Notes under the pieces: model-generated | The model's input: only the letters and a program-made list of their open reading frames with translations | The model's database searches: none | What the model was told of the DNA's origin: nothing | Part shown: positions 1 to 64,000 of the stretch, one piece after another | Numbering within the stretch: position 1 is the stretch's first letter | How the letters are laid out: every line of letters begins with the position of its first letter | Assembly (NCBI RefSeq): GCF_963921235.1 | Contig: NC_086108.1 | Span: forward strand, 40,240,001 to 40,304,000 | Source: Mobula hypostoma | Lineage: Eukaryota | Length of the DNA stretch: 64,000 nucleotides | Direction: 5' to 3' | Translations under genes and position numbers: made by a program

Positions 1-1556
1 ATAAAACATAGAACATGAAAATCTACAGCTCGTTACAGGCCCTTCAGCCCACAATGTTACGCTGACCATGTAACCTACTCTAGAAACGGCTGAGAATTTT
101 CCTATGGCATAGCTCTCTGTTTTTCTATGTTCCATGTACCTATATAAGAGACTCTTAAAAATCCTTATTGTATCCGCCTCTACCACCGTCACTGGCAGTG
201 CATTCCATGCACTCACCACTATCTCTGTGAAAAACTTACCCCTGACATCCTCCTTGTACCTACTTCCAAACACCTTAAAACTATGCCGCCTGGTGCTGGC
301 TATTTCAGCCCTGGGGAGAAAGCCTCTGGCTATCCATATGATCAATGCCTCTCATCAGCTTATACACCTCTATTAGGTCACTTCTCATCCTCTGTTGCTC
401 CAAGGAGAAAAGGCCAAATTCACTCAACCTATTCTCATAAGCCATGCTCTCCAATCCAGGCTATATCCTTGTAAATCTCCTCTGCACAGTCTCTATAGTA
501 TCCACATCCTTCCTACAGTGTGGTGACCAGAACTGAACACAATACTCCAAGTGGGGTCTAACTAAGGTCTTGTATAGCTGTGACATTACCTCACGGCTCT
601 TGAACTCATCCCACGGTTGATGATGGTCAACACACCATACGCCTTCTTAATAACACTGTCAACCTGAGCAGCAGCTTTGAGTGTCCTATGGACATGGACT
701 CCAAGATCTTGCTGATCCTCCACACTGCCAAGAGTATTACCATTAATATTATATTCTGTCTTCAAATTTGACCTACCAAAATGAACCACTTCACACTTAT
801 TTGGGTTGAACTTCATCTGCCACTTCTCAACCCAGTTCTGCATCCTATTGATGTCCTGCTATAACCTCTGACAATCTTCCAGACTATCTAGAACACCCCC
901 AACTTTTGTGTAATCAGAAAACTTATAACCTACCCTTCTACTTACTCATCCAGATCATTTATAAAAAATCACAAAGAGGAGGGGTCCCGGAACAGATCCT
1001 TGTGGAACACCACTAGAGTACAAGCCATCTAAAACCACCCTTTGCCTTCTGTGGGCAAGCCAGTTCTGGATCCACAAAGCAAGGTCTCCTTGGATCCCAT
1101 GCCTCCCTACTTTCTGAATGAGCCTTGCATGGGAAACCTTATCAAATGCCTTACTGAAATCCATATACACTACATCCACTGCTCTAACTTTATCAATGTG
1201 TTTTGCTACATCCGCAAATAAATTAGGCTTGTAAAGGACAACCTGCCCTCGACAAGCCATACTGACTATCCCTAATCAGATTATGTCTCTACAAATGCTC
1301 ATAAATCCTACCTCTCAGGATCTTCTCCAACAATCTGCTGACCACTGAAGTAAGACTCACCGGTCTGTAATTTCCTGGGTTAACTTTACTCCCTTTCTTG
1401 AAGAAGAGAATAGCATTTGCAACCCTTTCACCATCTGGTACTTCTCCCATCTCTATTGATGATGGGAATATCATCACTAGAGGCTCAGTAATCTCCTCCC
1501 TTGCTTCCTACTGTAGCCTGGGATATATCTTGTCCAGTCCCGGTGACTTATCTAAC
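1..1556 (-). mobile_element. CR1 LINE, 3' half (RT C-terminus, 3' UTR, microsatellite tail), degraded
   Basis: Minus-strand ORF pieces 'VDVVYMDFSKAFDKVSH', 'SGVPQGSV', 'NYRPVSLTSVV' and 'WQMKFNPNKCEVVHFG'. A CATAGAA-type tail occupies positions 1-20. It is the inverted homolog of about 17290-18851. Confidence 0.95.
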
Positions 1557-1559
1557 TTA

Positions 1560-2877
1560 GTACACTGCAATTTTTTTACCAGTTTTCTTTACAAAACTGC
1601 TCAAGCACCGCAAGGTAGCATGGGGATCATGAGTGAACAGCCCTTTTCAAGTCCGGCCACAAATTCTCAGTTGGATTGAAGACCGGACACTGACTTGGCC
1701 GCTCCAGGAAATTAACCTTGTTGTTTTTAAGACACCTCTGTGTAGCCTTGGCTTTATGCTTGGTGTTATTGTCTTGCTGGGAAACAAATTTTCTCCTTAG
1801 TTGCAGTTCTGTTGCAGACTGCATCAAGTTTACCTCCAGGATCCCCCTGTATTTTGCTGCATTCATTTAACCTTCTACCTTCACGAGCCTTCCAGGCTCT
1901 GCTGCAGTGAAGCATTCCCTCAACATGATGCAGTCACCACTATGTTTCACGGTAGGGATAGTGTGTTTCTGATGATGTGTAGTGTTTGGCTTACACCAAA
2001 TGTAGTGCTTAATTTGAAGGCCAAAAAGCTGAATTTTGATTTTAGCTGACTTCAGAGTCTACCACATGCCTTCTGACAAACTTCAGCTGAGATTTCATGT
2101 GAGTTTTTTCCCAACAGTGGTTTTCTCTTTGCCACTTTCCCATAAAGCTGTGACTGCTGAAGCACCTGAGTCACAGATGTCGTATGTACAGTCTCTCCCG
2201 TCTCAGCCACTGAAGCTTGTAACTTCTTCAGAGCTGTCATAGGTCTCTCGGTGGCCTCACTCACTCGTACCCTTCTTGCATGGTCACTTAGTTTTTGAGG
2301 ATGGCTTGCTCTAGGCAGATTTACATATTCTTTCCAGTTCTTGATGTTTGACTTAACTACTCCAAGGGATATTCAGTGACTTGGAAATTTTCTTATATCC
2401 ATCTCCTGACTTGTACTTTTCAAAAACCTTTTCACAGAGTTGCTTGGAGTGTTTTTTTGTCTTCATGGCATAGTTTTTGCAGGGATACTGACACACCAGC
2501 AGTCGGACCTTCCAAATACAGGTGCATTTTTACTACAAACAATTGAAACACCTTGACTGCACACAGGGCTCCAAAAACAGATCTCCATTTAACTAATTAT
2601 GTGACTTCAGAAACCAATTGGCTGCACCAGCGAAGATTTAGTGTGTCATATTAAAGGGGGGGGGGGTTGGTTGAATACTTATACAATCAATTATTTTGTA
2701 TTTTATATTTGTAATTAATATAAATCACTTTGTAGAGATCCGTTTTCACTTTGACACAAGAGAGTCTTTCTGTTGATCAGTGTCAAGAAAGCCAAATTAA
2801 GTCCACTGTGATTCAATGTTGTAAAACAATAAAACATGAAAACTTCCAAGGAACATGAATATTTGTTATAGGCACTG
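1560..2877 (-). mobile_element. Tc1-family DNA transposon (DD34E), 3'-truncated and frameshifted
   Basis: ORF 1627..1866 has 'QQDNNTKH...NPTENLW' with exactly 34 residues between D and E. A DNA-binding-region fragment lies at 2052..2264, and MKTKKHSKQL starts at ~2466. The terminal repeat '...ttataggcactg' ends at 2877 and is followed by TA. The left end breaks inside the transposase. Confidence 0.92.
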
Positions 2878-3822
2878 TATCTCCTCCTTGCTGACGATCA
2901 ACACTGGCACATCTCAGGGATGTATGCTTAGCCCACTGCTCTACTCTCTCTATATCCATGACTGTGTGGCTAGGTATAGCTCAAATACCATCTATAAATT
3001 TGCTGATGATACAACCATTGTTGGTAGAATCTCAGATGGAGAGGAAAGGGTGTACATGAGCGAGATATGCCAACTAGTATAGTGGTTTTGCAGCAACAAC
3101 CTTGTACTTGATGTCAGTAAGACGAAAGAGATGATTGTGGACTTCAGGAAGAATAAGACAAGGGACCATGAACCAATCCTCATAGAAGGATCAGAAGTGG
3201 AGAGAGTGAGCAATTTCATGTTCCTGGGTGTCGAGATCTCTGAGAATCTAACCTGGTCCCAACATATCAATGCAGCTATAAAGAAGGAAAGACAGCAGCT
3301 ATATTTCATTATATTTCATTAAAGGATTCGTCTGTCAGCCAAAACACTCAAAAACTTCTATCAATGTACTGTGGAGCATTCTGATAGGCTGCATCGCTGT
3401 CTGGTATGGGGAAGTGGGGGGGGGGCTACTACACAGGGCCAAAAGAAGCTACAGGAAGTTGTAAAGTTAGTCAATCCCATCTGGGGTACTTGTCTCCATA
3501 ATTTCCAAGACATCTTCAAGGAGTGGTGCCTCAGAAAGACAACGCCCATTATTAAGGACTCCCATCACCCATGCTATATGCTTCTTCCCCTCTGCCAAAT
3601 GATTCCTAATTGGACCTTGAACCCATGAGCACTACCTCACTTATTAAAAAATATAAATTATTTCTGTATTTGTACCAATTTAATCTATTTAATACACATA
3701 TACTTACTGTAATTGATTTACTTATTTCTTGTCTTTCTATATTATCGTGTATTGCATTGCACTGCCGCTGCTAAGTTCACAAATCTCATAACACGTGCTG
3801 GTGATAATAAACCAGATTCTGT
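2878..3822 (+). mobile_element. Rex1/Babar-type LINE, RT and 3' end
   Basis: 'TGTSQGCMLSPLLYSLY..DC', 'YKFADDTTIVG' and 'MIVDFRK..VERVSNFMFLGV..LTWSQH'; the 3' end reads 'ggtgataataaaccagattctg'. Confidence 0.88.
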
Positions 3823-4718
3823 ACTGCAAGGAGATATTTCATTTGGATGATAAATACAGTACTTAGAGAGTGTAAGTACATTAACAAGTTTCTAACAGGC
3901 ATTAGTGTTAGAAGGACAGAACACTTTACACCTCAATAATGGGTAGATGAAATAAATTCTATGATTCAGAGTGTGATCTGCATGAAATAATATCCGGTAA
4001 GGAATACAGCTTTGTGGGGATAATTACAGATAGGCGACAACCAAATGCTGTTTAGGCTATGAGTTTATGTTGGAGAAGTCAATCATTTAGGGATGTGGTA
4101 TGTGGGTATTTCAGGATGATGTTGTTTCATTTCATTTATCTGTGCCAAGCAGGAAAAGATATTTCAGTAACATGCAAAGTGCAGGTGGAAATCAGCAGGT
4201 CAGGTCCCATCCAAGAACAAACAGTTGGTTTTCCAGTGTAAAGTGGTCTTCAGTTAAATGCTGTCAACTTGCATGTTCCAAGGTGCAGGAGTACATGCTG
4301 AGCGCCTCACTAAAGCTGGGCACAGTCATCACAAAGCTTTTGTGGAGAACGAACACAGTCTAGTGTCCTGCTGCCACTGGTCGCCAAGCAGCTTCTCAAA
4401 TGCTTCATGGGTACATTTGTTAAGGAGAACATTTGAGCAAGGTTGCCACATTTTAAGGGAATATATTAAAATAGTGGCACAATGAATGTAGAGAAAGACG
4501 TTCTAATTGTATTTACTATGTATATTATGAAAGAAGTATATTTTTGAAAAAACTCATGCTTACCAGAGGCAAGACAAAAGAGAACAGTGAAGGGGAGGCT
4601 AAGGGTGTATCCATCTGCTCTGTGTTTGTTCTTCCTGAACCAGCCTGACCATTTTCCTAACTCTGCCCCTGTTCCTGGTTTTCCTGAGTAAATTCAATTA
4701 TTAATTATTGATGTAAAT

Positions 4719-4797
4719 CAGGGGTTTCCAACCTGGGGTCCATGTACCCCTCAGTTAATGGCAGGGACCCATAGCATAAAAATGTTGGGAACCCCTG
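4719..4797. mobile_element. 79-bp hAT-like MITE
   Basis: Terminal inverted repeats CAGGGGTTTCCAAC and GTTGGGAACCCCTG are 13/14 complementary. CAGGGG ends are typical of hAT MITEs. The 8-bp TSD is not preserved. Confidence 0.7.
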
Positions 4798-5224
4798 CTG
4801 TTATCAGTTTATCTTCACATACACTGATTATTTTCCACACTATGGTGATTTTAATCATCCTTAACTACTGAACAACTTTGTTTTGGATACTTACAGTTCC
4901 ACTTGCTTCGAGTGAAGTGAACTGGAAACTATTGTCATTTTTGCCATGTTGAAAGCTGATCATTAAGCAGATAATGCACATTCAGCCTAAAGGTCAAAGT
5001 AAAGTTTCTGCTTTCTATGTTGAATTTGAAACACTCAGTTCAAACACAAATGAGGAGGCAGGGAAAAGGTCTAAAAGTTACTATGTCTGCATATTGAAAC
5101 TTGATTTTATAATTTACTTTAAGAAGAAATATTTCTGGAAAACAATTAGATACGTCAGCTCTTACCAAAGTATATCAGTGCTTTGGCAATTTAGTGAAAA
5201 AATTTAACTTGTTTTAAAAAATAT

Positions 5225-5711
5225 ATAGTCATAGTCATAGTCATACTTTATTGATCCCGAGGGAAATTGGTTTTTGTTACAGTTGCACCATAAATAATAA
5301 ATAGTAATAGACCCATAAGTAGTTAAATAGTAATATGTAAATTATGCCAGTAAATTATGAAATAAGTCCAGGACCAGCCTATTGGCTCAGGGTGTCTGAC
5401 CCTCCAAGGGAGGAGTTGTAAAGTTTGATGGCCACAGGCAGGAATGACTTCCTATGACGCTCTGTGCTGCATCTCGGTGGAATGAGTCTCTGGCTGAATG
5501 TACTCCTGTGCCCACCCAGTACATTATGTAGTGGATGGGAGACATTGACCAAGATGGCATGCAACTTAGACAGCATCCTCTTTTCAGACACCACCGTGAG
5601 AGAGTCCAGTTCCATCCCCACAACATCACTGGCCTTACGAATGAGTTTGTTGATTCTGTTGGTGTCTGCTACCCTCAGCCTGCTGCCCCAGCACACAACA
5701 ACAAACATCAA
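5225..5711 (-). mobile_element. Rex/Babar-type LINE, 5'-truncated 3' end with (GACTAT)n tail
   Basis: ORF 5379..5711 reads 'CWGS...NKLIRKAS...SHPLH...PRCSTERHRKSFLPVAIKLYNS' up to its stop; the tail (atagtc)3 lies at 5225-5243. Confidence 0.85.
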
Positions 5712-6211
5712 ATAACACTCTTATTGTTGCCATATTCTTGATTAGATCAAGTATATACTGTATCGGTCCTCTCACTGGCATTTTCAATTAAGTGTTGTTT
5801 TAAAAAAAGACAGAACCATGTAGGTCTTCACATCCAACTCATGTGATTGCCATTTCATATATCAAGTGTGTTATGTGACTGGTTGGAAAACCTATGACTG
5901 GGCTGATCATCATGTCACTGTTCTTTACTGTGTCCTGGCCAGCAAAGTGATAAAACTACCCAAGTTAGCTAATGAAGACAGGCATATAGACAGGAAAGGT
6001 TTAGATATGGGCTAAAGTGGGCAAATGTATCTCACTTGCATGGTTGGCATGTTTGAATTGGACCAGGTGGGGCTAGTTTCCATGCTGTGTCACTATAACC
6101 CCCTGACTCTATGGCCAGCACAAGGCTAAGTGAAGAGTGAAACAATCAAAATTCTAATGAGTCCTTGCAGGGGAGATGCAACTTCACCTGGTTTATAATA
6201 AGGTATATAAT

Positions 6212-7605
6212 AAACATAAGGGATTCTGCAGATGTTGGAAATCCAAAGCAAAACACATAAAGTGCTGGTGGAAAGCAGCAGGCCAGGCAGCTTCTATGGA
6301 AATGAATAAATAGTCAAGGTTTTGGGCCAAGACCCTTCCTAAGGACTGGAAAGGAAGGGGGAAGATGCCAGAATAAGTAGGTGGGGAGGGGAAGGAGGAC
6401 AAGCCAGAAGGTGACAGGTGAAGCCTGGTGGGTAGGGGAGGGAGTTGAAGTAAGAATCTGGGAGATAATAGTTGTAAAGGGATGGAGAATGAGGAATCTA
6501 ATAAGAGAGGAGTGTGGATCATGGGAGAAAGGGAAGGAGGAGCAGGTCCAGGGGGAGGTGACACACAGTGAAGAGAAGAGATAAAGGGGGGGGGGGCGCA
6601 GAGTTGGGAAATGAAGAAAAGGGAAAGGGCAGAGGGTAAAGTTATCAGAAGTTGAAGAAATTGATGTTTATGCCATCAGGTTGGAGGCTTCCTAGACAGA
6701 ATATAAGGTGTCTACCTCACATTTTTAATATATATTATTTCCATTTTTTGCATGATTTTTAATCTGTTCTATATACGTATACTGTAATTTATTTATTTAT
6801 TATTATTATTTTATTTTGTTTTTCTTAATTCTATATTACGCATTGTATTTTGCTGCTGCTGCTAAGTTAAATTTCACATGCCAGTGATAATAAACCTGAT
6901 TCTGATTCTGTTAATCCTTTGACCTGAGAGTGGCAGAAGAAGAGGCTATGGACCTAGATGTTAGAATGGAAATGGGGATTGGAATTAAAATGGCTGGCCA
7001 CCATGAAATCCTACTTTTTGCAGATGGAGCGAAGGTGCTTGACAAAAAGGTCCCCTGATCCACTTTGGGTTTCGTCAGTGTAGAGGAGGTTGCATTTGGG
7101 AGCACCAGACACTGAGATGACCCAATAGATTTGCAAATGACGTGTTGCCTGGAAGGATCATTTGGCGCTGAATGGAGGTCAGGGAGGAGGCAAATGGCAG
7201 GATGTTTTCCACCTCTGCCTTCCCTCTTCTTATTTCCTCACTCTGTCCCCCATCTTACCTCTTCTACTTATCTGCCCATCATCTCCTCCTGGTTCTCATT
7301 CTCCTTCCCTTACTCCCATTGTCCATTCTCCTCTCCTATCAGATTCCTTCTTCTCTATTCCTTTACCTTTCCTGCCTATCATCTCCCAACTTTTTACTTC
7401 ATTGTCCCCTCCCCCATCTACTCAGCTTCACCTGTCGCCTTCTGGCTTGTACTCACTCAACCCCTTCACCCACCTTCCTATTCCGGCCTCTTCCCTCTTC
7501 CTTTCCAGTCCAGATGAAGGGTCTCAGCTCGAATTGTTAATTGATTATTCATTTCCATAGATGCTGCCTGGCCTGCTGAGTTTCTCCAGCATTTTGTGTG
7601 TGTTG
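6212..7605. mobile_element. Penelope-like element remnant with inverted pseudo-LTR ends
   Basis: 6212-~7205 matches the minus-strand pLTR and GIY-YIG end of the 57660-61492 element; ~7205-7605 is the same pLTR on the plus strand. Decayed hammerhead motifs sit at 6312-6347 (-) and 7507-7542 (+). Confidence 0.85.
6720..6911 (+). mobile_element. Rex-type LINE 3' tail inserted in the Penelope-like remnant
   Basis: 'gctgctaagttaaatttcacatgccagtgataataaacctgattctgattctg' matches the tail at 3760-3822; the Penelope-like sequence resumes after it. Confidence 0.75.
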
Positions 7606-9009
7606 ACCAAAGTATATAGTATAGCTAAATTCAGAGGCTCAGTAGTGGAAGTTTGGAACCAAAGCAAGCCATTGACATAGATACCATACCACACAGCAAA
7701 GTCTGCCCTCACCAACTGATTGTTTCCTAGATATCAATCTCTTTGACAAAGGGAATAAATCTTTACTTTTCATTATGTGCACAGCTGCAATCTTGGGGAA
7801 TGTCTCCAATGTCTCAGAAAATGTGCCTGAAAGGGAAGACGCAACATAAAACTGAAGCACAGGACCCTGAGATTCCCTTCCCTACCATTCAGCTGGTTAC
7901 TGTACAGGCTCTGGAAGATCCAAGAACTCACAGCAAGATTGCAATACCAAAGGGACATCAAGTACTGTTGTGTGTTCTGTTTCCCAGAGATATGGCTCAG
8001 TCCGCACTCTGGATATGGTCTTTCAGCTTGAGGGCTTCACCATCCACTGCACGGACCAGATGATAGCATGAGGTCAAATCAGAGGTGGTGGCTTTATGAT
8101 TAACTCTTCATGATGCACAGACATAGTGGTTCTGTCTCAGACCTACTCAGCCAACCTGGAACATTTGGCAGTCAAATGTTGTCCGTCTGCCTGCTAAGGG
8201 AGTTCTCCATTGTCATTCTGGTAGCAGTGTACACTCCAATCCTGGCAGGTACCAAGCTGGCACTGGAGGAGCTGAGCACAACGAACACCAGTAATGAGAC
8301 AGCACACCCTGATGTCTTCTAATCATTGTGGGGCACTTTAGCTAGGCTAGCTTGAAGAAAAGGGAACATGCCATTAACATGTTACCTGTCATACCAGAGG
8401 AGCCCACATACTTGACTACTGACACACGTCCATCAAGAACACTTACCGTGACATGTCATGTCTGCATTTTGGCAAGTCTGATTTCTGATTTCCTGGCTGT
8501 AACTCTACTTCCAGTGTTTAGGCAGTGAATAAGGACTGCAGCTCTAGTGGGGAGGACAGTGAAAGTTAGGTCAGAGAGATAGAGGAACATGTATAGGACT
8601 GACTTGAATCAGTGGACAGGGCCAAATTTATTAATTTATCTTTGGATCTGTATGAATGTGGCCCAACCACCACCAATTTCATTGAGACTTATGTGGATAA
8701 TGTGTGCCTTGGAGAACATATCAATTCCAGCAGTGATGAATGAACCAGGAGATTTGCAGTCTGCGAGGGCTAGATCTGTGAGGGCTAGATCATGACCAGC
8801 CAGAAAACTACAAGAAGTCAATGTATGATCTAGGGAAGGTCATTATGAGAGCAAAAAGACAATCCGGATTAAAACTAGAGACAGAATTGGATGCATGACA
8901 CCTATGGCAGGGTTGGCATGCCATTGATTCCTATAAGGCAAAACCTAAGAGCATAAATGGCAGTGATGCTCCACTCTTTGATGAGTTCAATTCCTTTCTT
9001 GCATGCTTT

Positions 9010-9070
9010 AGAACATAGAACAGTACAGCACAGTATAGGTCATTTCACCCACAATGTTGTGCTGACCATT
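9010..9070 (-). mobile_element. Short CR1 3'-tail fragment
   Basis: 'agaacatagaacagtacagcacagtataggtcatttcacccacaatgttgtgctgacc' resembles positions 1-70. Confidence 0.65.
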
Positions 9071-9556
9071 TGAGTTATTCCAAGATCTTCGACTTCCTTC
9101 GAAGTCCACAGTTGGTGCAGATCAGTAATAACATCTCTTCCTTACCATCAACACAGGTGCACCTCAAAAATGCGTGTTTAACTCATTTCCCTAACTTCTC
9201 TACACTCACGACTCTGTGGTTAGGCACATCTCAAGCACAATCTATAGCCTCACTGACGACAGGTGTGAAATACATCCGCTGGTTGAGAGGCTTTGTAGCA
9301 CCATACACAATGTCATCAAGACCTGGGAATTGACTGTGGACTTCAGGAAGGGGAAGTGAGGAGAATATGATCTAGTCAGCAGTGAAAAGGGTGAGCATCT
9401 TCAAGCTCCTGGGTGTCAACATCTCACAGGATCTATCCTGGGCCCAAACATCAGCCTTTACTTTATTAGAAGCTTGAGGAAATTTGATAAGTCACCAAAA
9501 AGACTTTTACAACTTTCCATAGATGTAGAGTGGAGAGCATTCTGACTGGATGCATC

Positions 9557-9771
9557 TGTTATGTTTTATAACTGCAAAACTAATTGAAAGAAAAACATGG
9601 GAGCCAGGGATGACGTGGACACTTCGTTCTTTACTTTAGTGAGGCATGCACTTATGACATGGTGGCGTAATGATGTATAACCAGTAATGAATTATGTAAA
9701 CAACCATTGCTTAATCAAACAATATATTTACAATATTACTCAAATATTACTTAATTATTAAATACACAACA
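9557..9771 (-). repeat. 3' LTR of the Gypsy element
   Basis: tgttatgttttataac...aaatacacaaca; direct repeat of 13376-13616; adjacent to the PPT. Confidence 0.9.
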
Positions 9772-9984
9772 CTCCCCTCTGCTTAGCTATAAATGCCAAC
9801 TCAATATAGAATGTATCTCAATTTATACTGTATATATTACACAGGAGAGTGGTCCAGTTCGGTCCTTAATCTTTCTGAGTACCCTCCTTTGATCACCTCT
9901 GTAGTCTTCACCAGGACTGCTTGTCTAGGAGTGAAAAAACAATTTTCCTGTTGAAGGTGGCATCACCTAAGACGTGCGACAGTT

Positions 9985-10990
9985 TACTAGTAGTTCAAAA
10001 GCAAATGAATTTGATTAAGACTATTATTAATAACACTTTTTTGAAGTAAATTGTGATAAACATATTTCACGTCACATGCCGGTGATAACAAACCTGATTC
10101 TGATTCTGATTCTGAACTATCACCGCAAGCAATGAAGCGAGCGAAGGCAAAGCGAATTCGCCAGATGTGCACGCTACAAAATCAACATACTTGGAGTTGG
10201 AGTGAATGATTCGGAGGGGAGAAGATGGGACAGAGAAGTTCCAATGTCCGTCCAGCTAACTCGGGTACAAGGGTGAATCACTCTAAGCGTCGAGTCGAAT
10301 TGGAGAGGTCGAGAACGTTTTCTTCGGCAGCAAACTCCAGGTTCGAAGTGATTCGATGGGCGGCGTGTTTGAGACCTGGTGCGGCTCGTCACAGAGAGGC
10401 CCGGGTCCTATTGTGAGGTACAACCTGCTTTTAGGACAATCTAAATGGAAAAGGTAGGGTATTGAGAGTCGGGTGAGGTCGGATCTCTCTGGGCACCAAA
10501 CCAATTTGGAGAGGTCTAGAACGGCTCGTTCAGCCCTAAGCAATTCGCCGGCTGTGGGGCCTGGTTGTAGTGCAAGGATCGGACAATTTAAACGCTGGCC
10601 CAGATAGTCTGGAGGCTTCTCTCTCCATGATGCTAAGGCTTTGAGACTCCACAGGCTGCTATGCTTCATGTCCATGAATTTTGCAACAATTTTCCCTGTT
10701 AACACGATGAACTGAATACCGAGGCTTTGGGCCTTCTCCGGGTTGATCTAGGGACTCAATTTGGTTCGGAATGCTGTTATTGTTGCTTACTTCTATTGTT
10801 TATATGATGTGTTTTGTGTTTTTTTTTCCCTCTTTCTCCGTGGGCACTGAGGGGTTGGTCTTATTTTTAATAGGGTTCTTTCGGGTACCTTGCTTTGTGA
10901 CTGCCTGTAAGCAAACAAATCTCAAGGTTATATAATTTATACATTCTTTGATAATAAATGCACTTTGAAACTTTTGAAATTTTGAAACAT
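9985..10990 (+). mobile_element. Insertions inside the Gypsy element: a Rex-type (GATTCT)n tail followed by a CpG-rich non-coding retroposon with a (TTTGAA)n-type tail
   Basis: 'ggtgataacaaacctgattctgattctgattctga' lies at 10081-10115. The 3' end 'aatctcaaggtt...tttgataataaatgcactttgaaacttttgaaattttgaa' resembles the LINE tail at 49810-49875. Confidence 0.6.
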
Positions 10991-12368
10991 CGAACCTCCT
11001 TGTTTGAGGATTCCTCAATTTGTCTCAGCTGTTTGTCCTACATACTTCTGGGACTGGGTTTGAGGAGGTCAAATGTGAGTGCAAGGAACGTCCCAGGAAC
11101 AGCATAGGAGAAATTGACGAGCTTCAGATTCAGTGTCGGTGTAGTGTGTTCTGCTGGCATTGCTCGCAGTGCGTGCTTTAGACTCTGGAGAAACCATTTC
11201 GCCGAGCTATTCATAGCTGGGAGATAGTTCCGATGTAATACGTTTTATTCTGTTCATTTTCAGGAATGACTGAAACTGTTCCCCAAAAAATTGTGGTCCA
11301 TTGTCACTGACTAGGTGTTCTGGAACTTCAGTCCTTGAGAAAAGGCTTCTCAGCACATCAATACTTTGCGAGATTATAGTGGCTAGAAAGGAGCGAGTCC
11401 ATAAAGCCTTTGTAAATGCTTATGGTGAGATACACTTTGACTCTTTTTGCATCTCCATCTGTAGGTAGGCCTCAGCTAAGTCTATTTTGCTGAAGTGTTT
11501 TCTTTCAGAAAGGTTTGCAAAGATATCCTCTATCCTGGGCAGAGGGTATTAATCACTTCCAGAACTTCGTTGATGGTGACCTTAAAATAACCACAGATCC
11601 TGACAGACCCATTCTTCTTGACTACTGGAACAACTGGCATTGCCCATGGGCTCCACTTAAACTTGGAAGGCACTCCTTAAGCCTGCATGTAGTCTAGCTC
11701 ACTGACTACATTATCATGGATGGTATAAGGAACCAGACAGGCCTTGTAAAACTTGGGTGTGGGATTTTAATTTAATGCTATTTTACCCTTCATATGTTTG
11801 AGTTTTCCAATGCAATCCCTGAACACTGCTGTAGCATCATTTCTTAATTTGCCTTCAGTTGACTATTTTGTAGGGGATGTGGCATGCAAACAGTGGATAG
11901 GTGTCCTATCATGTTGGACTTGTCTCAGCCAATCACGGCCCCACAATGTTGGCCCTTCTGTTCTTACCACATACAAGACCAATGAGGTGTGCTGGTTGTT
12001 GTATTTCACTGTCACAAATGTTATTCCCACAGGAATTATATTTTCATCGGTATATGTTCTTACTTAGATATCTGCATGCTTGGTTTAGTATCTTTGAAAT
12101 GCCATTCATACTTGTTTTGTGGAACAACTGAAAGAGTCGAGAAAGTGTCCGATTCCATTTCAATTAATTTGCAGTTCCCTTCTGGTGTAAGCCATATTGC
12201 TTGGCTCTTGTCATTTTTCGAATTTTAAATCTTAAGGCTACACAGTCCTGTGTTTCTCTCATCATAATCAGATTTTTCATCAACAGCATGCAGATTAATG
12301 TACTTTTTCAAACTGTAACTTGACTTTTATCTCTTTCTCTTCCCTGTGCAGGTCATTTATTTTTGTCT

Positions 12369-12454
12369 AGAAATCTACTGATGCTGGAAATCCAAGCAAT
12401 ACATATAAAATGCTGGAGGAACTACTGATTTCCTCCATCATTTTGGGTGTGCTG
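12369..12454. mobile_element. Hairpin micro-insertion of Penelope-like pLTR ends
   Basis: The pLTR end is followed by its partial inverse; the flanking 15-bp direct repeat (12354-12368 / 12455-12469) is 14/15 identical. Confidence 0.75.
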
Positions 12455-13375
12455 CATTTTTTTTTGTCTGCCGACATGCTCTTTGTATGTGCCCTGCTTT
12501 GTTGCATTTTCTGCAAGTTTCTCCTTTAAACCTGTAGCGTTCTGTTATATGTGAGCCCCTACTACAACAGTAGCACAATTTGTTCTGGCAGGGAGGTTTC
12601 TGTTTAATTTTGTTCATGCTCACTTGCAAATCAATTACATCTCTCCTGCAGTTTCCAATGATACAGTGATTTCAACTGCTCTTTTAAATGTGAGTTGTGC
12701 TTCAGACGGGAGTCATTTTTGAATTATTTATTGTAAGATTCTACAAACTAAGTGATCTGTCAGTGCATCATTAAGCCCTTCACTGAACTGACAATGCTCA
12801 GACAATCTCCTCAATTGAGCCACTTCAGCTGAAATGGACTTCCTTTTGATTCCACATATGAAACCTAAAGCATTCTGCTATCAAGAATGGTTTCAGTTCT
12901 AAATTTTCCTGCATTACTTTCACGATATCAGCAAAGCTCATTTTGGCTGGTTTGGTTGGAGCAGTCAAACTTTTAAGCAAATTTTATGTCTTTCTACTAA
13001 TGCACTCAGCAAACCAAGCATTCGCATTTTATTTGCTTCAAGATATCGCTCAATTTGTTCTGTATATATCACCCAGTTATCTTTTGTGCAATCGAACTTC
13101 TCTATTTTTCTGATGTAGCCAGACATTTCTGCTTCTTTTTCCCTTTTTGTTTATTATCATCCAATACTACCCACTGTTTATGAACCCATGAATTTCATCT
13201 GTTTTCTGTCTTTCTTTTTTCTCGACCATCTCACTGTGCTTTTTTTTTAATCTCAACCATTTCTCTCCCCTTGCGAAGAAAGTGTGCTGCACTCTTTTAA
13301 AAACTTGAATGTCTCGCTGGGTTTCAAAAGGTAGGTAGCCATGCTGTGTTCATTTTAAAACCAACTTGTGGCCAC

Positions 13376-13616
13376 TGTTATATTTTGTAACTCCAAAACT
13401 AATTGAAAGAAAAACATGGATAATATGGACACTTTGTTCTTTCATTTAGTGAGGTGCGCACTTATGAAGTGGTGGTGTAATGATGTATGCCATTCACATA
13501 CTTCGTACATATAATACATTAAACATTGAATGACAAATAAACAAACAAACAATGCTTAATCAAACAATATATTTACAATGTTACTCAAATATTACTGAAA
13601 TGTTAAATACACAACA
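13376..13616 (-). repeat. 5' LTR of the Gypsy element
   Basis: tgttatattttgtaac...aaatacacaaca; adjacent to the PBS-like motif. Confidence 0.9.
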
Positions 13617-14124
13617 ACATCAATGCCTGATGCAGAGGCCGCAGTACTCAGGACCGAAAGAGGCTGCAGATGGTTGTAGACTCGGCCAGTTCTGTCACAG
13701 GCACGACCCTCCCCATATCAATGACGTTTTTCAGAAGTGGTGGCTGATGAAGGAGGCATTCATCATTAAGAATCCTCACAATTTGTTGCAAAAGAATAAA
13801 TTTCACATCATCTGCTAATGATAATAAATCTGATTTTAATTCTGGTCTTAGTAAGCAATCCCTTTATCCGGTTGCCCATCGGAACTAACCCAGCACAGTA
13901 GTGTCTCCTTATAACAATATCACCTCAGCCCTGGTAATATGATTCAAGACAGACTTGACAAGAAATTTCTTCTGAAGAGCGGTGAATTTCTGGAATCCTC
14001 TAAACAAGTGAAAGTGGGGGTTCAGTTGCTTAACATATTCAAGAGAACAGTAGACTTTTAGATATAAAACAAACAATGGATATGGGCTTCAATTTAAAGA
14101 GTATATCAAGCACTTAGCAAGTCA

Positions 14125-15103
14125 GACAGCATTTGAGGAGATATGGTGAGAGAGGGAAATAGGAAGTTTTCGGAAGTTTGAGAAATTGATGTTCATGTCA
14201 TCAAGTTGGAGGCTACCCAGATGGAATATAAGATGTTGCTTTTCCAACCTGAGTGTGACCTCATTGCGACAGTAGAGGAGGCCATGGACTGACATGTCAT
14301 AATGGGAATGGGAAGTGGAATGAAAATGGGTGGCCTCTGGAAAATCCTGCTTTTTCTGGTGGATGGAGCAAGGGTGCTCAACAAAGGGGTCTCCCAATCT
14401 ACGTCAGGTCTCACCGATATACAGGAGGCCACACCAGGAGAACCAAATACAGTAGCTGACCCAACAGACCAACAGGTGAAGTGTCACCTCACCTGGAAGA
14501 ACTGTTTGGGGTCCTGAAAGGTAGTGAGTGAGGAGGTGTAGGGATAGCTGTAGCACTTGTTCCACTTACATAGATAAGTGCCAGGAGGGAGATCAGTGAG
14601 GAGGGACGAATGGACAAGGGGGTCGTGTAGGGAGTCATCTACTGTATCTGTGATGAGGCCACTCTCAAGTTGGAGGAGCAACACCATGTATTCCGTCTGG
14701 GTAGCTTCCAAACTGGTGGCATGAACATCAATTTCTCAAACTTCTGGAATGCAACACTCCCCTCACCTTATTCCATTCCCATTTCCTCCTCTCACCTGAT
14801 CTCCTTACCTGCCCATCACCTCCTTTGGTGTTCCTTACCCTTCCCTTTCTTCCATGGCCTTCTGTCCTCTTCTATAAAATTCCCCTTTCTCCAACTCTTT
14901 CACCAATCGACTTCCCAGCTCTTTACTTCACCTCACCCCTCGCCCCTTGTATTTCTTGCTGTCCTCCCCCACATTCTTACTCTGACTTATCTTTTTTCTC
15001 TAGATCTGCGGAAGAGTCTCAGCCTGAAATGCTGATTGTTTACTCTTTTCCATAGATGCTGCCTGCGGCCTGCTGAGTTCCTCCAGCATTTTGTCCGTGT
15101 TGT
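14125..15103. mobile_element. Penelope-like remnant: GIY-YIG segment (-) fused to an inverted 3' end and pLTR (+)
   Basis: Minus-strand 'PGTYLCKWNKCYSYPYTS..FFQVR' and 'LRLEKQHLIFHLGSLQ'; plus-strand 'EEQHHVFRLGSFQ' followed by the pLTR with a decayed hammerhead at ~15002-15037. Confidence 0.85.
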
Positions 15104-15199
15104 TTCTATGAACAAAATTACAGTTTTAAACAAATCAGCTAAGACGATTATTAAACTAAATAATTAAAGATTTAGAAATAAGTAAGAAGGGTAAGTTTT

Positions 15200-18100
15200 T
15201 CCTTTTGTTATTGCTGATTTGGCTGTGGTTGCCCATAGTACAGTGCAGGCAGAACAGCAGATGTGGCAGTGGAATGTTCCTCCTGTAGGATGTGGGAATT
15301 CATGGAATCTGATGGTCTCCCTGATGACTACACCTGCGGGAAGTGCAGCCAACTCCAGCTCATGAAAGACTGCATTAAGGAGCTGGAGCTGGAATTGGAT
15401 GAACTGTCATCATCCAGGAGGCAGAGACATTGATAGATAAGACTTCTGAGCAGGTGGGTACACCCAGAGTACAGAATTCAGCGAGTAAATGGGTAACCAT
15501 CAAGAGAGGTAAACGGAGAAAGACGTCAGTGTAGGGTCCATTTCCCTAAGCAATCCTTTGGATACTGTTGAGGGAGATGACTTGTCTGGGCAAGGTAGCA
15601 GCAGCCAGACCAATAGCACTGTGGTCAGCTCTGAGCCTCAGAAGGGTAGGGTGAAGTCAGGCAGAGCAATAGTCATAGGGGACTCGATAGTTATGGGGGT
15701 GGATAGGAGATTCTGTGGCAGCAAAAGAGACGCCAGGATAGTGAGTTGCTTCTCGGATGCTGGGTCCAGGATGCCTCTGAGCGGTTGCAGAATATTCTGG
15801 AAGGGGAGGGTGAGCAGCCGGAGGTCATGATATATATTGGTACCAATGACATAGACAGGAGAAGGGTAGGGGCCTTGCGCAGTAGGTTTAGGGAGTTAGG
15901 AAGGAGGCTAAAGAGCAGGACCTCCAAGGTGGTAATCTCTGGATTACTCCCGGTGCACTGAGCTACGGAAGGACAGAACAGGAAGATAGTGCTGATGAAT
16001 GAGCGGCCGAAGTGATGGTGCAGGGCGCAGGGTTTCAAGTTCTTGGATCATTGGAACCTTTTCTGGGGAATGGGTGACCTGCACAAGTGGGACAGGTTGC
16101 ACCTGAACTGGAGGGAAACCAATATCTTGGGAGGGAGGTTTGATAATGCTATTGGGGAGAGTGTAAACTAGATTTGCAGGGGAGTGGGAACCGAAGTGAA
16201 GATTCAGAGGATAGGGTGGTTGCCACACAAGTAGAGACAGCTTGTAGGGAGTTTGTGAGGAAGGATAGGCTGATGATAGAGCAAAGATGCACTCAGCCAG
16301 ATGGTGTGTCTATGTTAATGCAAAGAGTATCATAAACAAGGTAGATGAACTTAGAGTGTGGATCAATAGGTGGAACTATGACATTGTGGCCATTAGAGAC
16401 TTGGATGTCTCAGGGGCAGGAGTGAATTCTGAGAGTGCTGGGCTTTGGATGTTTCAAATCAGGCAGGGAGCGAGGCAAAAGAGGTGGGGGTGTAGCATTG
16501 CTAATCAGGGTTAGTGTCACGGCTGCAGAAAAGTAGGAAGTTATGGAGGGATTGTCTACTGAGTCAGTGTGGGTGGAAGTCAGAAACAGGATGGGGACAA
16601 TCATTACTGCGCGGTTTTTAGTAACAGAGACAATAGTAACAGAGACAATGAGGAGCAGATAGCGAGGCAGATTCTGGAACAGTGCGATAATAATAAGGTT
16701 GTTGTGATGGGAGATTTTAACTTTGATAATATTGACTGGCCTCTTAGAACAAGGAGTTTGGATGGGGTGGAGTTTGTTAGGTGTGTTCAAGAAGGCTTCC
16801 TGACGCAATATGTGGATAAGCCAACGAGAGGAGAGGTGTACTTGATCTGGTATTGGGAAATGAACCTGGTCAGGTGTCAAATCTCTCAGTGGGAGAGGAT
16901 TTTGGAGGTAGTTATCACAAATCTATCTCCTTTACCATCGCGCTGGAGAGGAATAGGAGGAAACAATTTGGGAAAATATTTAATTGGGATGGGGGAAATA
17001 TGATGCTATTAGTCAGGAACTTGAGATCATAATTGGGAGCAGATGTTCTTAGGGAATTGCACGGCAGAAATATGGCAAATGTTCAGGGAACATTTGCATG
17101 GTGTTATGCATAGGTATGTTCCACTGAGGCAGAGAAAGGATGGTCAGATAAAAGAATCATGGTTTACAAAGGATGTAGGAAATCTAGTTAAGAAGAAAAG
17201 AAAAGCTTACGAAAGATTAAAGAAACTAGGTACTGTTCAGGCTCTAGGCATTAAGAAAGAGGACGTGCTGGAGCTTTTGAAAAAGCATTAAATTAGATAA
17301 GTCTCCAGGTCTGGATGAGATATACCCCAGGGAATCATGGGAAGCGAGGGAGGAAATCGCTGAGCCCCTGGCTCATGATCTTTGCATCATCAACAGGGAC
17401 GGGAGAAGTACCAGAGGATTGGAGGATTGCAAATGTTGCTCCCTTGTTCAAGAACGGGAGTAGAGATAACCCAGGAAATTATAGATCGGTGAGCCTCACT
17501 TCAGTTGTGGGCTAGTTGTTAGAGAAGATCCTGAAAGACAGGATTTATAAGCATTTGGAGAGACATATCTGATTAGGGATAGTTGGCATGGCTTTGTCAA
17601 GGGTAGGTCATGCCTTACGAGCCTGAATGAACTCTTTGAGGAAGTAACAAAACACATTGATGAAGGTAGAGCAGTGGATGTAGTGCATATGGATTTCAGT
17701 AAGGCATTTGATAAGGTTCTCTATGCAAGGCTCCTTTAGAAAGTAGGAGGCATCGGATCCAAGGAGACCTTGTTTTGTGGATCCAGAATTGGCTTGCTCA
17801 CAGAAGGCAAAGGGGGGTTGTAGATGGTTCGTATTCTGCATGGAGTTCGGTGACCAGCAGTGTTCCGTAAGGATCTGTTCTGGGACCCCTCCTCTTTGTG
17901 ATTTTTATAAATGACCTGGATGAAGAAGTAGAAGGGCGATTTAGTAAGTTTGCTGATGACACAAAGTTGTGGGTGTTTTGGATAGTCTGGAGGGTTGTCA
18001 GAAGTTCCAGCAGGACATTGATAGGATGCAGAACTGGGCTGAGAAGTGGCAGATGGAGTTCAACCCAGATAAGTGTGAAGTGGTTCATGTTGGTAGGTCA

Positions 18101-18851
18101 AATTTGAAGACAAAATATAATATTAATGATAAGACTCTTGGCAGTGTGGAGAATCAAAGGGATCTTGGGATCCATATCCACAGGCACTCAAAGCTGCTGC
18201 ACAGGTTGACAATGTTGTTAAGATGGTGTGTTGGCATTCATCAACTATGGGATTGAGTTCGAGATCCATGAGGTAATGTTGCAGCCAAATAAGACCTTAG
18301 TTAGACCCCACTTGGAGTACTGTGTTCAGTTCTGGTCACCTCATTACAGGAAGGATGTGGATACTATAGAGACTGTGCAGAGGACATTTACAAGGATGTT
18401 GCCTGGATTGGAGAGGATGCCTTAGGAGAATAGGTTGAGTGAACTCGGCGTTTTCTCCTTGGAGCAATGGAGGACGAGAGTTGAATTGATAGAGGTATAT
18501 AAGATGATAAGAGTCATTGATTGTGTGGATAGCCAGAGGCTTTTCCCCAGGGCTGAAATGGCTAACATGAGGGGGCATTGTTTTAAGGTGCTTGGAAGTA
18601 GGTACAGAGGGGATGTCAGGGGTAGGTTTTTCACACAGAAAGTGCTGGGTATGTGGAATGCACTGCCAGTGAAGGTGGTAGAGGCGGATACGATAGGGTC
18701 TTTTAAAAGACTCTTAGATAGGTACACAGAGTTTAGAAAAACAGAGGGCTATGTGGTAGGGAAATTCTAGGCAAGTTGTGGAATGTGTTACATGGTCAGC
18801 ACAACATTGTGGGCAGAAGGGCCTGTAATGGGTGGTAGATTTCTATGTTCT
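15200..18851 (+). mobile_element. Near full-length CR1 LINE (ORF1 zinc finger and SGNH esterase; ORF2 APE and RT), inactivated, with an internal deletion near 17245
   Basis: ORF1: 'CSSCRMWEF..DDYTCGKC', 'RAIVIGDSIV', 'IYIGTNDI'. ORF2: 'VYVNAKSIINKVDEL', 'VVMGDFNF', 'NYRSVSLTSVVG', 'SKFADDTK', '[15 protein letters not shown]', 'FFTQKVLGMWNALP'. The tail ttctatgttct lies at 18841-18851. Confidence 0.95.
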
Positions 18852-19779
18852 GTCAAAGAGATACAAAAATATCTGTAGTGTTGTCAGCCCTACAATCACC
18901 ATTTGAAATTACTGTGCTCATAATTCTGCTTCAGATTCCCCAATATAAATAGTGGGGAAACTCAGCAAATATCAGCACTGCCTCTAACCTTTCCAGGAGT
19001 GATTAGCAGCAGCATTCTGCTTGTCATTTGGGGATCTTCAGTTTCACATGACATTCGCACTGAGAAATCCAAGCCTGTCTCAATGTACAGTAATTTCTCT
19101 TGTGCGGGAAATTGAGCAGCATTACACATCATTGCCACTCTACGTTACTTAAGAAATCTACTCTTACTTTAACATCGCGGATATTTTTGCTGATTTGTTG
19201 CCAAAATTGTGAAACTTGTGCCTTACTCTGCACAGACGGTTCCCACGTTACGACAGGGTTCCATTCCTGAGAACTGTTAGTAACACAAATTGGTCATATA
19301 TTGGAAATGAACAATAACTGTGTGAAAGAGGATCACAGAAATAGCTTTGACTGGAGAGTAAGTAGGCACGGGAAGAGCATCCACCAGCCAACTTCACTGA
19401 CTGAGTGAGTCCGCTCAGTGCTCCCAGCTCTGGTAGGCGCGCCAGAGCCGCTGACTTGTTGTGGCTTGATAGGAGGTTGGGATGGCAGGGTGTGAAGATA
19501 TGCAGAAATGACCTGTGCTGTTCCCACCCCATAGAAGATGCCTGCAGCCCAGCAGCAGTCAGCAAATCCATTCTGCCCATCCCCCAAGTTTGTATGTGTA
19601 GGCTCCATGAATTGGGTGTGCATAATCAGGGAAGAGCCAGGATGTTGAGCCAAACTGGATTATTGGCAAGAATTGTACCATTGCTCTGTGTTAGTAAATT
19701 GTGCATACAGTTGACCACTTCCAAATCGAGACTCAACATAATTAGAGGAACAGCTCCTCATATGTTGCCAGGGCAGTTT

Positions 19780-20112
19780 CCAACTTGGTGGCAATTCTTA
19801 AGCCTCTGGGAACTGCTCCACCAATCCCCTTTCTCTCTCTTCCAGGCCCATCGGGGCACCGTCATCCTATCTCTTTCCCCTCCCATTTGTCCATGACCCA
19901 CACACCCCACCCTTTGTCACTTTCCAGCTCTGGTAAAATTTCCATTTGTTCCTCCCTTACCTGGATACACCTGTCTCCTACCCTTACCCTTTTTTCTACT
20001 ATCTTCCCGCTTTCTTTAGTCCAGGTGAAGGGTCTTGACCAAAAATATCTACCATTCATTTCCCTCCATAGGTGCTGCCTGACCTGCTGAGTTCCTCCAG
20101 CACTTTGTGTAT
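19780..20112 (+). mobile_element. Old Penelope-like pseudo-LTR fragment
   Basis: A pyrimidine-rich tract, then a decayed hammerhead (~20018-20053) and 'gctgcctgacctgctgagttcctccagcactttgtgt'. Confidence 0.7.
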
Positions 20113-21299
20113 TACTTTAAACAGCTTGTTCTTCTTCTCACCACTAAGAGTCGTAAGGCATTGTAAGCCCACCACTAACGTGAAAGAGCAGCATGGATCA
20201 TTCACCTTCAATGAAACCTGGGCAGGCGACTTGGATTGTTACGCTTGTATTGCCGTGGAAAATACTGTATATACTTTTAATGAATCCTTACAGTAGTTTT
20301 GTTGTTTTATCCGGATAGACAGATGATCAATTTGTTTCCACATATTTTTGAATCCAAAAGCTTCGGATATTCACAAACCAGCAATGTCGATTTTGCTGTA
20401 TTGTGTTTAATTTTTTTTCTCACATACATTCTTTTAGACTATATATTATTCTAGTCATCAAATTGCATTGTAAATATTTATAAATACCACAAGGTGAATT
20501 TCTGTAACCCAGATTGGAATAATTCAGGATGCACTGTTCAAAACATTTTTATTTTGATAATTCCTATTGTTTTCCATCTGCTTTGAAGAAAGAAAGGACA
20601 GAACTCTTGGTGCTCCATTTTTTTTCGTTTTCTTTCTGATTTCCCAGAGATCACAAAGTGATAGGTTATAAGTGTAAGAGCATGCTTGGAAATTGATATT
20701 TAATATTCAGGTGCCACATTATAGGGCTGAGGAATACATAACATCATAGCCAGCTGTGATCTCACTGAAGAGCCTCAAAAGATGAAAAGCTGAAAGGCCA
20801 ACTCCTGCTTTTATTTCCCGTGTTCTTATTTTAAAATTGAGTTAAAATGAACAAGTCACACCTGCTTGAAATCATGTGAACTCTGCACAGAACAAAAATA
20901 CATTTTTTTTAATATCACGGTTTTTTTTGTCTCAGTCTGTCATTTTTTTTTCCATTTGACTGAATGACTGTATTTCCGGCCTGAAACATCCGATTAACTT
21001 TTCTGATTTGACGTCATCCTAGTTGTAAGGTTTGGATAGGATTGATGGTGGGGGCAAAGGTTTGCTATTTGCCAGTTTACCATAATGGATATCAACAGAA
21101 CGTGGTAACTACATTTAACACAGTTTTTATCTAAAAATAATAATAATCCGTTTCGATCTCCAGCATGAATGAAAATTGCTGCATGCAGGTTCAAATAAGA
21201 TAAAACTTGATATTGAAGTATTGGCCCTATAAAATACTCACCATAAATCTCAGACCACTGTGAACAATTCCAATCCAAATGTAAACTTTACCTACCTGC

Positions 21300-21618
21300 A
21301 TATTAATTCGCCCGTATTCGCTAAGCGCTTCTTGGGGGAAGTTTCTATATAGTTTTGCACAAGCGAGCAACTTCCTGAAGATAGTGCTGAGAACCTATAG
21401 TGAGAGCGATGAGAGGCTATGAATTACATCACTTGTATATCAGGGACAACTGGTTCGGGGAATTGACAAACTTGAAGGAAGTTGCACGCATCGAACATCC
21501 ATCAAGGCAGACGTGTGCGCCCTTCTAAGTTAGTTTGAACTTTAGCGCGAATATCCAAGGTTTATTTATTTATTTTTGTTAACATCCCACAAATAAAAGC
21601 TGTGTTGTTTCTCGACAG
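21300..21618 (+). promoter_or_regulatory. Putative promoter / 5' regulatory region (CpG-enriched, transposon-free)
   Basis: A visible cluster of CpG dinucleotides in otherwise CpG-poor DNA, a TATA-like ctatatag at ~21345, and a position directly upstream of the signal-peptide exon. Confidence 0.4.
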
Positions 21619-21671
21619 GACGTATGGTGATTAACGTCCCAGCCAGAGCCGATCACCACCTGATTTAAAAC

Positions 21672-21744
21672 ATGGGCAAGTTTGCCTGTTTGAAATACTT
21701 GGCTCTTGCCGCAGCACTATTTGGTGCCACAGTTGAAGCTCAAG
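21672..21744 (+). CDS. First coding exon of a secreted or membrane protein (signal peptide MGKFACLKYLALAAALFGATVEAQ, phase-1 donor); gene unidentified
   Basis: Strong Kozak context aaacATGG; basic N-region, hydrophobic core and a V-E-A|Q cleavage motif. The donor CAAG|gtaaaa is at 21744/21745 and a candidate acceptor tgttgtttctcgacag| ends at 21618. The exon is too short for the ORF track. Confidence 0.72.
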
Positions 21745-23209
21745 GTAAAATAATGTCTTTCTCTCATTAACAGTGTATATATCTTCGCCATAAACGTTTT
21801 AATTTTATATTAGTAAATGTCAATGATTAACGGGTGAAAAGATATTTTGCTTTCTAAGTTAATGATGTGTAATATGACAAACTGAAATTATCCTTGCCCC
21901 AAAACATAATATAGTATTAAATTTGTATGAAACACTTTCCTATTAATTATTAGAAAAATATATTAATTTTGGAGAGAAATATAGCTGTTGGAGAAACCCC
22001 CTCTTTAGTGTAGAATCAAATAGTTTCCCTGTTATTGAGCAATTGTTTCAAAGGTGTGATTTTTTTTCTTGCTTATAGTAGGGACTTACAACCTTCCAGA
22101 ATACAGTTGGGACAATTAGCTTATTTAAACATAATGTATAATAAATTCCAAGGATGATTGTGACTTGTATCATCGGATGAACACCTCTGCGGGATGGTTT
22201 TTCAGTTGCTTAAGATTATGGCACTTTGCACGTTCAATGAAATTTTAACTTTTCAAGTATATTTTCAAGTATATTGTTCTTTCTGGATATACTGAAGTGT
22301 TATCTCAGTGTGAATTGGAAGACATGTACAGCATTGAATTTTGATTTTATTCAGTAATGATTACATTTTATATAGTCATTAGTGGCATTTGTGTCTATGT
22401 GAGCTGGTTGATCAAATTTAGAACCATGTGTAACTCAATTTTACCCGTACAGTTGAGAAAATATTTCTGTTTCAGAGGGTATTTAGTCAGTTTCGGATTC
22501 TGTTTGAACAAAAATATCACTTTTTGGTCATTATTAAGTCTTTTATCAGTAAGCAAGGTGTCACATTTTTATGTTCTTTTTTGTGAGCTGTAATATCAAA
22601 GCATATTCTCCAATTTTTTTTCTATGAATTTGTAGAATATTAGCACATCAAGTGTAATTGCAAAACTGACAAATATTAAACCAAAAATATCATTAAATGG
22701 GACCATATTCTTAACTATACGTGTAGATGAAGCAACGAGATTTTGGTTTGGATGGAAGGACGCCATTGATTGGTGTACTTTCTGGACATGCAGAATTTTG
22801 CACCACTTGTAAAGAATATGAAACAATGTTTTATTCTTTGCTGCTGATGTTATCTGCTACTCTTCTTATCTCGGGTTGTTTGTTCTAGTAAACAACTAAC
22901 TTCCTTGAATTACGCCTTCAGTTTTGGGGATTTTTTACATGGTTATTGTATATTGTATATTACATTTTGAATGTAAGGCAAAGAACAGAATTTCAGAATT
23001 GAGCATTTCAGAAGGAAGTGTTGGTATCACACCTAAAAACTAAAAGACGGGTACCTTTTCACCACTGGATTGCTATGTGCAGCTTGTGTCCCATAAACAG
23101 ATATAGTCCCCTGCAAATAGTCATCCCTCTGTTATCCCCAAGGTATTCTCAAGCTGTCATTTTCTGACAACATGGAGAAATATGTTTTTTAAAAGCCATT
23201 TACATTATC

Positions 23210-23810
23210 TCAAGGTATCCCAAAGCACATTACAAGCAACTGAATTCAAGAGACTGCAACGGCCAGCGGACATCTCAGTTTCCATGTGCATTTCCAGTTG
23301 TAATCTGGTCACCAATACCCATGCTTTCATGCCCATACAGACTTCTTGTTCAAACTTAGAACTACTGTATGTGCACCTGCTGCATAGTAATATTCCTGAG
23401 CATTTTACGAGTGTGGGACAATGGCTGGACATCAGATGGGATGGGGAAAGGTTGGCTGTGGTGGATAGGAGGCAAAAATACACCAAAAAGAATGAAATTG
23501 CAGCAGTCTTTCAACATCAGATGGGATGGGGAAAGGTTGGCCGTGGAGGTCAGATGGCACAGGTCCCAAAGAAAGGAATTTCAGTAAGAATGGCTAAACA
23601 GCCTCTATTACTGAATGTACCTAGCTAAGGCACAACTGCTTTGCAATAGCAATCTACCTGAGAGAGCAGATCCCACTTTGATTCAGTTTTGTATCCTGAA
23701 GCTGGCATCTATAACAGTGCAGCCTTCCCTCAGGACTGCACTGCGGTGACTGCTGATCTCAGGTGTGCAAGCCCCTGGAATAGGAACTCTTGTAATTCCT
23801 GCGCTGAGGA
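23210..23810 (-). mobile_element. Ancient Deu-domain SINE (SacSINE1-like), degraded, with extra internal sequence
   Basis: 'ggcatctataacagtgcagccttccctcaggactgcactg' and 'tcccaaagcacattacaagcaa' are reverse-complement matches to parts of 32335-32722. Confidence 0.55.
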
Positions 23811-24684
23811 TTAAGGCATGCTTGAACCTCTTCATTGTTTCTCATGTAGGTGCAGCTGAACATAGGCTTATGCATGAAGGATATTGGATCAACAAATGTT
23901 GATACTTGATGGGTCTTATATCATGAATTCAAATTTTTTAACATAACTCTGTAGGCCCACTCTGCTATTGGTGCATTACTAGATCCAGTGGATTATGATA
24001 TATTCACTTATCACACAAGTTCAGGGATTCCAGCTTTGATTTATCAGAAATAAAATGGAGCCTCACAGACAGTCTTAACATGTAAGGAGATAAGTGGGTT
24101 ACAGTCTGAAGCATTGGGACTCAAGATAGATATAGTCCATTCACCAATCAAGCCTCCTCTTTTGTTTGACAAAGCTAGATATGCACTCATGATTAGCTAC
24201 TTTGCAGCAACAATAAATTCTCCACACTAAGGTCCCCAGAATTTGAGACTCGTTCATACATTCACATTAAAAGGAGCCAGCACTTAGATAGACGAAGAAA
24301 GAGGAAGGAAAAGCCCATCACATAACTTGAACCACTAGATGGTGCAACTTTGTAGACTGCCCTAGCGAGTTCCGCCGACTACATGGAAAAAAAACGTAGC
24401 CAGTTTCACCAGAAGAGAACTCTGACAAATGGCTTCCTGGCATTCAGAAAGCAAGCAAGCAGATCACAGATGCAACACTGAATGAATTTATCTAACATAA
24501 TTTTAAAATCTTGATCTGGTGTCCATACCATTATTCATTTCTGGGGTTTTACTGAGCACCAATGGGCATGAGGTTTACACATGCAATATATAAAATTACT
24601 TAAATCACTCAGGAAGTTTACAGCCTTGTCATGGACTAAAAGTCCCATGTTACCCTTACGGAAGCTAATTCCTTTGTATTTATT

Positions 24685-24890
24685 CCATAGATTCAGATTC
24701 AATTCCACTGCTGTCAGTAAGGAGTTTGAATATACTCTCTGTAACCATGGGGGTTTGCTCTGGTTTCCTCCTACGTTCCAAAGCTGACTGTAGAAGTTAG
24801 TAGGTTGTTTGGTTACATGGTGTATTTGAGCAGCATTGGCTTTTTGGGCCAGAAGTGTCACTTAACTATGCTGCGTCTCTAAATATATAA
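24685..24890 (+). mobile_element. V-SINE (HE1-like) remnant
   Basis: B-box-like 'attcaattcc' and V-domain 'gctctggtttcctcctacgttccaaag'; same family as 43560 and 45130. Confidence 0.7.
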
Positions 24891-27419
24891 TGATTTCTCA
24901 AATGACTATCACCCGAGGAAGCTGAATGGCTATCACATTGTGAGCCATGTATTGTGACCTGGCAAAAAGTATAGCATAAAATTAAAGGCAAGTCAGTGTC
25001 AATCTGTGATGCCATACAGATTAGGCTGACACCAATGGCATACATTAAGTTAATCATTTGAAGCTAAGTGTTTTATTCAATGTAGCTTAACAACAGTAAA
25101 ACTATACTGAAAATTTTGGACATATCCAGCAAGCAATTACCTGAATTGAAAGATGTAGAAATGGTTAGTGTGCTTTTGTTTCGTTCAATCCATTGATTAA
25201 TGGATGTTCTCAAAAGGTACTGAAAGCTATTCGGTTGCAGTGATAAAAGCTTTTTATTTCACTAGCTGTGTATGGGACTTGTTGCACATATTGTTAACCT
25301 AGGTGATGTGGGAATCAGTGGAAAGGCCAGCAGTTATTTTCCATTCCTAATTTCCCTTAAATCGAGTGGCTGGCTAGGCCATAAGTTAAGGACTAATTTC
25401 TTTACTGTGTGTCTGGGGCCATGTATAGACAAGGTTAGGAGATGAAGTGGATTATTTCCCTGGGGGAAAAAACATTAATAAACCATTACTGCATTTAATA
25501 ACAAACTGGTAATTTCCTAGTCAGTTCCATGTTACTTTTTTATTCCCAGATTTGATGAGCTACTTGAATTTAAAGTTGCCAGCTACAGTGGTGGGGTTCA
25601 AATCCTCTTTGCAGAATAATAGCTTATATTTCTGTCTACTTGCCCAGCAGCTTTCATTCCACACATCTGATATCTTCAAGTTAAAGTCTCTTTTGTTATC
25701 CTAAATTTGTAAATATATAGTCATGATATATGTTGCAAGAATTCAATATTATAAAGGGCTTCTTACTACTCCAGGGTTGCCTTGATAAAAACTAAGATCA
25801 TGTCTAAGTGCTCTGTATGTTTTACCAAATGTTAGTTCTGGAAGACTCCACAGCATACTGTAAATTTACCATTGAAGATAAAACATTACAGCTTTCACTG
25901 CAATCTTTATAACTGCCAAGCTGTTGGTCCAGTGTCAAGGTTTTAAAAACATTGGGACATGAACTTGCATACACTGAGAGAGACATGTAACCTGTGTGCA
26001 AACCACGTAAATCAGATAAGTAAAGGTGGAATTTTGGGTGTGAATATGTTAGGCACACAGATACGAAGTGCCCAATTCTCCTCTTGTTTGAGTGTGCATG
26101 AAGCTCTGTCTAATCAACTGCCTACAAAATTAGACACATTTCAGCTCTGAAATGTGAGCGTTTTCCAATTACACCTGTTTGATAAAGGCGTGACTCTCAA
26201 TATTGCCACCAGGCACAGCAAGAAAATATTATTATGCTGCTGCTGTTTAGTTGCCAATTTACATGGAAGGCTTATTGCAAAGGTCTTATTCTCATTGCTG
26301 TCATCTCTATTTTCTGTTTGTTTGGAAAAAAATGTTTATGGAAAATGTAGAGTTGTGTTTAAGATTCTCAGGCTTCCCTGATTGCTGGTCCCTGTGCATT
26401 CCATACCTGATGCGCAAGCTGGCTAAATGAACCGAGACATAAGTTGTCAAGTACAAAGATGAAATACGGATGTTGATAGTTGTACTTTAATTATTTCTGC
26501 TGACTTACACCCTGTTTTAGTTGAGGCATACTCCTGTGCAATTGGGAAAAATATTTGGAGATAGTTGGAATGATCTCAATGGATGAGATGTTGGATATAT
26601 TTTCAGATCTAAAGAAAGAATATTAATTTGAAGTTCTTGCAAATAGGAATGTTAGCCATGAGGTTTGTTAAACTATCCCTTAATGCATTGTATACACTGG
26701 GCCAATTCACTTAGAATGAAATGAATAATTAACTCAAATCCCTTCAATTTTGAAGTGAGCCATCAAGATATGCATTGGGATTTAATAGTTTCAGATTCTT
26801 TATTGACTCGCTTTTTTTTCCTGGTTTTGGATGCCCAAATAATTTTTTGTAAGTTGTTTGTAGTGCTGAAGCTTTTGGCAGTGGTGCCTGTTCAATGCCA
26901 CACAATCAAATAAGGACTGTGTGGTAGAAAATGGACTCTCAATCTTCTTCCTTGTGGTTAGGGCTGTGGCGTGGTCTGAAGTGAGGCAACTATAAAACAG
27001 TCAACTGACATATTCTGGAAAAAAGAAGTAAGCCATTTTGACAAATTAGTCATAAGGGAGATTTAGTAATGGAGGATTTGCATTTTTTTTTACTGAAGTC
27101 TAAGTTTTGAATAAATTAAGGAATTGGGAAGGTTCAGCAGTTTTATTTTATTTCTGCCAGCTTAAGTTTCAGGTAATTAGGAACATTTTTAAAAGGCAAC
27201 TTTTATCTTAGCACATTTATCTGACATGTCCCAAGCTTTACTGGTCTTTATTTAAAACCAAACCTTCTGAGAATATCCTAAACCTTACAAACTTTAGCCA
27301 GATCATGCTTGGGATACTACTTGTATTGTCATGAAAAGGATTTAGAGGCACGAGATAGACCGCAAGATTTACTTTTCCTTTCCAAGCAAAATTCCAGTTG
27401 CATCTGTTGGGAAAGGATG

Positions 27420-27720
27420 ATGAGAGTGGGATTATTTGTTCTTGAAAAATAAAGGTTGAAGGGTGACAAAGTAGAGGTCTCTAAAGTTATGACATGGGAG
27501 GCAGAGTGAAGCTTCCTCTTGTGGGAAAGAACAAACCTAAATGCCATCATTGTAAGACAGTTGCAAAAATAAAATGGGGAAATTCGAAATACACATCTTT
27601 ACCCAGAAAGCAATAAGAATGTGGAACATACCACCACAGGGAGTAGTTTGGGCGAGCTGCAGCATTAGCACATTTAAGTTGAATCTAAGAGAGCATAGAT
27701 GAGGGAATAAGACTATTTGT
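27420..27720 (+). mobile_element. Old CR1 3'-end fragment
   Basis: 'RLKGDKVEVSKVM' and 'FTQKAIRMWNIPPQGVV' correspond to CR1 ORF2 C-terminal motifs. Confidence 0.65.
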
Positions 27721-28782
27721 TGATTGACTGAGATGAGGAAAGAGTCTTGGGTAATGGGCCTGCTGGCTTAAACTGCAAATCAATGCAATTTCTTTGCAGT
27801 TACTGTTGGTGTTTTGCATAATCAAGTGATAGAAACTGCCATTGCAAGAAGGCAACTGAGTGTCAAACTTTTATTTCCCAGAAAAAGAACATGCCTTGGC
27901 ATGACACATGGAAGATTTATTTCTCTTAGCAGTGGCAGGTTCATGAAGGAGAAGCCAAGTAATGTTCTCCTTTCCTATTCTGATGCATTGTTACTCTCCT
28001 CAGAGATGGTTATTGTACACGGGTACGTTGGTCGAAAGGCTAATTTTTATTAGTGAATTTTCTGATGCTGAGACTGAACCTAGTCTACCATTGTAGCTAG
28101 GAGGCTGCTCCATGAATTAGTGACCTGTTTTACGTTTTTCTTCATCTTCTTCTGATGGAAATAATGAAAACATGCTTAGTACTTTGGTGAAAGATTAGCC
28201 TCATACTATATGACTGTGGTCTTTATCTGAACCGTCAGATCCTCATTTAAACTGTACTATTGAAAGTCTTGCTTTGACGATCAGGAGCAGGAAACATTTT
28301 TGTTTCCTTTTCTAATCCATTGCAGAGGTCCTATTATGACTTCTGTCCAGGATGAACTAAATTAATGCAGAGATGGAAATTAAACTTCCAACTTTTTTTA
28401 ACTGCAATACAATTGCCCAAAATCAGGTTTGCTGTTATCCTATATAAACATCTTGACATAGATTTGTAACTCTGCTTGCACTGCCCTTTGAGGAAAATAA
28501 TCCCCAAAAGTTATGACTTTCTGAAGGGAAATATTGCTTTATTTATTTCTCAAGTGGATAACCCCAATATGAATTTGCAACACGGATTGTTTCTTAATCA
28601 TCTCAAAGCACAAATTCAATATTAAATAGGCAATTAGAGAACTAGTTAACTAGCACTTTATTGTTGAGAGCAAGGTACTATCCCTTGATGTCATTACTAT
28701 TGAGCAAAGTAGTTTTGGAGGTGACTCTAAGGCTAGAAAATGCTTTCACCCCAAAACTAACCCAAGTCTTAGTGCAAACTTG

Positions 28783-29158
28783 CACACACACACAAAATGT
28801 AGGAGGAACTCAGCAGGCCAGGCAGCATCTATGGAAATGAATAAACAATAGATGTTTCAAGCCACTGGGTCCCCCCCCCCCATCTTTCTTCCCGGACCTC
28901 CTGTCCCATGATCCTCTCGTATCCCTTTTGCCTATCACCTGTCCAGCTCTTGGCTCCATCCCTCCCCCTCCTGTCTTCTCCTATCATTTTGCATCTCCCC
29001 CTTCCCCTCCCACTTTCAAATCCCTTACTCACTCTTCCTTCAGTTAGTCCTGACGAAGGGTCTCGGCCTGAAACGTCGACTGCACCTCTTCCTAGAGATG
29101 CTGCCTGGCCTGCTGCATTCACCAGCAACTTTTATGCGTGTTGCCCTTCATCAGGACC
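28783..29158. mobile_element. Composite Penelope-like pLTR fragments: an older minus copy interrupted by a young plus copy (~28865-29143)
   Basis: The minus copy reads 'gatgtttcaagcca'...'cccttcatcaggacc' on either side of a plus-strand pLTR that is nearly identical to 47417-47530. Confidence 0.85.
29046..29081 (+). ncRNA. Minimal type-I hammerhead ribozyme motif (intact core)
   Basis: AGUC-CUGACGA-AGG(GUCUCGG)CCU-GAAAC-GUC-GACU: stem I AGUC/GACU, core CUGAnGA, stem II AGG/CCU, GAAA, palindromic ACGU stem III. Predicted cleavage is after C29077. Confidence 0.85.
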
Positions 29159-30669
29159 ATGCTTTAGGGTCAGGATTGACAACCACAAGCTTTTGACATG
29201 ACTACTCTGATATACTGTCCTTCCTCCTGTCTGCCTTCTGTTGTTCTGCTGCCTCCATGTTACAGGAAGTTTGGTATTGTGCTCTACCATTTTGTTTTCT
29301 TGCTATGAATTAACTTAAATAGTCTTTGAATAGAAGTTTAGAAAATTTGGAAACAGGAGCAGGCGATTCGCTGTTTTGACCTGCCCCACCATTAGATCCT
29401 TTTAAATAAATGACATCTTTGCTGATTGACATTTGAATTCCACTTCCATGTGTGGAAGTTGCATTGAAAACATTTACACCTATTCATTGTGCTGCTTTTC
29501 ATGGAGAACTGAAGAAAGATCAAAGCAAAACATTAACTATAGGTGTTAATTTTTTGTGGGTGATAAGATAAATTTTTTTTTGATGGAACAGCTGATCACA
29601 ATGAAGGAAGTGGTCTTGAACACATGCATTCAACTCCAATGCTTTTTAAGTTCACCACATATTGTTAACTTATACACTTGTTCTTTAGCTGAAATACAGT
29701 CATATTGTCACTATAGTTGGTTGGCATATGATCTACTTAATGGATTCTGGAAAGGACTGGATTTGTTTTACCCTGTAAATTTTATATGAATTCTTTAGGT
29801 AGCAGCTATGTGTGTTCTCTGTACTCAATGATTCATGCTATGAAGCAACCCATTTGTATCACTGCTATTTCCATCCAATGAATAGATCAACTGAATGTTC
29901 CTATAATAAAGACTGTGTTTTAGTTATTGACCCTACTGGAAAGAACTAGTCTGCTTTTGTCATTCCATTTCCATCACCCAACTAAATTAACACTCTGATC
30001 CCAGGTCCCCCACTCTTCACTATTATTGTAAACGGACCCATTTTGGTTTTGTAGGAACTCTACAGGATGTCAGTGCAGTATTCAGTAACTGGAGTTCTTC
30101 TCTCTACTTACTAGGACTGTTAGGAGTAGGCCCATGCCCATAATTTCAGATAAGGAGGTCTCCTGTGAATTCAGTTGTGTTGGAATCAAACTGACTTCTG
30201 CCATTCTGAAATGAAAGTGAAGGAATGCAGATTAAATCATCTCTTTAAGATGTTTATTTTTAAGATGAGTACAGGGGGAACATGTGTGGGAGGAAATCCC
30301 AAGCCTTGATTACGCTATAGTAAAGGGATTTCATGTAAATAATAAGATGAATTAATGAATCTTCTGATGGATTGCTTGCTAATATGACAGGACTCTTTGC
30401 ACACTTCGTCCACCTCAGCTATCTGTTGTTGAGACCATCGTGTTATTTATCATTATTCCTCAGTAATCAGAAAATCCACTCAAATAATCACCTGCAGCAA
30501 CTGTGTCATTTATTCATATTAGAGTCAAACTAATAATGAAACATAGCAGTAAATCATTCAACCCTTTTTTTAGTCTATGCCATTTCTCAGACTATTCCAA
30601 TCCATCCCATACTTCATAACTTATTCTCTCCCACATGCCCAGCATTCCTGATCCCCCTGCCACCTGCCT

Positions 30670-30840
30670 GTCCACTTACCAACCAGCATTTTGTTGGAAT
30701 ATGGGAAGAAACCAAAGCACCCAGGAAAACCTATGTGGTCACAGAAAGGTTTTGCCAGCTCCACACGTAAAGAATCCCATTAATCCTGGGTCGCTGGCAT
30801 GGCAGCAGCAGGACCAACTATTGTACCACTGTGCCACTCT
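30670..30840 (-). mobile_element. V-SINE (HE1-like) remnant
   Basis: 'tttgttggaatatgggaagaaaccaaagcacccaggaaaacc' is the reverse complement of the V-domain. Confidence 0.6.
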
Positions 30841-32334
30841 GTAATAAGTATTGCAGCTAACATTTCTCCAGAGTTACTCTAAGTGTATTAAGTTGATTTG
30901 TAATGGTGGGAATGACTGCTGGAGAAAGAAAACTGACAATATTGCCACTCATTTTTTGTGATGTTCTAATTATAACTGAATAGATTTTGCCGGTCATGTG
31001 AGAGCTTAATAATGATGCAAAATTGTCACGCTGTTATCCAGGCAAATAGAGCCAAATTTCAATTGTAAGATCGCAGACAGTAATCCAAGGAATGATTAGT
31101 TACCATGTTGATGGATATATTCTGTCAAGGATACTGGGGCAGCTCATAGATATTCTATGGATTATGAAGCTCCAGTAATCCAAGATCCCACAATAAATGA
31201 GAGAAATATTTGTTTAGTACATGTGCTCTTACCAATTACATACCCTTGTGTTAGGAACCATAGATGATTCCATTAAACCTTTAATTTGACTATACTTCTG
31301 AAGTTTATGAGGGATTTATTAAAATATCTTGGTTGGTCTATGAAAATAGAGAATGTGGTTTGAGCTTTTCAAGCATTTCTAAAACTCAGAACATTAGATA
31401 TTAATTTGAATGAAAAGGGAAAAATCAGGCAAGTAGAGGGAAACTTTCCATTTATCAAGGAGCCAGTGAGGCAGTGCATACAAATTAAGATCTAGTTTTT
31501 CAGGAGTCAAGCTTTCTAAATGCAATTGTGGTAGATCTTTGGAGCATCCTTCCATAAATGATAATTAATGTTATTTGAATTGTTAATTTTAAAACAAAGA
31601 TTGATGGATTTAAATTATATATTGATGGATAAAAGGCATTAAGAGGTACTTTACATGGATTGATGAATGGAATGGGTCTCAGATCATATAGAATGTAGAA
31701 CAGCCCAGATGAGCTACTCTTGTGCCTGTATTTCTATTTACTCAGGCTTGCAGATCTCTGTGGATAGTGAGAATATTATGTAAAGCCCATCACTTGTTCC
31801 AGATTTGAATATTTTTTTCTGACTTGACATATTAATTCTCTTCCTTTCTGACCTATGGATATTTCCAGATATTTTTTCATTGTTTTCATCTTGTTATGTG
31901 ACTTGTTGTCTGATGTTTTTGATAATGCTCCTATGAAACACTGTGGCTGTTATCCATTGATAAAGACATTTAAATAAATGTTACTAGAATACTGCATTTT
32001 CCACTGCTTCTATTAATCTAAGGAATTTATTAAGATTAATAGATATTGTATGTTGGTGAAGTTTTTCCCTAATCCATTTAAAAAATTGAATTACAGCCGA
32101 ATATGGTGCTAATCTGTTACTTTAGATAAGATGACACGATAAATCTAGCACATTGAAACAAAACAAAATGGATGCCCAGATCTACAACAAAAATAATCAA
32201 CTGTACAAATCCAGGGATCTCAGATGCTGAACCTCAAAAGAAATCTAAAATGAAAACAAAAACAAGAACACCCATAAACTTCTAACTCAAATGTCCAATA
32301 TCACTTCATCGTGTGGTGTCTGCTTGTGGCCGCA

Positions 32335-32722
32335 TTAGTGAAACTATCGTTTCTGAGCCAGAAGATTGGACTGAGGATTAGATGCAGAGTCTTGAGTATC
32401 TGACTTCAATGCTGGAGCTTCAGGGAGTGTTGCCCTGCTAAAGGTGCGGCCTTTCAGTAGAGATATTAAACCAAGTTAATGTTTGCCCCCTCCTGTGAGC
32501 ATGATAGATCCTATTTCAGGATTTTGAAGATAGAATAATCATCCCTGGTATCCCTTCAACAACATCACAAAAAGAAAGATTGTTTGGTGATTACTATTTG
32601 TTGTTTGCTCTGAGCAAAATGACTGTTGGGTTTCGTACATTACCACTGGGGCTTTTGTTTAAAATTGCTTCAAGGGCTGGGTCAATAGAAGGTGCTTTGA
32701 AAATACACGGGATTATTTCTTT
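32335..32722 (+). mobile_element. Ancient Deu-domain SINE (SacSINE1-like)
   Basis: Head 'tctgagccagaagattgg', body 'cagggagtgttgccctgctaaaggtgcggcctttcag..attaaacc' and 'atcccttcaacaacatcac', tail 'aaggtgctttgaaaatacac..ttcttt'. Recognised from memory of the family consensus. Confidence 0.6.
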
Positions 32723-34624
32723 ATAGGATCAAATGTAGCTAGATTTTGTTTCATATATAGTGTGAAAAATTAAAAATTGCATTTACTTTTCATCACTAAC
32801 TGAAATAAGAAGGTGAGATGTCTTCCAGAATCATTGTAGCTAGCATTTCCTGATCTAATAATGATGAAGGAATGATCATTCATTTTCATTTTGAATAATA
32901 AATAACATTGGAAATGGTAGTCTTTTTATAAGCCTGCTGCCTCTTGTGGTTTGAGTTCATAAGAAATAGTAGTGCCGGAAGCTTTTCTAAGCTAAATAAC
33001 AGGTGGAACTATAAACTTTCAACTAACAGCAGTGTCTGTTAAAAGAATGTATCAGAAGTCATAATACATGTTATATTCCGTTCTTAAAGGTGTAGCTGAA
33101 TTTGTGTACTCCACTGTTTCTCCTGGAACATGTAATAAATCATCAAAACATCAACTATTTACATTAAAGTACAATTATAAACTATAAATTTACTCATTCA
33201 TTTGGTCTTTTGTTGAATGAACTTTTCACTGCAAACTGGACTTGACAGCTCAGAAGTATGCAATCCAGGAATCTAGGGACTGATGTTTCCACAGGATCAC
33301 TTCTCCAGACAGGCTTTATACTTAACAGGTCCCACCTACTGTTGTGAATTTCTTACTTTCATACAATTGTCTTTGTAATGATTAAATAATAGGATTGTAT
33401 GTTCTTGACTGCCATTTTCAAGATCTCACCTGTATACTACTTATGAAATCTTACACAAGTTAAATAAGTCTAGTCAACCAATGGAGCAATTACTGTTAAA
33501 CATTGTGAGGCCCTTTATGGCTCTGCTTTTATACTATATTGCTCTCTGACTTCCAGTCTGACACTTTGTAGATAGGAAATGTTTCATCTTCTCTGCTTTC
33601 TCTTTTGTAATCACAGGGTTCTGTCCCCCGGCTCTCTCTTTCTAGATTATCCCCAGGACTTTTAACTCTTCCTGGTTAGTTTCAGACTATTTTACCACAT
33701 GGTGGGTTGAGGTGGCATTACTGTGTTGAGCTCAGGATGCTTGGAGCCTTTGAAATATGGCCACACTGCAATGCAGTTCTCTCTGAAACAACCCAACTCA
33801 CCCTACATTTGTTTCGGGCACCTCCTGCAATTCTGTAAACAACCAAAGTCATTTGGGCACTTGAATAACTCACCAGAACTTGTGCAGTTCCATTTTCTCC
33901 ACCGGTATTGTTGGTGCCAAATTCAACTGATACCATCTTGGGTTGCAACTTTGTTTTTCTCCAGTTGTGTGTACTCCAGTAACATCCCAGCTATTGGTCT
34001 GAAACTCTTGTGAATTGACTTCTATGTTGCTTAGACTGGTTACACACTCCTTCTCTGAAGTAGTTCCCCTTGGGGTTTGTGAGTGATCCTACTCTACCAA
34101 GGCAATCCGGGAAGGGTTGTTTTATATTAGCCCTGGATTCAGAACATCTTTCCTTCTGAGGAACATCACCTGGTCTGACCCTCTAGGTTGCTTGTATTTC
34201 TCTTTTCAATCTGACGGGCTCCTCTGCAGGCATTTTTTTTTCCCAGTGACAACTTCTTCCCTAGCATCTTGCTTCCCTAGAAGAGCAATGTCTGCTTCAC
34301 TTGCCGTGAAGTAGGCCCATGCCTTGCCCGTTCTGCTTGACACCCAAACAGACAGTCGTACCAAACCATGGTACTTGAAGAATGCCCTAGGGGATCCTGT
34401 TGAACATTGCCATTTGCATATTCTCATTGTCTGATTCCACCACAGGAGAACTGTTCAATGGTTTTGTACCTATATGTCTGAGGCAAATGGTAATGGCCAT
34501 GTATGCTGGAAGTTTCTGTCTTAGGAGCTTTCTTTAAACTCTAGTACTGCAGATTGCCGACATAAAAGGCTATCTCCAAAACTACTATTGAAAGGCAATA
34601 AATCTCCACTGGACAGTAATAGCT

Positions 34625-35040
34625 AGGTATACTTCACTTAGAGCAGCAATGAAGATCCTCCATCTCTGTCTGTCATGATATTCAGGGCTTCTTTCATTGT
34701 GCCTGTAGTTTCCTCTCGGGTTTTACTACCATCAGCCATGCAAGTCCTGGGTGAAGACTCAGGAATGACATAATACATAGATGTAGAAGGATTCTTTATT
34801 GTTGTTTCCACACCAGGTTTATCTGACAGGTCAGAGTTGTTAGCCCTGAGCTGAACCCCAGAAACTGAAAGACTGGTGAACCACTGTTAGCCTGGCAACT
34901 ACCCTTTGAAATGTTTGACATGGGTGACCACACCAAGAACCAAAGCATAAGGCCTGACTCTTTCCAGCGCAGTTCTCTGAGTCATTGAGGCACGCAGGCC
35001 TCCAAACCACAACAAGATTGTGGTCTTCCTGGAAGGAAAT
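34625..35040 (-). mobile_element. Non-autonomous bipartite RTE-type retroposon (5' UTR joined to 3' end)
   Basis: The 3' end translates 'DRDGGSS / WRIFIAAL' on the minus strand, like the RTE C-terminal DR..WR..AL motif. 34850-35030 ('gttgttagccctgagctgaacccc', 'gtcattgaggcacgcaggcctccaaaccacaacaag') resembles RTE 5' UTRs. No RT lies between the two parts. Confidence 0.5.
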
Positions 35041-35944
35041 CCAGGTAGAACAGGTATCAAATGTCAAACTATATAGTTCACACAGTTCTTAAAGATGCAC
35101 ATATAAACTTGGGGATTTAATGTTGCTGAAATTGTGTTTATGTATATCTCAGATGATATACACAACAGACTTTATGCATCTATAGTGAAGGAGTTTTGAG
35201 AATATGTTTCACCCAAGTAGGCTGTTTTCCCCTGGGCAGTAGTGAAAAGGTTGTGGAATTTTTGTTTGTTATTGAAAAAAATCAACCGGAAGCTGGCATA
35301 CTTGGCTCCAAGTACCTGCCAATTGAGCATAAAGTGAATGTTCATGGGATTGCCTTGATACCATGAACATGCATAAATCCATGTTTCTCTCTGTTTATTG
35401 ACCACAGACAACATTGGAAAATGTCATTGTAGCCACACCATTTCCATTGTCCAATAATTTGGCTTCGAAGAGATATCTTTTTTAAACACAGGATATTTGT
35501 CACCCATGGAATTGCAGAGAAATGATCACTCTGCAAAATCTCGTGTGTACATTCAATCACAGAAAATGGAAGGTATAGTCCACTCTGGAAATGGAGGCTA
35601 CACGTATTCCCAGGCAATGAATGGTAAATGTGATCTGTGGCCCTGACTTGAAGATAGCAAGGAAAGGCAAAAACCATGAAAATCAAGACTGTTTGGTGGA
35701 GGAAATTTGTTCAAGGGTAGGTGCGGGTATAGCATTACAGAAAATTTAATGAAATACAAAGGGAATTTTACCTTGTTAAAAAGTAACTTGTAATTCATCA
35801 AAATTCCCAGTGATATTAACGGAAGCAAAAATATATTAGGCTGTTTGTTCTGCCACTTTCTTCAACTAAGTAGTGAAGAAGAATAATTTCTCCTAAAGAT
35901 CTTTATATGATAGTGGATATAAAAATGAAAAGATTTAAGTTCGA

Positions 35945-36300
35945 ATTTCAAATTGAATTTATTATCAAAGTACATGTGTAAATACTACTATATAGATTCC
36001 TTTTGTGCAGGTATTTACCGGGAAAAAGTAATGCAATAGACAAATAAAAATGACAAATTATGCAAGTAAAAGTAACATGGAGAGCATGAGTTGTAAAGGG
36101 ACCTTGCAAGTGAGTCTGTGAAGCTTGGAATTGGGTTAGAATAATGCTGATTGAATTTATCCACCCCATTTCAGAGACCTGAAGGCTGTAGGGTAATAAC
36201 TGTTCCTGAAACTGGAACCTGGGGCTTCTGAACCTGCTGTCCGATGGTAGTAGTGAGAAGAGAATGTGGCCTGGATGATGGGGGTCTTTGATGATGGAAC
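35945..36300 (-). mobile_element. Rex-type LINE 3' end
   Basis: 'SIIKDPHHPGHILFSLLPS' and a (tttgaa)-type tail at 35945-35965. Confidence 0.75.
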
Positions 36301-36799
36301 ATTGACGTGCCTCAGAAAACATTACAGCCAATATGAGACGTTTGTGGCATAATCATCAGTGCATTATAGGGAATATGGCAGTTAATCCATTTCCAGCAGG
36401 CACTCACAAACAGCAGCAAACTGAGTAGAAAGTAATTTCAGCACTTCTCTCTGTCCAGCATTTTAATTCTTTCTCAGGTTTCGAGCTTCTGCATTTAAAA
36501 AAATATCAATGTCAGCTGTAATGCTAGAAGAAATCTGCTCAAAATTTAGAAGTTGCTTCCTCAGAGACTTTTGTATAAATTTGAGCCCATAGTGGTTTAT
36601 TGCTGCTAAAAGTAGAATTCCACTTTAATCAGTATGGATATTGCATTTTGCTCATAATTTACTTTTAATTTGCTGTGATAAAATCCATTGTGGCCCTGTA
36701 ATAATCCCAAATGAGATCAAATCAGAATGGGTCCGGCAGCTCACAATTAGGTACCCATTATGCCTATGGAATCAGCTGCTGCAGAATTCGGTTACCTCA

Positions 36800-39570
36800 T
36801 GGCCCAAAATGTTGCCTCACTCTATTTTGACTATGAAGCCAGAGGTTCAATGAAGAGTGCAGAAGGGACCTGGGAGCAGCATCAGCACACCTAAAAATAA
36901 AATGCTAGCTGGTGAAGGTACAGCACCAGGCTCTGTGCATAAATCACATGCAATAGACAGAACGACTTCATCGCACAACCAATGACGGACCAAAGCTCTG
37001 CAGTTCCATCACATCTAGTCATAAGTGGTACTGGACTTATAAACAAGTGGGTTTAATGGGAAATGGGTGGTCAAGGATTTCTCACCAAAAATTAAAAAAA
37101 AACTCAGTTCTACTTAATTACCATGGAATCAGTTAATTGTCAAATATCAGCAAAGCGATTGAAGGTGTCATCAACATACCAATTCAGCAAAACTTACTCA
37201 CTAATGGTCTGTCTAATTAATGTCCTTTTTGGATTTTATCAGCACCCCGTCTCATCGCTTCATCTTGGAACATGGAGGAAAGGGCAAAACTCAAGAGGTG
37301 AAGTGAGAGTGACCTCCTTGTTATTGATGTTGCATTTCAATGTGTGATATCAAGGAATCCCTGGTAAAATTGAAGAGATAATCACTCCTACTTTAAATCA
37401 GACAAAGGAAGATGTCTGTGGTCATTGGAGATATTTAATTCCACCACAGAATGTCACACTGTGAGTGTTGTAGGGCAGTAACCTTGACTCCAGCATCCTG
37501 AACTGCTTCGTCCTTTAGCACATGGTCATACGTGGGGATATTCACTGATGTTTGTATGATGTTCAATTCTGACATGGAGAATAGAATTGACAGATGGCTG
37601 CAACACATCATTGAACTCACATTTTTCTGAAAAAAAATCTTAATAATAAGGAAGCAAAACAGATGTGACTTGTGAGCATTGTGATGCTTGCAGGAAAATG
37701 TTACATCAATGACTTGAAACAGCCATCTGCCAATTCCAATGTCATGCTATAGAGTTATAAATGTATTGATGCAGCAAGATCAAAGACAATGTTAGGCATA
37801 AGCTGCTTAATGACAAAGAACATTAACATCAGAAGGATGCCAGGTATGAAGCACCTCCAAAAAGAAGGTGCTGAACTATCTGCCATGGATAATTAATAGC
37901 ATTACCATCATTAGTTCTTGCATTTGACTTCCTGGTTAGAATCACCATTGATCAAAAATCTCAAAAAAAAAACTGACCATATAAATACTGCGAACGCAAG
38001 ATCAAGTTACAGACTGGGAATCTTCAAGGTCAAGTTAAAGCTCAAGTTTATTTTCATCTGACTACATATGTACAACCAAACGAAACAGCGTTCCTTTGGA
38101 CCATGGTGCACCCACAATACATAGAGCATACACAGCACATAAAACAAAAGATTACTACAAATAAGTGAGTAAAATAGAATTCAAAGTACATGTGAAGTGT
38201 GCAGCACAGGTAAACTGCAAACTGCTCACTGTCCAAGTGACAAAACTGTGGTGGTGGCAGGGTATCCGTTAGTCTCATTGCGTGAGGGAAGAAGCTGTTA
38301 CCCAGTCTGGCAGTCCCAGTCCTGATGCTCCTGTACGACCTCTCTGGTAGTGGGTTAAAAAAATTGTGGGATGGGTGGTAGGGATTCTCAATGATGCTTC
38401 GGGCCCTTCATCTGTGACACTAACCACTCCGGGTAAATGTCACAAATGGAGGGGAGGGAGACCCTGGCGACTCTCTCAGCGGATTTTACTATCCACGATG
38501 GGGCATTCTGGTCTGATGCCTTGCAGCTTCTGTACCACACAATGATGCAGCCATACTGGACCCTCTTGATGGAACTCCTGTACAAAGTTTTTAGAATGGG
38601 GGTAGGGGAGACTGAGGCCTTGCACACATATATCTCTTCAGAAATCATAGACGCTGCTGTGCCGCCTTGGTTAGTAAAGGGTGTTGTGAATTCTGGTTAG
38701 AATGTCCATTATGAGCACACAAGGGACTTGGTGCTCTTCACTCTCTCCACAGCAGAGCCACTGATGTGCAATGCAGAGTGGTTGACCTGTGCCATCCTGA
38801 AGTCACAATCATCTCTTTTGTCTTGTGCGTGTTCAGATTCAGGTTGTTGTTCTCGTGCCATTTGACAAACCTCTCTACCTCCTCTTTGCTGACTCATTAT
38901 TGTTGCCGATGAAGCCGGCCACTAGTATCATCATCAGCGAACTCGATGATGCGGTTTGAGCTGAATCTGGCCGTGCAGTTGTGAGCCAGCAGAGTGAACA
39001 GCCATGGAGCCCACCAGTGCTCAGCTTGATGGAGCTTGAGATATTGCTGCCAGCTCAGATTTACTGAGGTCTTTCTGACAAGAAGTCCAAGTTCCAGTTA
39101 CAGAGACAGGTGTTGAGTCCCAGCGAGTACAGTTTATCCACCAGCCGGTGAGAGATGATTGTGTTAAAAGCCGATCTTGTGCAAGTGACAATCACAAGCC
39201 AAGTGCGAGGTAGAATACTCTGTACTTGTACCAGCCCAGCAAACATCTGGAAACATTTTTCTCCAGGGTGGCTGTAATGCCCACTATGTACTTTATGCAC
39301 TGCAGTTACTCATCTAGGCTACTCTAACAACTCCCAAACCCCATGACAACTATTATCACACACTACCACCAGCACCTTTCCCTCCAAATTGCAGTTTTGC
39401 CTTGGAAGTATACTTTCAGTCCTTTTTTATTGCTGGATCTAACTCCTGGAGTTCCTGAGGGAACACCTTCACCTGAAGGACCACAGTGGTTCGAGGTGAG
39501 TCATCTTCACCTTTTGAAGGACATTTATGGCTAGGCAATAAATTTTGACTTTGCCAATGATGTCTGAAAA
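36800..39570 (+). mobile_element. Highly degraded CR1/L2-clade LINE, interrupted by a Rex copy
   Basis: Remnant RT-region and 3'-end similarity ('caccttttgaaggacatttatggctaggcaataaattttgactttgccaatgatg'). A related minus-strand end lies at ~25300-25380. Confidence 0.45.
38025..39178 (-). mobile_element. Rex/Babar-type LINE, RT and 3' end
   Basis: '[28 protein letters not shown]', FADD (tcatcagcgaa at ~38932), 'VERVKSTK' and 'LYRSSIK..GCIIVWY'; the tail is at 38025-38055. Confidence 0.85.
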
Positions 39571-40984
39571 TTGGGGGGAAAAAAAAGTCCTGCACAAACC
39601 TTTAGCATGAACTGCTGTTTTATCAAATGTTCTTAGACATTCATTTCCCATCATATTTAGATAACTTAAAAGTGTGTATCATTTCAGGGGTTTGGAACAG
39701 GACTAATGCTTTTAAATAAAAAGTATCTTTTTTGTTCTCAAAGCTCATAAGCAGTCTTTACAGAGAATTAAGACCACACTGCCTTTGAGGTTCACCTTGT
39801 TAGCTTGTATTTTCCTTTGGTCTCGGGAATGCAAAGCAAAGTTGGAAACTTCCATAATAAAGGAGCCTGTCCAAAGGAGTAAATGCTGGCCTTGGCAATA
39901 TTTGAACCACATTTTCGTAAAGGAGAGCCTTTTGCTTGTAAGTCACGTGTGCCATGCTGTTTTATTATTAAGATCTTAGCAGGAAAATGTGACTTCATTG
40001 ACTTGATGCAACCTGCCAGTTCCAACCATCTTTAAATATTTGTACAAGGCCTGACTGGTCTGGAGGTGCAGTTTTTGATAGTGACAGAACATTCTTGGAA
40101 AAATAAATTGCCCAGTGAAAGTGGGATGCTTGTTGGCTTATCGCGGAAAGGCAACTACTGGTGTAAGCGTCAGGTTGTGGCTTGGACAATCCGACCATTT
40201 TGGCAGAAGAAGAGTGCAACAGTTGTGTCAACACTGGGTAGTCAGGGCACAGGATGAAAGGGACGCAGCAAATAATATGCCTTTGTGGATAAGTTGCAAA
40301 AGTTATCGATGAGCCAGTGTTGGCAAGTTCTTCACAGCATACTTGACTGCAAAATACAAGAAAGCACTTCAGATCATTGCATGCAGTCTTTCATTAATGC
40401 TTGAGGTGGTTTCAGTTGCGCTTTCAATAATTAATTATCATGGAAACAATTACTTTGTTTTTCCATTTTCAGGCAGAGGTTAACCACTGGTAATCATTTG
40501 CACCCTCATAAGAACAATGGCAGACTTAACAGGTGGAAATTTATTGATACTTCCTGTGATTGTGAAGGTCGTTGATCTGGAAAGTGCTCATTGATGTATG
40601 TACTGTATTAGTCAAAAAGGCAATCATAACTCTGGCTTTTCTAATTTCTAACTTTCAACATCTGCTTTTCCAACAGCGTACATTTGATTTCTGGTAATTT
40701 TCTTTTTGATTAACACATAGCCACTCTGAGTCCTATAACAGATGAACGTGGAAATCCTATGTTTTAGTTTAAACTCTTTCGTCAGAGACAATTTGATTTT
40801 AGTTCTTGATTAGACATGGAGACCACAATCTTCTAGCCAGCTAATCAGATTTGCGTTATCACAACTGCAATATCGCTGACTCTAATTTAAGTTGTGGCAA
40901 ATTTCAGTCAAAACAGATCAGGGGTGGAGAAGGAGCTTAAGCTGGCAGATATTGTGGGATGGAAAGAGTGACTGCACCATCATC

Positions 40985-41300
40985 CCAATGGCACATGGGT
41001 ATCAAAATCATACAGGACGGAAATAGGTCCTTTGGCCCACCAATATATATTGACAATCAAACAACCATTTGCACTAATCACATTTCATTCTCCTTGAACT
41101 CCTTTCAATCATCTCCAGATCCTTATCGTGATCCTAGGGCCTATTTATACTGGCTAATTAACCTGCCAACTTGAACGTGGGAGAAAATGAGAGTATCCTG
41201 AAGAGGCCTCCAGGGAGAATGTGAAAATTCCACTTGGATCATGCCAGAGGACAGCATTGATCCTGGGTCACCAGGAATGTGAGGTGGCAGATTTACTAGC
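40985..41300 (-). mobile_element. V-SINE/HE1-like remnant
   Basis: 'ggctaattaacctgccaac..gtgggagaaaatgagagtatcctgaagagg' and 'gcattgatcctgggtcaccaggaatgtgaggtggcag'. Confidence 0.5.
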
Positions 41301-43559
41301 TAGTGTGAGAGGTGTAGAAGTTTTCTTGAACTTTGTTCTTATTTGAATTTATTTGGATAGGAACCTGTGCTAAATAAGCAAAGGCAATGTGTCTATCTAC
41401 TGTAGAGACAGGAATATCAGTGAATCTTTTGTGAGACCATGTTGTGAGCAAGTATTTAGATTGGAAAGTGGAACACCCGAGGGGAAGTTGGAGATTACAA
41501 TCACGAGGTCCATTTTTGGAGTACAGTCATATTTTTATGGACTCTTTCTCCATTATTTTGTTTAACTCTCAGGTCTTCGAGATCCCCCGAAGCTGTGAAA
41601 GTTTGGATTTTACATGACACTGATACATCGAGGTCCTTAAGTGAGACAGCACCCTGATTCAAGAACTTTTTTTTTATGGAAGTCTGAGCTGTTGTAAAGT
41701 CAAGTCTAATAAACTTTGGGCAATGGTCAGATTTATGTTTCAAACATTTTCATCTATCCATTATGTTGTTCGTCAGGGTACAGGTAGAAAATAGGCCTGG
41801 TAGAGCGAGAGTTCATGCTTTTATGCAATCTTTAACAATGAAAGCACATGCCACTACGCTTTATGGTTTATGAAATACAATTACAATGGAAATTTAGGAA
41901 TTTCTTTACCTGTGTGGTTAACAACTCAATTCCTAAAAGAAGTTAGTCTTTTGACAAGCATATTAATTGGTCAGTCTCCATTTCCTACTCCAAAATTATT
42001 TGAGGAGGTGCACTGAAAACATTAGAAATTGGCATGGCATATAGGTTTTAAAACAGCCGCAATATTGTGTTCAATTTCTACTCAGAATGGAGAAGACAAA
42101 TACATCTTCTTGAGTTTTGATCCAAGGATGAAATATAAAGGAAACAAAATGAAGGACAAGGGATTATGTCCCTTCGAGATTGTTTCATTGTTAAATAAGA
42201 TCAGAACTGGTCAACTGGCTTTATTTACTTCATTGTCCAATCTCTATCTTCTGAGATTCTCAAGAAAATTTTGATCTCTATCCTGAATAGACTGAATGAC
42301 TAAGCATCCAGAGATCTTTATAGTATAGAATTCCAAGTCCTTTCCACCCGGTCAGGGATACAACATACCTATTTTACTCTTTTTACTCATTGGCATCTTT
42401 GCAAGTTTGTATTTAGCTGCCTTTTTATATCAATACATTTTGCAGCCTATCAAGTGTTGCTTTAGGTAGCCAGAAAATGAAAGAAATTTAAAATTACTTC
42501 CAAAGCTATAAATGCCTTTTTACTCTGGTCTCCCCATTCAAAGATGCTGAGTGGGTGGCTCATTTCCAGCCTTTGAATATTGTTCCTGTTCAGCTGGTCT
42601 CCAGCCCAGATGTAAAGAGTCCCTATACCCAAATTTACCCTCATACTTCCTCTTCCTCTGAAGAGGAAGATGATCTCTGTTAAGTCCTTTGCCACAGTAC
42701 TGTGCAAAGATTAAATCAGTGCTATCATATAGCTCTGGTATCTCTCTGAGACCAATCACATTTATTCTCATGTTGAATAGATGTCCTGCCACTTTGTTGT
42801 GAAGGGTTTATCGAATGAAAAAAATTATACTGCATGAAACAAATCAAACTATTATGATTTCTACATCTTCTGATGTCCAACCCCACTAATGTGACAACAA
42901 TACCTTCAGCTCAGCGAGCGTCTTTTCCCCTTTTGGAGCTTTCCTATTGCTCTTTTATAGCATAAATTTGAATATAAGGTCAGTGGAATAATAATTTCTT
43001 TTATCCGCTCTCCATTTGGCTATAAAATTATGTTGCCACTGTAATAACCATTATTTCTGATTTTGCTTGAACACATTAATGCTCTTGGTTATAAAGGCTG
43101 AAAGACATACAGTGTAAAACCATGCCCTTCAACCCATAAAATCTATGAAAAACATCAACCACCCTTTCTATACCAATCTGACATTAATCTCATTTTTTTT
43201 ATTCTCGTCACATTTTTTCAACAACTCCTCCAGATTGTAGTTAAAATGACTAAATTATAAAGACAGACTTCATAAACATGCTTCAAGTTCTCAGTTCTCT
43301 TCGGTTTTGAAGGTTGAATAGTGGTCACGACGTTGCCTTATTGGGCAGATTATGTCAGCAAGCATTTGAGTGATTAATGAATGAATGAATGCCAGCATGG
43401 GAGGATTGGATGAGTTCAAATTTAGGGGAACTGGAAAATGGGACACTGCCACATGGAAATAGATTTGTGAGTTAGTTCAAAAACCACACAGCCTTGGTCT
43501 TTAGTTACTTCTGAGATTTATAGTCCATCTCGGGCAGGGATTGTAAACTTAACCTCCAG

Positions 43560-43775
43560 AACTGGTGTCATGGTAGTGCCATTACAGCGCCAACAATCGA
43601 GGTGCAATTCCCAAAACTGTCTGGGGAGTTTGCACGTTCTCGCTGTGACCCCGTGGGTTTTCTCTATGTGCTCCGGTTTCCTCCCATGTTCCAAAGATGT
43701 ACGAGTTAGTAAGTTAATTGGGCATGTTGGACCAGAAGGCCTGGTTCTGTATTGAGTCTTTAAATAGAAAAAAAA
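43560..43775 (+). mobile_element. V-SINE (HE1-like)
   Basis: 'ggagtttgcacgttctcgctgtgaccccgtgggttttctctatgtgctccggtttcctcccatgttccaaagatgtac', followed by an A-rich tail. Confidence 0.75.
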
Positions 43776-45129
43776 ATCAGAAAGTTGCTTATAAGATCAT
43801 TATCTTCTAGTTCTCCAAGGATCTCACTCCATCCTCTAGCCGTGCTGCCTATTCTCATCCTCCGGAATTCTGCTCCTCCCTGCTCTCTCTGCTGCATCAC
43901 CCAACCCCTGTTCCTTTGTAGCCCTGCTCTTGGTCCATCTTATTTTCTTTCAAACCCCAATAATCCCTTTTTACTTCTAATCCTCTTCCCTTCCCTCTCC
44001 AAAAATCCCTTTGCTGCCATCTTGATGCATGTGGCTCAAATGTAAGCTTTTTCATTAACTAGAGTGGATATTGCATTTTCCAGTCCTCAATGTTGACATT
44101 AATTGCAGTATCTCTGCCACTACCCTGAATACAGTAAGCAAATTCATGGCTCAGTAATGACAGAACATGGGAATTTCCTTCTCTGCATGGCTCATGTCCT
44201 TCCTGTCGTAACCAGCAGAAGAGTACTCCTCAGAATCCTGGCACAACTCTTTCCTGGCGGAATCAGTTGGATGGAATGAGGTTGTAATGTTGGCAACTGT
44301 GCGGCTGACCACTCTACTGAGGGCTACTTTTAAGCAGTTTCAAGTTCCATTCCCTACACCTCCTTTCTAAACTAATTTCCACAAAAATTAAAAAAAGAAT
44401 AGACAAGCTTACCTTTTCTTTATTAAAGCTAATAAGCAATTGTGTTCAATTTGGATATCCTGTTGTGTCAGGAGTAGCGGAGGCAGGCATTGGAAGTTGT
44501 GCCAATGAGTGGGTGTCCTAGTATTACTTCCACTGTGTTGATGTTGTTTTATCCCAATAAGGCCTTCAATGTAATACTTGTAGATTGGGTCCCAGTAGGA
44601 CTCGAATGCAGATCCTTCAATTAAAGGACACTCCAGGCAGGGCATTTGATATACTCTGGTGCCAGTTACGTAAGAGAGGATGGAGACTAAATAGCCTTTA
44701 GGCTGTTCCCTCACCTCAGTGATGACTGTTGGGTGTTCACTTGTTGGAGACTTTATATTCCTTGCTGATAGGAAGGGGAACCCATGAAAACGTGGTAGGA
44801 AGTCGACAAAGTGGTGAGCAGTAGGAATACGAGTTTGGTTTTCCCTCAGATATGAATTGGTGCCACAAGGGGGTTAAATATCAGGGAAGGAGAACACAAG
44901 GACATTTAGACACACGGCCTGGTGCCTGCATTACTACCAGCTAGCTGGATCTGCCCTCTTAAATCTAGCATGTTGCCTTTTACATTTGCATACTTTGCAG
45001 ATGCACACCCATCCTCCTGGCTATTACAGTGCCCCACATTCCACCTGTCCGGCCACCACTGATGCTTGACCTCTATTATAGAATGATTTATGGTCACACT
45101 GAGCAAACGGTCTCTGCCCGTTCACCACA

Positions 45130-45430
45130 GTGCCACTGTAGCATAGTGGTTAGCGTGACTGTTGTACAACTCGGGGAGTTCCAGAGTCTGTGGTTCAATT
45201 CTGGCGCCATTCTGTAAGGAGTCTGTCTGCGTTCTTCCCGTGGAATGTGTGGGTCCTCCCACCGTCTAAAGACATGCCTGTTAGGTTAACTGGTCATTGT
45301 AAATTGTCCATGTGATTAGGTTAGGGTTAATCATGGTTGTGAAGTTGCTGGGACAGTGTAGCTTGAAAGACTGGAAGGACCTTTCTCCATGCTGTATCGG
45401 TAAATAAATAAATCAATCAATCAATCAATC
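45130..45430 (+). mobile_element. tRNA-derived V-SINE (HE1-like) with (AAAT)(AATC)n tail
   Basis: A-box 'tagcatagtgg', B-box 'ggttcaattct', V-domain 'gttaggttaactggtcattgtaaattgtcc' and a microsatellite tail at 45402-45430. Confidence 0.78.
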
Positions 45431-46947
45431 ATGCTGTAAACTTTGGTACCTTTCTTCACTGTCCACTGCACCATGTACTCTTACTTTCACAGGTGTCCTC
45501 TTTTCCCTGTTGCAAGAGGATATGGCTGACAGAGGCGAGACAGAGAAATGGAGACAACTCTCTAGTAATCTCAACCCGTATCTGAGAAGGGGTCAGCCTT
45601 GACCACCTGAGAATGTGGAGCTGGTGACAGCAACATTATCTGAGCACTCGTTCAAGCTGACAAAGTCAGCTGAAAGTAAAAAAAATCTTATGTGAATTAT
45701 GATAACCTTAAACCGTCTTGCTTTGGTAGTTTGAATTCAGGTCTTTAACCTTACATGTGCCATCAAGAGTGCACTCAGATCATCCAGAGGTCAGATGTGT
45801 CCTGTCCCTCAGACCCCCAAGCACTCATTCATTCCCACTGACCTCCTCGGTGTCAAAGTGGAAAGAATTGGTCTCCCTAAAGATCATGGCAGAACCCTGG
45901 AATCGGCTAAGTGTGGGGACTGTTGTCATGTTTACAGTGGTGGTCATTGGAGCTTGTTCCACAAAGCTGCAGATATCTGCCACCACCCAGCGTCTTTGGT
46001 CATTGGTGTTAAGCTGTGTGACAGAAGCTCCACCCTTCCTGTAGATTCTTCACACGGTAGCACCCAGCTGCGAGCTGGATCTGTGTATTGGATCCACGCG
46101 CTTCTGTAATTGTTGATGCTCCTGAGGCCCTGACAATTGTTCATGGTCTTAGAGTTATACAGCAGGGAAACAGGCCATTTGGCCCATCATGCCCATGCCA
46201 GAAGTGTCTGTTGCTTATACTATGATCTACTGGTGTCAAAATGTACACAGCAATTCAGTGAACAAGTGGTAGCACTAAAGTTTTAGAAGGTAATGATAAA
46301 CTCTACCAACTTTGTTCTGAAACTAGTGAAACAAGCAACCAACACTGTGCAGAAAGTTAGACTCAGTTGTTGCTGTGGGGCTGCTGTGTTTATTCCCAAA
46401 TTCCTGGGTCAATTTATTACGTTCTCCAGAACTGTTGTGCTCTGGCCCAACTTTCATTGGTGAGATGCAAGAAGAATGGAAGCCCACGAGTGCTTAGTTA
46501 AGGTTGACCTACACCAATGAGCTTGGGGTCAGCAAGCTGCTTCTCCCAAAGGTTTTCTGTACACAGGCATAAGATAACTATGGAAGTTTGGCCATGAGTT
46601 TTCAGTGCATTTAACGCCTCCCCAGCAATTCCTGAATGTGAAAGCTGCCTACTTTCTGTGATATGAAGGTTTTTAGAATCAGTTTTACTTGTATGCAGAT
46701 TCCATTGTGGCCATCTAACAGTGGTTCGCCTTAGACACCTGTGCTTATTCACACAGAGGTTACCATTGTTAGATCAATTTTAATTAATGTGGGAAGGGCC
46801 CATTTGTTCTTGGGTCTTCATTTATACATAAAAACTTTAGTGCTGACCAAACAACTTAATAGATGAGAACTCAACAAATCCAGAGATCTGCCAATTTTAT
46901 TCCTGCTTTGGAGCTCAATCATCTGTGCTCAGAGATTATCGTCCTTC

Positions 46948-47052
46948 CAACACACACAAAGTGCTGGAGGAACTCAGCAGGCCAGGCAGCATCTAGGGAA
47001 AAAAAGCACAGTCGTCGTTTCGGGCCGAAACCCTTCGGCAGGACTGGAGAAA
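46948..47052 (-). mobile_element. Penelope-like pLTR fragment with a mutated hammerhead (47010-47045)
   Basis: The minus strand reads AGUC-CUGCCGA-AGGGUUUCGGCCC-GAAAC-GAC-GACU, with two core substitutions. Confidence 0.8.
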
Positions 47053-47416
47053 ATCAGCAGATGTTCTCTTGCTTATCTTTCTTCCAAATGTCGTTCAAAA
47101 AGCCGATCTGGTAGTTAAATTTAGATCAGGCAGCAGAAGCGACACTTACTCAGTGTTGGTCAGCACTTTAACAAAATCCTTTGCACTGCGTTCAGATGTA
47201 AATGGGTGTGAGCAAGTATGAGGCACTACAACACGTAAAATTTTCACTCTTTTTCCCTTCCCCCTCACACACACAAACTTATGCACAAGAAAACACCCAT
47301 ACATGTGTGAAGAGACACATACAGGCGCACATACATACAGATGGGAAAGGTGACTTCGACCACATTGAATGTAAAATTGGCGTTACTTCATTATAAAAAC
47401 TACTTTCATTTCCACT

Positions 47417-47560
47417 CTTCCTTCAGTTAGTCCTGACGAAGGGTCTCGGCCTGAAACGTCGACTGCGCCTCTTCCTATAGATGCTGCCTGGCCTGCTGCG
47501 TTCACCAGCAACTTTGATGTATGTTGCTTGAATTTCCAGCATCTGCAGAATTCCTGTTGT
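47417..47560 (+). mobile_element. 144-bp Penelope-like pLTR insertion with a 13-bp target-site duplication
   Basis: Flanked by identical tttcatttccact at 47404-47416 and 47561-47573; contains only the hammerhead and the 3' terminus. Confidence 0.9.
47429..47464 (+). ncRNA. Minimal type-I hammerhead ribozyme motif (intact core)
   Basis: The 36 nt are identical to 29046-29081; predicted cleavage is after C47460. Confidence 0.85.
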
Positions 47561-49444
47561 TTTCATTTCCACTTTTGACTTGGAATATTAATTTAATGCA
47601 GAGAGCTGGTATTTTACATAGAAAGACACAGAATTTTATGGTTAAAGGAAAAAACACTTCTGCTCAGAAAGTCTATTCTGATACTTATGCTCCTAAGCAG
47701 CACCCCACCTTATTTCTGCACACTTTATCAACCCTACCCTTCTATTTTTTATCTCCGGACATTGTCATCAAATGTCTCTTTTCAATACATCTGTGACAGT
47801 GAACTCCACATCCTTACCACCCTGTGCACATTGTTTCTGTGCTCTCCTGCTGATGGGGATTTGACAAGCCACCTAAAGTTCCAAATATAGGGTTTTAGAC
47901 ACATGCTGATTCTACCTTTACCATGATGGGAAACGTTTGATGATTTAATATTATCACTGAAGGCTAAATTATTATGTTTTAGTTTGGGGCCCAAGCAGAC
48001 TTGAAACATACTCTTCATTTCCAGGCTGCGTTAAGTGAATTTTCACCGGATGTGGGTGTTTTTTTTTATCTGAGCTCTACAGTATGCTGAAATTTGCAAC
48101 AACACACAGTGCACTTCTTAGCATGGGTGGTTTAGCAGGTCCACCCCCATGACGAGTTTCTACCAAAGCCACAGATCTGCATGTATTTCCTGTTGGAGGT
48201 AAGTGGGTCATGCTTGTCAATGTCGACTGCAGAAAGAGCTTCTATATTTCTGAGAGGTTTGAAAAAAGAACAGTGAGTTCTTACTTAGTGAACTAACTCA
48301 CTTTTTACAGTGCACTAAAGGCTGAAAGCAAAACCTCAAACTGATTTTCAAACTAGCCCCAAGAAAAAAAGACATATCATTCAGATTTATGTAATGTTTT
48401 CTCAAACTGGGATCAACAGGACTGATACTCCTTTTTTTCAATTTTATGTACCTTTCTCATTGGTGTTTAAAATCAATTATACAGATTCCAATGTTGGCAT
48501 TAGTAATTCACACAAAGATGGACTTGCTGTGTTTCCTGGTGGAGAAAAGCCACTCTACATGGTGATGCTTGCCTCACACACTTGATCACATCAAACATCT
48601 TGCTTGTTCTTTCGCAACTGGAGCAGCTAGTCACTGTTAGAACTGTGTGCTGATTCAAGAAGTAGTACTTTTGGTGATCTCTTTGGAAAATTAAACTTTG
48701 ATTTCTTTGTTCTTGCCCCATCTCCAACCACCCTCTCCTTTTCAAAATCACGGAATCTGATGCTGTCTCCCAGATTTCTGGCCCTTTTTCCCATGATGCT
48801 TCATTTCAAAGCTTCACACCAGGCTTTTGTACCTCCTGCAGGCCTTACAAAGTCAGAAGAAACAGTCTGGGTGTCTCCTCTGTGCTATCATTCCTCATGA
48901 TGATCAGCCTAACTGCAACATTTGTTACCATTTTCTTGTAGTTTTTTTATCTGATATTCAGTTGGGTGGAAATAACTTACCTGTGAAATTCTTACCTTTT
49001 GAAGTGCAACCAATTAGTTGCCAAATTTCACTTCTCATTAACACGTTGCTTCTGGATTCCTCCAGGATCTATTTGTGATTCCAACTAATCTTGATCTATA
49101 TGCTGCTTGTCAGTGACCTGTTTCACATTCAAGCTGACAACACTCAGCTCTGCCTTGCCTGACACACAAGCATGCTGTTCATGCTGCTTGGTTGGCCCAG
49201 AGTTGGTGTAGCAGAAACTGGGTCCATCAGTATAAAGAGAAGATGGAAGCCCATTGGTTGCACTGCACAGGACCCTTGCTTTACCCCTCCCTGCCCCTTC
49301 ATCCCTGGTTCTAGACAGTCAGCTGGACCACGGGTAGAGAGGAAGGCCCAAAGCTCAAATTGTCAAAAATGCTTCCTAATAGTTGAATGACATGTAAATA
49401 ATTAAGGTTGGACTCATCATAGATGGTGAACATGAAATGTTGCA

Positions 49445-49876
49445 TTCGGAAAACAGCATCCATCATCAGAGATCCACACCACCCGGGCCATGCTCTTTTC
49501 TTGCTGTTGCCATCGGGATAGAAGGTACAAGAGCCTCAGGACTGACACCACCAGGTTCGAGAACAGTTATTACCCCTCAACCATCAGACTCTTGAACAAC
49601 AGGGGGTAGCTACACTCACTTGTCCATCCATTGAGATGTTCCCACAATCAATAATCTCACTTTAAAGACTCTCGATCTTATTATTTAATGTTTTTGTTAT
49701 TTATTGCTATTTATTTGCATTTGCAGAGGTTGTTGTCTTCTGCATTTGATCTTACATTGATTCTGTTATAGTTACCACTCCATAGATTTGCTGAGTATTC
49801 CCGCAGGAAAATGAATCTCAGGGTTGTATATGGTGACAAATATGTATTCTAATAATAAAATTTACTTTGAACTTTG
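49445..49876 (+). mobile_element. Rex-type LINE 3' end
   Basis: 'ASIIRDPHHPGHALFLLLPSG' and 'TTRFENSYYPSTIRLLN'; tail 'taataataaaatttactttgaactttg'. Confidence 0.82.
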
Positions 49877-50101
49877 CACCAGCACTGACAAGCTACCATG
49901 ATAGAAGGCAAGTAGTTAGCCAGCAGCTCCACCATCCTGGATGCACTCTGTAAACAACAACCTGAAGCAGCCGGACAAAAACAGAAGTGTTGATGGTCTG
50001 TGGTTTGAGGGTGATGGGGTTTGGATACTATGTGGTTAGGGGTATGAGAGTGGGGAGAATGTCAGAATCAGAAATTCATGATGCTGAAAGGGATATTATA
50101 G

Positions 50102-50412
50102 TATAGGCATCCGTTAGTCTCAAGAGACCATGGATTTGCGCCTTGGAAGGTTTCCAGGGCGCAGGCCTGGGCAAGGTTGTATGGAAGACCGGCAGTTGCC
50201 CATGCTGCAAGTCTCCCCTCTCCACACCACCAATGTTGTCCAAGGGAGGGGCATCAGGACCCATACAGCTTGGCACCGGTGTCGTCGCAGAGCAATGTGT
50301 GGTTAAGTGCCTTGCTCAAGGACGTGCACGCTGCCTCAGCCAAGGCTCAAACTAGCGACCTTCAAATCACAAGACGAACGCCTTAACCACTTGGCCACGC
50401 GCCAACACATGT
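50102..50412 (-). mobile_element. Young tRNA-derived SINE with a CORE-like middle and an RTE-like tail
   Basis: Minus strand: A-box TGGCCAAGTGG, B-box GTTTGAGCC, 'gtccttgagcaaggcacttaacc', 3' end 'aatccatggtctcttgagactaacggatgcc'. TSD aagggatatta(t/c)ag at 50088-50101 / 50413-50426. Confidence 0.82.
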
Positions 50413-50653
50413 AAGGGATATTACAGATCTTAATAAAGGAGGAATGAGTTGTCTGGACAACAGGAGTGAGGACCGGGTGTCAGGAGGGGAATCAAGGATT
50501 ATGGGGAGAAACAGGAAAGTGGGCCGGATCAGCCGCAGCCTTATTGAATAGTTGAGCAGGCAGGATGGGTCAGGTGCTGAGTGACCTGATCATTTCTACT
50601 CACATTGACGTATTCGTCTTTATTTTCCAGTCTACACAGTTGGCACCATTGAG

Positions 50654-50792
50654 CAACACACACAAAAAATGCTGGTGAACGCAGCAGGCCAGGCAGCATA
50701 CCTCTTCCTATAGATGCTGCCTGGCCTGCTGCATTCACCAGCACTTTTTTGTGTGTGTTGCTTGAATTTCCAACATCTGCAGATTTCCTCGT
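50654..50792. mobile_element. Hairpin micro-insertion of Penelope-like pLTR ends
   Basis: Inverted arms of ~48 nt (50652-50699 and 50714-50762); 15-bp TSD gttggcacca(t/c)tgag at 50639-50653 / 50793-50807. Confidence 0.88.
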
Positions 50793-51999
50793 GTTGGCAC
50801 CACTGAGGTTGTCTGCATTTACATTTTGTTATTGTTACACTTGTGTAAGGTTAATGGAGACGTCAAACTGAACCCACTTGCAGCTCCATTTACCTGAGGA
50901 CTGTTCTCATATCTGTGCAGTACTCTTACTGCTCCTGCATGCTTTCCATAGTCCTGTGCATCATCTACTGGTGGAAAGTTAGTACTGCTTGTAGGTATCA
51001 ATAGAAATATTTCAGAAGCACTCACTGAGGGGAAAAATACAGAGTTCTTGCAAAGTTCTGCTTGCAGCTCAAGTAGGATATGACTTGATCTAACTATCTT
51101 ATCTCAGTGCTTTCTTCCTGAAGTTGTTCTCCAGCCATCCCTCCGCAACACAACTACATTGCTTACAGTCAGGAGGCCTTTTACTTTGCATCTGAATTCT
51201 GCATCTTAAATAAAGTTAGATTTTTCCACTATGTTGAGGTAATCTGCCACCGCTGGCGATAAGGATTCCCTGTTTGGAAAGGAAAAGCTGTCTGAGATAA
51301 TGCAACCATCTGCACAGATAGCTGGTGTTAGTGGGATCATGGGGTCAATGGAACCCCATTGTAAAATGAGGTTAACAACCCCAGGATCGCTGGTTGGAAG
51401 TATGAAATTGCTGTGAAGTTAATGTTGTAGCTAAGGAAAGTAGGAAATTTAATTTGAATCTGTTATACCTGGCAGTGTACTCCTTGAAGGAGAAAAAATG
51501 TTTCATTCTAAAGTACAACGGTAGGTCTGTTTGGCGATGTAGCAATGTTTTATTTCATATGCACAACCTATCACAGTTATTTCCTACATTTGCCTGTACC
51601 TGTGCCAGTAGTACCCAATTACAAACGCATCACTGTGGCAATTTACATGCAAATTTTGTTCTGGCACAATCCAAGGTTTGATGTTGCAACCAGATTCTTA
51701 TGATTTGTGGGTTAACAGCCCACTTTGGTCCTTTGTGATAATTATTGCATAAAATAAATAGTTTCCATTTGACGGGCACATAGCACATGCTACCTGGTTC
51801 TTGGGTAATGCAAAGAATGGGCTTTTGAGTGGTAATTAAGAGCATAATATACTGTTGCAGTACCACTCTATAATTACACAAATAGTAATTGAAAATAATG
51901 TTAGGAAAGTTGTAGTCATGAAGAATATTGTCTTTCAGGATTCCCATAGGATAGTAATGTTAAGAAAGCTAATTTTTCCACCAAATTTTGTATAAAATA

Positions 52000-52538
52000 C
52001 GCCCAGTGGCCACTTTATTAGGCACCTCCTGTACCTAATAAAGTGACAACTGAGTGTATGCTCAAGGTCTTCTGCTGCTGTAGCTCATCCATTTCAAGGT
52101 TTGACGTGTTGTATGTTCAGATATGCTCTTCAGTGCACCACAGTTGTAATGCATAGTTATTTGAGCTACTATTGTCTTCCTGTCAGCTTGAATCAGTCTG
52201 GCCATCCTCCCCTGATCTCTCTCTGAACAGGGTACTTTTAGCCACATAACTGCCTCTCACTGGATGTGCAACATTCTCTGTAATCTCTAGAGAATATTGT
52301 GCATGAAAATCCTAGAAGATCAGCTGTTCCTGGGATACTCAAACCACCCCATCTGGCACCAACAGTCATTCCACGGGCAACGTCATTTAGATCACATTTC
52401 TTCCCCATTATGAAGTTTGGTCTGAACAACATGTCAGTGTGGATTTATGCACTGATTTACTGCCAAATGTTGGACTGATTAGATATTTGCCTTAATGAGC
52501 AGGAATATATATGTACCTAATAAAGTGGCCACTGAGAA
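52000..52538 (-). mobile_element. Non-autonomous Tc1 derivative (HTH region only) with three TIR copies
   Basis: 'MGKKCDL..RGMTVGAR..GLSI..TADLLGFS' and 'RMARLIQADRK..AQIT..ISEHTTRQTLKWMSYSSRRP'. TIR cagtggccactttattagg occurs at both ends plus one internal copy, with TA flanks. Confidence 0.88.
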
Positions 52539-52959
52539 TAATTTCTGCTGTGTTATTGAATGTAAATAGTAGTCACTATTTTTTTACTGGCATATACCTG
52601 TGCTAGTTTGAATGCCAGGCCAAACTTCTAAACTCTATTGGCAATGCCTTATGCTGATGACTGGTGAAATCCAAAGCATCTATATGGGGTAAGAAGCATC
52701 TGTTGGTGTGAAAAGATGGGTAGATTTCAGGGCTTGTGATATTCTATGCAAATTTGATGATTGGGGAGGAGGTAAATAGGAGGGATAAAGTTAGATATGC
52801 AACATGTTATTCCAACTGGAACACAATCTTTTCTGTTTTCCTTGTGTATCACTGCTGAGTTGAAGCTGAGAAACCTGATCATGCAATGGTTTATTTGCAG
52901 CATTACTAGTCTGGAAATTGATATTTCACTAGGATGGATGCTCCATAGCAATTATTTAT

Positions 52960-53790
52960 AATGTTCCCCAGACCCACTCCTGAGCATTGACTGCTCTGAT
53001 AATCAATATTAAAGCCAGTGCCACTCTCAACCATCTAACTCTGGGGTCATTCCACAGGGCTGTAGCTGACCTGTGAATCTGCACCTTAAGAGTTTGTCAT
53101 TTACCAAATTGCTGAGATTATTGATACTATAGCTTCCAAGATATACAAGTTCATTTGTTTCTTTAGTACAGGAGGTATGGCAAAGACGTGTGTGGATTTG
53201 TGGGATTTTTCAGCTTGCCTGAGTTTAGGGCATCGTAGACTGCACTCACATAGTCACTGAAGCCTTTTGTTCAGAATATGAAACTCCTCACAGGTTATAA
53301 GGGCTTGAATGATCAGTTTGTGGCTGACCCAACATGGAATTTTCTCATGATCAATGAAAGCTATCCTGAAGCTCACATAACTCCTTAGAGGGCTCAGGTC
53401 CATAGATTTTCAGATGCAAGAACAAACCAACCCCTTCTATCACAATACAGGCTCTTGACTCAAAATATCAATTTCCTTTTGCCTCCACAAATACTGTTGC
53501 TTGATCCCATCAAATATCTCCAGCATTCTGCTTTTGGATTCATATTCCAGCATCTATAGTCTCGCGTGTTTCTCTTGCTATGACCTAACTTCTCAGCTCT
53601 ATGCATTTCCTCATTCCCGCACCTGAGAAAGGAACTTCATGTACAAGAGGCCTCATTAAAATGAGACTTTGCTACCCATACTACTCTAAGTTTCCCTTCA
53701 GTTCTGAGTAGATATGGACAACATTGTGCAATCTGCTATGTACTGAACAACTTGGTAAATAGACTGGAGGTGTCTGGTCTTATCTGAGGG
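52960..53790 (+). mobile_element. PIF/Harbinger transposase fossil, interrupted by an old pLTR fragment (~53435-53575)
   Basis: Manual translation gives motifs in HARBI1-family order: 'TALIINIKASATLNHLTLGSFHRAVADL' (52990-53073), 'GIVDCTHI' (53229-53252), 'YKGLNDQFVADP', 'NESYPEAH', 'GLIKMRLCY' and 'ICYVLNNLV'. Confidence 0.72.
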
Positions 53791-54399
53791 CTTCCAGCAA
53801 GAAGATGAGCAGCAGTAAACACAAGATGATCAGGCAAAGAAAAATAATGCAGATGAGAGCTGGACCATCTTCAACAATACCCACAGCATGTGCCACTGGC
53901 AGAATCAAATGCCATTGAACCCACCAAGGAGACCACTTCCAACAAGCTGTCTAATTAGCCACAAATTCTCATGATGTGCAAAGTACAATGACCACTCAAA
54001 GACATCAGGCACTATGACAGCTATCTCTGTGTTAATGCTAAGGGGCACTGGTCTCATCGCAAATAATATTTAGCATTCTCCAAAGTACTTAAAGATATTT
54101 TTGAAATTGCAGGTTTACTCTCTGAGCACCAGTTTGTAGCCTATAGTAGAAGAACTGAAATCATTTTGCTAGGTAGAGTGTGATAGACCCAAATGTTAGA
54201 GACATGTGGAAAGAATGTAAGTTGTTTCAATCAGACTCAAACTACAATGGATCCTTTTGTTTAAAATGTCAGGCAAGATTCATATTATCATAATGATTCT
54301 TAATTGTTGTTTTTAATGTTGAAAGAATCCATATTCTGATACCCACATACCATTTGCAGGATGCTTATCCCTTCGGACAATAGGCATTATAGAAATCAA

Positions 54400-55100
54400 A
54401 TGTTCAAATATAGTGGTTCTAGCATCATACAATCGCTTCCAAATATTGTCAGTCATACTGGACAAACAGTCCTGCAATCCTACTTTGTAGCTTTTGATAA
54501 TCTGGCATACATTTAAGAGGTTTTCAAACAATTGATTCAATAGCTCTTTTGCCAAGGGCAATTGCATTTGTAAACAGATAGCCAATGTGATCTGATGTAA
54601 TACCATTTTGATTTCTTTAGTAGGTTAAATGCAATGCGGAAGCATAATGGGCAAATATTGATCTCTTCAATCGAAGAGTATTTAACCCTGATGGGTGCAT
54701 GGGATCATTTAAGCTGAGAGCTAAGGTCCTCAGACATATTGAGACATTAGCCTTCTTATTCCCAAAAATAACTTGAATGCTACCACATAGATGTGGTCAC
54801 AGGAGCTTTGTGGGTAACAGATTAATCCTGTGCTCTTTGAAGCTGTATTTAAAGGCCAACTTTTATTGGATCCACTAATGCAGTTAATCTGCATACACTG
54901 ACCCCTGAACGCCTGACCATTCCCTGGAAATAAAGCCTAAACGATAGGACCATAATTGTAGTGAAATCATTGTGGTGATGAATGGATTTGGATCAGGTGA
55001 TTTCAAAACCATATTATTCCAAAGGGAAGGAGTGCTATGAAAAATATTGAGACCTTGCAATACGGTCCTTTTTTGAATAGTGTGCTATCTAGATTCTTGG
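54400..55100 (-). mobile_element. Possible very old L1/Tx1-type LINE remnant
   Basis: Only weak minus-strand resemblance to a 'KVSLYADD'-like region near 54730-54760. Confidence 0.2.
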
Positions 55101-56864
55101 TCCTTTCTTCTACAGCAACAATATATATCAGGACATTTTAACACTGAGATTGAATTCTTACGCAAGTTGTGAGCATCCATTGCTAATAGGTCAATCAGTG
55201 GGGGCAAAGGCAAAGGGTCCATGCCAATGCAGAAAAGCTTTGATTTTCTGTGAGTGTGGCTAAGTTTCTGCATCTTCCTGCAATGAGAAACAACTGTGTA
55301 AGTGGGCACTGAGTACATTTTCACTTTCATAGCTGAGTTTTAGCCTAGCCATTTATTATGAGGAATACAGTGGCTCAGAAGCCGAGTCTCAGCAGTTTTT
55401 TTTTACCATCGCCATGTCATAAGGGTTGAATTGGGTGCTTTAAGTTGCAATGTAACTGGATGTCTATTGAGTAGCCCCATCTATTTTCTCCAAAGTTTGT
55501 ATGATCTATAATAACTAAATGAAAAGTAAATGATTATGATTATGAAATGTCTTCCCTATAAGCTATATAAAGGAACCATTGAACATCTATGTAATAAACT
55601 CTAATGCCTTCTCATTGGTCTTGACTTCCCAGCTGGCCTGATGGTTCTACTGCTATGTTGCAGTATCTGCTGCCTGCTAACTGGGATGCAGCTCTCTCAC
55701 TATGGTGGGAGGGGCAGATATTTATGTTAAATATGCAAATGAACCCTTAACCTCGAAGAGCAGTCATTTACTGCTGAAATGTATTAGGAGTCACAGCTTG
55801 CAATCTGGCAAGGCTGGTTGTCATCTTTATCATCTTCAGTGCAACAAGGATCTCATCAGACCAGGAAACAGAAAATAGGTCAGATAGTATCTGTGGAGGA
55901 ATAAATAGAGGAAATGTTTCGGGCTGATGGAGCAACAGACAAAATGCTGGAGGATCTCAGTTTGATCAAATATGATCTCTGGATAGAAAAGAACAATAGA
56001 CAAGTTGTTGAATTTTCTTGAGATCTTCAGATCTTAAGGATATTTTAATGATGGATTTGCTCCATCATTAGAATAGCCTTTTTGATCTCAAATAGACACA
56101 TTCCACTAAAAGACAACACATGCAGAATTTGCCATGCTATTGTTTCCATCCCCACATTGCAAACACACCATATGGGTTTCCCCTCCACTCCTAAATCTCC
56201 ATGCTAGGGAGGAAGATTCCAAAGATGAAGAGCCCATGGCCGATATTGTGGCTGACAGACACTCCAAGTTATTGCTTGTATCCTTGCTAATCACCTGCTC
56301 AGATACGGACATTGTGAATACAGAACAGAGATTAGTGTGTCATAGTTCATAGGGGCTACCGGGTACGAGTGGGCTACAGTCCAGCAGGAGGTAAGGAAAA
56401 ATGAGTGGTATTGGATTTGTGACAGAATTTTGTACTTCAAGCACATGCAGCTTCTTGCTTTTCTGAAGATGCATGTATCTGCAAGACAAGTGCACAGAGT
56501 TTGCAATAATCTCCTGACACTAGCAGCCATTATACCAAGTGGGGAAACAACCCCTGTTCCTTGATAGCAGCACTGCGGTCCATGGGACACCCTCTCTCCC
56601 CACTGACTAGCAGTGGGCTGGTGCTGGAAATTGACATATTGCAGGCTCACAGACAGTAGAGCTCAGAGGGCTATCGCTGTGCCTCTCAACAAAGCAGAAA
56701 CCTGCTCGTTCATCCACGTCTTGATGGTACCCAGCATGGAAGTGTGTATCACCTCTAGGGTAGGAATAGCGTCCTGCACCACATTCTTTGAGATGCTAGA
56801 GATGGACTCCAACATTTCTCCCAGTCATCTTGTGCAATCGATCTCCTCCTCGCTCTGCTTCTCA

Positions 56865-56965
56865 GCATCCTGACAACAGGTCTCCAGCCTGAAATGTTAT
56901 CTATGATTCACTCTCCATGATGTTGTCTGACCCATTAGGTGCTTCCAACGTTTTCTGTTGGGTTT
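56865..56965 (+). mobile_element. Old Penelope-like pLTR fragment with a decayed hammerhead
   Basis: 'cctgacaacaggtctccagcctgaaatgttatct...gatgttgtctgacccattaggtgcttccaacgttttctg'; inverted partial pieces lie at ~55860-55960. Confidence 0.55.
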
Positions 56966-57226
56966 TTTTCAGGCAAATTGGATACTGTTCTTTGGCTCGA
57001 GGAGGTTAGAAAGAAAAAAGAGATGAGAAAAGTGTATTTTTATTAAGCAAAGCCTTAGTTGGATCCCACCTGGAATTCCATCTTCTTTGATCTACATCTT
57101 AGAAAAGATAAAACTTATTTTGGGTTAGTAAAATGGGTACAATTATGTGCCATCAGAAATTATGGTGCAGTGTGGTGTCAATGTCTGCAAACATAAGATT
57201 CTTGTGGAGTGCTGGAAATTCCACGA

Positions 57227-57356
57227 AAACCTCAGCTTTGGATGCATTTAATAGAGTTATAATTAGAGAATCACAGAGTTATATAGCATGGAAACCTCAG
57301 CTTTGGATGCATTTAATAGAGTTATAATTAGAGATTCACAGAGTTATATAGCATGG
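57227..57356. repeat. 65-bp tandem duplication (2 copies, 64/65 identical)
   Basis: aaacctcagctttggatgcatttaatagagttataattagaga(a/t)tcacagagttatatagcatgg occurs twice. Confidence 0.95.
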
Positions 57357-57640
57357 AATAGGCCCTTTGGCCTGACATGTCTGTGCTGAGCAAGTTGCCT
57401 GACTGAGCTCGTCCTAGTTCCCTGCATTGGCCCATATTCCCCCTAAACCTATTCTATCCATTTAACTGTGTCTATATTTAAAACAGTGCCCTTTTGAATA
57501 TCAAAAATTTATACCCTCTACCACTTCTTCTGGAGACTCATTCCATTTACTCACCACCCTTTGTGTCAAAAAAGGAGCACTTAGGAATTCCTTCCCTAAA
57601 TCCTTCACCTGTCTTTCCTTATTTAAGGAACTTCTTTGAT
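57330..57640 (-). mobile_element. CR1 3'-end fragment
   Basis: 'FLTQRVVSKWNESPEEVVE' followed by a CR1-type 3' UTR. Confidence 0.75.
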
Positions 57641-57659
57641 CAACCTTTGTGTTATTTAA

Positions 57660-60600
57660 ACACGAGAAAATCTGCTGATGCTGGAATTTCAGGCCAGGCG
57701 GCATCTATAGGAAGAGGTACAGTCAACGTTTTGGGCAGAAACCCTTCGTCAGGACGATCTGAAAGAAGAGATAGCAAAAGATTTGAAAGTGGGAGGGGGA
57801 GAGGGAGATCCGAAATGATAGAAGACAGGACGGGGAGGGATGGAGCTAAGAGCTGGAAAATTGATTGGCAAAAGGGATATGAGAGGATCATGGGACAGGA
57901 GGCCTAGGGAGAAAGAAAAGGGGGAGGGGGGAAGCCCAGAGGATGGGCAAGGAGTATAATGAGAGGGACAGAGGGAGAAAAAGGAGAGCGAGGAAAAAAA
58001 TTAATAACAATAAATAAATAAATGACGGATGGGGTACGAGGGGGAGGTGGGGCATTAATGGAAGTTAGAGAAGTCAATGTTCATGCCATCAGGTTGGAGG
58101 CTACCCAGACAGAATATAAGGTGGTGTTCCTCCAACATGAGTGTGGCTTCATCTTTACAGTAGAGGACGCCATGGGTAGACATATCAGAATGGGAATGGG
58201 ACATGGAATTAAAATGTGTGGCCACTGGGAGATCCTGCTTTCTCTGGCGGACAGAGCGTAGGTGTTCAGCGAAATGGTCTCCCAGTCTGCGTCGGATCTC
58301 GCCATTATATAAAAGGCCACATCGGGAGCACCGGACGCAGTATATCACCCCAGCCGACTCACAGGTGAAGTGTTGCATCACCTGGAAGGACTGTCTGGGG
58401 CCCGGAATGGTGGTAAGGGAGGAAGTGTAAGGGCATGTGTAGCACTTGTTCTGCTTACACGGATAAGTGCCAGGAGGGAGATCGGTGGGAAGGATGGGGG
58501 GGGGGGGGGACGAATGGACAAGGGAGTCATGTAGGGAGTGATCCCTGCAGAAAGTGGGGGGGGGGTCGGGTTGAGGGAAAGATGTGCTTAGCAGTGGGAT
58601 CCCATTGGAGGTGGCGGAACTCACAGAATTATATGTTGGACCCGAAGGCTGGTGGGGTGGTAGGTGAGGACAAGGGGAACCCTACTCCTAGTGGGGTAGT
58701 GGGAGGATGGGGTGAGAGCAGATGTGCATGAAATGGGAGAGATGCGTTTGAGAGCAGAGTTGATGGTGGAGGAAGGGAAGCCCCTTTCTTTAAAAAAGGA
58801 GGTCATCTCCTTCTTCCTGGAATGAAAGGCCTCATCCTGAGAGTAGATGCGATAGAGATGGAGGAATTGCGAGAAGTGGATGGCATTTTTGCAAGATACA
58901 GGGTGGGAAGAGGAATAGTCCAGATAGCTGTGAGAGTCCGTAGGCTTATAGTAGACATCAGTAGATAAGCTGTCTCCAGAGACAGAGACAGAAAGATCAA
59001 GAAAGGGGAGGGAGGCGTCGGAAATGGACTAGGTAAACTTGAAGGCAAGGTGAAAGTTGGAGGCAAAGTTAATGAAGTCAATGAGTTCAGCATGCGTGCA
59101 GGAAGCAGCACCAATGCAGTCGTTGATGTAGCAAAGGAAAAGTGGGGGACCGATACCAGTAGTATAGGCTTGGAACATGGATTGTTCCACAAAGCCAACA
59201 AAAAGGCAGGCATAGCTGGGACCCATACTGGTGCCCATGGCTACACCTTTAGTTTAGAGGAAGTGGGAGGAGCCAAAGGAGAAATTATCAAGAGTAAGGA
59301 CTAATTCGCTAGACGGAGCAGAGTGGTGGTAGACGGGAACGGGTTAGGTCTGGAATCCAAAAAGAAGCAGAGAGCTTTGAGACCTTCCTGGTGGGGGACA
59401 GAAGTATATAAGGACTGGACATCCATGGTGAAAATAAAGCAGTGGGGGCCAGAGAAAATCATCGAAAAATTTCAGAGCATGAGAAGTGTCACGAACATAG
59501 GTAGGAAGGGATTGAACAAGGGGTGATAAAACAGTGTCGAGGTGTGAGTTCGGTAGAGCAGGAGCAAGCTGAAACAATGGGTCTACCTAGACAGGCAGGT
59601 TTGTGTATCCTTGGGTAGGAGGTAGAAATGGGAAGTGTGGGGTGTGGGAACTATAAGGTTGGTAGCAGTGGATGGGAGATCCCCTGAGCGGATAAAGTCG
59701 GTAATGGTGTGGGAGACAATGGCCTGGGTCTCTCTAGTGGGGTCATGATCGAGGGGTAAATAAGAGGAGGTATCCGCAAGTTGTCGCTGTGCCTTGGCGA
59801 GGTTAAGGTCAGTAGGCCAGACTGCAACAGCACCCCCCTTCTCAGTGGGTTTTATAGTAGGTTAGGATTGGTGCTGAGGGAGTAGAGAGCAGAGTGTTCG
59901 GAAGGAGTGAGGTTGGAATGGGGACAAGGTGCGGTGAAGTCGAGACGGTTGATGTCCCGTCGGTAGTTAGCAATAAAGAGATCTAGAGCAGGCAGAAGAC
60001 CAGAGCGGGGTGTCCATGAAGAGGAGGAGGGTTGAAGATGGGAGAAGGGGTCATTGGTGGGGGTGGGAAAGTCCTTGCTGAAGAAGTAGGCTCGAAGATG
60101 GAGCCGGCGGAAGAAGAGTTCAGCGTCATGGCGAACACGGAACTCGTTGAGGTGTGGGCGAAGGGGGGACAAAGGTAAGGCCCTTACTGAGGACAGAGCG
60201 CTCCGCCTCAGAGAGTGGAAGGGCAGAGAGGATAGTAAAGATCCGGTGTGGATGAGAGCTGGGATCAGAGGGGGGAGGGGGAGGGAGGCTGGGGGTGTCA
60301 GTGGAAAGGGGAGGTTTGGGGTGAGAGGAAGATGGAGCCTCTGAAGTCCCAGGAGTTGATGATGGGATCTGAGGGAGACGGGGTTGCAGAGTAGTGCTGG
60401 GGGAAGGGGAGACGGGAGTCACAATAGCAGCACATAAAGACCCGGCCTGGAGTTCAAGGCTGGAGTCGCAGTTAGTGGTTGCGCAATCGCTGTGAAGGTG
60501 CCCATGGTCGTTGGAGGTGCTGGAGTCTGGGTTTTGAATATGCCCTGGGTTGCTGGAGCCAGCAAAATCAATGGCAGGGGGCGCAATCTGAAGTTCATGC

Positions 60601-61492
60601 CTGCTAGTGTCGGGGCCAGCAGGCTCTGGGGTCTGAAGATATATGATCTTGCGATCCTTGCCTAACATGACAAAGTCAAAAAAAAGGGCGATTGCAGGCA
60701 TGGAAACAATGGAGGATGAAATAACGGGCAGGTCCATTACAGGCGGCGAAGGAAGTGTCCTGAAGGTGTGGAAGGGTCTGGGATAAGGACGCCAAGAACC
60801 TCCTCATGGCGGAGAGGGTCGCCGTCAGAGCTTGATGGGAGAAGCGATGGGAGGCAGAGTCAATAAAATATGAGTACCTGGGATCCTCAGAAGTTTGAGT
60901 CTGAGTCAAAATGTGGTGGAAAAGTTAAAGGGCCGAAGAAATTATAGATGGGGAGCAGTGAGAGATGGTTTCACTGAACTCCTGTTGAAGAGAAGGTTTA
61001 AACTTCTTCAGTGTAGGCATCACTGGAAGAGGCTTCACTGTAGTGAATTTAAAAATGCAAACATGAGGAAATCTGCAGATGCTGGAATTTCAAGCAACAC
61101 ACATAAAAAATGCTGGTGAACGCAGCAGGCCAGGTAGCATGTATAGGAAGAGGTATAGTCGACGTTCTGGGCCAAAACCCTTCGTCAGGACTAACTGAAA
61201 GAAGAGATAGTAAAATATTTGAGAGGGGGAGGGGGAGATCAGAAATGATAGGAGAAGACAGAAGGGGGAAGATGGAGCCAAGAGCTGTGGCAAAAGGGAT
61301 ATGAGAGGATCATGTGATGGGAGGCCTAGGGAGAAAGAAAGGTGGAGGGGGGAAGCCCAGAGGATGGGCAAGGAGTATAGTGAGAGGGACAGAGGGAGAA
61401 AAAGGAGAGAGAAAAAAAATTAATAATAATAAATAAATGACGGATGGGGTACAGAGGGGAGGTGGGGCATCAACAGAAGTTAGAGAAATCAA
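57660..61492 (-). mobile_element. Near full-length Penelope-like retroelement (Neptune-type RT plus GIY-YIG) with directly repeated pseudo-LTRs, inactivated by stops and frameshifts
   Basis: The ORF probably runs from ATG 61020 to stop 58055: 'VLSKGLTFVP', 'KPTEKGGAVAVW', 'YVRDTSHAL', 'MGTSMGPSYACLFVG', 'CYINDC' (RYIDD site), linker 'PCKQNKCYTCP', and GIY-YIG 'VIYCVRCSRCGLLYNGE..RRLGDHFAEH'. The pLTRs ~57660-58078 and ~61057-61492 each carry a mutated hammerhead. Confidence 0.95.
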
Positions 61493-62559
61493 CTTCTCTG
61501 TTTTACTTAATCACTTTATATAATTTATTGCCAATGTTAGTTAATTATTTGCTGCTGAGATGTCTTCAAAATGCAGTATTTAAACTGGTTTGCAAATACT
61601 GCTAAAGTTGCATTAATGCATTGTATAATTTGTATTGTACCTATGAACTGTTTTCCATTTAGCCATTTAGGAACATGAATTTTTAGGATTTCATGGCATG
61701 GATCACAATGGTGACAAATATTATCACAAATGTACAAAATACCACTTGCGTTCTTAATGTTAAATAGGGGATCAATACATTTACAATCTTAAAACACAAG
61801 ATTAATTGTTTGGACTAAGCCTATCTTAATTCTTAAGAGATACTTTGACAAATTTTTGGATTCTCAAAATGCTTTTGGTTTATCTTGCCTGAAATTGCAG
61901 CTCAGCTTTGTTAAAAATTAAAATTAAAGACCTTTGAACAAAAACCATTAAGCCATTGGTTTACTTAGGAAAAGTTCTTGGCCGGTGTGGACATGATATT
62001 ACAAAATAATTCATCATCAAATTGATCCAAGATTGGAGTTCAAAGTATTGGTTATTGTATTATAGCACAGGTTAGGAAATGAAATAATAATTTGTGGGCA
62101 GTCCCTGTGCTCCCTGCCATTTAGTTAGCTAGGAAATTATGCAATATTTAGACATGCCAAAAGTGGATATTAGTCAGCTAGCTCAAAAGTAATGTCACAA
62201 TATTCACACTGTAGAATTTAAAGGTAACATCAATCTGTTCAGCACAAAGACTTTGAAATGGTTGAGAACTTGTGAATCCCCTTACGTGAAAATGACTGTG
62301 AGGTCCTAATCTTCATTTTTAGACACCCTTGCACCAAAACTAATCTTGATAAGTATTTTCTCTGAAGTCTGTGACATCCAAATACAAGTTTAATCACATA
62401 GTGGTTCATTGGATGCAGAAATATTTCTAAAATTTATGTTGCAAAATGCCACATATCCTGTGCTATTTCACAAGTTCTGACACCCGTGCGATGCCATTTT
62501 GTTTAGATTTTTACTTCTCTATTTCAAAGCCATTTTTCCACATCCGTTTAAGACCCAAT

Positions 62560-63290
62560 CTCGTGTACCGCTGACCATGAAATTTGACAATACATTTATT
62601 CTAAGGCCATTTTCAAATATCCTGTTAATCCCACATTTGGAGATAACATTTCTTGGTGCAGGTACTTGTTCTTCCACCTGCTTCTGCAACAAAGTACCCT
62701 AACTGGCTTGGCTTTACTGTTTACTAGAAAAATATCCATTTGCAAGAAATGTATATAATCTAAGTGATGAAATTTTGTTACATTCTGAGATGTGGAGGAT
62801 CTGGGTGTTCTGGCCACTGTTTGCAAAAAAGATTAATTACATACACTACAAGTAAATAGGAAAAATAGCAATGCTTGTCGCAAGGGGGATTGAATCTAAA
62901 GGTAGTGAAGTTATTCTTGAGTTCTGTAGAGCAGAAGAAAATCAAAAATGAATTACTGTGTGCAGTGTTGGTCTCCTTATTTCAGCAAGTATGTCAATAT
63001 ATATTGAAGCATGTAACTTCCTAAGGGATCTTGACAGAATATATAAGGAATGGATGTTGCCTCTAGAAAGCAAATCCAGAATTAGTAGACATTGTTTAAA
63101 ATAAGAGGTCACACTTTTAAGACAACTGAGGTGAATTCTTTTCCACCATATGGTCATGAGTCTTTGGAATTCTTATTTACAATGGGAAACAGAGTCTTTG
63201 AATGCTTTTAAGGCAGGGATAGATTGAATGATGGAGCAATCTTAAGGGTTTAAGTGACCTAAACCTGCTTTTAAAGTGTGTTCTTGTTGT
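62560..63290 (+). mobile_element. Old CR1 RT and 3'-end remnant
   Basis: 'gaggatctgggtgttctgg', 'tactgtgtgcagtgttggtctccttattt' (YCVQ.WSPY) and 'tgagtctttggaattctt'. Confidence 0.65.
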
Positions 63291-63339
63291 TATATTTGGA
63301 CTGAAGGCAGAAGTTTACTTTGGTTAGATTAACATCCTA

Positions 63340-63866
63340 CACTTAATGGCCACTCTGTTATGTACACCTGTACACCTGGTTGTTAATGCAAATATCTAAT
63401 TAGCCAATCATGTGGCAACAACTCAATGCATAAAAGCATGCAGACGTGATCGAGAATTTCGGTTGTTGTTCAAACCAAACATCAGAATGGGGAAGAAAAG
63501 TGATCTGAATTACTTGACGGTGGAATGATTATTGGTGCTATATGGGTGGTTTGAGTTCTCAGAAACCGCTGATCTCCTGGGATTTTCAGGCACAGCGGTA
63601 TCTAGGGTTTACAGAGACTGGTGTGGAAAACAAAAAATATCTAGTGAACGGCAGTTCTGTGGGCAAAAATGCCTTGCTAATGAAAGGGAAAATGACCAGA
63701 CTTGTTCAAGCTGACAGGAAGGCAACAGTAACTCAAATAACCATGCATTACAATAGTGATACACAGAAGAGCATCTCTGAATGCACAACATGTCGAACCT
63801 TGAGGTGGATGGGCTACACTAGCAGAACACCATGAATGTACAGTCAGTAGCCACTTTATTAGGTAC
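63340..63866 (+). mobile_element. Second copy of the non-autonomous Tc1 derivative
   Basis: TIR at 63340, 'ETADLLGFS..VSRVYR' and 'MTRLVQADRKATVTQIT..ISECTTCRTLRWMGYTSRTP', then a same-orientation TIR at 63841-63866. Confidence 0.85.
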
Positions 63867-64000
63867 CCTTCTATTTTAGTAAGTTAATTAATTAAGAGCT
63901 GTCGCACTGAATATTGATTTTTTTCTTTACAATTATTGGATTGGTTAGGAAAATGAATAAAAATGAACATTTCATTATAATTATCAAAGAAACTTCAGAG

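Follow-up and report, generated by a model that had tools for sequence, protein, structure and literature searches.

Two minimal hammerhead motifs in a CD45 intron of the ray Mobula hypostoma are truncated insertions of an abundant Penelope-like element

Introduction

Minimal hammerhead ribozymes were described in the pLTRs of metazoan Penelope-like elements, where the monomer is inactive and the dimer has low activity (Cervera and De la Pena 2014, PMC4209133). For comparison with the family studied here, the same paper counts about 4,000 coelacanth copies and 9,000 Xenopus copies, calls them highly variable, and reports the G10.1-C11.1 pair as conserved. In the Poseidon element of Anolis carolinensis (PAc) cleavage by the hammerhead depends on the element's protein, a reaction that needed 172 nt of ORF; hammerhead mutants left insertion in vitro unaffected, and RNA-seq revealed no ends at the hammerhead site (PMC11167929). 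The intronic CPEB3 ribozyme is active as a monomer, has a measured half-life of 2-3 min and affects splicing (PMC10919898).

Here we analyse a 64,000-nt stretch of the Mobula hypostoma genome (the window) in which a minimal hammerhead motif occurs twice within one intron. Like the motifs of PMC4209133, it has a type-I layout, a palindrome as its only helix III, a short helix I and an unpaired base before helix II; it also lies in both pLTRs around an RT and GIY-YIG frame about 3 kb long, and is found mostly as solo truncated copies with neighbours on opposite strands. Unlike them, the ray family is far more numerous and uniform, has a short helix II (3-4 pairs) with G-U at 10.1-11.1, and resides in a cartilaginous fish. 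With PAc (PMC11167929) it shares the pLTR-ORF-pLTR organization and a hammerhead near the frame start, and the optional 30-40 nt tail of PAc recalls the second ray copy, whose 3' end is longer than that of the first. As in non-LTR retrozymes (bioRxiv 10.64898/2026.07.22.740005), the type-I hammerheads come from Penelope pLTRs and monomer copies are evenly spread, many of them intronic; retrozymes, however, form head-to-tail arrays in which every unit has its hammerhead, while 18.4 kb lie between the two ray copies, which are separate fragments.

Results

The gene that carries the motifs is PTPRC, encoding CD45 (Table 1). Phosphatase exons downstream match the CD45 structure 1ygr (E 8e-28) and settled its identity, against a first guess of collagen from the signal peptide; a motif scan found no collagen exons. 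Pfam searches of 43 window ORFs named neither the host gene nor the broken Penelope frames. The signal-peptide exon recognized by the first-pass annotation is real and is spliced in contigs of public runs, those of X1, X2 and X3 connecting 21528 with 21619 over a GT..AG intron of 90 nt; both motifs lie sense to this exon, as had been claimed, within the single large intron 2. Those data consist of assembled contigs whose RNA status is only a guess, as are the eight RNA labels of the runs, and which hold no information on RNA ends or strand or on the presence of these two insertions in the sampled animals; their hammerhead region is dominated by other family copies. We infer that exon 2 is joined to a 30-nt exon across intron 2, since depth in the L006 bin 6347-6680 (5.29 and 16.9) equals that of the exon-1/2 contigs (55.3 and 176.7) multiplied by 32/334. 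Nothing relevant on the size of CD45 intron 2 was found in the literature.

Table 1. Gene features, hammerhead motifs and Penelope-derived sequences in and next to the window
Feature	Position	Strand	Basis or remark
PTPRC/CD45 non-coding exon 1	21444..21528	+	Start is as far as contigs reach
PTPRC/CD45 exon 2	21619..21744	+	ATG 21672, 24-residue signal peptide, phase-1 donor 21745
Intron 2 (about 48.8 kb)	21745..64000, on to window-equivalent 70572	+	Acceptor/donor sites
Older-subfamily Penelope tail, 3' part (hammerhead 3' half and tail)	28786..28864	-	Sequence comparison
Copy 1, 280-nt 5'-truncated young pLTR fragment	28865..29144	+	95.7% identity to intact element's pLTR
Minimal hammerhead motif 1	29046..29081	+	Predicted cut 29077/29078
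Older antisense copy, 5' half of hammerhead, split off by copy-1 insertion	29145..29158	-	Sequence
Separate antisense family copy	46948..47045	-	Hammerhead 47010-47045 has core mutations; 83% complementarity with copy 2
Copy 2, 150-nt 5'-truncated pLTR fragment with tail	47413..47562	+	99.3% identity to intact element's pLTR
Minimal hammerhead motif 2	47429..47464	+	Predicted cut 47460/47461
Near full-length frameshifted Penelope-like element	57658..61492	-	pLTR, broken RT and GIY-YIG-like frames, pLTR
Next exon after intron 2 (30 nt)	L006:6573-6602	+	Acceptor/donor sites; contig depth

The 36-mer noticed earlier is indeed identical at the two positions, 18,383 nt apart on the plus strand, and the minimal type-I core is complete in both copies: stem I AGUC/GACU, CUGACGA, stem II, GAAA and GUC, with C3-U4-G5-A6-N7-G8-A9, G12-A13-A14, A15.1-U16.1 and H17 all present and the palindrome ACGU, without a loop, in place of helix III. 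Stem II is present as stated, although folding gives an AGG/CCU register little weight (p about 0.02) and favours G-U, G-C, G-C and U-G pairs after one unpaired A (p about 0.95), which leaves a base unpaired between position 9 and helix II. The closing G10.1-C11.1 pair, reported as highly conserved but outside the minimal-hammerhead descriptor, is absent, both copies carrying G-U. The strict descriptor gave 29 matches in 1,864,000 sampled bases and none in two block-shuffled replicates, so that the motif is not chance sequence. Rfam covariance models gave six matches in the window at E up to 5, none to a hammerhead family, as would be expected for motifs without helix III. The minus-strand copies of the window are all core-mutated as reported (4/4, with up to 12 mismatches), but so are three of the five plus-strand copies; the contrast between strands (intact 2/5 plus against 0/4 minus) was rejected as a signal (Fisher p = 0.44).

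Copy 1 inserted into stem II of an older antisense copy, and copy 2 is flanked by a 13-nt duplication (47404-47416 and 47561-47573) that overlaps its ends. The two fragments are unlike in their 5' ends, their 3' ends and 6/115 shared bases. Because ends and flanks differ, they represent separate insertions, and a single duplication event behind both was rejected; so was a retrozyme array, the fragments being unequal with unrelated DNA between them. That none of the six differences falls within the 36-mer has P = 0.10, and the identity of the two motifs was thus rejected as a sign of selection. The near full-length element of the window has hammerheads at 57721 and 61157, both core-mutated, and its RT piece finds long-ORF relatives elsewhere in the genome.

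As the first-pass annotation held, the motif is the minimal hammerhead of a Penelope pLTR, and its source is a young Penelope-like retroelement with the exact motif flanking its frame. Among five long-ORF elements examined, two (L192 and L194) carry the exact 36-mer on both sides of a frame of 1039-1043 codons, 3.5 kb apart, and in the remaining three it lies 3' of the frame. The best 150 RT matches include open frames 967-1043 codons long. Hits to RVT_1 (E 5e-5) and GIY-YIG (E 1e-3) were both below Pfam cut-offs; homologues carry PF00078 and some PF01541, and the closest named proteins (91-93%) are from Mobula hypostoma. A search of solved structures with the RT piece and with an intact frame found nothing, and a metagenome scan for related elements gave 46 pattern matches and no confirmed relatives. 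Deviations in 72 young copies amount to 30/645 at non-CpG core positions and 6/216 at loop positions, which indicates that the core is unprotected after insertion. Within the motif core comparison, the commonest letter differs between the two subfamilies only at N7 and 11.1; at 11.1 the young copies have T in 45 and C in 24, making G-U the commonest pairing and G-C that of 24/72.

The exact 36-mer occurs 32,886 times in the genome and relaxed-core copies 73,489 times, equally on both strands, with a count of zero for the reversed-pattern control. Given this abundance, the same-strand pair is no more than chance would produce: two exact copies on one strand are expected in about 7% of 64-kb windows (P = 0.074, about 4,000 such windows), and two sense copies in a 48.8-kb intron with P = 0.023 for exact and 0.095 for relaxed copies. 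Closer intact sense pairs, at 7.6 and 15.4 kb, were found in two of eight other sampled blocks.

Intact copies inside PTPRC are 2 sense and 0 antisense. Five other large genes, covering 1.6 Mb, contain 16 sense and 16 antisense intact copies (exact, 8/7; broken, 80/69), with an exact-copy density of 1 per 107 kb against 1 per 106 kb genome-wide. With n=32 (95% interval of the sense fraction 0.32-0.68), five genes and an opposite-strand neighbour within 1 kb of 13/34 intact copies, only strong sense depletion is excluded. In block C2a all copies are skewed, 25 sense to 9 antisense (p = 0.009), the intact ones being 1/1. Intact sense copies are under no strong purge in the sampled introns, which suggests that solo minimal hammerheads are harmless; young insertions may also be too recent to have been purged.

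In their sequence contexts, both copies are predicted to fold away from the hammerhead, by +6.5 to +14 kcal/mol for copy 1 and +36 to +40 kcal/mol for copy 2. Copy 1 would be sequestered by an internal hairpin and the older antisense copy at its insertion site, and copy 2 by the antisense copy about 380 nt upstream, predicted to pair 33/36 motif bases. An inhibitory hairpin upstream of the core is predicted in intact elements too (+6.1 to +8.2 kcal/mol), so folding alone does not prove copy 1 inert. Long hairpins can be remodelled by RNA-binding proteins, which counts against inertness judged from folds. The only link between the copies across 18.4 kb is a 4-bp helix, for which an effective concentration near 0.1-0.3 micromolar gives an estimated paired fraction of 4e-6 to 4e-5, or 4e-3 if -6 kcal/mol is granted.

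Discussion

Very probably, the two motifs are pLTR hammerheads of a young and abundant Penelope-like element, left in PTPRC intron 2 by two truncated insertions, likely not cutting the pre-mRNA, since each is predicted to be folded shut. Source elements would keep the motif for their own RNA, two pLTR copies flanking the 3.5-kb ORF, and the element's protein would aid hammerhead folding. Reverse transcription presumably begins near the tail and frequently ends prematurely, which would make most insertions short motif-bearing tails. The sameness of the two copies would then reflect youth, the core decaying after insertion at the pace of neighbouring DNA.

A domesticated role like that of CPEB3 would suggest a single conserved locus, whereas the motifs found here belong to young insertions of a family with tens of thousands of copies. 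The CPEB3 ribozyme is HDV-like. The ray motifs resemble it in being of a self-cleaving type, sense, in intron 2 of a vertebrate gene and several kb before the next exon (PMC10919898), but they are parts of a young high-copy transposon, of a dimer- or protein-dependent kind, with no sign of activity.

The best surviving alternative, itself improbable, is that solo copies are occasionally cut after being bound and refolded by protein that intact elements supply, the host gene being affected little or not at all. Protein assistance of the anole hammerhead (PMC11167929), the long open frames among the best 150 RT matches, abundant RNA-like family contigs in public runs of guessed RNA status, and the tail and open-frame start retained by copy 2 all agree with it; against it, the copies end 63 and 98 nt past the motif, where the protein-binding site may be lost, and intact intronic copies have no strand bias. 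We consider even less probable the stronger form, in which the protein would activate solo hammerheads in trans, turning roughly 70,000 core-intact copies into latent cut sites genome-wide, with CD45 intron 2 cut wherever the retroelement is active.

There is very little to recommend the idea that the young-subfamily motif is no longer a ribozyme and is kept only as part of a signal, in RNA or DNA, that serves reverse transcription or insertion. The change from G10.1-C11.1 to G-U in the commonest young variant, the normal insertion in vitro of anole hammerhead mutants (PMC11167929) and the predicted core-hiding hairpin of intact elements would fit it, but every core position has the same commonest letter in both subfamilies while the free position N7 and 4/15 spacer positions changed, as selection on catalysis in source elements would be expected to produce.

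Just as doubtful is the proposal that the two copies pair through their ACGU palindromes on a nascent PTPRC transcript, so that intron 2 is cut during transcription and CD45 output is lowered or tuned. One can cite for it two intact sense cores in one intron, known low-level dimer cleavage (PMC4209133) and the about 23 kb that follow copy 2 before the next exon, several minutes of transcription when scaled from the quoted Cpeb3 figure of 9.9 kb in 2-3 min (PMC10919898). The dimer cutting suggested by the first-pass annotation is unsupported, given a chance-level pair, two copies predicted to be sequestered by neighbouring sequence, in the case of copy 2 by an antisense copy that would be transcribed shortly before it, a negligible paired fraction from so weak a helix, G-U in place of the conserved pair and no sense depletion in other genes.

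Conclusions

As found, the two motifs add another pair of fragments to a known kind of transposon ribozyme and matter little; ribozymes of this kind were described in 2014, and their cutting is weak in dimers or requires the protein of the element. Useful by-products are the identification of CD45 as the host gene and a small initial test of the purging of sense copies from introns. If cleavage did take place, the tens of thousands of identical, core-intact copies in one ray genome would offer an unusually powerful way of asking if minimal hammerheads cut RNA in living cells at all, which the 2014 and 2024 papers left open.

The motif and its host gene

An identical 36-mer occurs twice on the plus strand, letter-perfect as the first-pass annotation had it, with the type-I hammerhead elements stem I AGUC/GACU, core CUGACGA, GAAA, palindrome ACGU and GUC site, and with no helix III (stem II has 3-4 pairs, preceded by one unpaired A). 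The Rfam scan of the window did not report the motif; across 1,864,000 bases of sampled sequence a strict descriptor gave 29 matches, against zero in two shuffled replicates. An ungapped scan (≤12 mismatches) found nine family copies in the window, five plus (two intact) and four minus; all the minus-strand copies are core-mutated, as had been remarked, but the contrast with the plus strand is not significant (p = 0.44). In the commonest young variant (29069 and 47452 in the window), the G10.1-C11.1 pair of other subfamilies is replaced by G-U; the substitution eliminates a CpG, perhaps at some cost to catalysis.

Coordinates of the features, in the window unless L006, a stretch of PTPRC beyond it, is named
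Feature	Position	Strand	Remarks
Non-coding exon	21444-21528	+	contigs connect it to 21619-21744 over a 90-nt GT-AG intron
Signal-peptide exon	21619-21744	+	24-residue signal peptide; contigs
Phase-1 exon, 30 nt	L006:6573-6602 (window-equivalent 70573)		acceptor/donor reading
Hammerhead motifs	29046-29081 and 47429-47464	+	18,383 nt apart
Copy 1, pLTR fragment	28865-29144	+	95.7% identical to pLTR of intact element
Copy 2, pLTR fragment	47413-47562	+	99.3% identical to pLTR of intact element
Penelope-like element	57658-61492	-	frameshifted, repeat at each end
LINE fragments	10-1559 and 17289-18851		opposite orientation, 83% alike; RT and endonuclease Pfam matches
Tc1-type transposase remnants	2052-2372 and 63518-63835		

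On sequence grounds the host gene is PTPRC/CD45; tandem phosphatase exons lie 100-140 kb past the window, and one of them matches CD45 best by far (E 8e-28 vs 4e-18 for any other phosphatase). The layout of human PTPRC is similar; our literature search gave no documentation of it. The 90-nt join was found in contigs of three of four public runs, whose RNA status is a guess, and one exon-1/2 contig of 6,195 nt continues past the signal-peptide exon. Depth in the L006 bin (5.29 in run X1, 16.9 in run X3) equals exon-1/2 contig depth (55.3 and 176.7) multiplied by 32/334, so these contigs very likely also cover the 30-nt exon; we infer the join itself from this match in depth. Both motifs lie, as proposed, on the strand of the signal-peptide exon, sense in intron 2 (about 48.8 kb).

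Several alike short Ser/Thr-rich plus-strand segments follow acceptor-like sites farther along the gene (L007-L009, window-equivalent about 75400-97400) and recur with Penelope fold-backs close by (83147, 87312, 91077, 93076); they are possibly duplicated mucin-like CD45 exons. Among other repeats, the LINE fragments are presumably CR1-like, and an inverted-repeat hairpin at 51995-52061, where a repeat also present at 63347-63866 ends, is likely a DNA transposon end; it scores 38 bits against a microRNA model whose cut-off is 80.

The parent element and the origin of the pair

Genome-wide, the exact 36-mer occurs 16,386 times forward and 16,500 reverse (reversed control 0), and a relaxed intact-core pattern 73,489 times. 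The RT piece of the frameshifted element matches genome relatives with open frames of up to 1043 codons. The exact motif flanks the frame on both sides, 3.5 kb apart, in two of the five long-ORF elements examined, and lies on its 3' side in the other three, once with a mismatch. The long frames have RT and GIY-YIG Pfam matches, weak and below the Pfam cut-offs, and among named proteins they come closest to those of rays and sharks (91-93% for Mobula hypostoma). Judged from these sequences, the layout is that of a Penelope-like element (PLE). Such motifs are located in pLTRs, with thousands of solo copies per genome, according to PMC4209133; a preprint (10.64898/2026.07.22.740005) reports retrozymes for a single chondrichthyan and assigns 42-44% of the Xenopus copies to introns. 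Our search of the literature on hammerheads in cartilaginous fish returned no account of the Mobula hypostoma family, which is weak evidence of absence.

Intact elements are often adjoined by a long inverted second copy (L192:639-2408, L195:6061-8499 and L196:6426-8102, at long-ORF loci elsewhere in the genome), and at L196 two exact motifs face each other, 585 nt apart. In the window, a short fold-back Penelope tail lacking the hammerhead (50652-50799), its inverted 48-nt arm fused to the sense tail, yields a spurious weak Rfam RRE match.

Copies 1 and 2 differ in both start and end points and are read as separate insertions; a 13-nt flank duplication overlaps the ends of copy 2, and copy 1 interrupts an older antisense copy, whose hammerhead it split with loss of ~3-4 nt. 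This arrangement (28786-29158), a young fragment in opposite orientation within stem II of the older hammerhead, may have arisen by chance or because the element targets its own repeat. Over the 115 bases that copies 1 and 2 share, 6 differ (P = 0.10 for none falling in the 36-mer). An exact-copy density of one per 106 kb predicts two on the same strand in 7.4% of 64-kb windows; for two sense copies in the 48.8-kb intron, P = 0.023 (exact) or 0.095 (relaxed). The motif and the intron are real and the element is of a known kind; the pair is chance.

Prospects for cleavage

Both copies are, most likely, inert passengers. Occasional protein-assisted cutting of solo copies is quite unlikely. In PMC11167929, a lizard PLE hammerhead cleaves only with the element's protein and is dispensable for insertion in vitro, and RNA-seq shows no ends at the cleavage site. 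At 29031-29060 and 47414-47443, and in intact elements (L194:5507-5540 at a long-ORF locus), a pairing is predicted between the CUGACGAAGGG core and the 15 bases that precede the motif; opening it would cost +6 to +8 kcal/mol. This pairing could be a built-in off-switch, which would account for the dependence of such hammerheads on the element's protein.

The first-pass annotation proposed that the two copies could cut the putative intron as a dimer, which context folding, the tether estimate and the lack of a sense deficit in other genes did not bear out. In our folding and tether models, which are rough and contain no proteins, the hammerhead fold costs +4.4 kcal/mol in the bare 36-mer, +6.5 in copy 1 just after synthesis (+14 once the flanks on either side are included); in copy 2 it costs +36 to +40, owing to predicted pairing with an antisense copy transcribed earlier (46948-47045). 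The double-hammerhead form is held together by the 4-bp ACGU helix alone (-1.7 to -3.1 kcal/mol); an ideal chain over 18.4 kb gives 0.1-0.3 micromolar, which puts the paired fraction at 4e-6 to 4e-5, or at 4e-3 even granting that helix -6 kcal/mol. PMC4209133 describes minimal hammerheads as uncleaved in monomers and poorly cleaved in dimers, and PMC10919898, the source of the CPEB3 comparison, quotes slow intronic ribozymes without effect on splicing.

PTPRC, chosen for its pair (13 copies; intact 2 sense, 0 antisense), was excluded from the strand test, which covered 1.6 Mb inside five large genes (8 blocks), with gene strand read from clustered CUB exons. We take three of these genes to be mutually paralogous and CSMD-like, one cubilin-like and one tolloid-like. 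Their 181 family copies (≤11 mismatches) include 16 sense and 16 antisense intact ones (95% interval for the sense fraction 0.32-0.68), with 8 and 7 exact, 80 and 69 broken, and 12 and 14 by the strict descriptor. Exact density there, 1 per 107 kb, is the genome average; one block, with all copies counted, is skewed to 25 sense vs 9 antisense (p = 0.009). Two of the eight blocks hold intact sense pairs, with spacings of 7.6 and 15.4 kb, and, counting PTPRC, a neighbour on the other strand lies within 1 kb of 13 of the 34 intact copies. On context, tether and selection, all computed, dimer cleavage probably does not occur, and long-range cutting of intron 2 by these copies is very unlikely.

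Where selection may act

Of 246 tail-anchored copies, 175 extend to C3 (72 young, 99 older, 4 excluded). Young and older groups have the same commonest letter at 34 of the 36 motif positions; they differ at N7, which is free, and at 11.1, where the pair is G-C or G-U. Agreement is 11/15 in the spacer behind the motif and 15/16 upstream, a flank conserved as much as the motif, in a comparison biased by local alignment. Young copies deviate at 30/645 non-CpG core, 6/216 loop and 24/213 CpG core positions. Together, this agreement and these deviations suggest a core that is preserved in source elements but has no protection once inserted.
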